Assembly: GCA_903870365.1 (NCBI GenBank)
Contig: CAIQCQ010000034.1
Span: 2,665 to 66,664, forward strand
Length of the DNA stretch: 64,000 nucleotides
Direction: 5' to 3'
From: an uncultured bacterium
Lineage (GTDB): Bacteria > Patescibacteriota > Minisyncoccia > Phycocordibacterales > DATDWN01
A program made the translations under genes and the position numbers. Of this stretch, positions 1 to 64,000 are shown one piece after another. Each line of letters opens with the position of its first letter. Positions within the stretch are counted from its first letter, which is position 1. The notes beneath the pieces were generated by a model. It was given only the letters and a program-made list of their open reading frames with translations. It made no database searches and was not told the DNA's origin.

Positions 1-532
1 AACAGTCTGATCAGGGGCGGTAGTATGTGCCCCATAACTTCACACCCCTGATCAGAATCACAAGTATCACCTCCTTTTATGCCTCGCCGTGGCAGACTTC
101 CTAAGCTGGATCGCCCCCTTTCAAGGACTTGGTCATGGCAAAGTAATAATTACATATAAAACACAAAATCCACAGTAGGAGCTGTGGACAAGATACAAAC
201 AAAAAATGATTACGCGGTGAGGGATCCAGGGAGGAATCTGGTTTATACTCTCCCTCCCGCGTATTTTGGAGGAATTTTAAGCGATAGGCACCTCCTTTCA
301 GATGTCTGTGGATACCCTATCATCTATATACAAAAAAACAACTCCCGCAGGAGCTGTTGTACGAAAGAAATCATCTCGGGGGTGGGAGGAGGCCCAACAA
401 TTACACCACCCCCGAGACACAGACCTAGGGTCTCTCAGCTCTACCAAAAAGAGGAATAGAAAAAATAGAGCCGGATCCGTCTCAAGTCCAAAATCAATAT
501 AGCACACTCATTCTATTTAGTAAAGTAAAAAA

Positions 533-563
533 ATACAGCTCCATAGCCGGAGCTGTTCGCGCA
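533..563 (-). terminator. rho-independent terminator (ACAGCTCC-ggctat-GGAGCTGT-ATTTTTTT)
   Basis: About 110 nt downstream of the tgt stop, on the minus strand. Confidence 0.65.
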
Positions 564-670
564 GGGGACCACAAAGAAAGCTGCTCTTAGTGGCTGAGTG
601 GACGCGTCTAGTCGCGTTCTCATGATACTCAGAGATTTTGCCCTCCTTCGTATCCCCCCCTGCGCTCACT

Positions 671-1951
671 TTAAGATACCATGGTATATCGTTTCAAAAA
701 AGATTCTTTGTATTCAAAAAATTTTCCATCATATATAGACTGACGTATCGTATCTACAAGATGAATAATAAAATACAAATTATGAATGGATGATAATGTT
801 GACCCAAGCATTTCTTTGGATCGAAAAAGATGACAAATATATGCCCTCGTGTAATGTTGGCATGTATAACAACCACAATCAGATTCAATAGGAGTAACAT
901 CTGTTCGATAGCTATTATTTACAATATTCATCCGACCATCTTTGGTATACAACGTGCCATTTCTCCCCTGTCGAGTAGCGGCAACACAGTCAAATAAATC
1001 ACACCCATTTTCTACCGCACCAAACAAGTCGGCTGGCTCACCAATACCAAGTAAATGCCTCGGTTTATCTTCAGGTAAGATTTCATTGCACCACCGCACT
1101 GCGTGCATCATATCTTCTTTTTCAAACGAACCCCCAATACCAAAACCATCAAATCCCATTAGAGAGCTGTGTAATGTATCACCAGCCTCTAACGGGACAG
1201 GTCCTCTTGCTACCATTTCTGAAATTGTTTGTGCGGATTCTTTACGCAATCGTTCGGACCGGCCACCTTGGACAATACCAAACAGAGCCTGCTGTTCTGC
1301 GTGTCCACTATTTTTATGATAATCAAGTGATCTTTGAGCCCAGCGATGTGTTCGATCCAAAGCTTCGGCTTGATAGTGATCACTTTCATCTGGTGCAGTA
1401 CATTCATCAAATGCAAAAATAATGTCAGCACCAAGGTTGTGTTGAATATCGATTGATTTCTCTGGGGTAAAATAATGTGCTGAACCATCAACATGAGATC
1501 GAAAAGTCACACCGTTTGGATCGATCGTCGCTTTTCCGGGTCGCAACTCCACGTCCTCATCAATGGCATGCGTTTCAGGTAATAACAATTCCTTACGACT
1601 ATCTGAAATTTTACCGATCTTACGGTTGAATGCCGCGCCGAGAGAAAAAACCTGAAAGCCACCAGAGTCTGTCATAGTTGGGCCCGACCAGTTCATGAAC
1701 TTTCCCAATCCACCAGCGTCACGAACAATTTCATCTCCTGGCTGAAGGTACAGGTGATATGTATTGGCCAAGACCACCTGAGCACCCAAATCTTTGGTTT
1801 GTTCTGGTGTCAAAGCTTTGACAGTGGCTTTGGTCCCCACCGTCACAAATGCAGGCGTCTGAATGTCACCGTGAGATGTCTTCAAAATACCTGCGCGACC
1901 TAACGCATTTGGTAATTTTTTATTAATTTGAAATGAAATAGGTTTTTTCAA
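671..1951 (-). CDS. tgt: queuine tRNA-ribosyltransferase
   Basis: 426-aa ORF with TGT-family sequence throughout; C-terminal Zn site CGCYTCQHYTRAYICHL. Confidence 0.9.
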   Translation of the reverse strand: MKKPISFQINKKLPNALGRAGILKTSHGDIQTPAFVTVGTKATVKALTPEQTKDLGAQVVLANTYHLYLQPGDEIVRDAGGLGKFMNWSGPTMTDSGGFQVFSLGAAFNRKIGKISDSRKELLLPETHAIDEDVELRPGKATIDPNGVTFRSHVDGSAHYFTPEKSIDIQHNLGADIIFAFDECTAPDESDHYQAEALDRTHRWAQRSLDYHKNSGHAEQQALFGIVQGGRSERLRKESAQTISEMVARGPVPLEAGDTLHSSLMGFDGFGIGGSFEKEDMMHAVRWCNEILPEDKPRHLLGIGEPADLFGAVENGCDLFDCVAATRQGRNGTLYTKDGRMNIVNNSYRTDVTPIESDCGCYTCQHYTRAYICHLFRSKEMLGSTLSSIHNLYFIIHLVDTIRQSIYDGKFFEYKESFLKRYTMVS

Positions 1952-2122
1952 TTTTGAATTTTGAATTTTGAAACAATTTTTAATGATCCAATTTTTAACA
2001 AAACCTATCTAACTATTACTGTATCAAAATACTGTTCTTGAAAAGAAATTGTTTAGCTAGTTCGAAAGATTTTGAAGATTCAGTTATCTTTTCCATATAA
2101 TTTTATTTTTTAAAATAGATAC

Positions 2123-2185
2123 TGGATTCCGGATCCCTAGTAGTAGAGCAAAGCTCACTACGGGACAGGCAAGCTCGGAATGACG
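2123..2185 (+). repeat. REP-like unit with a long central hairpin
   Basis: CTGGATTCC...GCTCACTACGGGAC...GGAATGACG; paralog at 38055-38115. Confidence 0.7.
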
Positions 2186-2222
2186 AAAAAAATATTTTAT
2201 CTTTATGAATAAAGATCGGAAG

Positions 2223-2342
2223 CTTTCATAATTTCGCCAAGATCGCTTATAAAATTTAAAAAAGTGAGGAGGCGTACTTAGCAGTACGATGACGAGGATT
2301 TTTAAATTTTAGAAGATGAGATTGGTGAAATTTGGAAGTTTC
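2223..2342. repeat. Repeat-C copy 1
   Basis: See copy 2; it abuts the 3' end of the FKBP gene. Confidence 0.8.
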
Positions 2343-2345
2343 CAG

Positions 2346-2819
2346 CTATTTTTGGACACTTACAAGCTCAACTTGAAAAACCAATGTAGACCCTCCAGGA
2401 ATGGGGCCGTAGTCGGTTGGGCCATACCCCAACTCCGGCGGTACAGTCAATATACGTGTTCCACCCACCTTCATCCCAATCAAACCCTGATCCCATCCAG
2501 AAATTACTTTTCCTGCACCAAGCACAAAAGTAAATGGTACACCTCGAGCAATAGAACTATCAAATACTTTTCCATCTGTAAATGCACCGACATAATTGAC
2601 CGTAAGCGTCTCGCCCGGAGCAGCCACATCACCGGTACCAAGGACAGTATCCTGAACAACAACTTGTGGAGTGGTTGATGCTACGACGACAGTCTCACCG
2701 CCTGGCAACATACCTGTTCTAAAGATAGACACGAGTAATCCACCAAAGACAAAGAAAAAACCAACAACGACAATACCAACGACCACTGCTATTTTTTCAT
2801 TTCTATTCAAAGTTTTCAT
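2346..2819 (-). CDS. FKBP-type peptidyl-prolyl cis-trans isomerase, membrane-anchored
   Basis: FKBP domain (GETLTVNYVGAFTDGKVFDSS...GVPFTFVLGAGKVISGWDQGLIGMKVGGTRIL); N-terminal TM helix; start taken at the second Met (MKTLNR); ORF track extends to 2852. Confidence 0.8.
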   Translation of the reverse strand: MKTLNRNEKIAVVVGIVVVGFFFVFGGLLVSIFRTGMLPGGETVVVASTTPQVVVQDTVLGTGDVAAPGETLTVNYVGAFTDGKVFDSSIARGVPFTFVLGAGKVISGWDQGLIGMKVGGTRILTVPPELGYGPTDYGPIPGGSTLVFQVELVSVQK

Positions 2820-2834
2820 ATAAAATATTTTAAT

Positions 2835-2866
2835 TCTGGATTGAGGGCTCAAGCCCGGAATGACAG
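2835..2866 (+). repeat. REP-like unit (TCTGGATTG-AGGGCTCAAGCCC-GGAATGACAG)
   Basis: Same flanks, different hairpin. Confidence 0.6.
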
Positions 2867-3067
2867 AAAGGGTTGGTTAATACAAATGTTTTTCGAGAGC
2901 CTATTGACAATCCCATGTCTGAATCAAACTCCAAAATTTTGATCAAAAATCACACAATTCGAGGAAACATATCGAGATACGTTGACGAGAAGTGGACGAT
3001 TTGTAGCCGAAATTTTGGAATTTGAGCAGACAAGCATTAGCCTAAGTCTTGTAAGATGTGTTGAGAT

Positions 3068-3859
3068 TTGAATAGGCTCTCAGTAATTATATATGATATA
3101 GTACAAGACACAAGTAACAAAAAATATATGGATGAACACAATCTTAATGTACCTGGTAAAGATTTACCTGTCCGACCGCTGACAAAAGCCGAACTCCAAG
3201 AAACTGCACAGGAACGTGTGCACCTTATTTCAAAAGAATTTACCGAGGGATTTGAGTTTTTAGAGGATTATCCAAAATCTGTCACTTTTTTTGGTAGTGC
3301 TCGCAATGTAGAGGGTGATCCGATGTATGAAAAAGCAAGAAGTTTGGCAAAACGTATTACAACAGAACTCAAATACTCTATCGTTTCAGGTGGCGGTCCA
3401 GGTATCATGGAGGGTGCAAACCGCGGAGCCTTTGAAAATGCTGGTGAGTCTGTTGGTTTAACTATTGAATTGCCTGACAAAGGCCAAGCAACAAACCCAT
3501 ACATCAATAAAGGTGTTGATTTTTACTATTTCTTTGTTCGTAAAGTCTGTCTTGCATTTTCTGCCGAAGCCTATATCTTTTTCCCTGGTGGTTTTGGCAC
3601 CTTTGACGAAATGTTTGAGATCCTGACACTGGTGCAAACACACAAAATCGAACGTATACCCATTATCCTCGTTGGTAGTGAATTTTGGAGTGCGCTCGAC
3701 ACTCTGATGAAAAAAGAATTGCTTGGTCGAGGATTGATCGACCCAGAAGATACATCTCTCTATACTATTACAGACGACGAGAACGAGATCATAAATATTA
3801 TCAAAAACGCACCGGTCAGAAATGGCGAAGAGTTCAAAGGGCAAAAGTATGCGGGGTAA
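3068..3859 (+). CDS. LOG family protein (Rossmann-fold nucleotide-binding, TIGR00730-like)
   Basis: Motifs GGGPGIMEGANRGA and PGGFGTFDE; true start may be the Met at 3127. Confidence 0.75.
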   Translation: MNRLSVIIYDIVQDTSNKKYMDEHNLNVPGKDLPVRPLTKAELQETAQERVHLISKEFTEGFEFLEDYPKSVTFFGSARNVEGDPMYEKARSLAKRITTELKYSIVSGGGPGIMEGANRGAFENAGESVGLTIELPDKGQATNPYINKGVDFYYFFVRKVCLAFSAEAYIFFPGGFGTFDEMFEILTLVQTHKIERIPIILVGSEFWSALDTLMKKELLGRGLIDPEDTSLYTITDDENEIINIIKNAPVRNGEEFKGQKYAG

Positions 3860-3923
3860 TTTTGTACACATCTAATTGTGGTAAAAACTTTTTCTCTGGT
3901 ATCATTCTCCTGGAGATGATCTT

Positions 3924-4151
3924 TTGACTACACGCTACGCAGTAAACTACTGTTCACATGGTGAACACGAAAATGAGTTGGTAAGTTTCAAGGTTCGTAC
4001 TCTACTTGGCCGAACCACGAAAACTTGTCCAACCTGTCAGTATCGAAAACGAGAACGTCGTCGTGAACAAAAAAGAGCGCTTGTAGCTTCACTTATGCTC
4101 TTAATAACAACACTTGTCGCTTTCACACGACGAGTACTCGCAACCACGTAA
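3924..4151 (+). CDS. small hypothetical protein, zinc-ribbon-like (CxxH..CPTC) plus C-terminal TM
   Basis: 75-aa ORF with TTG start, followed by a strong terminator hairpin at 4158-4185. Confidence 0.25.
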   Translation: MTTRYAVNYCSHGEHENELVSFKVRTLLGRTTKTCPTCQYRKRERRREQKRALVASLMLLITTLVAFTRRVLATT

Positions 4152-4157
4152 CACAAA

Positions 4158-4185
4158 AGGAGACCTCCGGGTCTCCTTTGCTTTA
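4158..4185 (+). terminator. rho-independent terminator (GGAGACC-tccg-GGTCTCC followed by a T-run)
   Basis: Perfect 7-bp stem followed by TTTGCTTT. Confidence 0.6.
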
Positions 4186-4227
4186 TAATTACTTATGAAA
4201 ACCGTATATTTTCACTTCCCCTCTGTC

Positions 4228-4252
4228 TTTCCCGCGAAAGCGGGAATTCAGG
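4228..4252 (-). repeat. REP-like unit (GNRA-loop variant TTCCCGC-GAAA-GCGGGAA)
   Basis: Partner of the 4318 unit; BIME-like inverted pair. Confidence 0.7.
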
Positions 4253-4317
4253 ATCTTAATTTTAAATTTCGAATTTCTAATTTCGAAACAATGATTGAAT
4301 GTTTTAATTTTTGAAAC

Positions 4318-4346
4318 ACTGGATTCCCGTCTGCACGGGAATGACG
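4318..4346 (+). repeat. REP-like unit CTGGATTCC-CGTCTGCACGG-GAATGACGG (stem ATTCCCG / CGGGAAT)
   Basis: Identical copy at 35326-35355; inverted partner unit at 4228-4252. Confidence 0.8.
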
Positions 4347-4353
4347 GGGAGGG

Positions 4354-4575
4354 TTACTTATCCGCCAGCTCTTTTTTGATCTCAGTAAACTCATTCTCTA
4401 TCTCTTTGAGGCGTTCCTTTGAATCCTTTATCAACACTGCACCTTCTTTAATTAGTTCCAGACCCTTCTCGACATCAATCTCTTCTTGATTTTCAAACCA
4501 CGAAACAATTTTTCCCAACTGACTGAGTTTCTCACTGAGATCACCTTTATTTTCTTTGTGTGTTTCTTTTGTCAT
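4354..4575 (-). CDS. xseB: exodeoxyribonuclease VII small subunit
   Basis: 73-aa coiled-coil protein (EKLSQLGKIVSWFENQEE...LELIKEGAVLIK) immediately downstream of xseA. Confidence 0.8.
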   Translation of the reverse strand: MTKETHKENKGDLSEKLSQLGKIVSWFENQEEIDVEKGLELIKEGAVLIKDSKERLKEIENEFTEIKKELADK

Positions 4576-4673
4576 CCCGTTAAAGTTTTAATGAAATTTT
4601 TTAATAATTTAATAGTCTCTGTGATATGCAAATACGTCTACAATAACAATCCTATAGATACAACTCTCATGGG
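4576..4673 (-). mobile_element. MITE-like 98-nt element, copy 1 (TIR CCCGTTARAGTTTTA), inserted at the xseB start codon
   Basis: 15-bp terminal inverted repeats; flanked by direct repeat ATGA(T/C); one of 5 copies. Confidence 0.7.
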
Positions 4674-4674
4674 A

Positions 4675-6012
4675 TCATGTACGTTTCGCATCTATCGTAC
4701 CATCTGCGACCAAAATCTGAAAATCCTCCCCCTCCTTTACATCACTCACCGAACGAACAACCTTGCCACCAGCCCGTGTAATAGACCAGCCAAGCTTGAG
4801 CTGCCGTTCTGGTGAGCGAGCTTCTAGTATTTTTTCATAATTCTCAATCTTATTCTGTACTGTCGTAACCAGTCGGGACGCTGCGGTAAACATGAGCCTG
4901 GTGTCCCGCTCTATATCCACCGTATAGCGAGCAATACTATGAGCGATTCTTTCTTCTGCACGACTCATGTACTGAAAATAATAATTAAACTTTTCAAAAA
5001 TGAGTCGAAAACTTTTTTCCATAATTTGTTCACCTTCTTCAAGCAGATAGATGCTGTCTCGCAGTGCATGTTCAAACGTAGACAATATACTTTGTTCGGC
5101 CAGCCTGACTTGCGATACAGCCTCGCGAAAACCAGCCGACAAAAGATTTGCCACCGCAGTTGGGGTAGAAACATTTTTATCTGAGACCATTCCCACCAGT
5201 GAAATGTCTTTATCATGACCAATACCAGTCAGGACTGGTGCGGGAAACGTGGCCACCGCTCGGACAAGCATCTCATTGTTGAATGCTTGAAATGATTCGA
5301 GCGAACCACCTCCACGCATCATGACCAGGACATCAACTTTTTTTGTGGCGAGTGTTTTAACTGCAGCCAGCAAATCTTTGATCGCTGCATCGCCCTCCAC
5401 TTTTGAATCAACAAAAATAATTTCAAACCCACATTTACCAATATTAGACAAAAAGTCGTTTATAACTGCACCAGATTTGGAAGTAATGACACCGATAGTA
5501 TGTGGGAACTCTGGGATTGGTCGTTTACGAGCCTCATCAAATAAACCTTCGGCTGATAACTTGGCTTTTAATTTCTCATAGGCTATTTGTAATGCACCCT
5601 CACCCACCAGTTCAATACTTTCCACCTGCAGACTAATAGTACCGTTTGGTTTGTATATACTCGGGTAAGCCGTGACAATAACCTCGAGACCGTCCTGTAG
5701 ATCAACTCCTGAAAGACTAAAATCCCGTTTCCACATAAAACAATTCAAGGTACTCTGGTCTACTTTATCCTTAATAGAATAATACAAATAACTCCGACCT
5801 TCGTACATTTTGACACCAGTCACTTCACCAATGATGCGAGCTTTTTGAGATTTCAGATTTTTATTAACCGAGTCAACATATTCTGACACCGACACAATCT
5901 CCTGCCCTACGACTGTCGTAGGCAGTTTCGATGAGAGTGGTTTTTTCACACTCCGTGTGGAAATATCTTTCTCGTTCTGTATGTTATTTTCAATTTCATC
6001 AAATAAATTCAT
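4675..6012 (-). CDS. xseA: exodeoxyribonuclease VII large subunit
   Basis: 445 aa; N-terminal OB-fold; catalytic core motifs MMRGGGSLESFQAFNNE and GIGHDKD. Confidence 0.9.
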   Translation of the reverse strand: MNLFDEIENNIQNEKDISTRSVKKPLSSKLPTTVVGQEIVSVSEYVDSVNKNLKSQKARIIGEVTGVKMYEGRSYLYYSIKDKVDQSTLNCFMWKRDFSLSGVDLQDGLEVIVTAYPSIYKPNGTISLQVESIELVGEGALQIAYEKLKAKLSAEGLFDEARKRPIPEFPHTIGVITSKSGAVINDFLSNIGKCGFEIIFVDSKVEGDAAIKDLLAAVKTLATKKVDVLVMMRGGGSLESFQAFNNEMLVRAVATFPAPVLTGIGHDKDISLVGMVSDKNVSTPTAVANLLSAGFREAVSQVRLAEQSILSTFEHALRDSIYLLEEGEQIMEKSFRLIFEKFNYYFQYMSRAEERIAHSIARYTVDIERDTRLMFTAASRLVTTVQNKIENYEKILEARSPERQLKLGWSITRAGGKVVRSVSDVKEGEDFQILVADGTIDAKRT

Positions 6013-6102
6013 AATGAAATTATACTTTGAAACGGTAGTTCAAAATACTTGACTTTTTTGTATTAAGTGTGTTATTTTTCACCATAGGTAAGGAGACCCG
6101 AT

Positions 6103-6324
6103 ATGGAAGCACCATCAGAAAAATGGACCGAGGATGAAAGAAAAAGTGTTGTTTTAGCGGTTACAGAAATAATGCTCCAGAGCATAAGAGAACCTCAGCG
6201 ATCCATTGTGGGAGCATCGGAAGTGCAAGAATGGGCAGAAACAATAGATTTTGTTCTTACAAAAGATGCCCATTTTCTTCAGGTAAACCGGGGAAGAATT
6301 TTGAGAACAATTGGAATCAGATAA
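6103..6324 (+). CDS. hypothetical protein
   Basis: 73-aa ORF followed by a long hairpin plus T-run at 6326-6372. Confidence 0.3.
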   Translation: MEAPSEKWTEDERKSVVLAVTEIMLQSIREPQRSIVGASEVQEWAETIDFVLTKDAHFLQVNRGRILRTIGIR

Positions 6325-6393
6325 CCCCCGCCACGTCGTCACAAAAAGTCCGACGGGCGGGCTTTTTGTTTATACAGATTCTCCTTCTCGCGC

Positions 6394-6418
6394 CATTCCC
6401 GTGCAGACGGGAATCCAG
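6394..6418 (-). repeat. REP-like unit (CATTCCCGTGCAGACGGGAATCCAG)
   Basis: Same family. Confidence 0.8.
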
Positions 6419-6445
6419 TGTATCCAATCATACTTATTATTACAT

Positions 6446-6511
6446 CCTGGATCCCCGCCTTCGCGAGGATGACAAGAATGGGTGGATTCCAGGTCAAGAC
6501 GGGAATGACAG
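6446..6511 (+). repeat. two degenerate REP-like units
   Basis: CCTGGATCCCCGCCTTCGCGAGGATGAC and TGGATTCCAGGTCAAGACGGGAATGACAG. Confidence 0.6.
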
Positions 6512-6560
6512 AGAAGGAAAAGTTTCCACTTTCTAACTTGCACCTTTCAAAACTTTTAAA

Positions 6561-6941
6561 CTACTTCACTTCCAAATCAAGACACACACTATTCAAACAA
6601 TACCGTTTACCCGTTGGAGTTGGTCCATCAGTAAATACATGTCCTAAATGGCTCCTACACTTTGAACACGTGATTTCAGTCCGATGCATTCCCATTTCAT
6701 CATCACTTTTTTCTATGACACTTCCGGCAATTGCTTGGTCAAAACTCGGCCAACCAGTACCCGAATCAAACTTGGCGTCTGACATGAACAAGCCTTGTCC
6801 ACAAACCTTGCACTTATACATACCATCACGATCATCATGCAGTAGCTTGCCGCTAAATGGGGCTTCGGTCCCCTTTTCACGGAGAACTTTGTATTCTTCT
6901 GGTGTTAATTTTGCTTTTAACTCTTGTTCGTTTATGTCCAT
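6561..6941 (-). CDS. msrB: peptide methionine sulfoxide reductase MsrB
   Basis: SelR motifs CxxC...CxxC and [12 protein letters not shown]. Confidence 0.9.
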
Positions 6942-6947
6942 ATTGTA

Positions 6948-7484
6948 TTAGTTATTTTTTAGTAAATTTGCAAACTGTTTCTGTACCTTCTCCAACTTTG
7001 GATTGATAATCACCTGGCAATACGGAGCGTAGCTGTGATTAGAAAAATAATCTTTATGATAATCCTCTGCCGGGTAAAAGACAGTGAGCATCTCTACCTC
7101 GGTCACAATTGGCGCACCTTCTTTGGTACTATTGAGATCTGCAATAAATTGCTCCGCCTCAGTCTTTTGCTCTGCCGTCGCACAAAAGATAGACGATCGA
7201 TACTGTGGACCAATATCCGCACCCTGTCTGTTTTTAGTAGTCGGATCATGGCTACCAAAAAACACCGTCAACAAGTCATGCAGTTTGACTTGTTCTGGAT
7301 CATAGACGATAGAGACTGCTTCAGCATGACCGGTGTCCCCTGTACACACTTGCTCATATGTTGGGTTCGGTACGTGACCACCAGTATACCCAGGTGTCAC
7401 AGACTCGACACCTTTCAACATTTTAAAGATAGCCTCTGTGCACCAGAAACAGCCACCGCCAAAAACAATTTGTTGTTTATTCAT
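6948..7484 (-). CDS. msrA: peptide methionine sulfoxide reductase MsrA
   Basis: GGCFWC active-site motif near the N-terminus. Confidence 0.9.
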   Translation of the reverse strand: MNKQQIVFGGGCFWCTEAIFKMLKGVESVTPGYTGGHVPNPTYEQVCTGDTGHAEAVSIVYDPEQVKLHDLLTVFFGSHDPTTKNRQGADIGPQYRSSIFCATAEQKTEAEQFIADLNSTKEGAPIVTEVEMLTVFYPAEDYHKDYFSNHSYAPYCQVIINPKLEKVQKQFANLLKNN

Positions 7485-7521
7485 CCCTCTATTATATCAG
7501 ACGTGTCAAGCGATACTACTT

Positions 7522-7710
7522 AATTTCGAATTTTGAATTTTGAATTTCCAATTTTGACATTGTTTTTTACGAACACAGTGAGTTAGAACTACAAGAAGTA
7601 CCCTTGTGGTAGAAACAAATTAAAATTTCTGAATGATTGGAAACAGCATCTAATTCAAAATTAAATCATTGAAACATTGTTTCAAAATTGGAAATTCGAA
7701 ATTTTACTTT
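7522..7710. repeat. AT-rich intergenic palindromic block: ~40-bp imperfect inverted arms of (AATTTYGAA)-type repeats around a GAGTTAGAACTACAAGAAGTACCCTTGTGG hairpin
   Basis: Arms 7522-7566 vs 7667-7710; the central 30-mer recurs at 13921-13955. Confidence 0.6.
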
Positions 7711-8444
7711 GCCGGTACCAGCTTGCCAGCACACGTAGCACTCGCCCACAATCCAATTCCTCCCTCTCGGGCATATTTTTCTGTTGACCGAAATTCCGCT
7801 TGAAACTGATACGGTTTTTTATATGTGTACTCAAACCCATAGCCTTCTTGAATAATTTCTTCATCCACTAACACATCACCTAAATACACATACCGGAGCC
7901 AGCGACCATATTTATCAACATCATTTTGTGTTGGGTCTGTTTCTAGTCGCACAACGGTATCAGCTGGTAACATATGTTTGAGATATTCTGAGGCTTCTTT
8001 ACCAAAACACTGCACTGGTTTACGAGGATCAACTGTCTCCGGAGTATTCACCCCTATCAAACGGACCGTATGATCACCTCCAACATCACTATGGACGACA
8101 ACAGTATCGCCATCCACCACCCTGGTGACATAGTAACTATGCTCCGGCAATACCGTCTCCTGACTTTGTATGACCGCAGCACTTTGTTCACTCGTAAATG
8201 GTGTATGTGACGACGTATGTACTGCAACAATACTACAAATAAACACAAGGAGTGGGATCGCTATCATCAAAAAATATTTTTTATTCGAGAAATACCCCGT
8301 CAGCTTTGCTGCGGGGATTGGTATAACAGTATCGGCGGAGGCCGATTCTTCTTCAAACACAAAAGCCTGGTCCCGTCCCGCGGATACCTCGTCCCTTGTA
8401 GGGTGAGAATCAACGGGACGAGCTTTTTTATTTTGTCTCATCAT
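7704..8444 (-). CDS. thermonuclease (SNase / micrococcal-nuclease family), membrane-anchored
   Basis: VVDGDTVVVH...VRLIGVNTPE...YGRWLRYVY; the N-terminal 60 aa are encoded by Repeat-B, so the real start may be the Met at ~8265 (MIAIPLL). Confidence 0.75.
   Translation of the reverse strand: MMRQNKKARPVDSHPTRDEVSAGRDQAFVFEEESASADTVIPIPAAKLTGYFSNKKYFLMIAIPLLVFICSIVAVHTSSHTPFTSEQSAAVIQSQETVLPEHSYYVTRVVDGDTVVVHSDVGGDHTVRLIGVNTPETVDPRKPVQCFGKEASEYLKHMLPADTVVRLETDPTQNDVDKYGRWLRYVYLGDVLVDEEIIQEGYGFEYTYKKPYQFQAEFRSTEKYAREGGIGLWASATCAGKLVPAK
8272..8424 (-). repeat. Repeat-B copy 1
   Basis: See copy 2; it overlaps the annotated 5' end of the nuclease ORF. Confidence 0.8.
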
Positions 8445-8475
8445 AGCGTATAGTATAGCTTCTCAGAGCAGTTTT

Positions 8476-9060
8476 TTGCTGTGTACAACCACAATTATGA
8501 ACAAAAGTGACCAAGACATCATCACCGAATACTTGTCTGGCAATGAAATAGCGTTTAATGAGCTCATCCAGCGATATATGACCTCAGTGTACACTTTTAC
8601 CTATGGATTAACTCATTCTGTCCAAGATGCCGAAGACATCACTCAAGATACCTTTGTTAAAGCCTGGAAAAATATCAAAAAATACGACAAAAAATACACA
8701 TTTAAAACGTGGGTACTGACCATTGCTCGAAATACCACATATGACTTTTTTCGTAAGAAAAAAAACATTCCTTTTTCGGCTTTTGATAATACAGATGGAG
8801 ATAATGTTCTGACAGCTCAGCTTGCAGACGAGCAACCACTTGCTCTGGAAATCAGCGTACTGGCTGAAGACAAGGATATACTCGACACCGCCATCGAACA
8901 ATTACCTCCAGTCTACAAAGAAGTCATCTCCTTGCGATATGGTCAAGATTTGACGTTTGAAGAAATGAGTGTAGTTGTTAAACGCCCACTCAATACAGTC
9001 AAAAGCCAAGTTCGCCGAGGATTAATTGCACTCAAAGAAGTCCTTCGCGCACCAAAATAA
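8476..9060 (+). CDS. ECF-type RNA polymerase sigma factor (sigma-70 family)
   Basis: Region 2 (ITQDTFVKAWKNIKKYD) and region 4 HTH (LTFEEMSVVVKRPLNTVKSQVRRGL). Confidence 0.85.
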   Translation: MLCTTTIMNKSDQDIITEYLSGNEIAFNELIQRYMTSVYTFTYGLTHSVQDAEDITQDTFVKAWKNIKKYDKKYTFKTWVLTIARNTTYDFFRKKKNIPFSAFDNTDGDNVLTAQLADEQPLALEISVLAEDKDILDTAIEQLPPVYKEVISLRYGQDLTFEEMSVVVKRPLNTVKSQVRRGLIALKEVLRAPK

Positions 9061-9078
9061 GCATTATTCACGTAATAT

Positions 9079-9498
9079 TTGATACACTTTACACACATGA
9101 AACATACACTCTCAGACAACCTCTCAGTCACCCCTCGAGAAAGTCTCTATGCCACTATAGTAGCTCGTATTGATATGGAAAAAGTTCGACACGCACGACG
9201 TCAATTTGGACGGCTCGTTTCAGGTGCAATCGCTTCTTTTGTACTTTTTATTGGAGCAGTACAATACGCTACACTCCAATTTACTCAATCAGAATTTCCA
9301 CAATATCTTTCTCTCATACTATCTGAAAAAACAGACCTTTTTAACTATTGGCGAGAATTTCTTTATGCCCTGACTGAGTCTTTGCCACTCCTTAGTATCA
9401 CCATATTCTTGGGAGCATTTGGAGTCATGCTTTTCTTTATACAAAAAACATTGAAAAACTTTGGATCGGTATTACCACACGCCACACTTATCTCTTAA
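9079..9498 (+). CDS. putative anti-sigma factor / membrane protein
   Basis: 139 aa with two TM helices, immediately downstream of the ECF sigma gene. Confidence 0.35.
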   Translation: MIHFTHMKHTLSDNLSVTPRESLYATIVARIDMEKVRHARRQFGRLVSGAIASFVLFIGAVQYATLQFTQSEFPQYLSLILSEKTDLFNYWREFLYALTESLPLLSITIFLGAFGVMLFFIQKTLKNFGSVLPHATLIS

Positions 9499-9507
9499 TA
9501 TATTTTT

Positions 9508-10020
9508 ATGCAAGAACAAAACCACACACCATCACATATACGAAGTTTTTTTGAGTCACCATTAATACGTACGGTAATCTCAAAAATACTGATTGTGATT
9601 GTTGGCGTCATTATTGTCGCTTGTATATTTTTGGTTGGCGAAACAGTCGGTTATCACAAAGTTGAAACTTCATATCGTTTTGGCGAAAATTACAACCGTA
9701 TTTTTGAAGGCCAACAGGGTATGCACAATATATTTCTCATGCCTATAGATAATATGTTTTCTGGTACACATGGAGCGTTTGGTAAAATTGTCAAAATAAC
9801 ACTTCCTCAAGTTGTCATTGTCGGACAAGATGGATTAGAAAAAATTATTGTTCTCAATGATGATTCAATTATTAAAGAATTTCGTGGTGATGTCTCTTCA
9901 TCTAGTTTGAGTGTCGGAGACACGATTACTGTCCTCGGGTCTCCTGATGACACTGGGCAAATAACTGCAAAACTGATCCGCGTCGTTCCGAGTACTGCAA
10001 CATCAACTAACATCAAATAA
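9508..10020 (+). CDS. hypothetical membrane-anchored protein
   Basis: 170 aa with an N-terminal TM helix; in the same operon as the sigma/anti-sigma pair. Confidence 0.4.
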   Translation: MQEQNHTPSHIRSFFESPLIRTVISKILIVIVGVIIVACIFLVGETVGYHKVETSYRFGENYNRIFEGQQGMHNIFLMPIDNMFSGTHGAFGKIVKITLPQVVIVGQDGLEKIIVLNDDSIIKEFRGDVSSSSLSVGDTITVLGSPDDTGQITAKLIRVVPSTATSTNIK

Positions 10021-10047
10021 CACAACACACTAATATCACACATCACC

Positions 10048-11826
10048 ATGAAAAATATCTTTGATGCAGTAAAAAAATATGCTCTCGCTCACAAAATAAT
10101 CAGCACGATTGTTATCTTGGTGGTGATATACGGCGGATACAAAATATATGTGAGCGCTCACACCACCACAGGAGTGACTCGCTATGTCCTTGGTACCGTA
10201 CAAAAAGGCCTTGTTATTTCTAGTCTGTCAGAAAGTGGTCAAGTATCAACCACAAACCAGATTGATGTTGCATCAAAAGTTTCTGGGAATATTACGTGGG
10301 TTGGAGTCAAAGTTGGTGACACTGTCTATGCTGGCCAAGCACTTGCAAGTATTGATAATACAACAGCCAAACAAGCCGTAACTGATGCTGAAGCTTCTCT
10401 TGCCGGAGCCCAATTGCAATATCAACAAGATCAAGCATCCGCACCAATCAACTATCAAAATACACTCACTGCTTTAACAACCGCTCAAGACAACCTTGCT
10501 ACAGAATACAACAATACATTTAATGATCTTTCTAATACATATCTGGATCTCCCGACGGTGATCAATGGTGCACAAAATATTTTATACGGTTTTGATTTGA
10601 GTCCAAGTAAAACACAGGCCAATGCTGACGTATTGATCAATACATTTAACAATGATCTTCAGACGACCGTACGAACGTCGGCAACACAAGCAGAAAGTGA
10701 TTATACAACAGCTCGGTCTTCATATGACCCCGCTCTTGCCCAATATCAAATTACTCAAAGAAATTCTGCAACCAGTACCATCGAAACACTCTTGACGACA
10801 TCAATTCAAACGACTACAAATATTGCGCAAGCACTACAAAGTGAACTTAACTTCCTCGCTCTTGTCAGTGATGTGGCTACCCAAAACAATATTCATATAC
10901 CGACCACAATTACCACACTGCAAACAAATGCAAGAAATTATCTCACCACAACAAACAACGATCTCAGTCTCTTACTTTCAGAAAAGAAAGCCTTACAATC
11001 AGCAAAACAAACAATTACAACTGATCAACAAAACATCGTACTTCTCCAGGTTGGCAACCCAACTCAAGACAACCCCATCACGCTCCAAATTGAAAAAAAT
11101 AACTTGGCCAAACAACAACAAGATTTAGATAATCTCAAAACTACACTCGGATACTATACGATCACCGCTCCTTTTGCCGGCACCATATCTGCTGTGCCTG
11201 CAAAAGTTGGTCTCAATGCGGGAACCATTGCCACTGTGGTCACCAACCAACAAATTGCTCAACTTTCTGTCAACGAAGTAGACGCAGCAAAAATTGCTCT
11301 CGGAGACAAAGCGGTTATTACTTTTGATGCGTTGAGTGACTTGAGTATTACGGGAACTATTAATGAAATTGATCCTGTCGGTACCGTCAGTCAAGGTGTG
11401 GTGAGCTATATCGTCAAAATAACGTTTGATACCCAAGACCCACGTGTCAAACCAGGCATGACAGTCAACGCTTCGATCCAAACAGCAGCACATCCAGATG
11501 TACTGTACGTACCAAGCAGTGCAGTCAAAACAACTGCTGGTGCAAGTTATGTTCAAGCTTTTACTCCCCCACTCGTTGATACCAGTAATGGTGCCGGCAT
11601 GACATCAGCAACACCACCAGTACAAACACCAGTTACTGTTGGTATATCAAACAGCACCAGTGTTGAAATCCTTTCTGGAGTGACCGAAGGACAACAAATT
11701 GTCACACGAACTACGACTGGCACAACAGCCACAAAAACAACAACTACTCCAACTGCCACATCACTCCTTGGGGGTGGTGCCGGAGGACGTCCTGGAGCAA
11801 CTGGTGGGGTAAGAATTGGAGGATAA
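10048..11826 (+). CDS. efflux transporter periplasmic adaptor (HlyD/MacA family) with an extended Q/T/N-rich coiled coil and a Gly-rich tail
   Basis: N-terminal TM; biotinyl-lipoyl-like and beta-barrel segments (ITAPFAGTISAV...GTINEIDPVG); upstream of the MacB-type ABC pair. Confidence 0.7.
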   Translation: MKNIFDAVKKYALAHKIISTIVILVVIYGGYKIYVSAHTTTGVTRYVLGTVQKGLVISSLSESGQVSTTNQIDVASKVSGNITWVGVKVGDTVYAGQALASIDNTTAKQAVTDAEASLAGAQLQYQQDQASAPINYQNTLTALTTAQDNLATEYNNTFNDLSNTYLDLPTVINGAQNILYGFDLSPSKTQANADVLINTFNNDLQTTVRTSATQAESDYTTARSSYDPALAQYQITQRNSATSTIETLLTTSIQTTTNIAQALQSELNFLALVSDVATQNNIHIPTTITTLQTNARNYLTTTNNDLSLLLSEKKALQSAKQTITTDQQNIVLLQVGNPTQDNPITLQIEKNNLAKQQQDLDNLKTTLGYYTITAPFAGTISAVPAKVGLNAGTIATVVTNQQIAQLSVNEVDAAKIALGDKAVITFDALSDLSITGTINEIDPVGTVSQGVVSYIVKITFDTQDPRVKPGMTVNASIQTAAHPDVLYVPSSAVKTTAGASYVQAFTPPLVDTSNGAGMTSATPPVQTPVTVGISNSTSVEILSGVTEGQQIVTRTTTGTTATKTTTTPTATSLLGGGAGGRPGATGGVRIGG

Positions 11827-11928
11827 CGCAAGCCGAAATAAGAATAACGAATTAAGAATTACGAATAATTTTTCCATCGTTTTCTATCCATCGTATTTCA
11901 TAATTCATACTTCGTAATTCTACCCAAC

Positions 11929-12639
11929 ATGATTGAAATTAAAAATATCACAAAAACATACGGTACTGGTGATACAGCCTTCCAGGCATTAAAAGGTGTT
12001 TCTTTTACCATCGAAGACGGTGATTTTGTAGCCATCATGGGTCCATCTGGTTCTGGTAAATCGACCTTGATGCATATCCTTGGTTGTCTCGATACACCAA
12101 CCAGTGGAACATACCTACTCGACAAACACGATGTCTCTACATTTTCTGATGACGAACTGGCTGACATACGCAAAGATAAAATTGGTTTTGTGTTTCAATC
12201 GTTCAATCTTCTGCCTCGTACCACCGTGTTACGTAATGTCATGCTTCCACTCATTTACGCTGGTGTTGATGAAGAGACGCGAGAAAAACGCGCCAAAGAT
12301 GCACTCCTTGCTGCCGGCCTTGCCGAAACGCACTTTGAACACCGCTCAAATGAAATATCTGGTGGACAGATCCAACGTGTGGCAATTGCCCGAGCACTGG
12401 TCAATGATCCATCACTAATACTCGCCGATGAACCAACAGGAAATCTTGATACAAAAACGGGAGACATTGTTCTTGGCACATTTGAGCGTCTCAATCGTGA
12501 ACGTGGACGTACTATTATCCTCATCACTCATGAACCTGATGTAGCAGAACATGCACGTAGAATTATTACTATTCGTGATGGACTCATTGTCAGTGATAGT
12601 ACAGCGCATAAACGAATACATGCAAAAATAGAAAACTAA
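11929..12639 (+). CDS. ABC transporter ATP-binding protein (MacB/LolD type)
   Basis: Walker A GPSGSGKST, signature ISGGQIQRVAIARAL, Walker B ILADEPTGNLD. Confidence 0.9.
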   Translation: MIEIKNITKTYGTGDTAFQALKGVSFTIEDGDFVAIMGPSGSGKSTLMHILGCLDTPTSGTYLLDKHDVSTFSDDELADIRKDKIGFVFQSFNLLPRTTVLRNVMLPLIYAGVDEETREKRAKDALLAAGLAETHFEHRSNEISGGQIQRVAIARALVNDPSLILADEPTGNLDTKTGDIVLGTFERLNRERGRTIILITHEPDVAEHARRIITIRDGLIVSDSTAHKRIHAKIEN

Positions 12640-12644
12640 CATTT

Positions 12645-13877
12645 ATGAACATTACCGACATCTTACAGGAGACTTATACGGCACTATCAGCGAACAAGGT
12701 TCGTAGCAGTCTTACTGTGCTCGGTATTGTCATCGGTATCTCTTCGGTTATCGCTATGGTAGCTATTGGAAACGGTGCCTCTGCATCCATCTCTTCACGT
12801 ATTTCATCACTTGGATCAAACCTCATCATGATCTCCCCTGGTGCGCAACGTTCACAGGGTTTTGGAGTCAGTTCTGGCCGAGGCGCAGCTAAAAGTCTGA
12901 CCCAAGGAGACGCTGATGCTATATCCGCACAAGTTTCAAATGTTGTGGCAGTTGCTTCAGAAGTCTCTGGTCGATATCAAATTACGGCAAAAGGTACAAA
13001 TACAAATACCACCGTTGACGGGGTAACTTCCGCATATGCATCTATCCGTAACGTAGCAATAGATCAAGGCTCATTTATCTCTGACAATGATGACCAATCA
13101 GTCTCAAAAGTAGCTGTCATTGGACCAACCGTCGTAACTGATTTGTTTGGAACGACAGCCGTACCTTCTGATGCAATTGGTCAGACAATCCGCATCAATG
13201 GTATGGAGTTTACAGTCATTGGTGTCACAGTAGCAAAAGGTGGTACTGGTTTTGGAAATCAAGATGACATGATCTATATTCCCGCACAAAGTGCTATGCG
13301 TTACCTCAGTGGTAGTCAATATGTCACGTCGATTGATGTCCAAGCCTCTGATCCCAACGCCATGACTCAAGCACAGTCAGATATCACCAACCTCCTGCTC
13401 CAACGTCACAATATCAGTGACCCGACCCAAGCAGACTTTAGTGTTCTCAATCAAAATGATATTCTTGCTACCGCTTCAAGTGTAACAAATACTTTGACTT
13501 ACCTCCTGGCAGCAGTGGCTGGTATTTCGCTCGTCGTCGGTGGTATTGGTATCATGAACATGATGCTCACCACAGTGACTGAACGTACTCGAGAAATTGG
13601 TCTACGAAAAGCTATTGGTGCAAAAAAAGAAGATATCAGTAAACAATTTTTGATTGAAGCCACTGCTCTGACCCTCATTGGTGGTACCATCGGTATCAGC
13701 CTCGGGTGGCTCATTGCGTATGGAGTCAATGCACTGGGCATCATTAGCGCCACAGTGTCGCTGTCTTCAGTGTTATTGGCTTTTGGGGTGAGTGCGGTGA
13801 TTGGGATTACCTTTGGGTATTACCCAGCCCGCCGAGCTTCTGCTTTAAATCCCATTGAGGCTCTGAGGTATGAGTAA
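12645..13877 (+). CDS. ABC transporter permease (FtsX/MacB family)
   Basis: 410 aa; MacB periplasmic domain and C-terminal FtsX 4-TM region (LTTVTERTREIGLRKAIGA). Confidence 0.85.
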   Translation: MNITDILQETYTALSANKVRSSLTVLGIVIGISSVIAMVAIGNGASASISSRISSLGSNLIMISPGAQRSQGFGVSSGRGAAKSLTQGDADAISAQVSNVVAVASEVSGRYQITAKGTNTNTTVDGVTSAYASIRNVAIDQGSFISDNDDQSVSKVAVIGPTVVTDLFGTTAVPSDAIGQTIRINGMEFTVIGVTVAKGGTGFGNQDDMIYIPAQSAMRYLSGSQYVTSIDVQASDPNAMTQAQSDITNLLLQRHNISDPTQADFSVLNQNDILATASSVTNTLTYLLAAVAGISLVVGGIGIMNMMLTTVTERTREIGLRKAIGAKKEDISKQFLIEATALTLIGGTIGISLGWLIAYGVNALGIISATVSLSSVLLAFGVSAVIGITFGYYPARRASALNPIEALRYE

Positions 13878-14147
13878 TGCTTTGGTCTTTTTGTCCGATT
13901 TCATCTTCCGACTTTGTTTTCTTACGAGCAAAGCGAGTTAGAAACACAAGAAGTACCCTTGTGGTGAAATTTTAAAAATGCTCGTCACCGTACGACAGGT
14001 ACGGCTTCTCACATTTTTAAATTTTCCCATTATGAATACATAATGAGTAAGTGTTCCCTTATAAGCGAACTCGAACAAAAATCCTCAAAGTGTGGTTAAC
14101 CTTTAGAAATTAGAAATTTTATTTAAAAAAATAATTTAATTACACAT

Positions 14148-14552
14148 ATGAATAAAACAACTGGCATCATATTAGGTTTGGTTCTCATAATTCTCTCTTT
14201 CTACGGTGGTATGAAATACGATCAGAGTAAGGTCGCTTCCACACAAACAGCTCGCACAGGTCAATTTGCTGGACGTGCTGGTGGTGCACGTGGTGGAGTT
14301 TTTGGTGGTGGTGCCATGGGTCAAATTCTTTCCAAAGACGCTCAGAGTATTACCATTGCCCTCATGAGCACATCATCTACTGTCTCCACAGGTTCTGCTA
14401 TTGTCTACGTATCTGCCAGTACCACCATCGCTAAAACAACTACCATACCATTATCTGCTTTGAATATTGGTGACACTGTTATTGTTGCAGGATCAAAGGA
14501 TGCGAGTGGGGCTATCAGTGCAACCTCCATCCAAATTCGCCCTTTACGTTAG
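14148..14552 (+). CDS. hypothetical membrane-anchored Gly-rich protein
   Basis: 134 aa; signal/TM then GRAGGARGGVFGGGAMGQ. Confidence 0.4.
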   Translation: MNKTTGIILGLVLIILSFYGGMKYDQSKVASTQTARTGQFAGRAGGARGGVFGGGAMGQILSKDAQSITIALMSTSSTVSTGSAIVYVSASTTIAKTTTIPLSALNIGDTVIVAGSKDASGAISATSIQIRPLR

Positions 14553-14741
14553 TAAGATAAACAACAGAACTTCCAAATCTGGCGCATTTCGTTGTCAGAC
14601 TTCAAAAAATATTCCTCACCGTACGTCTAGTACGGCTCGAAACATTTTTATCGTCTTCCTAGAACTGCATCCAGATTTGAAAGTTGAGCTTAACCTAACC
14701 TCTAGTTTTGATACAATCATGCAAAATGCTATGATTTTGTA

Positions 14742-15515
14742 ATGGAAATAGACAAACACAAAAAGCAGTTCGGCAATCAAGCTGAAAATTACACAAAATA
14801 TAGAAAGCCTTATACAGAGAAGTTGTATGAGCTTCTTTTTTCGCTTGCGCCACAAGGACAAAAGAAAATCCTTGATATTGCTTGTGGAACAGGAAAATCA
14901 ACAGAACCATTAGTAAAAGACGTTGTTGAAGTATTTGGCTGTGATCACGATCCGCTAATGATTACTGAGGCTCAAAAGCAGGCTGAAATAAAAAATCTTT
15001 CCATTCACTACAGTGTTGCTGATGTTGAACATTTACCATTTGCTGATGCAAGTTTTGATGTTGTCACTGTTGGTACTGCTTTTCACTGGTTTGTAAATGA
15101 AAAATCTGCAACAGAGATTAAGCGTGTTTTGAAAGATAAAGGCTTGTTATTTGTATTTTGGACATTAACCGTAAAAGATGTACCAGAAGAAGACTCCCTC
15201 CCGAGAAGTTTTTTCCAGTCGTTTAATTGGGAAAAAGTCCCACAAAAATTGAGAGATTTGAATTATATTTCCACTTTCTTTAAAGAACAGGGTTTTGAGA
15301 ATATTGAAACATCACGAATTTCAGTGAGTCACAATGATACTGTTGAGGAGCAAGTTGGACTCATGAAGACTGCTTCCAGTTATGAGCTTCTTTCAGAAAG
15401 CGAAAAAGAACGATTTGTAAAAGAGATGACTGAAACTTTGACTAAAAAATTAGGTACCAGACTATACTTTACTTTTGAAGAGGAAGTACAGGTATGTTAC
15501 GGATTTAAAATTTAA
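14742..15515 (+). CDS. class I SAM-dependent methyltransferase
   Basis: Motif I ILDIACGTGKST; post-I DVVE.FGCD. Confidence 0.8.
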   Translation: MEIDKHKKQFGNQAENYTKYRKPYTEKLYELLFSLAPQGQKKILDIACGTGKSTEPLVKDVVEVFGCDHDPLMITEAQKQAEIKNLSIHYSVADVEHLPFADASFDVVTVGTAFHWFVNEKSATEIKRVLKDKGLLFVFWTLTVKDVPEEDSLPRSFFQSFNWEKVPQKLRDLNYISTFFKEQGFENIETSRISVSHNDTVEEQVGLMKTASSYELLSESEKERFVKEMTETLTKKLGTRLYFTFEEEVQVCYGFKI

Positions 15516-15522
15516 CAATCAC

Positions 15523-16077
15523 ATGGAACAACCTAAAAAAGTTTTTATCTACGGCGTTCCGGGCTCTGGGAAAACCACATTTTCTTTGTATCTAAATAAT
15601 ACACTGAATTATCCACTTATTGAGGGAGATACCTTGAGGACTCTTGCTCAGAAAGATAAAACCAGAGAAAAAGATCCTTTTGCGTATATAGGAATTAGTG
15701 GTGCATTCCGAAAATTTGGTGACCCAACAGAAGAAAATGTCATCAAAGGACTCAAAGCTGTAAGACAAAATATGGTTCCCTATATACAAGAAGAGATAGA
15801 AAAATATCCCAATGAATTAATACTGGAATGCGCTTTTTTAGATCCGGAGCAAGTAATGGGTAAAGGTAAAATAATTCTATTAACTAAAGAAGACGAAGAA
15901 GCTCATCGAAAACAGTTTTTTGATCACAGAGAAGAAAACGAAAAAAGTCTGGAACATTTTAAAGCAGCCCGAATCATTCAAAATTACTTAATTAAAGAAG
16001 CAACAAAATATATTGTGGAAACAGTAGAAAATAATTTCGATTTCAAACCATCAGAGCACAATCAAAATATAAGTTAA
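15523..16077 (+). CDS. P-loop NTPase / putative nucleoside(-monophosphate) kinase
   Basis: Walker A GVPGSGKTT; start taken at MEQPKK (ORF track starts at 15475). Confidence 0.5.
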   Translation: MEQPKKVFIYGVPGSGKTTFSLYLNNTLNYPLIEGDTLRTLAQKDKTREKDPFAYIGISGAFRKFGDPTEENVIKGLKAVRQNMVPYIQEEIEKYPNELILECAFLDPEQVMGKGKIILLTKEDEEAHRKQFFDHREENEKSLEHFKAARIIQNYLIKEATKYIVETVENNFDFKPSEHNQNIS

Positions 16078-16088
16078 TACCCTATATA

Positions 16089-16667
16089 TTACACCACCTC
16101 AACACTCTTCCTTTTCTCCCGTATCTTCACCAAAACATACACTAATGGCACAATGAGTACGACGGCGATGGTGTAATAGGCAATGTATGTCGGACCAAGG
16201 CGGAGGGCGTAGCGGCCAAAGTAATAGCCGATAGCAAGCAGGATGAGTGAACGGATGGCATTGAGGACACCGGCAAAGGTCAAAAAGTTTTTGAACGACA
16301 TTTTTGACACACCACTCGCCACCATAAAAGCCATACCGAGACCGTATGATGCTTTTGCTACGATCATAGTCTTCCACGGTGAACGCTCATACTGTTCCTC
16401 TATCTTTGCAATACGTTCATCAGTCATTCGTAAAAATTTCCATCGTCGAATAGCGGTCTTTCCTCCCCTTCCTAAAAAGTAAAAAAATGAATCTGATATA
16501 AGATCACCAAAAAAGACCACGAGAAATGCCCCTAAAAAAGTCAGCACTCCACGCGAGACTAAAAAACCAGAAATGATGGTGATAATCGGTCCTTCGAGTA
16601 CCGCAATAGGAAAAATCGCTTGGTACTTGTACATTCGAAAAAAACTGATGAGTGCACGCATGGTCAT
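16089..16667 (-). CDS. DedA family membrane protein
   Basis: DedA/SNARE-associated pattern (FPIAVLEGPIITIISGFLVSRG...FFGDLISDSFFYFLGR). Confidence 0.8.
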   Translation of the reverse strand: MTMRALISFFRMYKYQAIFPIAVLEGPIITIISGFLVSRGVLTFLGAFLVVFFGDLISDSFFYFLGRGGKTAIRRWKFLRMTDERIAKIEEQYERSPWKTMIVAKASYGLGMAFMVASGVSKMSFKNFLTFAGVLNAIRSLILLAIGYYFGRYALRLGPTYIAYYTIAVVLIVPLVYVLVKIREKRKSVEVV

Positions 16668-16676
16668 ATGTATATA

Positions 16677-16841
16677 TTATTGGCTGATTTTATACCCTAC
16701 ATAAATTCCCAAGATACCGCCGACCGCTCCCCACACCATAGCTGACATAGATAATTCGCTCGCGCCCCACAGAAGTGGCAAAAAACTTCCTACGAGAGAT
16801 CCTACCATCATCCCTCCCCAAATCAACTGTTTTGCTTCCAT
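16677..16841 (-). CDS. small glycine-zipper membrane protein (GlsB/YeaQ/YmgE-like), 54 aa
   Basis: Unlisted ORF read from the sequence: MEAKQLIWGGMMVGSLVGSF...GAVGGILGIYVGYKISQ. Confidence 0.4.
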   Translation of the reverse strand: MEAKQLIWGGMMVGSLVGSFLPLLWGASELSMSAMVWGAVGGILGIYVGYKISQ

Positions 16842-16846
16842 AAAAA

Positions 16847-17272
16847 TTAATTTTGTATATTCGTATTAACCTGTTCTTGAACCAAACTCATGTTTTGTTT
16901 TCCTTGTAACCAGATTGTATCAAGAGACCAATCATCTCTGCCATTCAAAAATATAGAGACTGCAGACAGTGCCAAACCAACATCACGCACTGCCACGTCC
17001 CCATACCCCACCGTATAGGCAATATCAAACAAATGAAGAGCAATGATCAGTGCTGTGTACCGAGTGGCTATACCTGCAATCAGAGCGGTGCCAACGACAA
17101 GTTCAAATGCACCATTGAGATATATAAGTACTGTTGGACTAAGGCCAAGCATAGTAGTCCATGTAGGGAGCAAAAACACCCACATCTCTGGATGCAATAT
17201 CTGTTCCACACCAAACCACAGCACAACTAAGGCAATACCGACTCGCACAACGACAGGGGCGTATTTTTTCAT
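16847..17272 (-). CDS. DoxX family membrane protein
   Basis: 141 aa, 4 TM helices, DoxX-like. Confidence 0.7.
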   Translation of the reverse strand: MKKYAPVVVRVGIALVVLWFGVEQILHPEMWVFLLPTWTTMLGLSPTVLIYLNGAFELVVGTALIAGIATRYTALIIALHLFDIAYTVGYGDVAVRDVGLALSAVSIFLNGRDDWSLDTIWLQGKQNMSLVQEQVNTNIQN

Positions 17273-17369
17273 CCCGTTAGAGTTTTAATAAGAATTTTTT
17301 AATAATTAAACAGTCTACAGAGTAAATATACCTGTACTATATTAACCCCTTAGATAAAACTCTAACGGG
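17273..17369 (-). mobile_element. MITE-like 98-nt element, copy 2, inserted at the doxX start codon
   Basis: TIR CCCGTTAGAGTTTTA / TAAAACTCTAACGGG; flanking direct repeat ATGA. Confidence 0.7.
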
Positions 17370-17429
17370 ATCATATGAATATATTATACGCAATATACGT
17401 ATGTAAGTACATTTTGTATGCACACACAT

Positions 17430-18314
17430 TTACCTCTTTTCAAGAAACAATTCTCCAGGAAAACCGTCTGATTTTTCACATGAATAATCACTTTTTATGA
17501 TGACGTATTCAAATGTAAAGTGATGACGTAATATATCTGGCGACACAAAAAACAAACCCGTGGTCAAGGCATCTGCGACGATGGTGCTATCAGCCACCAC
17601 CCATACAGCCAAAATATCTTGTGGCGAGGTTAATGTCTCTGGACTAATAACATGATGGAAGTTCTGCCACACTCGACGATTACCGGCAGAGCCACACAAA
17701 CTCGCATTGGACAAAGTAACTGTACCAATAACTTGAGTTGTATCCTCTGGATGTTCCAAGCCTACCGTCAATGCGGGACCCGCGACATGACGATGACGCA
17801 TATCTCCTCCTGCATCTACACAATACGCATGAATCCCATATCCTTCTATCACTTGCGATACAACATCAACACAATATCCTTTACCCGCTGCTCCAAAATC
17901 AAGCAGTGCTGGTACGCGCATGTGTATCTGTGGGGCTGTATATGAAAACACCTCGTCCCACCCAAGAGGTTTTGTCAGTGGTTTCTTTTGTATCAAAGAA
18001 TATTTCGCATCATACCCTGCATCCACAAGTACCTGGCCAATAAGTGGTGTGACTAGACCATGCGTCACATCGTACATTTTTTTGTAGACAGCAAATAATT
18101 CTTTTGCATCATCTGGTAGTACATAGTCACCAGCAGTCCGAGCCATTTCTGATACTACCGAATCATCTCGAAAACGCGAATAGGTTTTATCAAAGATTGC
18201 AATACGCTCAAGGATCTTGTGGTACACCAAATCGACTTGTTCAGCTGTGTATTCGCCGTACAAGTCGATGACCCAATGAGTGCCAATAGCCTCGAAAATA
18301 AGTTGAGAGGACAT
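17430..18314 (-). CDS. apbE: FAD:protein FMN transferase
   Basis: ApbE-family sequence (DFGAAGKGYCVD...VDAGGD). Confidence 0.85.
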   Translation of the reverse strand: MSSQLIFEAIGTHWVIDLYGEYTAEQVDLVYHKILERIAIFDKTYSRFRDDSVVSEMARTAGDYVLPDDAKELFAVYKKMYDVTHGLVTPLIGQVLVDAGYDAKYSLIQKKPLTKPLGWDEVFSYTAPQIHMRVPALLDFGAAGKGYCVDVVSQVIEGYGIHAYCVDAGGDMRHRHVAGPALTVGLEHPEDTTQVIGTVTLSNASLCGSAGNRRVWQNFHHVISPETLTSPQDILAVWVVADSTIVADALTTGLFFVSPDILRHHFTFEYVIIKSDYSCEKSDGFPGELFLEKR

Positions 18315-18353
18315 ATGAACGGAAATGCAAATTCCTATTGTTTAATTAGAAAA

Positions 18354-18508
18354 ACTTTCATAATTTGATTGAGATCGCGTATAAGGGCACACTTACTCAT
18401 TATGTATTCATAATGGGAAATTTTCGGAAGATTCGTAGACGTATTAGACATACGGCGGAGAATATTTTTTAGAATTTAGACGATGAGATCGGTCAAATTT
18501 GGAAGTTT
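18354..18508. repeat. Repeat-C copy 3 (divergent, with an insertion)
   Basis: Shares CTTTCATAATTT...CGATGAGATCGGTCAAATTTGGAAGTT with 2223-2342 and 38776-38895. Confidence 0.6.
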
Positions 18509-18515
18509 TAAAAGT

Positions 18516-19025
18516 TTACGCTGTTGCCTGAGTTTTAATTTTGGAAACCGCATCATTAAACCCTCGTGGTGTCAGTGATGAACCAGATACTTTAGTAAGA
18601 TTCAATGTACTGATATCCTGACCGACAACATACGCTTTATATCCTCCAATAAACATTGCTTGATAGCGGGCTGATGTTCCATCACCAGCTCCAGAGGTTA
18701 CTGTAGCGTCTGTCACAATATCATTTTTCAAAACCAACGTGACGTGTACTGCATCATTACCACCAGGTGATGAATAATATCCATCCGCAGAATATGTACC
18801 ATCTTTATATTTTGATGTTGGTGCGACATCTGCTGGTGTCGTAGAAGAAGCTGGTGTTGTCACGGGGGCAGTATTAGTCGTATCTACTGGTGCCACTGCT
18901 ACAGGCTGACTGTTTGACTGGTTATTTTTTACTGCAAAAATAACTGCTCCAGCAATAACAACGACCCCAACAATACCTGCAATGAGACTTGTGTTTGATT
19001 TTTTTATTGGTTGAATAGGATCCAT
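18516..19025 (-). CDS. FMN-binding domain protein (probable ApbE flavinylation substrate), membrane-anchored
   Basis: N-terminal TM; FMN_bind-like C-terminus with VSGSSLT (cf. SGATLT flavinylation motif); adjacent to apbE. Confidence 0.55.
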   Translation of the reverse strand: MDPIQPIKKSNTSLIAGIVGVVVIAGAVIFAVKNNQSNSQPVAVAPVDTTNTAPVTTPASSTTPADVAPTSKYKDGTYSADGYYSSPGGNDAVHVTLVLKNDIVTDATVTSGAGDGTSARYQAMFIGGYKAYVVGQDISTLNLTKVSGSSLTPRGFNDAVSKIKTQATA

Positions 19026-19226
19026 ATGTGAAAAATTAAATTATAATCGACTATTATAGCATACGTATATACCCGAGCAAAAAGATTCAAATACCAAGAT
19101 ACTCCACCATTTCATATTCACTTCTGTCTTTATAGACTTTAGATTTTTCACCTCAGGAGTACCTGATGTATAAGTGTTCATTTCATTCCGTTATGGACTT
19201 TTAATTGTGGTGCTATACTTATTCCC

Positions 19227-19850
19227 ATGCGGCCATTTCCCTATAAACAAGACTCTCGATTTGCCCTATTCAAAAAGCTCAATTCCCCTGCAAAAATACA
19301 GGATTTTCTCAATACCATCCCATTTAACTTTGAAACAAACGGCGACACCTGCAAATCCCCGCTTCGCACCCTTACAGAACACTCTGCCCAGTGCATGGAA
19401 GGTGCTATGCTTGCTGCTGCCATACTCTGGTACCACGGCGAGAGACCTTTGATCCTCGACCTTCGTACCAACAAACATGATTTTGATCATGTTGTCACTC
19501 TCTTTACACGCAATGGCCTGTGGGGTGCAATCAGCAAAACAAACCACGCCGTCCTCCGCTATCGTGATCCAGTCTATACCAGCGTACGTGAACTGGTCAT
19601 GTCATATTTTCATGAATACTTTACTGATGATGGTAAAAAAACGCTAGTGAGTTATTCTGCGCCATATAGTCTACTCTGTTTTAGTAATGACTGGCTGATC
19701 GCAGACGAAGACATCTGGTATATCCCCACTCAGCTCGATGATTCCAAACACATTCCCATCGCTCCACTATCAATTATGAAAAACCTCCGTCCCACTGACC
19801 AAGTCGAGAGAGAATATGGAAAGATTGTTGAATGGAAGAAAAAATCTTGA
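19227..19850 (+). CDS. hypothetical protein, possible transglutaminase-like Cys/His/Asp papain-fold
   Basis: 207 aa; SAQCMEGAMLAAAIL...DFDHVV arrangement. Confidence 0.3.
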   Translation: MRPFPYKQDSRFALFKKLNSPAKIQDFLNTIPFNFETNGDTCKSPLRTLTEHSAQCMEGAMLAAAILWYHGERPLILDLRTNKHDFDHVVTLFTRNGLWGAISKTNHAVLRYRDPVYTSVRELVMSYFHEYFTDDGKKTLVSYSAPYSLLCFSNDWLIADEDIWYIPTQLDDSKHIPIAPLSIMKNLRPTDQVEREYGKIVEWKKKS

Positions 19851-19856
19851 ATAAAC

Positions 19857-19881
19857 AAAAAACCGCCGAAGCGGTTTTTTA
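19857..19881. terminator. bidirectional rho-independent terminator
   Basis: AAAAAACCGC-cgaa-GCGGTTTTTT between convergent genes. Confidence 0.7.
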
Positions 19882-19920
19882 TTTATCAATAGGACATGTA
19901 TCCTACAGAAAAAATTACAA

Positions 19921-20178
19921 TTATGATAGATGCTTTGAAACAAGCTTAGTCATTTCAAACATGTTGACCACAGCCTTACCACCAAACACTTTCTTCAAAG
20001 GTTCATCTGCGACAATGTTTCGCTTGTTCTTTGGATCCTGGAGGTCCTTACCCTTGATGTATACCCAAAGCTTCTTTACAACCTCTGATCGAGGCATTGG
20101 ACCCTTTCCTACGACAACAGCCAAATCAGGACTGATGGTCATTGGCTTCATAAATGCAGAATTTACTTTTTTTTCCAT
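19921..20178 (-). CDS. SWIB/MDM2 domain protein
   Basis: ISPDLAVVVGKGPMPRSEVVKKLWVYIKGKDLQDPKNKRNIVADEPLKKVFGG...MFEMTKLVSKHL matches the SWIB fold consensus. Confidence 0.7.
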   Translation of the reverse strand: MEKKVNSAFMKPMTISPDLAVVVGKGPMPRSEVVKKLWVYIKGKDLQDPKNKRNIVADEPLKKVFGGKAVVNMFEMTKLVSKHLS

Positions 20179-20295
20179 AATATTTGTCGGACTTTCACAA
20201 AGTCCCTCTTAATTCTAATTATTATTAACTGTCCCACTACTATACCATAGGCTCTCCCTAGGGGGAAATACCTTGTCCACTGTACAGAATCACTC

Positions 20296-20388
20296 GGATT
20301 GTTTTTAAAAGAGCACGCATAAAACTTTGCTAAGTTTTTGCTCAGTCTCGCGCCGCCGCGCTTGCGAAGCCTCTTTTAAAAACAATCC
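20296..20388. repeat. 18-bp perfect inverted repeat (GGATTGTTTTTAAAAGAG / CTCTTTTAAAAACAATCC) around a 57-nt loop
   Basis: Read directly from the sequence; intergenic. Confidence 0.8.
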
Positions 20389-20425
20389 TCATTCCAGCTA
20401 AATAAAACAAAAAATACGAGTGATT

Positions 20426-21556
20426 TCACTTTACTTCGCTAACGAGTGTACCTATTGGTGTCCCCACCACCGTAAATCGTATAGTACCGATAATCTGTCC
20501 ACTTTCCGTCTCGACATTCACCCGCCACTTTCCTGGAGAGAGATCATTTCTCATGGAATATGTTCGGAAACCTCCATCGCGCCCACCAGCTACATACAGA
20601 GGCACGGTGCCTTTATCTAGCCATGCTTCTGCCACAGGATCATAGACTTGATAGTGATGTTCGATAGTCAAGTTGAGTAATGGTGGCGAAAAGATCGCAC
20701 TGTATATGAACACTGGTGTGCCCGTCGCCACATGTACGTCATCATACAAAATAAAAAAATTACGCCAAGTTGTCGGCTCCGCCGTGACCACATAGTTACC
20801 AGCACCATCCTTTTCGATTGAGTGATACACACCAGAATCTTTTAATGAAAGTGGTATTGGTGGAATAAGATTAAAAAAATATAACAAATTGAAAGTCAGA
20901 AACAACATACAAATAGACGCCAAAACCTTATTACGTTCATATCGCAGTTTTCGCTCGGTCACATATGACAATACAGCCAAAAACATAAATAACACAACCA
21001 AACTCAATAGACCGGATAATAGAAATATACTATAGCCGATTTTGTGCAATACCACTGGCACAAGGAACACAGAGAAAGCAAAAAGTGAGACATACAACAA
21101 CACAATTTGAAATGTCAGTCGGACATATTCTCGTTTCAATGATTCATTTGCCCAAAAAGCCAAACCGAGTATACAAAGGAACGGCCAGTTGGAGGCAAGT
21201 GACGCACTACGGAAATAAAAAACAAGATAGGTAGACAAAATACCTCCAAAGAAAAACTGCATCACATTAACCAGCCAAAAATGCAACGTGGCTGGATTCT
21301 GAACACGACTTCGAGCAAGTGTCCGCCGGCTCGCTTGATCTTCTGCCATCTTCACATCTTCACGATTGATCAAAATAATACAGACCGCCACGATGAGCAG
21401 GTGGGCTACAACCCAGACATTGTCCCACAAGGCATCGACACGCTGGAGGGTCACCGCATCAAAAATAAATCCACCGACAAGAGACAGCGACGAGATCGGT
21501 CGTTCAAACCGTCCGTAAAAATTCCGTATATGAGTAAAAATATTCCACTCGTTCAT
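20426..21556 (-). CDS. hypothetical polytopic membrane protein with a C-terminal extracytoplasmic domain
   Basis: 376 aa; about 8 TM helices then a ~150-aa soluble domain. Confidence 0.5.
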   Translation of the reverse strand: MNEWNIFTHIRNFYGRFERPISSLSLVGGFIFDAVTLQRVDALWDNVWVVAHLLIVAVCIILINREDVKMAEDQASRRTLARSRVQNPATLHFWLVNVMQFFFGGILSTYLVFYFRSASLASNWPFLCILGLAFWANESLKREYVRLTFQIVLLYVSLFAFSVFLVPVVLHKIGYSIFLLSGLLSLVVLFMFLAVLSYVTERKLRYERNKVLASICMLFLTFNLLYFFNLIPPIPLSLKDSGVYHSIEKDGAGNYVVTAEPTTWRNFFILYDDVHVATGTPVFIYSAIFSPPLLNLTIEHHYQVYDPVAEAWLDKGTVPLYVAGGRDGGFRTYSMRNDLSPGKWRVNVETESGQIIGTIRFTVVGTPIGTLVSEVK

Positions 21557-21583
21557 TGTGTATAGTATACAGGATTACAAAGA

Positions 21584-21997
21584 CTATTTTAATCTTTCAA
21601 TTATCGTCTGTTTAATTTTTTGTACGAGTACTTCTGAAATTTTAAAATCTGGGTTTGTTAGATAATTCTTGCCCCACCGATCATCCACAAAAGTGACGTT
21701 ATCAAATTCTATTGGTTTTGAATATCTTGGTATAATATGACCATGAAGATGATGCGTTATGTTACCCAAAAAAGCATAATTTAACATATCAGCTCCGAAT
21801 ATATCTATTAAATTCCCTTCAAGTTCACGTAAAATCTCAAATACTTCTATTTGTTCATCAGGGGTAGCGTCGGGTAAATCAAAAGCATCTTTCCTTTTAC
21901 ACCACACGTAGCATCGTCCAAGATAACTTTGATTCTCATGTAGGTACGTACTCCAATATACATATTCTTTTATTTTAAAATTCTGATATGGATCCAT
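21584..21997 (-). CDS. HIT family protein (histidine triad)
   Basis: CYVWCK (CxxC) and THHLHGHIIPRY, cf. HIT HxHxHxx. Confidence 0.65.
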   Translation of the reverse strand: MDPYQNFKIKEYVYWSTYLHENQSYLGRCYVWCKRKDAFDLPDATPDEQIEVFEILRELEGNLIDIFGADMLNYAFLGNITHHLHGHIIPRYSKPIEFDNVTFVDDRWGKNYLTNPDFKISEVLVQKIKQTIIERLK

Positions 21998-22506
21998 TAT
22001 TTTTGATATTTATCCAACAACCACGTAGACGTATATTTTTTATACTTTTTTCTTACCACACCAGGCATATTACCGTATGCTCCAATCACTTTTCTACACG
22101 AGCCTGTCCCACAACTACAAGCCATACGCCAATACGGATGATCCTCTGTCATCTCATAGTCCCAGGTTATTTCTTCACCTAGCAGTATATTCCGCATGGC
22201 CACAATTTGAAATAAATTTTGTATGCCACAGTTTGGTTCACATGAATGATTGATCAGTCGAGCTATGCCAGTAGAGTCCCGCCATTTTTTCTCTTCAAAT
22301 TGAATACAGTGATTGTATAAATCTTCATTCCATTTGGTCGAACGAGAACTGTATACCCGGCCATCAAAAGCCGCAATAACCTCCCCTTTCTTGATCATAT
22401 CAATAGCAAATATCCCCTTGCCATGGTGCGTAGTCTTACGTATTTCTACTTTTGTATTATCCATATAAACAAGTGTAGCATACCGAATATCTAACAAAAT
22501 TGACAA
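21997..22506 (-). CDS. SET domain protein (putative protein-lysine methyltransferase)
   Basis: RLINHSCEPNC signature; Y.EL; post-SET CSCGTGSC. Confidence 0.8.
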   Translation of the reverse strand: MSILLDIRYATLVYMDNTKVEIRKTTHHGKGIFAIDMIKKGEVIAAFDGRVYSSRSTKWNEDLYNHCIQFEEKKWRDSTGIARLINHSCEPNCGIQNLFQIVAMRNILLGEEITWDYEMTEDHPYWRMACSCGTGSCRKVIGAYGNMPGVVRKKYKKYTSTWLLDKYQK

Positions 22507-22531
22507 CTATCAACAAAAAAGTGAGCAGACA

Positions 22532-22813
22532 TTATGACATCTGCCCACTCACAACCTCTCTGAGAATCCGTTGAAACTCTTCAAATGAAATCTCGCCAAA
22601 AGTATAACATTCATCGCCTTCTTCATCGTGACATACACAATCCGGATCACAATCACAGTCAGTCTTCCAACGTATATACTGTCCTTCTGGAGTCAGCAAT
22701 ACATGGGGACCCCAGTGTTCCGGCAAAATACACTCTCCCATGTAGTCATCATCTCTGTGACCAATGATATCCTCTCTGCGCGGTGGAATCGTCAAGCACA
22801 TTCTCATACACAC
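22532..22813 (-). CDS. hypothetical Cys-rich small protein
   Basis: 93 aa (CDCDPDCVCHDEEGDEC). Confidence 0.3.
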   Translation of the reverse strand: MCMRMCLTIPPRREDIIGHRDDDYMGECILPEHWGPHVLLTPEGQYIRWKTDCDCDPDCVCHDEEGDECYTFGEISFEEFQRILREVVSGQMS

Positions 22814-23054
22814 CTCCTTCCCATAAAATACGGTCTTTTGTATAAAAAGTAAACTGTCAAATCTCCACCTTTATCTTTGGCCATTTTTCTAACCACTTCT
22901 TTTGTGTCATTCGCTCTCTTACTCTCTCAATCCCGTCTGGAAACTGTGGGCTTGGTCTGACGATCATACCCACAAGATCATCAATTCCATATGGAGCAAC
23001 AAATCGCAAACTTCCATTTTCAAGTCGGACACCAACTGCTGTTGCGGTTTCTGG

Positions 23055-23441
23055 CTAATGAGCAATAGCATCCTGAGTTGATGTATACGGAAGTATACCA
23101 TTCCATATATGAGCATAAAATTCATTTACCACTTCCCATTCAATACCAGTTTCCTTTTTTAATTTTTCTGACAATTCATCATCTGCTTTTTCATCATTAC
23201 CATCTGGATCAAAATAAACCAAATCAACATCACTTCCTCTATGCAGATTATTTGTGTACCCAGAGATATGGTTCCATACCTTATTCCGTACAAATCCCGC
23301 ACCAATCAACCAATCTTTTAACTGTAAACTTTCTGCGGTACGTAAAATATCCATCATCCATTTATCTTGTTCTATTACATTGAGAATGTCTTGTTCGATC
23401 ATAATTCCAATAATTTCTTTCGTATCTCTTTCCTCAACCAT
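23055..23441 (-). CDS. nucleotidyltransferase-fold protein; an in-frame TAG is followed by 68 more sense codons (possible pseudogene or readthrough)
   Basis: GAGFVRNKVW...GSDVDLVYFD NTase motif; the same frame continues PETATAVGVRLENGSL... down to ~22852. Confidence 0.5.
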   Translation of the reverse strand: MVEERDTKEIIGIMIEQDILNVIEQDKWMMDILRTAESLQLKDWLIGAGFVRNKVWNHISGYTNNLHRGSDVDLVYFDPDGNDEKADDELSEKLKKETGIEWEVVNEFYAHIWNGILPYTSTQDAIAH

Positions 23442-24325
23442 AGTTTATCTGTTACCCCAACATCACCATCAAAACTAATAGTAATAATCTTTGATAATAA
23501 CTCTTTCACCTTTTTACTTTCCGTATACATATAATTTTTCTTTTCAGAAATAGACGGTATACTCAAAAACCAATCCGGGTGCCCAAATTTTTCTAGTGCA
23601 GCTTGAGCTTCCACCTTATGTTTATCCAGAAATGTATTCGCACTCCACAGCTCCAACTGCCCCATAACAACAGGGAAAGGAACTGTTTCCAGGTTTAGTG
23701 TTTTAGTATCGCTCGTTATCGCATGACCTATATCTGTATATATACTTTGTTCAACCTCTTCAAAATATTGCTCGGTCCAATTTAGCGGCAAATCTATATA
23801 TTTTTTAAGTTCTTCAAAAGCAGTAACATCCCTATCTGTAGTAACTGAAGCTCCAAAATTAAGAGTGTTTGAAAGGATGGCAATAGTAAGAAGATTCGCA
23901 CTCAGTTTTGATACCTTATCTGCAAAACCTCTCTTTTTATATTCTTCCCAAATCAAAGTGGCACAAGCGCCAACAAGTTCCACATGAGCATGTTCACTCA
24001 ACTTTTCCTTCCAAAAATCTTGAAAACCAAAACGATGATCGTACACTTCTACAACATGTTCCATTTGTATAAATTTTGAAATATAAGTCAGTTCAGATAC
24101 ATCAACAATTACAATATCACTTTCAATATCTGTCGGCTGTGTTACATAGTTTATATTCCATGAGCGAATAGTAGATGTGATACTACTATTAAACACACCT
24201 GGTAACACAATCTCATTCTTTTTATTCTCTAGAGTAAGCAACTCAGAATATGCAACAGCGCACGCCAAAACATCAATATCTGTAAATGCTTCTCCTGCTG
24301 TAATAACGGTAGTTTTCATAATCAA
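23399..24325 (-). CDS. DHH-family phosphoesterase homolog (family II pyrophosphatase PpaC-like) with degenerate catalytic motifs
   Basis: Collinear similarity to PpaC, but HQNPDTD is GEAFTDID, DHN is DVS, DHH is DHR. Confidence 0.55.
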   Translation of the reverse strand: MIMKTTVITAGEAFTDIDVLACAVAYSELLTLENKKNEIVLPGVFNSSITSTIRSWNINYVTQPTDIESDIVIVDVSELTYISKFIQMEHVVEVYDHRFGFQDFWKEKLSEHAHVELVGACATLIWEEYKKRGFADKVSKLSANLLTIAILSNTLNFGASVTTDRDVTAFEELKKYIDLPLNWTEQYFEEVEQSIYTDIGHAITSDTKTLNLETVPFPVVMGQLELWSANTFLDKHKVEAQAALEKFGHPDWFLSIPSISEKKNYMYTESKKVKELLSKIITISFDGDVGVTDKLWLRKEIRKKLLEL

Positions 24326-24331
24326 TATTTT

Positions 24332-24802
24332 CTATACACCTCGCTTTCCTTTCGCCAGCATTACACACACTTTCGCAATTCGCACGCCGCGCTTTTCTAG
24401 ATCTCTACCTGCATCTATCCAGTCGACCAGATCCCGTCGTTCGTCTGCAGTCAGACTACTCCACATAGCCTTTGACCGTGGGCTGGCATTGAGCGCTGTA
24501 TACAAACTCATCGGTACCACCGCATAACAGCATGGGCGTCGTTTGCCAGAGGCAAGCATCGAACTCACTCGGTCAACCCGACGCTTTCGTGTCTCTGGTT
24601 GTTTGGCTGATTCTATCCATCGTATAAAATCTCGATGCGCAATCGGAGTCAAATCTTTCCACAGTGTTTGTACGTGCGAACCACCCAGAGCCAGGGCTTT
24701 ACGGAGGTCTGTTGGCACCTCCCTCGATTCCACACCCTCTCTACTCACAGTTTGATTCGTCTTTTTCATATGTCTGATTATACTGCTATTATCTAAAAGC
24801 AA
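24332..24802 (-). CDS. YdeI/OmpD-associated family protein (DUF1801-like)
   Basis: Tandem-repeat architecture; real start is probably MKKTNQ at 24769. Confidence 0.45.
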   Translation of the reverse strand: MLLDNSSIIRHMKKTNQTVSREGVESREVPTDLRKALALGGSHVQTLWKDLTPIAHRDFIRWIESAKQPETRKRRVDRVSSMLASGKRRPCCYAVVPMSLYTALNASPRSKAMWSSLTADERRDLVDWIDAGRDLEKRGVRIAKVCVMLAKGKRGV

Positions 24803-25071
24803 AAGCCATTAGTACAATAGTCAAGGCATTGAGAACAACCAATACACCAACAAATGTTGTTTTTGAAGTCACAATTCTAGGATTCATTAAAAGATATACC
24901 GTGTAGATGATCGCCACAATCGCCGCACCAAGAAAATTTCCTTGTATCATATATGTATAGTTAAGTTAGTTGAGTAAAATGATCCTTTGATAAGTATACT
25001 CCTTTTAAAGGTCTATGCTGCTATGTAGATATGTAAGGATAGCACTTACAAACTATCCGAAACACGGACCG

Positions 25072-25545
25072 CTACGCAGATGTCTTTAACTCATCCCTCA
25101 TTTTCATCCATATTCTACCGATGTGATTTAACCCACTTCCATCTTCCCCATCATCCCAAAACCCATCACCTGGAGGTGGTGTAACGATATGTTTAACAAT
25201 CATAACATCTCCCGAGTTTACAAGTGCCGTACGGACATCTTCATGTTGTTCAACCTTGAGCCTCATCATCTTCTCCATTATTTCTAGTTTATATGATTCT
25301 TGTTTAAATTCTGGAATTTGTTCATGTTTATATTTTGAAGATACCTCCCAAGCCTTAACAGCACTGCGCGCGTTTCGTATTTCTTCAATAATCTGCGTAT
25401 CAGTATACCGTGCACACTGATATGCATGTTCAACCGTAGGATACACCAAACCACCTATCTCGATAGCATGAGCAGTATATGGAGAAAAATAAATATAAAA
25501 AATTTCCAGAGGAAGTGTATCTTTCATCGCGTATAAGTATATCAA
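25072..25545 (-). CDS. NADAR domain protein (YbiA-like N-glycosidase)
   Basis: FYSPYTAHAIEIGGLVYPTVEHAYQ...GLNHIGRIWMKMR. Confidence 0.65.
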   Translation of the reverse strand: MIYLYAMKDTLPLEIFYIYFSPYTAHAIEIGGLVYPTVEHAYQCARYTDTQIIEEIRNARSAVKAWEVSSKYKHEQIPEFKQESYKLEIMEKMMRLKVEQHEDVRTALVNSGDVMIVKHIVTPPPGDGFWDDGEDGSGLNHIGRIWMKMRDELKTSA

Positions 25546-25638
25546 ACTTTACGAACTACAGCTCTGGTACAAAGCTGGACTCACACAACACAAAACCCAC
25601 TATCTCTCGACAGAAAGTCCTGTGGTAAATAGTGGGTC

Positions 25639-26112
25639 CTAAAATGGCAGAAACGGAAGTTGATCCATGCCAGTAGCATGTATCACCACACACACTGCAG
25701 TTTCTCCAAGAACTTTTGAAACAAATTCTTTGGGGTGATGTTTTCCCACAAGAATCAAGTACTCCGGATGCTTCTCGCTCTGCCACACTCCTTCTTCGAA
25801 ATGTCCCGTGAGACAGTCCACTTCTTTAGTAGACCAATTTCCACCCTTTCGGAAAAGTACTGTTGAGTTGATACTTTTGGTCTTTTTCTCAAACTGCCTC
25901 TTGTAAAACTCACTGGCTTCCTTGCACTTTATCTTCTTGCAAGGATCGCAGTAATAGCCGGGGATGCCTGGAGGCATATCTCCTGACAACTGATTGGATG
26001 CATTTTCTGCACCACAGAGCCCACAGCGAACCCCAAAGCCATCGAACTTTGAACCAAAACTCATACTTCCAATTCCAGACATTCTAAAATCAATTTTTCC
26101 GACTTCCATCAT
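25639..26112 (-). CDS. hypothetical Cys-rich protein
   Basis: 157-aa ORF, no recognised motif. Confidence 0.35.
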   Translation of the reverse strand: MMEVGKIDFRMSGIGSMSFGSKFDGFGVRCGLCGAENASNQLSGDMPPGIPGYYCDPCKKIKCKEASEFYKRQFEKKTKSINSTVLFRKGGNWSTKEVDCLTGHFEEGVWQSEKHPEYLILVGKHHPKEFVSKVLGETAVCVVIHATGMDQLPFLPF

Positions 26113-26187
26113 GCCTCACCTCTATATAGATACAAACATATGTATAAATAAAAATCAAGCGCTGGCCGTCTGGGAGAGTTGCCTAAA

Positions 26188-26400
26188 TTTTATTTTGACT
26201 AGCATTGAATGAAGTGGAAAAGTACTCTTTTCCACTTCTGAGATGTGACGTCAAAACAAACGACAGTTTGTTTTGCGAATAACCCACTGCGTGAGCGTGG
26301 GGATGAAACAAAAGTTTCCTGAAGCTTTGCTTCAGGATGAATTGGCTTCGCCAATTCATCTCAGGAATACCCCGGGCATGAGCCCGCGGGTCGTTTATTT
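26188..26400. repeat. Repeat-E copy A (213 bp, multi-hairpin)
   Basis: About 95% identical to the reverse complement of 50301-50514. Confidence 0.85.
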
Positions 26401-26901
26401 AAAAGTATTATCGTCAGCTGATGGACCATAGATAGACGGCACGGGTATATTGTTTAGACGCATATACACAGTCAATTGCCCCCTGTGATGCACCCAATGT
26501 CTGAGCTGAGAAGCAACACTTTCATCTTTTGCAGATTTCATCAATTCCTTATCACCCATTTTTAAATAAAACATTTTTGTGGTCAATTCTTCGTCCGAAA
26601 TCTTCTTAAGAGAGTTCTTTGCTAATTCAATATTGTCATCAAAATATTTTAATAAATCAGCATTGGTACTCAATGTATACTTTTTCCAGGTCGCAAAATC
26701 AATTTCACCTTTTTCTATTGTAATACTAATCCATTTTGGAACCTCTGCTACGATAGTAGACAAATAACCCATCTGCATAGATTTCTCATGAGGTTTGTAA
26801 TCGTATAGACTTTCTGGAATTCTCTCTAAACATTTCCTGGTAGCCGCCACCTCCTCTTCCAATTCTTTTAAAAACATGTGAGCGATTATATTTTTATTCA
26901 T
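26395..26901 (-). CDS. DinB/YfiT-like metal-dependent hydrolase superfamily protein
   Basis: HWVHHRGQ motif; about 168 aa. Confidence 0.6.
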   Translation of the reverse strand: MNKNIIAHMFLKELEEEVAATRKCLERIPESLYDYKPHEKSMQMGYLSTIVAEVPKWISITIEKGEIDFATWKKYTLSTNADLLKYFDDNIELAKNSLKKISDEELTTKMFYLKMGDKELMKSAKDESVASQLRHWVHHRGQLTVYMRLNNIPVPSIYGPSADDNTFK

Positions 26902-26987
26902 AAATATATGATAATAATTTTATTTAAATAATAACTATGTGTCCTGCACGAAATCCAAACTTTTTAAATATCCCTGATGATCAAAAA

Positions 26988-27224
26988 TTAATCGTTTTCT
27001 TTTTTGTCCCATTCACTCTGAAACCACGCAAACCACTTTTTTCGGTCTTCTTCTGTATGATTTGGATTCAACATCATTTCTCGCATTGTTGCATGTACCT
27101 CATCTGTTGAACTAGAAACATGCTTACTACATTGACTTGCAACATTCACAGGATCTGCTCCGATAAACTTCATCTCACACCCTCCTTCGTTATTCATAAT
27201 TTCTTTACATGTAAATGTTTTCAT
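26988..27224 (-). CDS. DUF1059-like small metal-binding protein
   Basis: MKTFTCKEI...GGCEMKF...H pattern. Confidence 0.4.
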   Translation of the reverse strand: MKTFTCKEIMNNEGGCEMKFIGADPVNVASQCSKHVSSSTDEVHATMREMMLNPNHTEEDRKKWFAWFQSEWDKKEND

Positions 27225-27286
27225 AAATATACTTTGTTATTTATAAATTTATAATTCGACACAACCTGAGCATCACTCGACTTGGC

Positions 27287-27355
27287 TGGGAGACTAGGAA
27301 TCGAACCTAAATTAAAGGCTTCAAAGGCCTCTGTCCTGCCGTTAGACGATCTCCC
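27287..27355 (-). tRNA. tRNA-Gln(TTG)
   Basis: Hand-folded cloverleaf; anticodon loop CTTTGAA; T-loop TTCGATT. Confidence 0.65.
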
Positions 27356-27468
27356 AATGTTTTCTACTGTATCAGATTTTTTATTATTTTTCTATATAGC
27401 ACTATAGAAAAATGCCCTTGCAGAGTCCACTGGTGGTGAACATTCTGCAAGGGCATGACGACTCAAAA

Positions 27469-27684
27469 CTATACATCTTGTAAGGTCATCGGAAAAATTT
27501 GTTTAATAGCAGAAGTCACAGGGTTCTCATCTCCCTCATCACACTTTTGAAAAGCGAGTGTAACAACCTCCATCCTTTTTTCAGCCGATACTTCTATTCC
27601 TTTCAAATGTACTTCTAGTTCCCCAAACACGAGCCTTCTTACTTCTCGTGCATACGCTTCAGTATCATTTAGTGTCGGTGGCAC
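27469..27684 (-). CDS. hypothetical protein
   Basis: 71-aa ORF downstream of dnaX (the usual ybaB position, but the sequence is not YbaB-like). Confidence 0.3.
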   Translation of the reverse strand: MPPTLNDTEAYAREVRRLVFGELEVHLKGIEVSAEKRMEVVTLAFQKCDEGDENPVTSAIKQIFPMTLQDV

Positions 27685-27733
27685 AAAGCTCTCCTTCCCT
27701 CTCTTTTATACCACACCACAAAAAATCAGTCTA

Positions 27734-28759
27734 CTATTTATCTCCTACTATCTCCATCAACGCCAATTCGAGTGGCAGAGACGCAATATATGCTCGAGTA
27801 GTGGCTGTGTACGCATCAAGCAGTTTAACGATCGTATCAGAGCCGACCGTTACATTTGTATCGAGAGCGATTTTTGAGATAAATGCAAAATCATCTTCAG
27901 ACATATCCCCTTTGACCAAATCCTCGGATCCAAAGCGAACAAGCAGCACCGCTCGCATTTTTTGCAACAATAATTTTAATAACACCGACATGTCGAGGTT
28001 GGCTTGTGACGCCTCACGCACAGCATTCAGTCCTTTATGCAAATCCTTTTCAGTAATAGCAGAGACGATAGCGTTGACCAGTTCCCCTTTTGGCGCACCC
28101 GTGACGGTCAAGACGTCTTCATCTGATATTTTTTTCGCCACTGCGGCTGACAACACTTTTTGCAACGTCCCCAATGTATCCCGAAATGATCCATCGCCAA
28201 TGAGGGCGACCAAATCTGCTGACACATCAGACAGCGTATACCCTTCTTTCTTGGCCACACTCAAGACTACTTTTTTTAAAGTCTCTTGGTTTGGTTTACG
28301 AAAAGTATGAACTTCACAACGAGAAAGTATGGTCTCGGGGATCTTGTGTGTCTCGGTCGTAGCCAGGATAAAGATGACATGTTCTGGTGGCTCTTCGAGG
28401 GTCTTCAAAAACGCATTGCTCGCCGACTTGGACAACATATGGACTTCGTCCAGTATGTATACTTTATATTTTGAATCAAATGGCAGTGTGTTGACTGATT
28501 CATTGAGCTCACGAATATCGTCCACCGATGTTTTTGACGCAGCATCTATCTCATAAATGTCGTTTGGTGAGGTGCCCAGCTCTCGAGCCAGGATACGAGC
28601 GATCGAGGTCTTACCGATGCCCCGAGAACCAGCAAACAAATAGGCGTGCCCGACAGTGCCGTTTGTGATCTGAGCTTGTAGTGTTTTAACAATGGCATCT
28701 TGGCCAACAACATCAGTAAATGTATGTGGACGATATTTTCGATAGAGAACTTCTGACAT
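27734..28759 (-). CDS. dnaX: DNA polymerase III subunit gamma/tau (short form)
   Basis: Walker A GSRGIGKTS; LDEVHMLS...EEPPEHVIFILATTE. Confidence 0.85.
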   Translation of the reverse strand: MSEVLYRKYRPHTFTDVVGQDAIVKTLQAQITNGTVGHAYLFAGSRGIGKTSIARILARELGTSPNDIYEIDAASKTSVDDIRELNESVNTLPFDSKYKVYILDEVHMLSKSASNAFLKTLEEPPEHVIFILATTETHKIPETILSRCEVHTFRKPNQETLKKVVLSVAKKEGYTLSDVSADLVALIGDGSFRDTLGTLQKVLSAAVAKKISDEDVLTVTGAPKGELVNAIVSAITEKDLHKGLNAVREASQANLDMSVLLKLLLQKMRAVLLVRFGSEDLVKGDMSEDDFAFISKIALDTNVTVGSDTIVKLLDAYTATTRAYIASLPLELALMEIVGDK

Positions 28760-28814
28760 GAGGATAGTTTAGCATACGAATATCCGAATTGGGAATTTCC
28801 GAATAGTTTTGAAT

Positions 28815-28967
28815 AAAAGCAGCCCTGCCGTCCATCCTCGCAGTAGAACTGACGAGGTATTAGCGGCAGGAACCAGGGCTCTTATATTCGTAGAAGAATC
28901 GGCCTCCGCCGATACTGTTATACCAATCCTCGCTGCAGAGCAGACGAGGTATTTCTCGAATAAAAAA
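28815..28967 (+). repeat. Repeat-B copy 2 (structured ~150-nt element)
   Basis: Reverse-complement match to 8272-8424, with an identical 40-nt core and covarying stems. Confidence 0.8.
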
Positions 28968-28979
28968 AATTTGATTAAA

Positions 28980-29700
28980 AAAAGACCCCCCGCCCGCGTA
29001 CGAGACGCGAGCGAGGGTTTGAGGGAGAAGACTACTGGCAACGAGAGACCGGGGGAGCACCCGGACCACATAGGAGGTTAAACATCAATCGTCCGGGACA
29101 AATATCCCGGACCCGACGAGGTTAGACTTTGCCGGCACCCTGCAGTGCCGCAAACTGATTCGTGTTCGTGCGCTTTGTCATGGTTGTAGGCCCTCCTAAG
29201 AGCCATTCCATTTGTTAGAATATCAAATCAATACATCCTGTCAAATATTTTTTTACAAACTTGTGAACAACTTTTTGCAAAAAGAAAACCGCACTCTTGT
29301 GGAGTGGGTTGTATAGGGCGCCGCATGGAGGAATCATCCAGCGCCCGTATTTGAGAATTCTTCCAAGGGGTTCTTATTCCCTTCTGATCCACTGATTGAT
29401 GTGACCAGATTTGGCAACTTTGCGAAAATTAAAACCGATTGTTCCTGTCGCCAAGGTATCATGGAAAGATTTTGTTGTCAAGTAAATTTTTGCAACAGAA
29501 AACCCCACGTCTTAGGTGGGGGTACTACTCGCTGGCCGGCGACTGTTACCAGGTGATGGTTGTGGTCGCTTGCCCGCGGCCGTCAGGTCGTCGCCGTGGC
29601 GCCGGTGGTGAAGGAAATGAACGTTGTCATATTATGGGTGCCTAGGCGGAGCGTGCGTGCGGACGTGGTCGGCGGACTGTGAAGTCGTATGTATTTCTCC
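28980..29700. ncRNA. ORF-free GC-rich region, candidate large structured RNA(s); identity unresolved
   Basis: About 1.2 kb between dnaX and dus with no ORF over 100 aa; local GC well above the genome background; many stable hairpins; internal repeat TTTTTGCAAnAGAAAACC plus hairpin at ~29270 and ~29487. Confidence 0.4.
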
Positions 29701-29932
29701 TTGTTGTTGACTCGGTACTCTCTTGGTAGCAAAAACAAACAAATGAAAAATGAATCTGGATAGTAGGTTAGCAAACTTCACAGAAATAGTCAAGTGTCAA
29801 ATGCAGAAAAATCAATTTTCTTTTTTATATTTGAAAAATATGGCTTACAATATGGATGCTTTTGGATGGTGGAAAAAATAAGATTTTTTGAGAGTCTCTT
29901 TTTTTCACTTTTGACTTTACGGACTTTCGACT

Positions 29933-30961
29933 TTATAGACTACTCAAGTATTCCCGAATCACCCCCTCCACCTCCCCCGCATTATTACATTCCATCAGTC
30001 TCACCCGCAATTCCTTTGCCCCATCCCACCCATTCACATATGCTTTGAAATGTTTTTTCATCACCGAGAAATTTTTATATGCACACAATTCTTCAAATGC
30101 TTTGGTATGTTCAACCAATACCAATAATCGTTCTTCTGGGGTTCTACTTTTTCTATCACTTGCAAACAACCACGGGTTTCCAAAAATAGCACGGCCAAGC
30201 ATGGCACCGTCGGCCCCCGTTTCTGCACACAGTCTTTTTCCATGTTCAATATCGGTCACGTCGCCATTACCGAGTATCAAGGTTTTTGATTTTAGTTCAT
30301 CACGAATCTCCACTGCACGTTTGATATGTTCCCATCTAGCAGGTACTAATGACATTTCCTTTCGTGTTCGTGCATGTACCGTGATCGCTGCTGGCTCCGC
30401 AGATAATAGTATGGGTAACCATGTTTCAAGTTCATTCTTGTTGTATCCAATGCGAGTTTTAACAGAGACAGGGATCTCTTTCTCCTGCCATTCTTTAATT
30501 TCTTTTTCACTTGTATTTTCCTCTCTTAATTTTTCTATTTTTCTATTTTTATATTCTTCTATACCTCGCTGTGCAGCTTTAATAAGCTCGACAGCGAGAG
30601 GCGGATTTTTGATCAACCCCGCACCAGCACCCTGCTTCTCCACCGACTTATCTGGACAACCCATATTGATATCGATCCCATCAAAACCAAGCTCTACTGC
30701 AAGTTGTGCCGCGCGCTCCATCATATCTGGACGACTGGTGAAAAATTGTGCCACGATCGGTCGCTCACTTTCGGAATATGCAAGATCTTTGATGAGAGAA
30801 TCGTATCCACCCATAAACAGACCATCAGCCGACACAAACTCTGTCCACATCACGTCTGGTTTACCATACGTGGCAATGATACGTCGAAAAGCTGGATCAG
30901 TCACATCTGCCATGGGGGCTAACACAAGTATAGGGTGCTGTAATTTTTTCCAAAAACTCAT
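29933..30961 (-). CDS. dus: tRNA-dihydrouridine synthase
   Basis: VLAPMADVTD...DINMGCP... Confidence 0.85.
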   Translation of the reverse strand: MSFWKKLQHPILVLAPMADVTDPAFRRIIATYGKPDVMWTEFVSADGLFMGGYDSLIKDLAYSESERPIVAQFFTSRPDMMERAAQLAVELGFDGIDINMGCPDKSVEKQGAGAGLIKNPPLAVELIKAAQRGIEEYKNRKIEKLREENTSEKEIKEWQEKEIPVSVKTRIGYNKNELETWLPILLSAEPAAITVHARTRKEMSLVPARWEHIKRAVEIRDELKSKTLILGNGDVTDIEHGKRLCAETGADGAMLGRAIFGNPWLFASDRKSRTPEERLLVLVEHTKAFEELCAYKNFSVMKKHFKAYVNGWDGAKELRVRLMECNNAGEVEGVIREYLSSL

Positions 30962-31090
30962 ATCCGTTAGAGTAACTTAATTCATCCAGTAAGTCTAACG
31001 TGTAAATTTCTACCTCAGGAGTACCTGATGTGTAAGTGTTCCCTTATAATTAACCTAATTACTAATTTCTAAAGGAGACCGTTTAAAGAA

Positions 31091-31441
31091 CTAACATTTT
31101 TTATATATTGCATTGAATATAAGATTTAATTCTTTTGCTTCGGTCCAAAGTTTTCTTGCCTCTATTTTTACTTCTGGAACTGCAACAACAGACATTCGTA
31201 AAAAATGCTTTGTTTCTCTAGATTCTTTTTTACAAATACCTATTTTATGTTGAAAATCTTTCCGAGACTCAGCGTCATCAGCTTCACAATAGTTTGCACC
31301 CACACTTGTGCCGCATTTTACTAATTGATTTATAAGAGGTCGTGTAATTTCATTTTTTGGTAAATTTTTACAAAATATAATAATATCTTCACCAAATTTA
31401 GCAGTTCTTTCCTCTAGGTTAAAACGTGACGTACTATCCAT
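31091..31441 (-). CDS. four-helix-bundle protein (TIGR02436; 23S rRNA intervening-sequence protein family)
   Basis: KFGEDIIIFCKNLPK...GTSVGANYCEA...KDFQHKIGICKKESRETKHFLRM. Confidence 0.8.
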   Translation of the reverse strand: MDSTSRFNLEERTAKFGEDIIIFCKNLPKNEITRPLINQLVKCGTSVGANYCEADDAESRKDFQHKIGICKKESRETKHFLRMSVVAVPEVKIEARKLWTEAKELNLIFNAIYKKC

Positions 31442-31477
31442 TTGAATTTTTAGAAATTAGAAATTAGAAATTTTTTC

Positions 31478-32335
31478 TCATCTCACTTTGTAATATACTT
31501 TATTACCGTATCGTAGATCAATATAATCGACAAGTAACTCTCCATCTTTTTCTGGCACAAGATTTGCTGTCTGTAACAACTTTTGCAGATTAGATGCCGT
31601 TTCAGCGAGTGGAGACTTGGCATCAAAAATAATATAGCCACCACCGTACAAATACATTTCAAAATCATCCTGTGTAGTCGCTACTATATATAGTGGGGTG
31701 ATATTGAGGGCCTTCACGGCTTCAACAAATTGCGACAATTGTCCAAAGGTATCTGATGATGACAAATATGATGAACCAATAGCTGATTCAAATGGCACCA
31801 ACCCATAATATTTAAAATAAGCATCACCAGAAAAGTCTGGGGCTTGAGAAAAAACAAAACCTGTCTTGTCGAGGAAATAACACTGTGGGGCTATAGTCGG
31901 GTCGGTACTCGAAGCAATTTGTTCCGGAGAGAGATTGCACCACAAAGCAGATGGTTGGCGTTCGGTCACAGTCACGCCGATAGTATGATAATTAACCAAA
32001 CTCACAGAGACAGTCTGTATGCGTGGAAATTGCTGTTGGAGAAAAATAGTCAGGCCTTTTCGTGGGTACAATAGCGCATTTTTCTTGCTCAAGACATATA
32101 TATAGTTACCCGAAATATACTGCGAGACAGACTGTTTAATTTGGTCAGGTGACAAGATGACTGTACCAGTCACCTGAACCATATCAATGGATACTTTTGA
32201 CCAGTGAGTTAGGCCAGCAAAGCCAGCAATGAGTATCACGAGTACCACACACCAGAAAGAAACATGTTGAATAAGACGCTTTTTCTTTTTCTCCAAATAA
32301 TCAGGGTTATGATACGTTTGTGATTTTTGAATCAT
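31478..32335 (-). CDS. putative cell division protein FtsQ/DivIB-like (TM plus POTRA-like)
   Basis: N-terminal TM and overall size/architecture; weak. Confidence 0.35.
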   Translation of the reverse strand: MIQKSQTYHNPDYLEKKKKRLIQHVSFWCVVLVILIAGFAGLTHWSKVSIDMVQVTGTVILSPDQIKQSVSQYISGNYIYVLSKKNALLYPRKGLTIFLQQQFPRIQTVSVSLVNYHTIGVTVTERQPSALWCNLSPEQIASSTDPTIAPQCYFLDKTGFVFSQAPDFSGDAYFKYYGLVPFESAIGSSYLSSSDTFGQLSQFVEAVKALNITPLYIVATTQDDFEMYLYGGGYIIFDAKSPLAETASNLQKLLQTANLVPEKDGELLVDYIDLRYGNKVYYKVR

Positions 32336-32433
32336 CCCGTTAGAGTTTTATTGAGGGTCTTCTAATAATCAAATAGTCTACGTGCCAAGAATATATCCAT
32401 ATCATAACAAACTATAGCTAAAACTCTAACGGG
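32336..32433 (-). mobile_element. MITE-like 98-nt element, copy 3, inserted at the start codon of the ftsQ-like gene
   Basis: Perfect 15-bp TIRs; 5-bp direct repeat ATGAT on both sides. Confidence 0.75.
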
Positions 32434-32507
32434 ATCATCTGCTTATTGTATCAAAAATCTCTACTTTCGTAGAGATTTTTGTACTTTCTTCTTCGTAATT
32501 CTTACTT

Positions 32508-33812
32508 CTAGTTTCTTTTTTCTATCTTTGTCTGTCCACCCATATATGGCACGAGCGCGTCAGGGATTTTGATTGAACCATCTGATTGCTGGTAGTTTTC
32601 CATAATCATGATCAGCGGTCGACCAGACAATGCAGTGTTGTTCAGAGAGTGTACAAATTTTAACTTTCCGTCATCATCTCGATAGCGAATATTCAATCGA
32701 CGTGTTTGGAAATCATGAAAATATGACGCTGAGCCAGTCTCTCTGTATGCATTCTCAGATGGCAACCAGACTTCGATATCATATTTTTTGACTTGGCCGA
32801 GACCAAGGTCACCACCACAATTGACCACCACGTGATATGGCAAACCAAGAGCTTCGGTAATCTCCTCAGTATTTCTCTGCACTTCTTCGTGATAGGTGAC
32901 TGACTCAGTATGTGAAGCTTCACACAAGACAACTTGTTCTAGTTTATAAAATTCATGCACACGCAAAATACCACGGGTATCCTTGCCATGACTACCTGCT
33001 TCACGCCGAAAGGCAGATGAAAACGACAGCATCTTTAATGGTAAATCTTTCTTATCCAAAATTTCATCCATATAATATCCCATGGTCGCTACCTCTGCAG
33101 TACCTGACAAATACTCACCGTCCTGTGTTTTATACAAATCATCTTCACCTTGTGGAATATAGCCAGTCCCGAGCAACAATTCGCGTTTTAACAAACTGGG
33201 CACAATCATTGGATTCCATTGTACTGTCCGTTCTGATCCTTCGGAAACGGTTGCACTTTTTTTATGAAAAAAATCTTGGACAAACTGCCACAATGCAAAC
33301 TCTAATCGAACAGCGTCACCTTTCAAAAAATAGCCACGAAAACCGGCAACCTTTGTACCACGTTCGAGGTCGAGCATTCCCAAGTTAGTCATCAACTCAA
33401 TATGATCCTTTGGCGTAAAATCAAATTTCGGAATCGTCCCCCATGTTTTGATTTCCATATTTTCACTATCGTCCACTCCATCTGGTACAGACATATCTGG
33501 TACGTTTGGCACAGCAATCATCAATGTCTGCCATTCTTTCATCACATCTTTCAATGTCTCTTCTTGTTTTTGTAGTGTTTCCTTGAGCAACTTCATCTCT
33601 TCGAGCAAGATACCCCGACGACTTTCGTCTGCTGTGGGGATCTCCTTACTGACCTCGTTTTGTCGGGCACGTGCAGTCTCCACACTGGCCATGAGCTCAC
33701 GGCGTTTGTCGTCTACTGCAATGAGGGCTTCGACGTCAAAATCAATGTGCTTTTTCTTGGCACCTAGGGCAACAATATCTTTGTTCTCGCGGATGAATTT
33801 AATGTCGAGCAT
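32508..33812 (-). CDS. serS: seryl-tRNA synthetase
   Basis: N-terminal coiled coil; class II motifs (FRREAGSHGKDTRGILRVHEF...GSASYFHDFQTRR). Confidence 0.9.
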   Translation of the reverse strand: MLDIKFIRENKDIVALGAKKKHIDFDVEALIAVDDKRRELMASVETARARQNEVSKEIPTADESRRGILLEEMKLLKETLQKQEETLKDVMKEWQTLMIAVPNVPDMSVPDGVDDSENMEIKTWGTIPKFDFTPKDHIELMTNLGMLDLERGTKVAGFRGYFLKGDAVRLEFALWQFVQDFFHKKSATVSEGSERTVQWNPMIVPSLLKRELLLGTGYIPQGEDDLYKTQDGEYLSGTAEVATMGYYMDEILDKKDLPLKMLSFSSAFRREAGSHGKDTRGILRVHEFYKLEQVVLCEASHTESVTYHEEVQRNTEEITEALGLPYHVVVNCGGDLGLGQVKKYDIEVWLPSENAYRETGSASYFHDFQTRRLNIRYRDDDGKLKFVHSLNNTALSGRPLIMIMENYQQSDGSIKIPDALVPYMGGQTKIEKRN

Positions 33813-33841
33813 TGTGTATGTATAGTAACAATAAAATTAAC

Positions 33842-33877
33842 AAAAGAAAATCGGCTAGCGTCCAAAGACAGCTAGCC
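33842..33877 (-). promoter_or_regulatory. terminator-type hairpin in the serS 5' leader (candidate attenuator / T-box-like leader)
   Basis: CGGCTAGC-loop-GCTAGCCG followed by ATTTTCTTTT on the minus strand, ~35 nt upstream of the serS ATG; no upstream co-directional gene. Confidence 0.4.
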
Positions 33878-34001
33878 GGAGGAGTTGGTCTCTTGAGCAA
33901 AGCTCATTGTAGGCGTCCCACAAACGCCTCGTTCTTCGGTCTCCATAGACCTACACCAAACGTTGCTCATATAGTAATAAAAGCTGTATTATTAGTCAAA
34001 C

Positions 34002-34889
34002 ATGATCGACAAGACTATTCGCACAGTCAAAACTACTGACTTTTCCCCACTCCTGGCAGAGATCTACCACTGTCCAGAAACTTTTCGCATGCAAGGCACT
34101 TTTCCAGTTGACGAAAATGGTGATGTGAAATACCTGACCGTCGTCGGCTCACGCAAATACAGCGACTACGGCAAAGCGGTCTGTGAATACCTTATTACTG
34201 GGTTGCGTGGATATCCTATCGTAGTCATCTCTGGCCTCGCACTTGGTATGGATGGTATTGCACTCCGTTCAGCACTGAACGCTGGTTTGAAAACCGTGGC
34301 TGTACCTGGATCAGGACTGTCTGACATGGCCATACACCCAAAAACAAACATTGGTATACGGGATGCAATATTGAACGCCGGTGGGTGCATCCTCTCAGAA
34401 TTCCCCGATGATTTTCGTGCGACACTCTACAGCTTTCCCCAACGCAATCGCATCATGGCGGGTCTGGCTCATGCCACACTGATCATCGAAGCAGAAATTA
34501 AATCAGGCACACTGATCACTTCAAAATACGCCACCGAATACAACCGCGATGTGTTTACCGTGCCACACCCCATTTTTTCGAGCACCTCCGAAGGTCCACA
34601 TATGCTCCTCCGTCTCGGCGCCACACCGATCACCAAGCCAGAAGATATTTTAGATGCCTTTGGTTTTGCGCCGCGCGAAGGATTGTTCGGCGGTAATAAT
34701 TCTTTGCGTGACTACAGTGACTGTTCCGAAGATGAACTGCTCGTGGTCAACCTCCTGACCCAGCCACTCGAGCGGGATACTATTATACGGGAGTTGGGCA
34801 AGCCAGTACATGTGACTCAGGCAATATTGTCGATCATGGAGATTAAGGGACTTATCAAGGAAGAGCTCGGCGAAATACGCCTCGTGTAA
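34002..34889 (+). CDS. dprA: DNA processing protein DprA (Smf)
   Basis: Rossmann DprA core (VVISGLALGMDGIALRSAL...). Confidence 0.85.
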   Translation: MIDKTIRTVKTTDFSPLLAEIYHCPETFRMQGTFPVDENGDVKYLTVVGSRKYSDYGKAVCEYLITGLRGYPIVVISGLALGMDGIALRSALNAGLKTVAVPGSGLSDMAIHPKTNIGIRDAILNAGGCILSEFPDDFRATLYSFPQRNRIMAGLAHATLIIEAEIKSGTLITSKYATEYNRDVFTVPHPIFSSTSEGPHMLLRLGATPITKPEDILDAFGFAPREGLFGGNNSLRDYSDCSEDELLVVNLLTQPLERDTIIRELGKPVHVTQAILSIMEIKGLIKEELGEIRLV

Positions 34890-34985
34890 TTACTAATTGA
34901 CCTAATTATTCTAATTTCTAAAGAATTTTGATATACTTGACATATCAATAAAAATACAATACATTATTCTCTAGGAGAAAACTTT

Positions 34986-35180
34986 GTGCAAACAATTGTA
35001 GTCAAACGACATCCAAACGGAAGGGTTAAGACAATCCATATGCAATCAGAAAACCCTGACGAACACACTACCCTTTCGGAAATTCACGTGCAGTTAGCAA
35101 ATCGTTGCTTCGGAGATCATCCCAGCATCAAGTCTACAGATTTTTCTCAGGGAAAAATCACACTTGAGATCGACGCTTGA
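34986..35180 (+). CDS. hypothetical small protein
   Basis: 64-aa ORF followed by a terminator hairpin at 35219-35250. Confidence 0.35.
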   Translation: MQTIVVKRHPNGRVKTIHMQSENPDEHTTLSEIHVQLANRCFGDHPSIKSTDFSQGKITLEIDA

Positions 35181-35270
35181 AAATACTTTGCCACTAATCA
35201 ATCCCGCCACCACGGCAACGGAAATCCGTTCGCTTCGGTGTGCGGATTTTTTGTATTAATTAATTTTTCT

Positions 35271-35298
35271 GTCATTCCCGCGAAAGCGGGGATCCAGG
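35271..35298 (-). repeat. REP-like unit (GTCATTCCCGCGAAAGCGGGGATCCAGG)
   Basis: Same family. Confidence 0.8.
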
Positions 35299-35325
35299 AT
35301 GTAAAGATGAATATGATTGGATACA

Positions 35326-35355
35326 CTGGATTCCCGTCTGCACGGGAATGACGGG
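35326..35355 (+). repeat. REP-like unit, identical to the 4318 copy
   Basis: Same family. Confidence 0.8.
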
Positions 35356-35461
35356 AAAAAATATTTAGAAATTAGAAATTAGTAATTAGGAATTTTTTAA
35401 ATAAAAAAATATCACTTATTTGCAAAAAGTTTAAAATACGGTAATACTAGACGAATATGAT

Positions 35462-35559
35462 CCCGTTAGAGTTTTTATACGACTCAGTACGGGCAAATAA
35501 CGTTTTTCATAAAATGAACAACTTGTAAGCACATACTTTAATCAAAAAACTCTAACGGG
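35462..35559 (+). mobile_element. MITE-like 98-nt element, copy 5 (divergent interior), inserted at the topA start codon
   Basis: TIR CCCGTTAGAGTTTTT...AAAAACTCTAACGGG; flanks ATGAT / ATGAA. Confidence 0.7.
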
Positions 35560-37818
35560 ATGAAAAAATTACTAATAGTAGAAAGTCCAGCCAAAGCCAA
35601 AACCATTTCAAAATATTTGAGTGGTGAAAAGGACACATACACCGTCGTCGCATCTGTCGGACACGTACGTGATCTTCCAAAGTCAAACAAAAAAGCCATC
35701 GATGTGGCTGCTGGTTTTGTGCCTCACTATGAAATTTCCAAAGGTAAAGAAAAAGTAATTGATGAGATATCTGCCCTGGCAAAAAAATCTGATGAAGTCC
35801 TGCTGGCGACCGACCCCGACCGTGAAGGTGAAGCCATCGCGTGGCATATCGCTGAGCTCTTGAAGAGCTCAGCGAAGTCAAAAGTCAAAAGTCAAAAGTC
35901 GAAAGAAAATACAGGACCAAAGATACAGAGAGTGACATATCATGAGATCACCAAAGAAGCCATCGAGGAAGCACTCAAACACCCTCGAGCCATTGACCAA
36001 AACTTGCGCAAAGCCCAAGAAGCTCGGCGTGTGCTCGACCGACTGGTGGGCTACGACCTCTCTGGTATCATTTGGAAAAAAGTGCGCTACGGTCTGTCTG
36101 CTGGCCGTGTCCAGTCCCCTGCGTTGCGTATCATCATGGAACGCGAGCGAGAAATACGTGCCTTCACCTCACACGCCTTTTGGGTCATTACTGCTGACGT
36201 GGCCAACAAAGACACATTCAAATTTGTCGTCACCTGCGAAGAAGAACCGACTGATCAGAAAAAAGTTGATGCCATCCTAGCCACAGGGAAAAAAGAAAAC
36301 TGGACCGTGACTGATATCAAAGCAACTGAAGTCAAGAAAACACCTCGTGCACCGTTTATCACTTCGACACTCCAGCAGACTGCATCGACACGACTTGGCT
36401 TTGCACCATCACGTACCATGGGTATTGCGCAAAAGTTATACGAAGCTGGACACATTACCTACATGCGTACTGATTCGACTACCCTTTCCAAAACTGCCCT
36501 TGCAGAAATCTCTACCGTCATCGAAAAAAAATTTGGTAAAGAATATCTCCAGCTCCATACTTTTACGACCAAATCAAAAAATGCACAGGAAGCTCATGAA
36601 GCCATCCGTCCAACACATGTGACACTGACAAGCGCCGGTAAAAATGATGATGAGAAAAAACTCTATGACTTGATCTGGGCTCGCACTGTGGCATCACAAA
36701 TGAAAGACGCAAATACACTGCGTACAAAAATTCTCGTCCAAGTTGGTGACGGCAAGATCAGTCCTGATTTTTCTGTTAACGGTTCACGAGTATTGTTTGA
36801 CGGCTGGATGGCCTCTGACCCGATGTCACGCACAGACGATATTGAAGTCCCAAAAGTCGAACTCAACGAGAAATTAAATTTTCATGATATCCATGCGCTC
36901 GAAAAGCAAACTGAACCACCGGGTCGCTACAGTGAAGCAGGTTTGATCAAAGAACTTGAAAAACGTGGCATTGGCCGACCGAGTACATATGCATCCATCC
37001 TCCGTACCATCGAAGAGCGTGGATATGTGGACAAGGTCAACAAAGCTCTGGTGCCGACAGACACTGGTGATGTAGTCTCGTCGTTCCTCGAAGACAACTT
37101 CGCTGACTACATTAGTGATACCTTTACTGCCGAAATGGAAGACAAGCTCGACCTCATTGCTGAGGGTAAACAAGAATACGAAAAAATCCTCAAAGATTTC
37201 TATACACCGTTTAGCAAAGAGGTAAAAATTAAAGACAAGCTCGACAAAGCCACCAACATGGGTGTAGCTGATCCAAAATTTACATGTCCGATCTGTGGCG
37301 AATCCATGATCATCAAACTTTCTCGTTCTGGGAAATTTCTTTCTTGTTCAACATACCCAGACTGTGATGGAGCACTCGATATGGAAGGTCGCGAGATCAA
37401 GAAAAATGAACCGATTGGTATTGATCCGACAACAGGTCTGCAGATTTTTATGATGGACGGTAAATATGGTCCATATGTTCAACTTGGCGAACGAGCAAAA
37501 GGTAAGGGTTCAAAGAAAGCGGTTAAACCACGCATGGCTGGCGTACCAAAAACAAAAGATCCAAACACCGTGACACTGACTGATGCCCTTCTCTACTTGT
37601 CATTACCAAAAGTCCTCGGTGTACACCCAGTCACTGGCCTGCCCATCACTGCCAACATTGGTATGTTTGGTCCATATGTCGTTCATGATAAAGATTTCAG
37701 ATCGCTCAAAGTGGATGATGTATATACGATCGAGCTTCCTCGGGCACTAGAAATCTTTGCCGAAGAAAAAAAAGTAGGACGACGTGGTCGATTTGCAAAA
37801 AAGAAGAAAGAAGAGTAA
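35560..37818 (+). CDS. topA: DNA topoisomerase I
   Basis: TOPRIM, catalytic Tyr region, C4 zinc ribbon CPICGESM; a hexanucleotide SSR at 35877-35900 encodes KSKVKSQKSK. Confidence 0.9.
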   Translation: MKKLLIVESPAKAKTISKYLSGEKDTYTVVASVGHVRDLPKSNKKAIDVAAGFVPHYEISKGKEKVIDEISALAKKSDEVLLATDPDREGEAIAWHIAELLKSSAKSKVKSQKSKENTGPKIQRVTYHEITKEAIEEALKHPRAIDQNLRKAQEARRVLDRLVGYDLSGIIWKKVRYGLSAGRVQSPALRIIMEREREIRAFTSHAFWVITADVANKDTFKFVVTCEEEPTDQKKVDAILATGKKENWTVTDIKATEVKKTPRAPFITSTLQQTASTRLGFAPSRTMGIAQKLYEAGHITYMRTDSTTLSKTALAEISTVIEKKFGKEYLQLHTFTTKSKNAQEAHEAIRPTHVTLTSAGKNDDEKKLYDLIWARTVASQMKDANTLRTKILVQVGDGKISPDFSVNGSRVLFDGWMASDPMSRTDDIEVPKVELNEKLNFHDIHALEKQTEPPGRYSEAGLIKELEKRGIGRPSTYASILRTIEERGYVDKVNKALVPTDTGDVVSSFLEDNFADYISDTFTAEMEDKLDLIAEGKQEYEKILKDFYTPFSKEVKIKDKLDKATNMGVADPKFTCPICGESMIIKLSRSGKFLSCSTYPDCDGALDMEGREIKKNEPIGIDPTTGLQIFMMDGKYGPYVQLGERAKGKGSKKAVKPRMAGVPKTKDPNTVTLTDALLYLSLPKVLGVHPVTGLPITANIGMFGPYVVHDKDFRSLKVDDVYTIELPRALEIFAEEKKVGRRGRFAKKKKEE

Positions 37819-37839
37819 ATTTTTTGCAGGAGGAATTTT

Positions 37840-37998
37840 ATGGCATGTCAAAGTTGCGGTGGAAATCAATTTGATAAAAATGGTAACTGTGTACGATGTC
37901 CACTTGGACCCATAGTTGGTCCAGGACTCCGAGCTGATCAGTGGGATATAGATGAATTTGTCCCTGACATCCGAGAACTCTTTGACGCAATAGACTAA
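37840..37998 (+). CDS. small zinc-ribbon protein (52 aa)
   Basis: Unlisted ORF MACQSCGGNQFDKNGNCVRCPLGP...; GGAGG SD 7 nt upstream; terminator at 38001-38038. Confidence 0.5.
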   Translation: MACQSCGGNQFDKNGNCVRCPLGPIVGPGLRADQWDIDEFVPDIRELFDAID

Positions 37999-38000
37999 CA

Positions 38001-38038
38001 AAAAGCCACGATGCAAATCGTGGCTTTGTATTTTTGTT
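38001..38038 (+). terminator. rho-independent terminator
   Basis: GCCACGAT-gcaaa-TCGTGGC followed by TTTGTATTTTT. Confidence 0.7.
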
Positions 38039-38054
38039 AATTTCTGAAACGGTT

Positions 38055-38115
38055 GATTCAGGATTCCTAGCAGCAGAGGAAAGCTCACTACGGGACAAGC
38101 AAAATTGGAATGAAA
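38055..38115 (+). repeat. REP-like unit with a long central hairpin
   Basis: Paralog of 2123-2185. Confidence 0.7.
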
Positions 38116-38128
38116 TAAACACAAATAC

Positions 38129-38698
38129 TTGACAACTTTTTTAGAATATGTAAATATCTCCAGCGGAGAACAGCACATGCTCTATAAAAACTGGAAAGAA
38201 ATCTGCAAGATCGAAAATGCATACTTCCTTCTTGCAGTAGCACTCGCAACTGATATCAAATTCCTTGGCGACCTCGCCATTGGATTTCCTCACCTATTCA
38301 CCGACATCAAACCGGAACACCCGGGACCGTTTCCACTCTCCTTCCTCCGGAAGATTGCAGATTCTGCTCAGGATATTCATAGTCTAGATGAAATTTTTCT
38401 TGAATATGGACTTCCGGCAATTCCGTACGCTCACAGGGAGTCATTTTACTTCCGCACAATGGAAGAAAGGGATGAAAAGCCTGTACTTTGGATGGGTAGT
38501 GCCATGTCTCAAGAAGAGTACAACGTGTGGTCAGAAAAATACACAGCGGCATATCCTCTTTTCCCGTATACCCTGGAAACACTTACGATCGACGATGTTA
38601 ATTACTACGTCGGTTATGTCAATACAAACGGTCCAGACGTTGATGAGCTCAAGGATATGTACCTCTACCCTACCGACCTCGTCGACGTGAATACGTAG
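38129..38698 (+). CDS. hypothetical protein
   Basis: 189-aa ORF; terminator at 38722-38752. Confidence 0.45.
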   Translation: MTTFLEYVNISSGEQHMLYKNWKEICKIENAYFLLAVALATDIKFLGDLAIGFPHLFTDIKPEHPGPFPLSFLRKIADSAQDIHSLDEIFLEYGLPAIPYAHRESFYFRTMEERDEKPVLWMGSAMSQEEYNVWSEKYTAAYPLFPYTLETLTIDDVNYYVGYVNTNGPDVDELKDMYLYPTDLVDVNT

Positions 38699-38775
38699 AC
38701 CGGATCAGTTCACAGACGAACAACGGCCCCGAAATCGGGGCCGTTTATTTTTATACAAAATTAGTTTGCACCAGA

Positions 38776-38895
38776 ACTTTCACAATTTCGCCAAGGTCGC
38801 TTATAAAATATGAAAAGGGACCGGAGACGTAGTTAGCACTACGATGAGGACCATTTTTATATTTTAGAAGATGAGATTGGTGAAATTTGGAAGTT
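38776..38895. repeat. Repeat-C copy 2
   Basis: About 85% identical to 2223-2342; hairpin CGTAGT-tagc-ACTACG covaries with copy 1 (CGTACT-tagc-AGTACG). Confidence 0.8.
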
Positions 38896-39945
38896 CTACA
38901 GTGAGAAATTTTTTATTGAGTAAAGTTCCTCATCATCCTCCGTATTATCCGCCTTTTTGATTTCCTCTTCTGAACGATCATCGAGTATAGTCACGGGATC
39001 AGACTCTTGCTGAACAATGATCTCTTCAGATTTTATGTCCGACCCATTTGTAATTTCTAATTCGTTATTCTTAATTCCCTCTCCATTCAAGCTTCCAACT
39101 TCAAGATTCGAGCTTCGATCGTTCTTGAGTTTACTCAACAGCGATTTGAGGTCTTCCTCCGAGAAAAAGGCAATAGTCACCTTGCCACCTGGTGCTTCAT
39201 GTTTCTTTTCAATAACCACACGAGTGCCGAGGCTCTCCGTCAGTCGGTCCTCGATCTCTCGTGTCTGCATGTCGAGCATGTCGCCCTTAATACGTGCCCG
39301 GTCCAATGCAATACGTCGTGAGATCAGTTCTGCCTCGCGCACGGTCATCTTGCGGAGTATGATTTCCTTGAGCAAGGTCATCTGCTCTTCTGGTCGGTCG
39401 ATCAACATGAGCAGTGGTCGAGTGTGACCTTCACTGATCTTGCCCGCTTTCAAAGCATCAATAATTTCTGCATTCAAATTTAGTACACGAATACTGTTGG
39501 ACACATATTCACGACTCTTGCCGACTTTTTCTGCAATAGTGATGTGTTTAAAACCAAATTCATCGGCCAGACGTTTAAAGGCAATGGCTCGATCCACCAC
39601 GTTGAGATCCTCACGCTGAAGGTTTTCAATGATAGCCAACTCCAGTTTCATCTGGTCAGTCTCATCACCATCTTTGATCAAGACTGGCACGACAGATAGA
39701 CCAGCAAGTTTTGAAGCACGCAGCCGACGTTCACCCGCAATGAGTTCGTACTCTACCACCAGACCATCATCTTTTTGTACTTCTTTACGAGTCACTACCA
39801 GGGCCTGCAAGACACCATATTGACGGATCGAATCCGCCAAGCTCTGGAGCTGAGCTGGGTCAAAATCCCGTCGTGGCTGAAACGGGTTTGGTTTGATCTT
39901 TTCAACCTCTATCCAAAATATTGAATCTTTGTAGAATTGGCTCAC
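38896..39945 (-). CDS. parB: chromosome partitioning protein ParB/Spo0J
   Basis: ParB box (GERRLRASKLAGL), HTH, C-terminal dimerisation plus acidic tail. Confidence 0.85.
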   Translation of the reverse strand: MSQFYKDSIFWIEVEKIKPNPFQPRRDFDPAQLQSLADSIRQYGVLQALVVTRKEVQKDDGLVVEYELIAGERRLRASKLAGLSVVPVLIKDGDETDQMKLELAIIENLQREDLNVVDRAIAFKRLADEFGFKHITIAEKVGKSREYVSNSIRVLNLNAEIIDALKAGKISEGHTRPLLMLIDRPEEQMTLLKEIILRKMTVREAELISRRIALDRARIKGDMLDMQTREIEDRLTESLGTRVVIEKKHEAPGGKVTIAFFSEEDLKSLLSKLKNDRSSNLEVGSLNGEGIKNNELEITNGSDIKSEEIIVQQESDPVTILDDRSEEEIKKADNTEDDEELYSIKNFSL

Positions 39946-40068
39946 GAATGTTACGAATTAGATTGAATAATACAAACATTTTAGCATGGAATAGAAGGAG
40001 TTGTGAATATATAGAAAAACAGGCCCCCTCCGTGTGGAAACGAGCCTGTATTATTTTATACTTCTCAC

Positions 40069-40473
40069 TTATGGGGATGGTGCATTTTGATCCTCCAAAT
40101 TAATCATTGCCATTTTGATTGCCTGGAAAACATACTCCTCAGAAGGAACGGGTTCCATTAATTTCAGTGGACATGTAGACACTGATGACAAACCAAAGTA
40201 TAACTTCTGACCGTCATATATAACACAGGCGCACAAACGTATCATGCTAGTTTTAGTATGAGGAACAGCAACGAGTCCGTTCTCAATACCAAAACTTAAA
40301 TCGCACCCGTTAAAAACAGTTTTGGCACGATTGACCGCACCCCTAAGTATTTCTACCAGAGATTTTGGTCGCTCTGATGCCTGAGACGAAAGTTCGACTG
40401 AAGCAACTTTTACTCCATTAAAAACAAGACGTCTAGAAATAAGGTCATGAACAGCCCTCACATTAATTTTCAC
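40069..40473 (-). CDS. inosine/xanthosine triphosphatase-like (DUF84/YjjX family), possibly N-terminally short
   Basis: ASERPKSLVEILRGAVNRAK...FGIENGLV resembles the YjjX core. Confidence 0.4.
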   Translation of the reverse strand: MKINVRAVHDLISRRLVFNGVKVASVELSSQASERPKSLVEILRGAVNRAKTVFNGCDLSFGIENGLVAVPHTKTSMIRLCACVIYDGQKLYFGLSSVSTCPLKLMEPVPSEEYVFQAIKMAMINLEDQNAPSP

Positions 40474-40624
40474 AATGATCTTCTCCGCAAATAATATTAC
40501 TTAATATATATAAAAAAACAAGTAGAATTTAAAAATTTACTTAGTGATATACACATAACAGTAGAAAATGGTAAGGAAGGACTTTTCCTCAAAAAAACTC
40601 ACACCATCGTGTGAGTTTTTTCTG

Positions 40625-40688
40625 GACACCAGATTGGCGACAAACGCTACTGCGTTCGTAGACCGCTGATTCGTGCAAGTCCCTCATA
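40625..40688 (-). repeat. Repeat-D copy (tRNA-downstream palindromic element)
   Basis: CAGATTGGCGACAAAC...GTTCGTAGACC; family shared with 44551, 55031 and 63446. Confidence 0.75.
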
Positions 40689-40744
40689 CAAAGCTCCGCT
40701 TTATTCTCCGGCACAAAAAAACCGCTCACGCGGATTTTTTCTTG

Positions 40745-40827
40745 TGCCGGAGGAGGGACTTGAACCCTCATCCCTTTCGAGACACGATTTTGAGTCGTGC
40801 GCGTATACCAATTCCGCCACTCCGGCT
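40745..40827 (-). tRNA. tRNA-Leu(CAA)
   Basis: Hand-folded; anticodon loop CTCAAAA; long variable arm; T-loop TTCAAGT. Confidence 0.75.
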
Positions 40828-40848
40828 TTAGTGCTAGAATACGTCAAA

Positions 40849-41760
40849 ATGAAGCAAAAATCAACACAAAAACCCACCATCATCGTCATCCTTGGACCGA
40901 CTGCCACCGGCAAGTCTGATTTGGCCGTGGCTGTGGCAAAACAACTGCAGGGTGAGGTCATTTCCGCCGACTCACGCCAGATCTACACCGGTCTCAATAT
41001 TGGTACTGGCAAGATCACCACACGCGAGATGTGTGGTATTCCCCATCACCTGCTTGACGTGGTCAATCCCAAAAAAGTTTTCTCCGTGGCTGAATGGCAA
41101 ACCTTGGCGAATAAAAAAATAGAGGAAATACTAGCTCGTGGCCATACACCGATTATAACTGGTGGTACTGGTTTCTATATCCAATCAATCGTCGACAGCA
41201 TTGTTTTGCCAGAGGTTGCACCAAACCCCGTATTGCGTAAAAAACTGGAACAAAAAAGTCTCGAAGAACTCGTGAGTATGTTGAAAAAACTTGACCCAAA
41301 ACGTATTAAAACTATTGATACCAAAAATCCTGTTCGCCTCATCCGAGCCATCGAGATTGCCACTGAGCTCGGTGTGGTGCCCAAGATAAAAAACCTAAAA
41401 AGTCCGTACCATTTTATCCAAATCGGACTGACTGCTGACCCAGAGATTCTCAAAACACGCATCCACACTCGCCTCCTCAAACGAATGAAACAAGGTATGG
41501 TGGCCGAAGCCACACGCCTGCACACAGCCGGCCTGTCGTACAAACGCATGCGCCAGCTTGGACTGGAGTATCGATACCTGGCTGACTTCCTTGAAAAGAA
41601 AATTACACGAGCAGAACTCGTAGAAAATATATACTCAGGAAATATTGATTATGCCCGACGCCAAATGACATGGTTCAAGCGAGATAAAAAGATTCAGTGG
41701 GTTGACGTGGGCGAGAAAAAACTTTTTCAAAAAGTTATGTTGCTTCTACAACCAAACTAA
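40849..41760 (+). CDS. miaA: tRNA dimethylallyltransferase
   Basis: P-loop GPTATGKS; start moved to MKQKST because the longer ORF overlaps tRNA-Leu. Confidence 0.85.
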   Translation: MKQKSTQKPTIIVILGPTATGKSDLAVAVAKQLQGEVISADSRQIYTGLNIGTGKITTREMCGIPHHLLDVVNPKKVFSVAEWQTLANKKIEEILARGHTPIITGGTGFYIQSIVDSIVLPEVAPNPVLRKKLEQKSLEELVSMLKKLDPKRIKTIDTKNPVRLIRAIEIATELGVVPKIKNLKSPYHFIQIGLTADPEILKTRIHTRLLKRMKQGMVAEATRLHTAGLSYKRMRQLGLEYRYLADFLEKKITRAELVENIYSGNIDYARRQMTWFKRDKKIQWVDVGEKKLFQKVMLLLQPN

Positions 41761-43235
41761 GCTACAAGAAATTTTTCTGGTATATGTTCAAAATCTCCAT
41801 TACTCATAAAGACGACAACATCTCCTTCACATATCTGTTTAGACAAAACACTTAGTGCTTGATTTGGATTTTCTGCGGTGTACATGACCTTACCCATGGC
41901 TGTAATATTTTTCTGTACAACAGAAATATCTATAAAATTATCTTTACTATCACCTGGACGAAACGGTGGTACCACAATAATAGAAAGATCTGCATGTGCA
42001 AGTGCCTCTGGATACACACTTTCAAACGCTTTTCTTCTGCTGGTTATGGATCGAGGTTCAAAAACACACAGTAATCTTTTTTTTGGATAGTGTTGTCGCA
42101 AGCCCTGTAAGGTAACAGAGACCGCAGTCGGGTGATGTGCAAAATCACGAATCACGATAACATCTTTACCTGTGGTGCCTAATATTTCCTGTCGTTCACG
42201 AACACCTGGATATGTTTTGAGACCTTCTCGTATAGCCACCATATCTAGTCCTTCAAATAATGCCAGTGCAAACACAGCGCTGACATTGGCCACATTGTAT
42301 TCACCAAACAGCGGGATTTCTATATCAATATATTTCTCACCTTGTACATGTACAGAAAAAATTGTTCCCGTATTCGTCACCGAAGTGATTTCATACGACA
42401 AATCATTAGATCGTTGGACACCATACACGTACACGTTGCCTGCACACTTGGAAATATCGACATGGGCACAGACTGATTCATGCACAACAAGATGTCCGCC
42501 TGGTGGTATATCATCAACCAAAAACTGAAATGCCTGCTTGTAATCTTCGAATGTTGGATACAAGTCAACATGATCATGCTCAATCGAGGTGATTATTGCA
42601 GAAGTAGGTAGATATCGTAGAAACTTTGGTGCTTTATCAAAATATGCACAGTCATATTCATCACCTTCAAATATGGCGTGCGTGGTATGGACTCCACCGA
42701 CACTGTAACTTTCTCCAGTATGTTGAAACACACCACCAATCAAATATGCAGGATCACATTGTGCAGTCATAAATACATGCACGAGGAGAGAACTCGAGGT
42801 GGTTTTGCCATGTGTCCCCGCCACCACTAATGAACGCTTGTGAGAAATAAGTAACTCTGCCAATACTTCAGAACCAGACATCATAGGAATATCTTTGTCG
42901 CGTGCATACGTCACTTCCTCATCATGTGCCGGAAGCATATTACCTGGCACAAACAAATCAATATCACGCAAATTCTCTATAGACGGAGTTCGGCAATCAA
43001 TGTGGTGGTCACGAAGCACATCGCTCATGGGTGGATGAAAAGAAAAGTCACTACCGGTCACCATGTATCCCGCATCTACCAGCATACAGGCGATGGACGC
43101 CATTGCCTTACCACACACCGCTGATACATGAATCCGGGCACCTGCGACGAGTGTGCCAATTTTTCTTTGTCGTATATGAGCATCTGGTAGGAGATTACGT
43201 TTAGCAAGATAATACAACTCGTAAGATTTCATCAC
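41757..43235 (-). CDS. Mur ligase family protein (MurC / Mpl-like UDP-N-acetylmuramate ligase)
   Basis: GSDFSFHPPMS; AGTHGKTTSSS; EGDEYDCAYFDKAPKF. Confidence 0.7.
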   Translation of the reverse strand: MMKSYELYYLAKRNLLPDAHIRQRKIGTLVAGARIHVSAVCGKAMASIACMLVDAGYMVTGSDFSFHPPMSDVLRDHHIDCRTPSIENLRDIDLFVPGNMLPAHDEEVTYARDKDIPMMSGSEVLAELLISHKRSLVVAGTHGKTTSSSLLVHVFMTAQCDPAYLIGGVFQHTGESYSVGGVHTTHAIFEGDEYDCAYFDKAPKFLRYLPTSAIITSIEHDHVDLYPTFEDYKQAFQFLVDDIPPGGHLVVHESVCAHVDISKCAGNVYVYGVQRSNDLSYEITSVTNTGTIFSVHVQGEKYIDIEIPLFGEYNVANVSAVFALALFEGLDMVAIREGLKTYPGVRERQEILGTTGKDVIVIRDFAHHPTAVSVTLQGLRQHYPKKRLLCVFEPRSITSRRKAFESVYPEALAHADLSIIVVPPFRPGDSKDNFIDISVVQKNITAMGKVMYTAENPNQALSVLSKQICEGDVVVFMSNGDFEHIPEKFLVA

Positions 43236-43296
43236 CCGAGTATATCAAAAAAGTAAACGTAACAAAAAGGGGCAGGCCGTAGCCCACCCCCTTATT

Positions 43297-44289
43297 TTAC
43301 GAACAAAGTATCTCGCGAATTACTTCCCACGAAAAATCAGAGAACCTTTTTCGAGACACCTCGTTGTCACCACAAAAAACACGGTTAGTCAGAATACACA
43401 CAGTAACTGCCGGATCCCGAGTAAAAAACACCCGACACCCCGTCCAGCCGGCAAACAACAACGGCCTGTCTACCGAAATTCCAGTCAGATTTTTCGCGTA
43501 CGGAATATCGAACCCAAGGGCATATTCATAATCCACGATGCCCAGTTTACCAAGCTGATTACTTGATGCTCTATCGTAGAAAAGAGACCGGCGCATTGCA
43601 CCAATCGTGACGTGAAAAATATCTGCAATCATAGCTGCGTCCGAAAACAAACCGGCAGCAACAATATTGTCATGCGGATGATTTGATGACAAAGGATCGT
43701 GGACCAGTCCACGAAGACCCTCATCAGCCCGTGTTGGCACGATCAAGCCTGGTTGAACCAAACCCCGACGAACTGGGTTAAAAAGAAAATTTTCTTTATT
43801 CAAACCACCAAGTAAATGCGTGTGGAGTATATCCTCGATACCTCCAGAAAAAAAACTTTCGAGAAATAAGCCAACGTATGCACTTGCCAAATTATCGTAA
43901 TGAAACTCCTTCTCCCAGTGCGCAAAACCAGTTTTCATTAGAATTTCTTTGAAGGGCCCAAGGTTGCCGATCCGCAACATATCAAAATCAAAAGCATACG
44001 TCTGTACAACGTACGTCATGAAATGCCACAGTTGCCGACCATTACTGTTCGGTACGGACAAAAAGTCACCCAAGTCATCTTCTGGTGATATCGCCTCCTG
44101 AAAAAATAACTTCCACATCAACAGATAGGTCACCGCCTTGGTCAGACTGGATACATCAAACAGTCGTGCACCTTTCGACAAATGTTGACCACCTGAAAAC
44201 TCGATATCAATGGGACCTCTCACACACACATCAAAGTCTGTGAAGAGACCCTCCGCCACACCTCTTTCAAACAGCCTTTGTATGTTCAT
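43297..44289 (-). CDS. serine hydrolase, beta-lactamase / DD-peptidase fold
   Basis: SxxK motif (SSLTK) near the N-terminus; 330 aa. Confidence 0.6.
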   Translation of the reverse strand: MNIQRLFERGVAEGLFTDFDVCVRGPIDIEFSGGQHLSKGARLFDVSSLTKAVTYLLMWKLFFQEAISPEDDLGDFLSVPNSNGRQLWHFMTYVVQTYAFDFDMLRIGNLGPFKEILMKTGFAHWEKEFHYDNLASAYVGLFLESFFSGGIEDILHTHLLGGLNKENFLFNPVRRGLVQPGLIVPTRADEGLRGLVHDPLSSNHPHDNIVAAGLFSDAAMIADIFHVTIGAMRRSLFYDRASSNQLGKLGIVDYEYALGFDIPYAKNLTGISVDRPLLFAGWTGCRVFFTRDPAVTVCILTNRVFCGDNEVSRKRFSDFSWEVIREILCS

Positions 44290-44550
44290 CTACCAACCTC
44301 CGCAAGCAAGTATACCCACCTCGTAATTTTAAGCAAGAAGGACTTTGTGGGTACAATAGAGTGGATAGTTAAAACCACTAAAATTACTTTATCTTTCTAA
44401 TCAACTCCAAAAATTATTTTATCATGTCTCACAACAACAATGACAGGATAAATTTTTGTATTACCAATTTGTAATAGTCTTTCCATATATTTATATATTT
44501 TTTGGAGAAATCTCCCTCGAAAATTTTGCGCCGTCGCTTAAAATTTTCTG

Positions 44551-44612
44551 GTCACCAGTTTGGCGACAAACTCTGCTGAGTTCGTAGACCACCAAACTGT
44601 TCAATTCCTCGA
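44551..44612 (-). repeat. Repeat-D copy
   Basis: CAGTTTGGCGACAAAC...GTTCGTAGACCACCAAACTG downstream of tRNA-Trp. Confidence 0.75.
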
Positions 44613-44634
44613 CAAAAAAACTTCGGTTTTTCTG

Positions 44635-44705
44635 CGGGCCCACGAGGAATCGAACCCCGGTCGCTCCTTTTGGAGAGGAGTATTCTGCCACTAAACTATA
44701 AGCCC
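44635..44705 (-). tRNA. tRNA-Trp(CCA)
   Basis: Hand-folded; anticodon loop CTCCAAA. Confidence 0.7.
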
Positions 44706-44958
44706 GTAAGTTCTCATACTAACAAAAATTCGCCATTTCGGCGAATTTTTGAATACTTTTTGATTATTTCTTTGCTTCCTTGAAGGTAATCCGCTTTCTC
44801 AGCTTTTTTGAGTACTTCTTGAGCTCGATTTTTCGCTCAACTTTCTTCTTATTCTTGCGCGTCCAATACACCTCTCCGGATGCCTTGTTTTTTATTTGGA
44901 TCAATCTGTCTTGTGACATAGTAGGACCATAATAGCCTAAAATCAGCCAGAGAGCAAG

Positions 44959-45801
44959 CTAGTACTTCCGGCTATTGTTTTCAAACAATTCCATGACCTG
45001 CTTGGTCACTGGACCAACATTGCCTGTACCGATCACCGTGTCCCCCACCTTGACCACCGGTACCACGTCTTTAAAGCTCGAGCTGATAAAACACTCATCG
45101 GCATCATAGAGCTCTTCGAGCGATACGTTACATTCCAGCACTTCTAAGCCCTGTGCTCGAGCGAGATCAATGACCACTTTACGTGTCACTCCATACAAAA
45201 TACTATCTTTTGGTGTCAGAATTTTTCCTCCAGCCACCACAAAAAAGTTACTGGTGGCACATTCCAAAATCTGCCGTCGCCAGGTATACAAAGTTTCGAG
45301 TGCATGAGCTTCCTTCATCTTTTTCTGCAACGGCACCGCACTAATGTAATTGATGGTTTTGTACTCTGGATATTCCCGCAAATGTTCTTTGAGTAGGACA
45401 CTCGCTCCATGTGTATAATATTTTTCGTCAATCGGTTTCCACTCTTCAGTAAAGATATAGAATGTTGGGGTGCTCCGATCGTAATCAATACCACCAATTG
45501 CCTCTCCTCCAGTCAAGATGAACTTGATATTTGTCCGTACAAACCCATTTTTCTCTACCAATTCATACATGATCCGAACAATCTCTTCATCACTGACAGG
45601 AACAGGTATATCCAAAAACTGCGCTGACCTACGAAACCGAGCGAGGTGGTCGTCACACATAAAAACCTTCCCATTTAAAGTGGTCAGGGCTTCGTATATA
45701 CCAAAGCCACGCAACATACCAATATCAAAAATACTCACCTTGGCCTCACTCTCTGGTATGATATCTCCGTTTAAGTAGCAATATCGCATAGTGCTCATGA
45801 T
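44959..45801 (-). CDS. class IV aminotransferase (branched-chain amino acid / D-amino acid aminotransferase)
   Basis: Fold-type IV sequence; start moved to MSTMRY because the longer ORF overlaps tRNA-Tyr. Confidence 0.75.
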   Translation of the reverse strand: MMSTMRYCYLNGDIIPESEAKVSIFDIGMLRGFGIYEALTTLNGKVFMCDDHLARFRRSAQFLDIPVPVSDEEIVRIMYELVEKNGFVRTNIKFILTGGEAIGGIDYDRSTPTFYIFTEEWKPIDEKYYTHGASVLLKEHLREYPEYKTINYISAVPLQKKMKEAHALETLYTWRRQILECATSNFFVVAGGKILTPKDSILYGVTRKVVIDLARAQGLEVLECNVSLEELYDADECFISSSFKDVVPVVKVGDTVIGTGNVGPVTKQVMELFENNSRKY

Positions 45802-45849
45802 AACAGAAGAGTGAGGAACAAAAAACACCTTTGTAAGGTGTTTTTTTTG

Positions 45850-45932
45850 TGCGCCGAGTTGGACTCGAACCAACGATACCCAATGGGTGGGAGATTTACA
45901 GTCTCCTGGAATAGCCGCTATCCGATCGGCGC
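45850..45932 (-). tRNA. tRNA-Tyr(GTA)
   Basis: Hand-folded; anticodon loop CTGTAAA; long variable arm; T-loop TTCGAGT. Confidence 0.75.
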
Positions 45933-45998
45933 ATACTTCTGCATATAGGACTGTATCATATTTTTGATATCTAGTAAAAGCATTCTGTTTGCATTTAT

Positions 45999-46391
45999 TT
46001 GGCACAACATAGGAAAAATATGACCCTCGAAGCTCTTTCTGATTATTTTATCGCTGAAGTAGATCCTTGCCTATCAAATACCTTCATGCTGACGTTTCGG
46101 TATGATGAGGCCACAGTAACCATTCGCCTTAAGTTTGCTGATGAAGAAAGTGGTACCGATATGATCATCACCGGTGTCACGACTCATCCGTTTACGGAGA
46201 GAAAAAGTAATTATGCCAACATAGCGTTGCAACAAGTACTCGACTGGGCTGATGAACAAAACCTATGGAGTATCGAAGCCATACGAGTGAGCAGACGGGA
46301 TGAGTCTTTCTGGAGGAGAAATCATTTCTGGCCAATCGGTAACCCCACCAGAGATTTCAAGTTTACACATACACAAAAGAGGACCGAGTGA
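45999..46391 (+). CDS. hypothetical protein
   Basis: 130-aa ORF. Confidence 0.4.
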   Translation: MAQHRKNMTLEALSDYFIAEVDPCLSNTFMLTFRYDEATVTIRLKFADEESGTDMIITGVTTHPFTERKSNYANIALQQVLDWADEQNLWSIEAIRVSRRDESFWRRNHFWPIGNPTRDFKFTHTQKRTE

Positions 46392-46432
46392 ATATACTCA
46401 GTCCTCTTTTTTTATTAGCAACGTAAAATGTT

Positions 46433-49144
46433 TTAACCTTCCGTCACTTCACTAACCACAAAGTTTTCCGTCACCCCAGACTTGCGTGGATTCTTCACAT
46501 CAAAAGTAAACTCCATTGCACCATCACCTTTTTTATCCCCTGCTTTGACCGAGACACTCACACGACTACCCTTGCCCATCTTCTTACCCACCATGAGTGA
46601 GGCAATAGGCGTCAAGATTTTGTTTTGAATCAAACGTTTGAGTGGTCGTGCGCCATACTGTGGGTTGTATCCGTCTTTTGCCAACTGCTCCAACACACCA
46701 TCACTCAACTCTAGTCGAATTTCTTTTTCTGCTAGTCGGCGGACCACCAACTCAACCTGGATTTTCACAATATCTTTAATTATTTCTTTGCCCAATACAT
46801 CAAAGACAATAATATCATCGAGACGGTTCAAAAATTCTGGACGGAAATGGTCTTTCAGTGCTTCGAGTACTTTATTTTTTGCTTCTGTGTAATTTGTTTT
46901 TTCTGTTTGTTCACCTTCACCATGGGCATTAAAGCCAATTTTTTCCATACGATCAATGTACTGCCCACCAATGTTTGAGGTCAGGATGATTACCGTATTG
47001 CGAAAGTTCACTACTCGTCCCTTGGCATCGGTCAGTTTACCGTTGTCGAGGACTTGTAACAAAATATTAAAGACTTCTGGATGGGCCTTTTCTATCTCAT
47101 CAAAGAGAATAACTGAATATGGTCGATGACGCACGGATTCGGTAAAATTACCTGAATCATCGTGGCCAACATATCCTGGAGGTGCGCCGATCAATTTACT
47201 AACGGAATGTTTTTCCATAAATTCTGACATATCGACACGGATCAGCGCTTTGTCGTCGTCAAACATAAACTCAGCCAATGCTTTGGTTAGCTCGGTCTTG
47301 CCCACACCAGTCGGACCAAGGAAGAGGAACGAACCAATTGGTCGGTTTGGATCAGCAATACCGACACGAGAACGCTTGATAGTGTCCGAAATCTTCTTGA
47401 CTGCTTCTACTTGACCGACAATGCGTTCTCGCAAAACTTCTTCCATGCGGTGGAGCTTGTCTGCTTCTTGCTCAAGCATGCGGGAGACCGGCACACCAGT
47501 CCATTTGGAAACAATACGGGCAATATCATCTGCGGTGACTTCTTCTTTCAAGATGCGTCGTGATGACTGCAATTTCTTCAATCGCTTTACACGCAAATCC
47601 AATTCTTTTTCTGTTGCAGGAATAGTACCGTAGCGGATTTCTGCCGCCTTTGCCAAATCCACTCGCGCTTCTGCCGAGTCGGCGTCAAGGCGCAGTTCCT
47701 CCAACTTTTTTTTGATTATTTTAATCTCTACCACCACCTCTTTTTCGTTTTTCCATTTCAAATCAATCTCACCAGTCTTGTCTTTCAAATCTGCGATGGC
47801 TTTTTGAATCTCCGTCACACGAGCCTTTGATTTTAAATCAGTTTCTTTTTTCAAAGCCTCTCGTTCGATTTCAAGTTTGACCAAGGCTGAATGTGCTTCT
47901 TGCAATACTGGTGGCATATTTTCCAAAGCAATCTTTAAATACGATGATGCTTCGTCAATCAAATCCACTGCTTTATCTGGCAAAAATCTATCAGTAATAT
48001 ATCGTGCAGAGAGGTTGACCGCAGCTACAATTGCTTCGTCGGTAATGTGAACACCGTGATACAACTCGTACTTTTCTTTTAATCCACGGAGGATAGTGAC
48101 TGCATCATCAATCGATGGCTCGTTGACATAGACCGGCTGGAAACGTCGTGACAAAGCTGGATCCTTTTCAATATGTTTCTGATATTCACGTAAAGTCGTC
48201 GCGCCAATAGCTCGCAGTTCTCCGCGGGCAAGGGCTGGCTTCAACATATTTGATGCATCGAGAGATCCTTCGGCCGCACCTGCACCCACCAGGGTATGCA
48301 ATTCGTCGATAAACAAGACAATTTTACCGTCAGATTTTTCAATTTCTTTTAAAATATTTTTCAATCGTTCTTCAAATTCACCACGGTATTTGGTACCAGC
48401 TACGAGGAGGCCAAGATCAAGTGAGACCAACTCTTTATCTTTGAGTGATTCTGGTACATCGCCCATAGACATACGAATAGCCAAGCCCTCAGCAATAGCA
48501 GTCTTGCCCACACCAGCTTCACCAATCAAGATGGGATTATTTTTCGTTCGTCGAGATAATATTTGTACAATACGCGAGATCTCTTCTTCACGACCAATAA
48601 CTGGATCAAGTTTGTTCTGCTGAGCAAGCTTGGTGAGTGATCGAGTGTACTTTGATAATGCTTTAAATTTTTTGGGTGAAGATATTTCTTCGTTTTTCTT
48701 TGTTCTGATTTCTTCTACCACCTGCATGACTTGTGGTTTGGTCAATTTAAATCGAGACAGTAAATCACGAGCGACACCAGGAATTTCTAGTGCAGAGATA
48801 AACAAATGTTCTGTAGAAACAAATTCATCGTTCATTTCTCGAGCGATCTTGGCTGAGTTTTCAATCATCTGGGCCAACTCAGGAGTCAGATAAATCTGAT
48901 ACGACGGTGACAAAGTTTGTCCGGCATCAGTCCCCTCGATAGCTTCAATGAGTGAGTCAGTGAGTAAAATAGTATCTATTTCCAGTCGATCAAGCAGTGA
49001 AGGAACAATTGATTCCTCTTGCAAGACAAGGGCCGTCAACAAATGTAGTGGTGAGACGTGGTTTTGACCACGTTCAATAGCCAGCTCGTGTGCTCGGCGA
49101 ATGGCTTCTTTTGCTTTTGTGGTGAAATTATTAAATGGAGGCAT
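46433..49144 (-). CDS. clpB: ATP-dependent chaperone ClpB
   Basis: 903 aa; two AAA+ modules (GEAGVGKTA; GPTGVGKTE) with a long middle coiled coil. Confidence 0.9.
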
Positions 49145-49286
49145 ATAAATAGAGGTTAGAATCTAGAATTAAGAATTACGAATAATAAAAACTGATAAAA
49201 ACCCTTGATAATAACCAAATTATAGCTAAAAAACCAAAATGTCAAAAAAAAGGATATTATCGATAAATTCTCAAACTTCAAGATTC

Positions 49287-49320
49287 TAGCTTGTAGCTTG
49301 TAGCTTGTAGCTTGTAGCTT
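49287..49320. repeat. tandem heptamer (AGCTTGT) x ~4.7
   Basis: Read directly; immediately 3' of the 49321 ORF. Confidence 0.8.
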
Positions 49321-50148
49321 CTACTTCGCCACTTGGATCGACTGCAAATCCTGTTTAATAATGGCCGAGGGCAGATATGATTTTGTTGAAGCAAATTCCG
49401 ACAATGATATGCCGATGACATTACCTGATAATGACAAAATAGGGGCACCAGAAACAGCATCGATAGGACTGACATCCCCTTCTACTGAAGATACGGACTT
49501 GGTGGCTGGTGTGGTGCTTGAAGCTGCCGTTTCTTTCATAGTGAGATACGCCACCCGACCCACAGCTACCGCATTACTACTGTCTCCACCAATTGATATA
49601 ATAGTCTGTCCAAGCTGGGCATCATTAACATCCAAAGTAGCTGGTGTAAATGTATACGGCTTCACTGGTTTTGCTTTAAAAAAAGAAACTTGCCATTTTT
49701 TATCTCCGGCAATAGCTACCAATGGAATAGTTACTCCATCTGAAGTCAGTGCCACATAATTCATAACTGGGGAAATATATTGTTTGTCTGCTACAACAAT
49801 ACCGTCACTCGAGATAATTACGCCGAGACTGTACAAGTTGTCGACACTCCCATCTGCATTTTGTTCACGAATACGAACAATCGATGGCGTATTTTTAGCG
49901 ATAGATGAGGTGACACTGTCATCCTCGTTGACCACCACAGTGGTGGTCTGTTTTCCTGTATTTGTACCAGTCACGGCCGCTGGGGTCACAGTCTCGATAG
50001 TTTTCTCTACTACTTGATTAACGGTCTTGGTTAGCTCCACTGGTGCTTGCATGAGCAAAGAGGTGGTCATGATACCGGTAGCAATAGATACGACAAAAGA
50101 GATGAGGATACAGAGGAGAATAATTTGATGTTTGTTGAGATCGTCCAT
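49321..50148 (-). CDS. membrane-anchored trypsin-fold (HtrA/DegP-like) protein, catalytic His apparently absent
   Basis: SLGVIISSDGIVVADKQYI (cf. GSGVII..GY.VTNNHV) and VSGAPILSLSGNVIGI (cf. GNSGGPL..G.VIGI). Confidence 0.4.
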   Translation of the reverse strand: MDDLNKHQIILLCILISFVVSIATGIMTTSLLMQAPVELTKTVNQVVEKTIETVTPAAVTGTNTGKQTTTVVVNEDDSVTSSIAKNTPSIVRIREQNADGSVDNLYSLGVIISSDGIVVADKQYISPVMNYVALTSDGVTIPLVAIAGDKKWQVSFFKAKPVKPYTFTPATLDVNDAQLGQTIISIGGDSSNAVAVGRVAYLTMKETAASSTTPATKSVSSVEGDVSPIDAVSGAPILSLSGNVIGISLSEFASTKSYLPSAIIKQDLQSIQVAK

Positions 50149-50248
50149 CCCGTTAGAGTTTTAATGAAAACCTTCTAATAATAAAATAGTTTACGTAGTA
50201 AAAAATATATGTACATACTATCAATCCCATAGATAAAACTCTAACGGG
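50149..50248 (-). mobile_element. MITE-like element, copy 4, inserted at the start codon of the 49321 gene
   Basis: Perfect TIRs; both flanks are ATGG (TSD-like). Confidence 0.75.
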
Positions 50249-50300
50249 ACCATAGCGTGTTAAGTATAACAAATCTACATCTCAAAGCCCAAACGTCAAA

Positions 50301-50514
50301 AAATAAACGACCCACGGGCTCACGCCCGGGGTATTCCCGAGATGAATTGGCGAAGCCAATTCATCCTGAAGCAAAGCTTCAGGAAACTTTTGCTTCATCC
50401 CCACGCTCACGCGATGGGGTATTCGCAAAACAAACTGTCGTTTGTTTTGACGTCACATCTCAGAAGTGGAAAAGAGTACTTTTCCACTTCATTCAATGCT
50501 AGTCAAAATAAAAA
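50301..50514. repeat. Repeat-E copy B (inverted relative to copy A)
   Basis: About 95% identical to the reverse complement of 26188-26400. Confidence 0.85.
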
Positions 50515-50762
50515 TGAGGTCACTGTTTTACCAGTGACCTCCCTGCTTTCGAGATGACATTTATTAGTTGGGCCTAACCATACAACAGGTCCCGGACTGC
50601 GCCCGGAAAAGCACGGGTCCATTCCATAACCAAACGAACAAACTTTTCTTGCAAAATTACTGCAAGGTCATCTCCTAAAAGACTAACCTATACGAAAAAT
50701 AATGTCAACATCTTTTAAACACAAAACCCACCGAAGCAGGCTGTGCCATATTTGGTGGGTTG

Positions 50763-51008
50763 TCAATATTGTTCTTCTGCAAGTGGAACCCTGTAACCTT
50801 CCCGTAAAATTGCCACACACTCACTGACACACCTATCACAAATATACGTAATGACAGAAATTGACAATTTTACCGTAGCTTTTGCAGAGGACAATTTAAT
50901 ATCTTGCGTGTTGCAATCTGTATCCTCTGGACTTCTTATCATTTTTTCGACATAGCCTTGAGATTTCCCACAAAAATTACACCGTATATCGTCCATATAG
51001 ATCTCCAA
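50763..51008 (-). CDS. stand-alone ClpX-type C4 zinc-finger domain protein
   Basis: CNFCGKSQ...YICDRCVSEC, cf. the ClpX N-terminus CSFCGKSQ..YICDECV..C. Confidence 0.45.
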   Translation of the reverse strand: MEIYMDDIRCNFCGKSQGYVEKMIRSPEDTDCNTQDIKLSSAKATVKLSISVITYICDRCVSECVAILREGYRVPLAEEQY

Positions 51009-51120
51009 AAAAACATTAACATTACTTTATTTGATTTGTCAACTAAAGATGAATCAGGTAGATTCCGGGTCAAATCCGGAATGACCAAGTTGGAGACTTT
51101 TAAACGTACGACTTTATGGA

Positions 51121-52311
51121 CTACTTCCCCACCTGTTTCAACGCCTTTTCCAAAGCGTGCAGTGCGAAATCAATATCTGCCTGAGTTGTCTCACGACCAA
51201 GTGTAAAGCGGATAGATGACAGTGCACAGTCTGGCTTACCAAGCGAAGCCACCACATAGGACGACGAATCTTCTTTCAATGTTTGGCACGATGATGAATA
51301 CGACGCTGCTACTCCGTAGGTGTCCAAGGCCACTACCAGATATTCTGCATCAAGACCTTTGAAACAGATGCTTATATTATTCGGTACTCGATGTTTACGA
51401 GAACCATTGATTTCCGCACCTTCAAATCGTTTGAGAATTTCATCAATACAATAGTCTCGTAATTTTTCTAGACGAATCGATAGTTCCTTCCGTTCAACCT
51501 TTGCACACGATAAAGCTGTAGCCAGACCAAGCATCCGGGTAACATCTTCTGTACCACTGCGCAAACCCATTTCTTGTCCCCCACCAAACATAACCGGTGA
51601 CCAGTTAACTCCATGACGCACATACAAACAACCAATTCCAGCAGGTCCATACACCTTTAACCCATCCAAAGTTAACAGATCCACTCCCAACGTCGATACA
51701 TCTAATGTGTAGAACAATGGCGCCTGACACGCATCAGTGTGGAAAAGAATCTCGAAGCGAGAAGCTTGAGATTTAATTTTGACTGCGCGGACAATCTCGC
51801 GCAATGGTTGCACGACCCCAATCTCATTATTCACATACATGATCGACACCAACACCGTATTGTTTTGTATCGCATCCACAACCTGCTGTGCAGTAATCAA
51901 TCCATCGGAATCCGGTGTGAGTAATGTTACTTCACCACCTCGTCTGGTGACCTCTGCCAATACTTCCCGGACCGACGAATGTTCGGTCAATACAGAAATA
52001 ATATGTGGTCGTGCAATACCATGCTGTTGTGCATATGCAAATGTACCAAGAATAGCGAGATTGTTACTCTCCGTACCACCAGCAGTAAAAACAATCCGCT
52101 CGTGTGCTGTGTTTAAAAAACGAGCCACTTCACTGCGCGCCTGGAGCATGATTTCTTTGACCTGCCGAGCTTCGGTATACAATGCACTTGGATTGGCAAA
52201 ATGTAACTCCGCATAATCACGCATAACAACTTTAACCTCTGCACGAACAGGGGTGGCCGACGCATAGTCGAGAAATATGCGCTCTTGTTTTTTCTTCAAA
52301 AAATTAAACAT
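51121..52311 (-). CDS. cysteine desulfurase (IscS/NifS family)
   Basis: Class V aminotransferase fold; start taken at MFNFLKK. Confidence 0.8.
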   Translation of the reverse strand: MFNFLKKKQERIFLDYASATPVRAEVKVVMRDYAELHFANPSALYTEARQVKEIMLQARSEVARFLNTAHERIVFTAGGTESNNLAILGTFAYAQQHGIARPHIISVLTEHSSVREVLAEVTRRGGEVTLLTPDSDGLITAQQVVDAIQNNTVLVSIMYVNNEIGVVQPLREIVRAVKIKSQASRFEILFHTDACQAPLFYTLDVSTLGVDLLTLDGLKVYGPAGIGCLYVRHGVNWSPVMFGGGQEMGLRSGTEDVTRMLGLATALSCAKVERKELSIRLEKLRDYCIDEILKRFEGAEINGSRKHRVPNNISICFKGLDAEYLVVALDTYGVAASYSSSCQTLKEDSSSYVVASLGKPDCALSSIRFTLGRETTQADIDFALHALEKALKQVGK

Positions 52312-52373
52312 ATGTTGAGTGTACCGCAAAATGCTTCTTTGCAAAAGAGTATTTTTACTGTATAGTAAATTTC

Positions 52374-52853
52374 ATGCAAATTGACGTTTATTTGATCACA
52401 TATGCACTTGCTGGCATGAGCATCATATTGCTCGGCTGGGTCATCTACCTGCACATAAAAATCCGCCGACTACTCGTAGGTAAAGACGCAAAGTCCCTCG
52501 AAGATACACTGACTCATGCACATGCAGAGATTCGAGAATTGCGAAAATTTGAAACAGAGTGTTTGGCATATTTTACAGATGTTGAAAAACGCCTGAGCAG
52601 ATCCATCCAGGCAGTCGAGACTGTTCGCTTTAACCCTTTTCAGGGTTCAGGTGTCGGAGGAAACCAGAGTTTTTCAACAGTCCTCTTGTCTGAAAAAGGT
52701 GACGGTGTTGTCCTGTCATCTCTCTACTCGCGAGATCGTGTCAGTATTTTCTCCAAGCCACTATCAAAATTCCAAAGTGATTTTGACATGACAGAAGAAG
52801 AACTGTCTGTACTCACATCTGCAAAAGCCAAGGTAGGAATAAACCAAAAATAA
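52374..52853 (+). CDS. DUF4446-like membrane/coiled-coil protein
   Basis: N-terminal TM, coiled coil, FNPFQGSGVGGNQSF. Confidence 0.35.
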   Translation: MQIDVYLITYALAGMSIILLGWVIYLHIKIRRLLVGKDAKSLEDTLTHAHAEIRELRKFETECLAYFTDVEKRLSRSIQAVETVRFNPFQGSGVGGNQSFSTVLLSEKGDGVVLSSLYSRDRVSIFSKPLSKFQSDFDMTEEELSVLTSAKAKVGINQK

Positions 52854-52938
52854 AAATCGATACAATATTTTAATTTCGAAATTTAAAATTTACTCTGAGA
52901 CAAATCTTTACGATGCCGAAACATAATAAAAACAAACC

Positions 52939-54444
52939 ATGCCCGACACTAGCCACACTACAACAAAACGTCCTCCTGTCGTCGCCATCATGGGTCATAT
53001 TGATCATGGTAAATCAACACTCCTCTCATATATTCGTAAAAGCGCCCTCGCGTTAAACGAAGCAGGTGGTATCACTCAGCATATTTCTGCGTATGAAGTC
53101 GAACATCCTACAGCAGACGGCGTAGCGAAGATCACCTTCATCGACACACCCGGACATGCCGCTTTTTCTGGTCACCGCAACCGTGGAGCATCTATCGCTG
53201 ATGTATGTATCCTCGTGGTCTCTGCCGAAGATGGTGTCAAACCTCAAACTGTCGAAGCCCTCAATTCAATAAAAAAAAGCAACACTCCGTATATTGTCGC
53301 CATTACAAAGACAGACAAGCCTGATGCCAATATTGAGCGCACAAAACAATCACTGGCTGAACACGACATCTTTGTTGAAGGCTACGGTGGCGATATCCCT
53401 ATGGTAGCTGTTTCTGGAAAAACCGGCGCTGGTATTCCCGAACTTCTTGATATGATCCTCCTAGTGGCTGATTTGGAAAACCTCATGGGAGATCGCGGAG
53501 CTCTTGCCTCTGGTATGATTATTGAAAATAATCTCGATATCCGTAAAGGTATCTCTGCAACCTGTATCATCACTAATGGAAGTTTGGTCAAGGGTAATTT
53601 TGTTATTTCTGAACAAGCCATCACCCCTGTCCGTATGGTAGAAAATTGGAAAGGCCAACCAATACAAGACGCCACTTTTTCCATGCCGATAAAACTCATT
53701 GGTTGGGATAGTCTACCAACAGTTGGAAGTACCTTTAAAACATTTGAAACAAAAAAAGAAGCGGAAGAATATATAAAGCAAATGGAAAGTGGAAAGTCGA
53801 AAGTGGAAAGTCGAGAAGATACACAGAAAAATACAGACGTTAAAGATTTTCCACTCGTCATCAAAGCAGATACTGGTGGTAGTTTGGAGGCACTGACTCA
53901 GGAGATCATGAAGTCAGAAATGGAACGCATCCGACCACATATTGTTTTTTCTGGTATCGGCGCGGTATCTGAAAACGATATTCGTATGGCCAAAGGTAAA
54001 GACAATGCTATCGTTATCGGTTTTCATGTCAAAGTGGATCCACAAGCAAAAACTCTGGCTGAACGAGATGGTGTGACCATACAACATTTTGATGTCATTT
54101 ATACTATGTCAGAATGGCTCAAAGAAACACTCCTCGCACAAACACCAAAAAGAGAAGTTGAGGAACAAACTGGCGAAGCAAAAGTACTCAAAATGTTCAG
54201 TAAAGTCAAAGACAAACAAGTCATTGGCTGTCGTATGGAAACAGGTAGTATGCACGTCGGCGACATTGTTAAAATCATGCGTCGAGATAGTGAGATTGGT
54301 AGTGGTAAAGTACGCGAACTACAATCACAGAAATTAAAAATCTCGAGTGTCGAAGAAGGTAAAGAATTTGGCACCTTGGTCGAAGCAAAAATAGAAATCG
54401 CTCCTGGTGACAAACTACAGGTATTTACTCTTACTCAAAAATAA
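52939..54444 (+). CDS. infB: translation initiation factor IF-2 (short form)
   Basis: GTPase G1-G4 (GHIDHGKST, DTPGH, TKTD) plus C-terminal domains. Confidence 0.9.
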   Translation: MPDTSHTTTKRPPVVAIMGHIDHGKSTLLSYIRKSALALNEAGGITQHISAYEVEHPTADGVAKITFIDTPGHAAFSGHRNRGASIADVCILVVSAEDGVKPQTVEALNSIKKSNTPYIVAITKTDKPDANIERTKQSLAEHDIFVEGYGGDIPMVAVSGKTGAGIPELLDMILLVADLENLMGDRGALASGMIIENNLDIRKGISATCIITNGSLVKGNFVISEQAITPVRMVENWKGQPIQDATFSMPIKLIGWDSLPTVGSTFKTFETKKEAEEYIKQMESGKSKVESREDTQKNTDVKDFPLVIKADTGGSLEALTQEIMKSEMERIRPHIVFSGIGAVSENDIRMAKGKDNAIVIGFHVKVDPQAKTLAERDGVTIQHFDVIYTMSEWLKETLLAQTPKREVEEQTGEAKVLKMFSKVKDKQVIGCRMETGSMHVGDIVKIMRRDSEIGSGKVRELQSQKLKISSVEEGKEFGTLVEAKIEIAPGDKLQVFTLTQK

Positions 54445-54461
54445 TACAAATAACACATACC

Positions 54462-54791
54462 ATGAGCCTACGAGACGAACGTATAGAAGAACAGTTACGA
54501 GGATTGGCAGGACAGTTTTTGTCGTTGCATGGTAATACCTCATCCTTGCTAACTGTCACCAAAGTTGAGATGTCAAAAGACGCGAAAAATGCTATGATCT
54601 TTTTCACAGTATTCCCGCAAAGTTTCGAGAAAACTGCGTTGCAATTTGCCAAGCGAAAGCGAAGTGAATTTAAACATTTCATCAAAGATAACGTGAGTTT
54701 TGGCAAAATCCCTTTCATTGATTTTGCTATTGATTTGGGTGAGAAAAACCGTCAACGTATTGATGAGATATCAAACATAACCGAAGAATAA
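54462..54791 (+). CDS. rbfA: ribosome-binding factor A
   Basis: 109 aa downstream of infB; KH-like RbfA pattern. Confidence 0.8.
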   Translation: MSLRDERIEEQLRGLAGQFLSLHGNTSSLLTVTKVEMSKDAKNAMIFFTVFPQSFEKTALQFAKRKRSEFKHFIKDNVSFGKIPFIDFAIDLGEKNRQRIDEISNITEE

Positions 54792-54794
54792 TAC

Positions 54795-54869
54795 GACCTG
54801 GTGGCCAAGTGGTAAGGCGAAGCTCTGCAAAAGCTTTATACGGCGGTTCGATTCCGCCCCAGGTCTCCA
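54795..54869 (+). tRNA. tRNA-Cys(GCA), CCA encoded
   Basis: Hand-folded; anticodon loop CTGCAAA; T-loop TTCGATT. Confidence 0.8.
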
Positions 54870-54895
54870 AGAAAAAGTTTTACTTTTTCTCACAT

Positions 54896-54977
54896 GCCTG
54901 GGTGGTGGAATTGGTTTACACGCACGACTTAAAATCGTGTTCCGCAAGGAATATGGGTTCGACTCCCATCCCAGGCA
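54896..54977 (+). tRNA. tRNA-Leu(TAA)
   Basis: Hand-folded; anticodon loop CTTAAAA; long variable arm. Confidence 0.75.
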
Positions 54978-55030
54978 CTAGAAAATCACAAAGTGATTTT
55001 TAGCTGGGAAACAAAACCAATATCTTGGTT

Positions 55031-55098
55031 TTGTGTTGGGAATCGAACAGATTGTCGGTCTACGCTCACACCAGTGAGTGTCGACAATCTGGTGCCCA
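55031..55098 (+). repeat. Repeat-D copy (10-bp stem CAGATTGTCG / CGACAATCTG)
   Basis: Preceded by an A6CC..GGT6 hairpin; lies between two perfect 26-bp copies of the tRNA-Leu 3' end (54961-54986 and 55136-55161). Confidence 0.8.
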
Positions 55099-55169
55099 GA
55101 AATATTCAAGCGACGGCGAGAACATTTCGAGGGAGACTCCCATCCCAGGCACTAGAAAATACTTTCACA

Positions 55170-55201
55170 AAAAATTTCCATACGTGTATGGAAATTTTTT
55201 G
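55170..55201. terminator. bidirectional terminator hairpin
   Basis: AAAAAATTTCCATAC-g-GTATGGAAATTTTTT. Confidence 0.7.
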
Positions 55202-55207
55202 TATCTG

Positions 55208-55280
55208 TGCGCCCACCAGGGATCGAACCTGGGACCTTGTCCTTAAGAGGGACCTGCTCTACCAGCTGAGCTATAGGCGC
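55208..55280 (-). tRNA. tRNA-Lys(CTT)
   Basis: Hand-folded; anticodon loop CTCTTAA; T-loop TTCGATC. Confidence 0.75.
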
Positions 55281-55487
55281 ATATTAATTTATTCTCACAT
55301 ACCGAGCCTCTACTGTATACCGACCAAAACAGTCCCAAACCAGACAAAAAGTATTCTACCATTTTATTTATGAAAACCAAAGTACACCCCCAGAATTTTC
55401 TACATAAAAAATTATTGATAATCCCCTTTTCATCATTTTCAGAGTTGATATAATTGGTATACACTATTTGTCTTAGTTATAGAAAAA

Positions 55488-56138
55488 ATGAGTAAAAGAA
55501 AATCAAAAATAAAAATCATCTGGACAACAAATTTTGCATACGCAATAGGGCTAATTACTACAGATGGTAACCTATCCAATGATGGTAGACATATTCTCTA
55601 TACAACAAAAGATGAACAACTAGCTATTACATACAAAAAATGCCTAGATATCACAAATAAAATTGGTAAAAAATCAAGAGGATTTGGAAAAGAAAAAAAG
55701 TATTACGTAATACAGTTTGGTGATATAAATTTTTATGAATTTCTTATTACTATTGGAATAACACCCCGCAAATCAAAAACCCTTATACAAATACAAATAC
55801 CAAATAAATATTTTGCGGATTTTTTACGAGGATGTATTGATGGTGACGGTACTATTTCAATATCAGATCATCCAGAGTCACAATACAAACAATTAAAAAT
55901 TCGTTTATCTTCTGCAAGCCCGTTATTTCTTCAATGGATTGGCGAAAAAATAGCTCTTTTGATCAAAACAAAAGGTGGTCATATTTATACAGATAAAACA
56001 AAATCCGTCTCAACACTTTCTTATGCAAAAGCAGATGGTGGAAAAATCCTGAAATGTATGTATTATAAGAAGGATCTTCCTTGTTTAAAAAGAAAAGAGA
56101 AGATTGCTAAAAAATGGGCGAGTGGCGCAATTGGCTAG
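55488..56138 (+). CDS. LAGLIDADG homing endonuclease (two-motif, free-standing)
   Basis: FAYAIGLITTDGNL and FLRGCIDGDGTISI; the last 7 codons and the stop overlap tRNA-Leu(TAG). Confidence 0.8.
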   Translation: MSKRKSKIKIIWTTNFAYAIGLITTDGNLSNDGRHILYTTKDEQLAITYKKCLDITNKIGKKSRGFGKEKKYYVIQFGDINFYEFLITIGITPRKSKTLIQIQIPNKYFADFLRGCIDGDGTISISDHPESQYKQLKIRLSSASPLFLQWIGEKIALLIKTKGGHIYTDKTKSVSTLSYAKADGGKILKCMYYKKDLPCLKRKEKIAKKWASGAIG

Positions 56139-56198
56139 ACGCGCTAGTCTTAGGAACTAGTGGAGCAATCCGTGGGGGTTCAAGTCCCCCCTCGCCCA
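56116..56198 (+). tRNA. tRNA-Leu(TAG)
   Basis: Hand-folded; anticodon loop CTTAGGA; long variable arm; T-loop TTCAAGT. Confidence 0.75.
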
Positions 56199-57820
56199 CC
56201 CTTAGAGACTTTGAGGTCTTCGAGATCATCAAAGGGTGAATTAAGTGTTGTATTTACTACATTTTTTCCTTGAATGGTAAAGTTCAAGAAGATTTTGCGT
56301 ATAAAATAGTCCAATTCTTTCATATCTCTGCTTTTAGCTATATAACTAGCGGTATTATCTAGTAGTTCAAGGAACTCAGCGTAAGTCAGTATATTGACCT
56401 TGCCCTTAGCGATAAGTTTTTGAGCTTTTTGTATCTCCCCATTGATCGTAACTATTTCTGCCTTAGACTTCTGTAAATCTAATTTATACTCATCCTTTAT
56501 TTCCTTTGTCTCATCACTAATAAGCATATCCTTTATCTTGACGATCTTCTCATTTATTTTTCTTTCTTTAGCTTGCAAAGAAAGTACTTGTGTTTTTGCT
56601 TTAGAAATCCTCTGATCAGAAACTATTTTCATTTCTTTGGTGTAGTGATCGTAACTCTTTTCGGATGAAAAAGGCTTTTGATCCAAATACTTACAAATAT
56701 AATCAATCACTACTTTTGCTCTGACTGATTTCCCATACATATCACAGTCATCAGTTTCGCATCTATAATAAAAATAGTTTGTTGTACCCTCTTTCGTTTT
56801 CTTTGCAGTAATACCTGCACTCATAGGCTCACCACACTCTGCACACAAAACCATTCCTCTCAGCAGATCAGCTTTCACACCACCAGTTTTCCTATACTTT
56901 TTTGTGATAGCTATAAGTTGTTTGTCCTTAGAAAGTTTATTGATTGTCATAAACTCTGGAACGGTAATCATGGCTGAAAATCCATAATGTTCAATCAAAT
57001 TGATCACATCATTTTTCCCATAGTTGAGAATACCTGTATAGATAGGGTCTTTCATAAACTTCTCTACCCTTTGCTTGGTCATTTTTATAAATCTTGGCGT
57101 ATGATCCTTATGCCAGGTATGGTAGCCATTACTATTTAGAAAATCAGCTATTTCTGACATAATAACGCCACGCAATCTCATCTTAAATGCTTCTTTGATG
57201 AGAAGAAAATTATTGCCATCTGGCTGCAAACGCTGAAGTGCATCTTTGTAATATCCATGCTTTGCTTTATTGATATACTTGCCCTCACCCACACTTCTCT
57301 TATTACCTCTGCTCACATTATCGCTGAGCTTGTCAGAGTATTCTTTTGACAACACAAAGGTAATGCCTAAAAGCATTTTTCCACTCGTGTCATTTTGAAA
57401 AGTAAAACTGACAAACTTCAAATCTCTGATAATCTGCTTATCAACAAGATCAATAATTTCTCCCGCCTCTTTCATATTTCTAGCAAGACGATCAGGATGC
57501 CATGCTATCACCCCACCGTATTTACCCTTTTTAAGGTCATTGAGTAACTGTCTAAACTTAGGTCTCGTATCAGGCTCTTTTGCCGACTCAGCTTCTACAA
57601 TAATATCTTGCTTCTTTACAGTAATATCATTCCTCTCTGCAAACTCAGTACACTCTGCTATTTGGTCCTGCAAAGAGCGAACTTGTTTATCACTTTCATC
57701 AGTGGATTTTCTAACATAAATTGCATAGACGCAGTCTTCAGGGACAAAAACACTATCACTGCTTTTTAGCTGTTGTAGTGCATTTTTTAGTTCTTCAGGA
57801 GTTGTAATCGGATTAAGCAT
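56180..57820 (-). CDS. large serine recombinase (integrase)
   Basis: N-terminal resolvase domain (AIYVRKSTDESDKQVRSLQDQ) plus a large C-terminal recombinase / zinc-ribbon / coiled-coil region; 546 aa. Confidence 0.85.
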   Translation of the reverse strand: MLNPITTPEELKNALQQLKSSDSVFVPEDCVYAIYVRKSTDESDKQVRSLQDQIAECTEFAERNDITVKKQDIIVEAESAKEPDTRPKFRQLLNDLKKGKYGGVIAWHPDRLARNMKEAGEIIDLVDKQIIRDLKFVSFTFQNDTSGKMLLGITFVLSKEYSDKLSDNVSRGNKRSVGEGKYINKAKHGYYKDALQRLQPDGNNFLLIKEAFKMRLRGVIMSEIADFLNSNGYHTWHKDHTPRFIKMTKQRVEKFMKDPIYTGILNYGKNDVINLIEHYGFSAMITVPEFMTINKLSKDKQLIAITKKYRKTGGVKADLLRGMVLCAECGEPMSAGITAKKTKEGTTNYFYYRCETDDCDMYGKSVRAKVVIDYICKYLDQKPFSSEKSYDHYTKEMKIVSDQRISKAKTQVLSLQAKERKINEKIVKIKDMLISDETKEIKDEYKLDLQKSKAEIVTINGEIQKAQKLIAKGKVNILTYAEFLELLDNTASYIAKSRDMKELDYFIRKIFLNFTIQGKNVVNTTLNSPFDDLEDLKVSKGGRGGT

Positions 57821-57971
57821 AGTTGGCAGTATTTTATCATTTTTGCTTACTACCGCCTAAATACACTGGATTATGAAAAATGGAGTGGTTTTGAGACAAA
57901 CCATAGTATTTACTGGTTACGAGCTATAGAGAGCAGGATCCTTTGAATAGGAGCTGGTGTGGGTCTATATA

Positions 57972-58742
57972 TCAATCAGACCAGCCTAAACGCTCGTTAT
58001 TTTTAGGACGAAACATTTTGAACTTTATTCGGTATTCAACTTCTTTAGATATAAATACGGGATCGCCACCACCATATAAAGAAATCTTTGGCTTTCCATT
58101 TTTCTCATAAAAATCTTTATCGTGTTTCTCTATATCAAAAATAGTAGCTTCATATGCAAGTCGATGCTCGTATGAGAAACCTCTGTCTTTCAATTCTTTC
58201 TCGATATGATCAGGCCACTTGATAATGAGGTTATCTTCAGAGTCATCGAAACGTAGACCGAGTTCAACAAGAAACTGTACGATGCTATTCAGAGGAAAGA
58301 TCACGAGCCAATCTTCTTTCTTTCCAATCGTATCAAGTCCACCGATATATTGATCAAAACAATTATTACGGATGCTGTCTTCGGTAATAGCGACTGCATA
58401 TTTATTCTCTAGGACTCTATCAACAGTAGGTCCCATTTTAGAGCCAAACATATAACCACAGTGCATAAACTCGTCTGTTGGAAAAGTTCGTTCTATGTCT
58501 CCCGATGCTATCCTTTGAAAACGACTAGTTAGACCACTTGCTGAGTCATAATATTCAGTGAACTCGTAATATGTTCCGTATATTCCATGTCTGCCGTTTT
58601 TCTCATATTCTGCGAACATTTCTTTCAACTCCTGTGAAATTTCTGACCCAGCAATTTTCTCAGCCAATCTTTTCCAGTCGACAAACGGCGTAACATCTAA
58701 TTTGTATCCGAATTGTTTTGGGAAGATTTGTTTTCCGAACAT
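57972..58742 (-). CDS. hypothetical protein (island cargo)
   Basis: 256-aa ORF, no recognised motifs. Confidence 0.5.
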   Translation of the reverse strand: MFGKQIFPKQFGYKLDVTPFVDWKRLAEKIAGSEISQELKEMFAEYEKNGRHGIYGTYYEFTEYYDSASGLTSRFQRIASGDIERTFPTDEFMHCGYMFGSKMGPTVDRVLENKYAVAITEDSIRNNCFDQYIGGLDTIGKKEDWLVIFPLNSIVQFLVELGLRFDDSEDNLIIKWPDHIEKELKDRGFSYEHRLAYEATIFDIEKHDKDFYEKNGKPKISLYGGGDPVFISKEVEYRIKFKMFRPKNNERLGWSD

Positions 58743-58772
58743 AGTATTTTTATATAAAGATATTATAGCTTT

Positions 58773-59132
58773 TTATGCACCTATTCGTCCAAACCTTGCA
58801 TCATTGATCATTTGTTCCCACGATGAGAAATAACTTGATAATCGAGATAGATTTCCAAGAGCACCCCAAGCCATAACGGAAAAATGCTCAATTTTTACTT
58901 TCTGTTCCTTACCGTTTTCTTGGTAAAGAACATACAAATGATCTACACCAGCGCCAACGCCCTTTTGACTATTCACACTTTGAATACTTTTGACTGGTAT
59001 AGTAAACATTTTCTTACCACCTTTTGTCTCAAAATATAGATCCATCTTTGTGAGCACAAGTGCACCAGACTTTGTATTGAATAAACCACCTTTGAACTTT
59101 AGTTTATCTTCTTTCTTTATAATTTGTTCCAT
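58773..59132 (-). CDS. hypothetical protein, PH/GRAM-like (bPH-like)
   Basis: GALVLTKMDLYFETKGGKKMFTIPVKSI pattern. Confidence 0.35.
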   Translation of the reverse strand: MEQIIKKEDKLKFKGGLFNTKSGALVLTKMDLYFETKGGKKMFTIPVKSIQSVNSQKGVGAGVDHLYVLYQENGKEQKVKIEHFSVMAWGALGNLSRLSSYFSSWEQMINDARFGRIGA

Positions 59133-59367
59133 GTGTTTTCAGTTATCTAGTAAGCCACATGGAAACTTTTTGATACAAAAAGCCCACCACATGGGTGAGG
59201 GCCGAAGCCCTCCATACCAGTTTCCCGATATGACCTGTAACAGCACCCCATATGATGGGTTTTTTATCTGTTACAGGATTTTTCACCATGCCAGTGATTG
59301 CTCAGTGGTTTAGGCTACTTTTGCTTATTCAGTTGTATACTTCTATCATATCACTTTTCCAATAAAA

Positions 59368-60663
59368 TTAAACTGTTTTAAGAATACTAATAATTTTAAT
59401 GTTATTCTCTAGGACATCTTTAACTTCAGAAGCTACTGGCTCTTTGCCTTTATGGATAATTTCATTTCTAACCAAATCGTAAGATTTTAACCATTTATCC
59501 CATAAACCCTTATCTTTTTCAGCAATAGTAAAACCAATCGCTTCTTTCAATACATCTTTCAGACGGTCTTTAGTCCTCCAATTTTTATCTAGATAATCAA
59601 TTGCATCTTTTTCACTCAATCCTTTATTTTTTTTAAGTTGCTCAATCAAAAAGTTTTCAACAAAAATCTCTAGAGATTGGAAAGATTGCATAACCGCCAA
59701 AGGGTAGTTGCGTATGTTGAATGAGTTTTGCGCATCAAGTAACAAAAGATTGTAGAGATCGGGAGTTTCCCCAGTTTCAAGCATTCTTTCCATTTCTTCT
59801 ATTTCCTTTTTGGACCTATTCATAACCGCTGCTTCTGTATTTACAGGAGAAAAAACCAACCCCTCATTTAAGTCAATAAAATAAACCATGTTTAAAGTTA
59901 CTTCCCCCAATCTCGTAAGATGCTCTTGTTTTGTTACAAATCTATAAGTATCTATGAGATTATTTACGATTTTAAAACAGATTTCTTTTACTTTTTCTTC
60001 TATGAGAGTTCGTGCAGACTCCTCTTCAAGTTCTTCTTTCTTAACTGAAAGATCAAACTGAACATACAGACGAGTAAAACGAAATCGACCATTACGATCC
60101 TTCATCCTCTGAACATTAAACCCAGTGTAATTATGTTCCCACCCCTCAGTAGAGTCCAAAGGTATTTTAGGTCCTACGATGACGTACTTTTGAAAATACA
60201 AAACCTTATCTTCAGCGAAAAAATCTGTTGGATTAGAGACTTCTGTATCAGTTTGTGCTTTCTTTGTCCAAATCTTTGTAGGAATTATTAAAGCTTTTTC
60301 TCCAGTTTCTTTTGAAAATAAGACTTCAATTTCATAGTCATTAGGTATATCAATACAATAAGGGATGTGTAACTCTGCCAAAACATTTCCGTAATCAAAA
60401 TCTTTTAGAAAATCTGAGTCAACATACTTGAACGAAGTTCCTAATTTATAAATACCGCTTACAGGAGTAGGAGAAACATTTTTAAGGTCTACCATTAAAG
60501 CACTCTTTTGTTGTTCTTCTGTCATACTTAAAAATCTCTCCTTATCGACTAAAGAGTTTAATTTAAGAGTCTCCACTCTGTCTTGTATGGAAACTGTCGC
60601 ATCAATAAAGACGGACATCTTTTTTCTTCGTACTGGATCAGACATGACTTTTCCAAGCAACAA
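59368..60663 (-). CDS. hypothetical protein with a C-terminal HEPN-like domain (RNxxxH)
   Basis: LVRNEIIHKG gives the R-N-x3-H motif within the last ~40 residues of a helical C-terminal region; N-terminal 300 aa unknown. Confidence 0.5.
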   Translation of the reverse strand: MLLGKVMSDPVRRKKMSVFIDATVSIQDRVETLKLNSLVDKERFLSMTEEQQKSALMVDLKNVSPTPVSGIYKLGTSFKYVDSDFLKDFDYGNVLAELHIPYCIDIPNDYEIEVLFSKETGEKALIIPTKIWTKKAQTDTEVSNPTDFFAEDKVLYFQKYVIVGPKIPLDSTEGWEHNYTGFNVQRMKDRNGRFRFTRLYVQFDLSVKKEELEEESARTLIEEKVKEICFKIVNNLIDTYRFVTKQEHLTRLGEVTLNMVYFIDLNEGLVFSPVNTEAAVMNRSKKEIEEMERMLETGETPDLYNLLLLDAQNSFNIRNYPLAVMQSFQSLEIFVENFLIEQLKKNKGLSEKDAIDYLDKNWRTKDRLKDVLKEAIGFTIAEKDKGLWDKWLKSYDLVRNEIIHKGKEPVASEVKDVLENNIKIISILKTV

Positions 60664-60982
60664 TTATCTGTATTATTCCGACTACCACTAACGCAGCAGT
60701 TAGCCATTGCATTGCTGTAGCATGACGATCATTACTTTTAGCTAGAGTCTCATTTGATTTAATCAATTTGTCTGTTGTTTCGTGAAGTGCAACTCGATTT
60801 TCTTTTGTTGACTCGGCTACCTGCAACTGAAGTAATTGCAATGACTCCGCTACATTCAAAGAAGCAAGTGCAGTTGCATACCCAGTATGTGCATCCATTT
60901 GAGCACCTAAACCCAAGCCATTTAATTGGGAAAGTTTTTGTTCAACTTGGTCATTTCTAGTTTTGTTTGGTAATTTGTCCAT
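60638..60982 (-). CDS. small coiled-coil protein with a C-terminal TM anchor
   Basis: 114 aa; overlaps the next ORF by 26 nt (translational coupling). Confidence 0.45.
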   Translation of the reverse strand: MDKLPNKTRNDQVEQKLSQLNGLGLGAQMDAHTGYATALASLNVAESLQLLQLQVAESTKENRVALHETTDKLIKSNETLAKSNDRHATAMQWLTAALVVVGIIQIIVAWKSHV

Positions 60983-61084
60983 ATACCCAGTATGATACTC
61001 TCTTCAAAATAAAATGTCATATTCGTGGTATTTACCGTAAAATTATAGTAAACTGTGTTGTAATTAACATTAACAACAATTATC

Positions 61085-62494
61085 ATGTCGAACTCAGAGG
61101 CTACTATTATCAATGACGATCAGGATCTCATTGATGCAGGTTACAAACCACAACTAAAGCGAAAAATTGGTTTCTTTGCTTCCTTCGCAGCCTCATTCTC
61201 CATTATGTCAGTACTCATGGGAGTATTTACAAACTATGGGTATGTACTTGGTAAAGCGGGGCCGTTTGGTTTGTGGACATGGTTTATTGTTGGCTTTGGG
61301 CAGCTCATGGTAGCACTTGTTTTTGCTGAGATGGCAGGGCGTATTCCACTCACAGGAGCTTTGTATAACTGGAATGATAAACTAGGTCATCCTGCGATCA
61401 GTTCTCTTGTCGCTTGGCTCTCAATTTTTGCATACGCCATTGGAGCAGCAGGCATCATTGTCATTATGATGGCACCGCTTCAATCACTCATTGGACACAG
61501 TTTAAGTATGGGTACAATTCAAATAGTTGGACTAGCGATTATTGCTGTTCAAATGTTTATTAGCATTTACGGTATTCGTTTAGCTGCTTCAATAAACAAG
61601 TTTGCTGTTGTTGCTGAGATACTTGCTCTTATTGTTTTCGGTGGATTACTTCTTTTTGTAGTTGCAGCAAAAGGCCAGATCAATACTTCTTACCTAACAA
61701 CAATTCCTAGTACTCCAGTTCCATATTGGCCAGCTTTCCTTATTTCAATTCTTTTGGGAGCTTGGACAATTTTTGGTTTTGAGGCACCATCTGATCTTTC
61801 TGAAGAAACTCTAAATGTGAAACGTATAGTGCCGAAAAGTATTATCTCAGGCATTATCACTTCTATTGTTCTCGGTGCTTTCTTTATTGGAGTAGTAACA
61901 ATTGCCATTCCTAATCTTGCAACAGTTACTGCATCTGCTGATCCTATTTCTACAATCTTCGCTACTCATTTAGGTCAAGGGTTAACAAATGTAATGCTTC
62001 TCATGGTTCTTATTGCGATGTTTGCTACCGCACTTCTCAATCTCACAGTTGCAACTCGTGTTTTGTTTGCAATTTCTCGTGATGAAAAGTTTGTCGGACA
62101 TTCATTGCTCAAAAAAGTTTCTTCTCATGGTATCCCTGTCTATTCTGTCATTGCAATCATTGCAGTTGAAGTCATCACATTCTTAACCATGTACGGACTA
62201 TCAGCAATTTATGCTTCTGCTATTGTTTTACTTGGATTGGCTTACTTGATCACAGTAGTTAATTTTGTGTTGAACATTAAAAAATTACCACCTACAACAA
62301 ACTTTTCATTGGGCAAGTGGCACTGGCCAGTAGTAATAATCTCAATAGTTTGGTTGGTTCTTTTGCTTATTGTTCTCACAATACCGCAAGAGTTCCATCT
62401 AGCAGCAGAGATTGGTGCAGGAGTTGTTATTCTGGGATTTGTACAGTATTTTCTTCAGCGAGCTTCTAAAGGTAAAGTTGTAGCGATTTCCTAA
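61085..62494 (+). CDS. amino acid permease (APC superfamily)
   Basis: 469 aa, 12 TM, APC-type N-terminus. Confidence 0.8.
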   Translation: MSNSEATIINDDQDLIDAGYKPQLKRKIGFFASFAASFSIMSVLMGVFTNYGYVLGKAGPFGLWTWFIVGFGQLMVALVFAEMAGRIPLTGALYNWNDKLGHPAISSLVAWLSIFAYAIGAAGIIVIMMAPLQSLIGHSLSMGTIQIVGLAIIAVQMFISIYGIRLAASINKFAVVAEILALIVFGGLLLFVVAAKGQINTSYLTTIPSTPVPYWPAFLISILLGAWTIFGFEAPSDLSEETLNVKRIVPKSIISGIITSIVLGAFFIGVVTIAIPNLATVTASADPISTIFATHLGQGLTNVMLLMVLIAMFATALLNLTVATRVLFAISRDEKFVGHSLLKKVSSHGIPVYSVIAIIAVEVITFLTMYGLSAIYASAIVLLGLAYLITVVNFVLNIKKLPPTTNFSLGKWHWPVVIISIVWLVLLLIVLTIPQEFHLAAEIGAGVVILGFVQYFLQRASKGKVVAIS

Positions 62495-62958
62495 GTTGTG
62501 GCCGTCTCTTTTGAAGTCATGATCACCTTAGCTGTCGTGAAGGTTCTTCCTTTAACCCTCTTACCTTTTGGACTCCATCCTGCAACTACTTGAAGCCACA
62601 GAGCTACACTTCCTGGATCACCAGTTTGTATAGCTCTCCTGTACAAAGAAAACAAAACATTTTTAGTCAGATTGTGTCCCCACCGAGATATTTCACTTAA
62701 AGACTCATTCTGTTTGATCAGATTATTCCAGTTGGTCAGTGTAGACATTTCAACTCCATACTTTTGAGAAAACTCAGTCTGAGTACGGATTTTGAGTAAC
62801 TCACCATACTGAGCATCTTCGTCGGTAAGTTGCTGTGCTACCCTTTCAGCAATTTGACGCTTCAAAAGCACGGGAATAGTTCTCCATGTTTTATATACTT
62901 CAAACACATCTCTCCTATAGGGTTGTGCTGTATTTTTGGTATTTTTTGGTATTTCCAC
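62491..62958 (-). CDS. hypothetical HTH-containing protein
   Basis: 155 aa; FSQKYGVEMSTLTNW HTH-like. Confidence 0.35.
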   Translation of the reverse strand: MEIPKNTKNTAQPYRRDVFEVYKTWRTIPVLLKRQIAERVAQQLTDEDAQYGELLKIRTQTEFSQKYGVEMSTLTNWNNLIKQNESLSEISRWGHNLTKNVLFSLYRRAIQTGDPGSVALWLQVVAGWSPKGKRVKGRTFTTAKVIMTSKETATT

Positions 62959-63027
62959 AATACCTTAATTTTACCAAATCTCGTCAAAGAAGACAGGGAT
63001 CAGGTACAGAGTTCAAGATAAATACTC

Positions 63028-63243
63028 TTATTGTTTTGGAGGAGGATTTTGACCCAAAGTAATGATTTCTCCTGTCGGAGCGACTACTTGCTGAGGACCA
63101 GATGCTTGGGGCGGCTGAGGGTTACTGACGGGTGCAGGATTTGCTTGTGGAGCAGGAGGTGTCGGAGGAGTTGGAGGTAATACTTCGATCACATCGGTCA
63201 AATTATCTTTGTTTGTAGGTCTAAATGGGCTATTCATAAGCAT
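63028..63243 (-). CDS. hypothetical Pro-rich small protein
   Basis: 71 aa, PPTPPTPPAPQANPAP. Confidence 0.3.
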   Translation of the reverse strand: MLMNSPFRPTNKDNLTDVIEVLPPTPPTPPAPQANPAPVSNPQPPQASGPQQVVAPTGEIITLGQNPPPKQ

Positions 63244-63396
63244 ATTATATCAAATCAGAATGTTACATACAATGCAGATTTCTCTCTTTCTTTAGCCATA
63301 AACTTTCTAATATCATCATTCCACTGCTCTATAGTTTCTATGTTAGTATTTATGATATCGAAAAGTTCAAGCGTAGCATTTAAATGCCCACAAATC

Positions 63397-63420
63397 AAAA
63401 AACCGCGAAAGCGGTTTTTT
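63397..63420. terminator. bidirectional terminator
   Basis: AAAAAACCGC-gaaa-GCGGTTTTTT. Confidence 0.7.
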
Positions 63421-63445
63421 GTTTGGTGCGAGAACAAAACAAAGC

Positions 63446-63516
63446 TTTGTGTGGGAGACTTGAACAGATTGTCGGTCTACGCTCGTACCAACAAGTGTCG
63501 ACAATCTGGCGACTAG
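63446..63516 (+). repeat. Repeat-D copy
   Basis: GAACAGATTGTCGGTCTACGCTC...TGTCGACAATCTGG; same preceding-hairpin architecture as the 55031 copy. Confidence 0.8.
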
Positions 63517-63584
63517 AATTTTTTAATTTGACGAAATTAAAAAATTCGGTGGCTAGTCCCCCTCACCCCCACCCCCCACACCCA

Positions 63585-63956
63585 CTACACAAAAAGCAAC
63601 AACAAACCAAGCACGAGGACGATCACGCCACCCCATACAAAGACACTCCCTTTATTCATCTTTTTATAATATGCAACACTAGCCCGTGGAAAGATGAGAA
63701 TACACGCGCCCTTGATCAAAACAAGCCACCCTACGATAGTGACAAAAAGTGGTAGTCCAGACGTCCACATATTGTTAACCACCACGAGGACTGCTCCGAG
63801 CATGACGGCAATCAATCCAGATATCCACAAAATCCCCTGGTCTTGCACCATCTCCTCCACCACACGTGTAGTCCATTTTTTATTACAAAGCATTGATATG
63901 CCTAATATACTAAAACTGATTCCTAATATATGAGCGACAAGAATAGATGTATCCAT
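63585..63956 (-). CDS. hypothetical 4-TM membrane protein
   Basis: 123-aa ORF. Confidence 0.4.
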   Translation of the reverse strand: MDTSILVAHILGISFSILGISMLCNKKWTTRVVEEMVQDQGILWISGLIAVMLGAVLVVVNNMWTSGLPLFVTIVGWLVLIKGACILIFPRASVAYYKKMNKGSVFVWGGVIVLVLGLLLLFV

Positions 63957-64000
63957 GTATATATGATTATGTTAATAACAAATTTCTTATATACATACTA

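Follow-up and report, generated by a model that had tools for sequence, protein, structure and literature searches.

Two probable selfish elements, unrelated to each other, at either end of a single tRNA-Leu(UAG) gene in Patescibacteria

The DNA analyzed here, referred to as the window, is a stretch of 64,000 nucleotides from an uncultured bacterium of the Patescibacteria (CPR). In this stretch, a LAGLIDADG gene enters the 5′ end of the tRNA-Leu(UAG) gene, and a 7.2-kb island lies at the 3′ end of the same tRNA gene, with a large serine recombinase gene running into the tRNA from the opposite strand (Table 1). The sequence is low in GC from near position 55000 onward, and this low-GC stretch holds both the LAGLIDADG gene and the recombinase gene.

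Table 1. Coordinates of the features at the tRNA-Leu(TAG) locus and in the adjoining island
Feature	Position	Strand	Evidence or remark
tRNA-Lys(CTT), left neighbor of the LAGLIDADG gene	55207..55280	-	ARAGORN and Rfam
Promoter-like site TTTTCA-16-TATAAT preceded by TG, upstream of the LAGLIDADG ORF	55427..55454	+	Consensus scan, pattern match only
Putative free-standing two-motif LAGLIDADG endonuclease gene, 216 aa	55488..56138	+	ORF and Pfam LAGLIDADG_3
Overlap of LAGLIDADG ORF and tRNA-Leu, 23 nt	56116..56138	+	Read from sequence
tRNA-Leu(TAG)	56116..56198	+	Rfam tRNA, 53.5 bits vs gathering score 29
T-loop GTTCAAG, attB left arm, candidate zinc-ribbon-domain motif, positions 11-17 from GC centre	56178..56184	+	Spacing analysis, inferred
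Large serine recombinase gene, integrated form, 546 aa	56180..57820	-	Pfam Resolvase, Recombinase, Zn_ribbon_recom; PHROG integrase
attL core GCCCAC, common to attB and attP	56194..56199		Occupied window vs L002
attP right arm (P′), also coding for recombinase C-terminal ...DDLEDLKVSKG	56200..56230		Conserved in L166
Integrated element (genomic island), 7,192 bp	56200..63391		L002 joins 56199 directly to 63392
Island ORF, 256 aa	57972..58742	-	No family match
Island ORF, 119 aa	58773..59132	-	Weak GRAM/PH-like match, E = 0.0024, below Pfam cut-off
LOOT RNA (Rfam RF03000)	59197..59316	-	90.2 bits vs gathering score 46.4
Island ORF, 431 aa	59368..60663	-	PHROG of unknown function
Amino-acid permease, 469 aa, island cargo	61085..62494	+	Pfam AA_permease_2, E = 2.3e-38; NCBIfam
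Island ORF, 155 aa	62491..62958	-	No family match
Detached 3′ end of excised-form recombinase ORF, 43 codons (HLNATLELFDIINTNIETIEQWNDDIRKF...) plus stop	63255..63391	-	In-silico circle junction
attP left arm (P), GTTCAAG at 63365-71 (positions 16-22 from GC centre); attR core GCCCAC 63386-91	63352..63391		
Host flank right of the element, original tRNA-Leu trailer	63392..63440	+	49/49 nt identical to L002 tail

A preliminary description of this DNA, made from the sequence alone, had called the tRNA-Leu(TAG), had let the LAGLIDADG ORF end inside it, and had noted that the recombinase ORF overlaps its 3′ end in antisense. The tRNA call was confirmed by a match to the Rfam tRNA family, with which ARAGORN agrees (ends at 56115-56201). 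In the acceptor stem, as aligned by hand, GGGCGAG (56116-22) pairs with CTCGCCC (56191-97), with A56198 as the discriminator. The gene is near-identical between the window and two relatives (L168 and L169). Both overlaps are likewise present. The final seven LAGLIDADG codons (W-A-S-G-A-I-G) and the TAG stop (56136-38) lie within the acceptor and D arm of the tRNA. The recombinase ORF covers 19 nt of the tRNA (56180-56198), its stop codon falling in the T-loop, so that the tRNA supplies the codons for RGGT, its final four residues, and the stop.

The LAGLIDADG ORF matched Pfam LAGLIDADG_3 with E = 2.8e-9, and its product carries both motifs, AIGLITTDG and LRGCIDGDG. D26, G27, and D118-G121 are invariant in 39 homologs, and these positions include both catalytic acidic residues. 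The AlphaFold model (pLDDT 93.4, pTM 0.90) and Foldseek comparisons both showed the pseudo-symmetric two-domain alpha-beta-beta-alpha-beta-beta-alpha fold; the best PDB match was I-Tsp061I (2dch, E = 3e-11), followed by I-AniI, I-DmoI, and I-SceI. The promoter-like site upstream of the ORF came from a consensus scan in which such sites were no more numerous in the region than in shuffles. The preliminary description had seen no obvious intron or intein around the ORF, and this view held: Rfam gave no Intron_gpI or group II match in 54700-56400, either at the gathering score or at E ≤ 1. A group I intron around the ORF was ruled out on this basis, and an intron- or intein-encoded endonuclease was rejected, as the tRNA is uninterrupted and the ORF begins at a start of its own and lacks extein context. 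The gene is best read as a putative homing endonuclease gene that stands free within the leader of the pre-tRNA, and both the endonuclease activity and the target of its product are presumptive.

The recombinase displayed the Resolvase domain (Pfam, E = 3.4e-22) together with PF07508 and PF13408, both above their cut-offs. Y35, R37, and S39 are invariant among 40 homologs, as are C326, C329, C354, and C359 of the zinc ribbon. Its PDB matches were to the TP901-1 integrase catalytic domain. In large serine recombinases, directionality is controlled by a coiled-coil insertion within the zinc-ribbon domain; in the window protein, residues of roughly 400-480 are rich in K and E. A protein identical to the 546-aa form is present in the sequence collection (P0001). 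Matches to NCBIfam CcrB and CcrC were weak and far below the family cut-offs (73 vs 900 bits), and membership in either family was excluded. The predicted recombinase would be expected to catalyze integration and excision.

Neither overlap is a matter of chance, as both recur in most homologous loci. LAGLIDADG homologs adjoin tRNA-Leu(UAG/GAG) in 78 of 80 loci, with the stop inside the tRNA in 57 of the 80. This linkage lends strong support to the earlier suggestion of an endonuclease target in or near the tRNA gene. In 6 of the 78 loci, the gene adjoins the tRNA 3′ end in convergent orientation, so that the logic of a leader removed by RNase P is inapplicable there. The recombinase ORF stops inside an antisense tRNA in 58 of 64 evaluable loci, and these tRNAs are of ten types (Pro, Val, Glu, Leu, Ala, Ile, Gly, Asp, Lys, and Gln); in 40 of 49 recombinase loci, the tRNA 3′ end lies 34-40 nt past a conserved PF motif. 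As read from the homologous loci, both arrangements, the LAGLIDADG gene at the tRNA 5′ end and the recombinase at the 3′ end, are family-wide habits. It is hardly credible that the overlaps arose by accident, through genome compactness or the way in which ORFs are called, with genes that have no link to the tRNA. Patescibacteria genomes are indeed compact, the tails encoded by the tRNA are short, differ in reading frame, and show no conservation at the protein level, and the last five residues of the LAGLIDADG model are unstructured. However, linkage of this extent across very divergent genomes refutes such an account at the family level, and the empty site described below makes the recombinase/tRNA overlap the recombination junction itself.

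The boundaries of the island were established by a metagenome contig, L002, which is identical to the window over 51357-56199 and whose last 49 nt equal 63392-63440 (49/49). L002 is an empty site that continues from 56199 at 63392, and the sequence between these positions is therefore an integrated element. The occupied junction is present in four further contigs (L001 and L003-L005). The GC content of the island is 0.34-0.39, vs about 0.42 to its left. Flanks equivalent to 63392-63440 follow tRNA-Leu(TAG) in four relatives (L167-L170), and an inverted repeat at 63389-63428 (I22) has the shape of a terminator-like hairpin. A recombination attachment site in the 3′ region of tRNA-Leu(TAG), which the preliminary description had proposed, could thus be located: the junctions lie between 56199 and 56200 and between 63391 and 63392, and the GCCCAC core belongs to the acceptor stem and discriminator. 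Comparison with uninterrupted loci, which had also been suggested, was informative for both genes, with L002 as the empty site for the island and L167-L170 as loci that have the tRNA cluster without the LAGLIDADG gene.

A chimeric assembly of L002, combined with a recombinase that acts as a local invertase or resolvase and not as the integrase of the 7.2-kb element, was judged very improbable. A k-mer assembler is not misled by a 6-bp repeat, the sequence flanking 63391 on the right has its ortholog in the tRNA-Leu(TAG) trailer of the four relatives, the recombinase has the full large-serine-recombinase architecture, and a circular relative (L166) has the same attP. These points outweigh the fact that L002 reaches only 49 nt past the junction and the inversion of the neighboring tRNA-Lys(CTT) in some genomes, which is seen in the recombinase-free L170 as well. 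A tRNA island of the tyrosine-integrase type was also rejected: no Phage_integrase domain was found among the island ORFs, and attL and attR share only 6 bp, the far end of the island having no direct repeat of the tRNA 3′ end beyond this length. A scan of IMG/VR for the recombinase clade returned only three weak matches and thus gave no evidence of the island being a prophage. No recombination directionality factor was identified for the island element.

The layout of the attachment sites resembles that of known serine integrases. The crossover dinucleotide is placed within GCCCAC, with GC at 56194-95 (tRNA positions 69-70) as the favored candidate. In silico, GTTCAAG stands 14 nt from this GC in attP and 9 nt in attB. 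The zinc-ribbon-domain motif of LI integrase shows a 5-bp shift between attP and attB (Rutherford 2013, PMC3783163), and the shift of GTTCAAG in the window matches it. The attP of L166 has the same layout as that of the window, with GTTCGAG, 14 nt, and GCCCACC. By hand alignment, the P′ arm and 63352-63371 form an imperfect inverted repeat (15 of 20 positions), and the P′ arm matches GTTCAAG at 4 of 7 positions only. An unbiased scan of attP for inverted symmetry gave moderate scores (17-18/35), so the assignment of the arms rests on the hand alignment and on the comparison with L166; in attB, the scan was dominated by a hairpin just right of the core.

When the element was circularized in silico, the recombinase ORF ran across the junction and grew to 585 aa vs 546 aa in the integrated form. 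L166 is circular (its contig has a 30-nt terminal repeat), its recombinase ORF of 577 aa runs through attP, and a homolog of the detached tail is present in it (L166/P0028). An exact look-up of the 585-aa protein in the collection was negative, and the excised form of the window element was not found there. Besides the ORFs listed in Table 1, the island carries a LOOT RNA. In 9 of 22 other loci scanned, LOOT lay no more than 1.6 kb upstream of the recombinase gene, and it is a recurrent companion of the recombinase family.

The LAGLIDADG gene is present in the empty-site contig L002, which has no island; together with reciprocal tblastn, this refuted the gene as part of the recombinase island. 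Likewise, three recombinase islands at tRNA-Leu(TAG) (L091, L104, and L111) are without the LAGLIDADG gene, and a recombinase match was found at only 2 of the 80 endonuclease loci (L007 and L039), at 24-29% identity and 1.0-1.5 kb beyond the ORF. A single composite element that contains the tRNA as an internal part can thus be given next to no weight, although the two genes flank the same tRNA within the same low-GC stretch and a tRNA-Asp (L110) is also flanked by a LAGLIDADG paralog and a recombinase. The degenerate or fused arrangement considered in the preliminary description is a reading that is no longer needed: both genes are intact, and the layout is what two separate element families normally show.

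The distribution of the LAGLIDADG gene is patchy. The four relatives that are nearest by IF-2 (L167-L170) have the same Cys-Leu-Lys-Leu tRNA cluster and lack the gene, as do L091, L104, and L115 at their tRNA-Leu(TAG) sites, which amounts to a presence/absence polymorphism. In relatives without the gene, tRNA-Lys(CTT) lies 14-279 nt upstream of tRNA-Leu(TAG). Upstream of tRNA +1, the endonuclease-free alleles are A/T-rich and resemble the end of the LAGLIDADG ORF, so that immunity of the carriers is hard to explain. A comparison of tRNA-Leu(TAG) sequences and their upstream flanks with and without the gene revealed no candidate target or immunity difference.

The gene is missing in the four closest relatives as well as at other tRNA-Leu(TAG) loci of Patescibacteria, which argues against a domesticated, vertically inherited host protein that is tied to tRNA-Leu(UAG) and serves in DNA binding or regulation, as in WhiA, or as an RNA chaperone or maturase, with no active homing. 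So do the premature stops in 2 of 80 copies (L037 and L065) and the invariance of both catalytic acidic residues. Furthermore, LAGLIDADG paralogs run into tRNA-Cys, tRNA-Tyr, and tRNA-Asp, and an unrelated PD-(D/E)XK endonuclease gene takes the equivalent spot at other tRNAs, a pattern typical of selfish genes that share a niche. Domestication was considered unlikely, yet several observations are in its favor. First, the LAGLIDADG protein is more conserved than IF-2 (mean identity of 59% vs 51%; higher in 94% of 171 genome pairs). Second, its distances track those of the hosts (Mantel r = 0.80, p about 5e-4), and its position after IF-2, RbfA, and tRNAs is kept in many lineages. Third, 76 of 79 evaluable copies are intact, and WhiA and bI3 maturase are among the structural neighbors of the protein.

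The geometry of the locus, L002 as an empty site, a relative that is circular, linkage across both families, and a patchy distribution are all observed. Taken together, they make it probable that this tRNA-Leu(UAG) gene has a selfish element at each end and that the two elements are unrelated. At the 3′ end, the 7.2-kb element would have been inserted by its own large serine recombinase, which would join an attP lying within the 3′ end of the recombinase ORF to an attB formed by the T-arm and acceptor stem of the tRNA, crossing over within GCCCAC and most likely at GC. An identical copy of the last tRNA bases comes with the element, and the mature tRNA-Leu is therefore unchanged. Integration would swap the 43-residue C-terminal tail of the recombinase for four tRNA-encoded residues and would set the recombinase gene convergent with tRNA-Leu; any function of the tail is presumptive. 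The T-loop GTTCAAG appears at the position expected of a zinc-ribbon-domain motif and may have a role in recognition. If the T-loop is this motif, the use of many different tRNAs by one recombinase clade would be accounted for.

At the 5′ end, the LAGLIDADG gene lies in the spacer between tRNA-Lys and tRNA-Leu, flush with tRNA +1, its ORF reading into the tRNA up to the first in-frame stop. The gene and tRNA-Leu are probably co-transcribed, with the gene as a long 5′ leader, and the geometry implies, as the preliminary description had reasoned for the stop codon, that RNase P would free an intact tRNA and leave a stop-less mRNA. It is tentatively proposed, as a possibility more than an expectation, that homing endonuclease genes of Patescibacteria (LAGLIDADG and also PD-(D/E)XK) use pre-tRNA 5′ leaders as a safe harbor, where RNase P would take the role that self-splicing has for endonuclease genes in introns and inteins and make insertion harmless to a conserved target that is essential, and the stop-less mRNA would keep the nuclease scarce.

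Large DNA is inserted mainly with serine integrases, whose natural targets are believed to lie outside tRNA genes. This picture would change with a clade that has the T-arm and acceptor stem of tRNAs as its target, and if the T-loop, which is universally conserved, is what such recombinases read, almost any bacterium could receive their elements. That attP lies within the integrase ORF also points to an inherent difference between the forms of the enzyme made before and after integration. If the reading of the 5′ end is true, a nuclease gene in a pre-tRNA leader, removed by RNase P, would represent a third harmless route into a conserved gene besides introns and inteins. LOOT, an orphan RNA motif, gains a genomic context by recurring beside recombinases of this family. 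Finally, mobile DNA is described here in CPR bacteria, where very little is known about it, and literature searches found no published description of either tRNA association in these bacteria.

Compared to large serine integrases such as those of Listeria A118/LI, Bxb1, phiC31, and TP901-1, the window recombinase has the same Resolvase catalytic domain, recombinase domain, and zinc ribbon, and its att sites are similarly short, with few base pairs of identity and with the motif 5 bp nearer the center in attB than in attP. In contrast to these enzymes, its clade targets the 3′ ends of tRNAs of many identities and has attP inside the integrase ORF, and unlike that of phage serine integrases, its carrier is a non-phage element of 5-7 kb. 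According to a 2020 survey, no serine integrase had previously been reported to use a tRNA gene, and such use was found in only 4.9% of the elements in that survey (PMC7192596). As in SCCmec with CcrAB/CcrC, a large serine recombinase puts an island with cargo at the very 3′ end of a housekeeping gene that is conserved and is not inactivated by it, but the SCCmec target is a protein gene (rlmH/orfX). The element shares with tyrosine-integrase islands and prophages (P4-like, NBU, and AICE) the insertion at a tRNA 3′ end, an integrase gene by attL, and the restored tRNA end; it differs from them in its 6-bp identity, compared to direct repeats of 15-50 bp, and in enzyme family and chemistry. In the mycobacteriophage BPs-type immunity system and in the SSV1 integrase, which is split by its own attP, genes are truncated on integration: the attP of the element lies inside a coding sequence, so that the C-termini of the integrated and excised forms differ. 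The window attP also lies inside the element's own coding sequence, but the affected gene is a serine integrase, and only a 43-residue tail is swapped.

For the LAGLIDADG protein, the best matches in sequence and structure are I-Tsp061I and I-DmoI, with which it shares a monomeric two-motif fold of about 200 aa. These two enzymes are archaeal and encoded in rRNA introns, whereas the window gene is free-standing and located at a tRNA gene, and identity is about 18%. SegB of phage T4 is a GIY-YIG phage enzyme whose gene lies between tRNA genes, with an ORF that is not known to enter a tRNA, and it is thought to promote inheritance of the region. It is named in PMC13096335 as a free-standing homing endonuclease in a tRNA gene cluster. 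Unlike T4 SegB, the window gene is a cellular LAGLIDADG gene that is fixed at the tRNA-Leu(UAG) boundary.

Two mobile-element families of Patescibacteria that each specialise in the ends of tRNA genes meet at the tRNA-Leu(TAG) locus. One is a serine-integrase element whose attP lies within the integrase gene itself, the other a LAGLIDADG gene that is free-standing and tied to tRNA-Leu(UAG). To the left lie IF-2, RbfA and a tRNA cluster (Cys, Leu-TAA, Lys-CTT, Leu-TAG). By homology, the organism belongs to Patescibacteria/Paceibacteria. The preliminary description had reported that the endonuclease ORF ends inside the tRNA and that the recombinase ORF overlaps the tRNA 3' end by 19 nt from the opposite strand. 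Both overlaps were confirmed, ARAGORN and Rfam both support the tRNA call, and the accompanying interpretation was largely right. The endonuclease codons W-A-S-G-A-I-G and the TAG stop lie within the acceptor and D arm (23-nt overlap), and the T-loop holds the recombinase stop.

An exact-protein look-up with the endonuclease sequence returned five metagenome contigs, four of which (L001, L003, L004 and L005) match the window exactly throughout the tRNA before breaking off 30-215 nt past it. The fifth, L002, is identical to window 51357-56199 and diverges thereafter, and its final 49 nt match window 63392-63440 exactly. L002 thus joins 56199 to 63392 and represents the unoccupied site, the intervening 7,192 bp being an inserted element. 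This junction bears out the proposed attachment site in the 3' region of tRNA-Leu(TAG). GCCCAC is the only sequence common to attL and attR. The flank to the right of the element carries a hairpin-forming inverted repeat followed by a GGGCGAG-like stretch and has orthologous counterparts immediately 3' of tRNA-Leu(TAG) in four relatives. Since positions 1-74 are the same in the occupied and empty forms, the mature tRNA is unaltered by insertion. GC content falls across the island, which carries, besides the recombinase gene, an amino-acid permease gene, a LOOT RNA and four ORFs with no known function. IMG/VR yielded only three weak relatives of the recombinase, so the island bears no mark of a prophage. 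The four independent assemblies matching across the tRNA stop 30-215 nt past the attL junction (window 56229-56413), as an assembly graph would do for a population with both occupied and empty alleles.

Coordinates of features at the tRNA-Leu(TAG) locus and at related loci
Feature	Sequence	Position	Remark
tRNA-Leu(TAG)	window	56116-56198	Rfam 53.5 bits (gathering score 29); ARAGORN agrees
LAGLIDADG ORF	window	55488-56138	Pfam LAGLIDADG_3
Recombinase ORF	window	56180-57820 (minus strand)	Pfam Resolvase, Recombinase, Zn_ribbon_recom
Promoter-like site	window	55427-54	upstream of endonuclease ORF
Inserted element	window	56200-63391
GCCCAC	window	56194-99, 63386-91
Inverted repeat	window	63389-63428	right of 63391
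attP arms	window	63352-71, 56209-29
26-nt repeat	window	54961-54986, 55135-55160	perfect, direct
70-nt repeat	window	55040-55109, 63457-63526	81% identity
Homolog of 70-nt repeat	L168	spacer 9282-9560	between direct repeats
tRNA-Lys(CTT)	window	55207-55280
tRNA-Lys(CTT)	L170	9375-9448	inverted
tRNA-Leu(TAG) 3' fragment	L029	~3150-3436	duplicated
LAGLIDADG paralog	L167	8897-9634	into tRNA-Cys, 18 nt
LAGLIDADG paralog	L167	1319-498	into tRNA-Tyr, 37 nt
LAGLIDADG paralog	L110	3141-2467	into tRNA-Asp, 23 nt
PD-(D/E)XK (PF11645) ORF	L170	1230-1607	overlaps tRNA-Tyr 5' end
AAA_15/AAA_21 ATPase	L166	118-1821	567 aa
LOOT RNA	window	59197-59316 (-)
LOOT RNA	L166	2440-2554
LOOT RNA	L086, L088	8404-8531
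LOOT RNA	L087, L089
LOOT RNA	L096	6040-6161
LOOT RNA	L098	5068-5190
LOOT RNA	L099	5405-5525
LOOT RNA	L106	6694-6808

Placement of the attP inside the recombinase gene is a property of the whole recombinase clade. Joining 63391 to 56200 in silico lengthens the ORF from 546 to 585 aa, with HLNATLELFDIINTNIETIEQWNDDIRKFMAKEREKSALYVTF in place of the tRNA-encoded RGGT. Nearly all of the best 120 homologs have a conserved ...N-x-P-F-D-x-L-x-x-x-K-V-S-x-G-G followed by peptides read from an antisense tRNA 3' end (e.g., GARERT, GGTRTLNPYGTRF and RTRTCDLLSVNELLYQLS). Among 80 metagenome loci examined, 64 were evaluable and 58 of these have the recombinase stop inside an antisense tRNA (Pro 24, Val 9, Glu 7, Leu 5, Ala 4, Ile 3, Gly 3, and Asp, Lys and Gln 1 each); the distance from the PF motif to the tRNA 3' end is 34-40 nt in 40 of 49 loci. 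The 577-aa relative P0028 has a tail similar to that predicted for the excised form of the window recombinase, and the 4,929-nt contig that encodes it (L166) carries a 30-nt direct repeat at its termini, which marks it as a circular assembly. The attP sites are AAAAGTTCGAGCGTGGTATGCTTACGCCCACCGTTTAAGACTTTTGAGGT in L166 and AAAAGTTCAAGCGTAGCATTTAAATGCCCACCCTTAGAGACTTTGAGGT in the window element. As cargo, the circular relative carries an ATPase with AAA_15/AAA_21 domains, a combination common in anti-phage systems.

In the window and at 9 of 22 other loci scanned, among them the 4.9-kb circular element, the recombinase gene is preceded at a distance of 0.1-1.6 kb by the orphan motif LOOT (Rfam RF03000), which seems to be a standard component of such elements. 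LOOT copies within ~0.5 kb of the recombinase gene (L096, L098, L099, L106 and L166) are encoded on the strand opposite to it; those in the window and in elements of the L086-L089 type, ~1.4-1.5 kb upstream, share its strand.

The endonuclease gene is independent of the island, as it is present at the empty site in L002; recombinase islands at tRNA-Leu(TAG) in three other contigs (L091, L104 and L111) lack it. The protein has two motifs with invariant acidic residues, and its model (pLDDT 93.4) shows a two-domain LAGLIDADG structure closest to I-Tsp061I, an archaeal rRNA-intron enzyme. Scanning GTDB with one genome for each species gave 409 relatives; in the best 80 loci the following gene is tRNA-Leu(TAG) in 76 and tRNA-Leu(GAG) in 2. 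The stop lies within a same-strand tRNA in 55 among 75 intact copies, most commonly with overlaps of 10, 24, 13, 15 and 22 nt, a spread that results from different reading frames. Gaps of 0-30 nt separate gene and same-strand tRNA in 13 intact copies and larger ones in 2, the remaining same-strand copies being the two with premature stops. At six loci the two genes lie on opposite strands, 3' end against 3' end, and in two of these the stop falls inside the tRNA. The conserved C-terminal helix stops within a few codons of tRNA position +1, and the tRNA-encoded tails, unstructured in the model, are thus incidental read-through. In L029, a duplicated tRNA-Leu(TAG) 3' fragment (TGGTGCCGGGGAAAAGAC) at the ORF end, ~200 nt ahead of the true tRNA, hints that DNA was later inserted between the two genes.

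The four genomes nearest by IF-2 (60-69% identity) share the order RbfA, tRNA-Cys, Leu(TAA), Lys(CTT), Leu(TAG), and their Lys-Leu spacers (14-279 nt) contain no endonuclease gene; more distant lineages have it at the same spot. Two of the 80 copies carry premature stops, paralogs run into other tRNA genes in two contigs, and a PD-(D/E)XK ORF sits at the equivalent place next to tRNA-Tyr in L170. Patchy presence, copies with premature stops and endonuclease genes at other tRNAs are hallmarks of homing endonuclease genes in a common niche. In 94% of genome pairs, on the other hand, the protein is better conserved than IF-2, and its distances follow those of the hosts (Mantel r = 0.80), so selected long vertical retention, or transfer chiefly among relatives, is part of the picture. 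These two figures would also fit a domesticated protein, which we consider unlikely; a homing endonuclease gene is the preferred reading.

Neighbouring sequences hold further repeats. The 26-nt repeat comprises the final 17-18 nt of tRNA-Leu(TAA) and 8-9 nt of trailer, and surrounds a 148-nt insert, a pattern that marks integration of a miniature or decayed element at that tRNA's 3' end. The 70-nt repeat lies ~60 nt downstream of both tRNA-Leu genes and has no Rfam match; it forms a 10-bp stem (CAGATTGTCG/CGACAATCTG) enclosing an inner hairpin, with two compensatory pair changes between copies and an end similar to an inverted tRNA T-arm (GGGAGACTTGAAC). The upstream tRNA-Lys(CTT) is on the same strand at 18 endonuclease loci and on the opposite strand at 14 (L006-L085). 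This looks like a recurrent small inversion independent of the endonuclease gene, which L170 lacks.

At the 5' end, the promoter-like site before the ORF and the failure of a consensus scan to find a terminator-like site between ORF and tRNA led us to propose that the ORF is a long pre-tRNA leader. RNase P would free the intact tRNA by cutting the mRNA 21 nt before the stop codon (start 56136). Insertion would then be harmless to the tRNA, and the nuclease would be translated from unprocessed transcripts only. Release by RNase P would do for this gene what self-splicing does for endonuclease genes carried in introns and inteins. The six convergent loci indicate that the conserved feature is linkage to the tRNA gene, not leader position alone. 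Whichever way the endonuclease gene points relative to the tRNA, its 3' end meets the same acceptor-stem sequence, a hint that the endonuclease target includes this stem. A target in or near a tRNA gene, as proposed earlier, is favoured by the tRNA-Leu linkage in 78 of 80 loci, but no target could be read from the allele comparison.

In the integrated state, tRNA and recombinase gene are convergent, and a consensus scan found no terminator between them; any transcript reading through the tRNA would in that case be complementary to the recombinase mRNA. Identical element flanks at tRNA-Leu(TAG) in L091 and tRNA-Leu(GAG) in L092 indicate that one element type uses two isoacceptors, suggesting that the choice among them is relaxed. 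The same element, with an identical flank (ttgaagatactttatgcc..., ~11600-11700), is at TAG in one metagenome (L091, L111) and at GAG in another (L092).

Mageeney et al. (2020, PMC7192596) stated that the use of tRNA genes by serine integrases was previously unreported, found it in only 4.9% of serine-integrase elements, and called for proof; our literature search did not find a paper describing this tRNA-targeting clade. Aligned by hand, the two attP arms match at 15 of 20 positions as an imperfect inverted repeat with its axis on the GC of GCCCAC; an unbiased symmetry scan gave only a moderate score. With this GC as centre, GTTCAAG falls at positions 16-22 of the left arm of attP and at 11-17 of attB, where it is the tRNA T-loop (G53-G59). 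The zinc-ribbon domain may read this sequence. As the T-loop and its spacing to positions 69-70 are constant in all tRNAs, such recognition would explain the wide range of tRNA targets. For LI integrase, Rutherford et al. (2013, PMC3783163) located the motif of the zinc-ribbon domain at base pairs 16-24 of attP and 5 bp nearer the centre in attB, a shift with which the GTTCAAG spacing agrees exactly.
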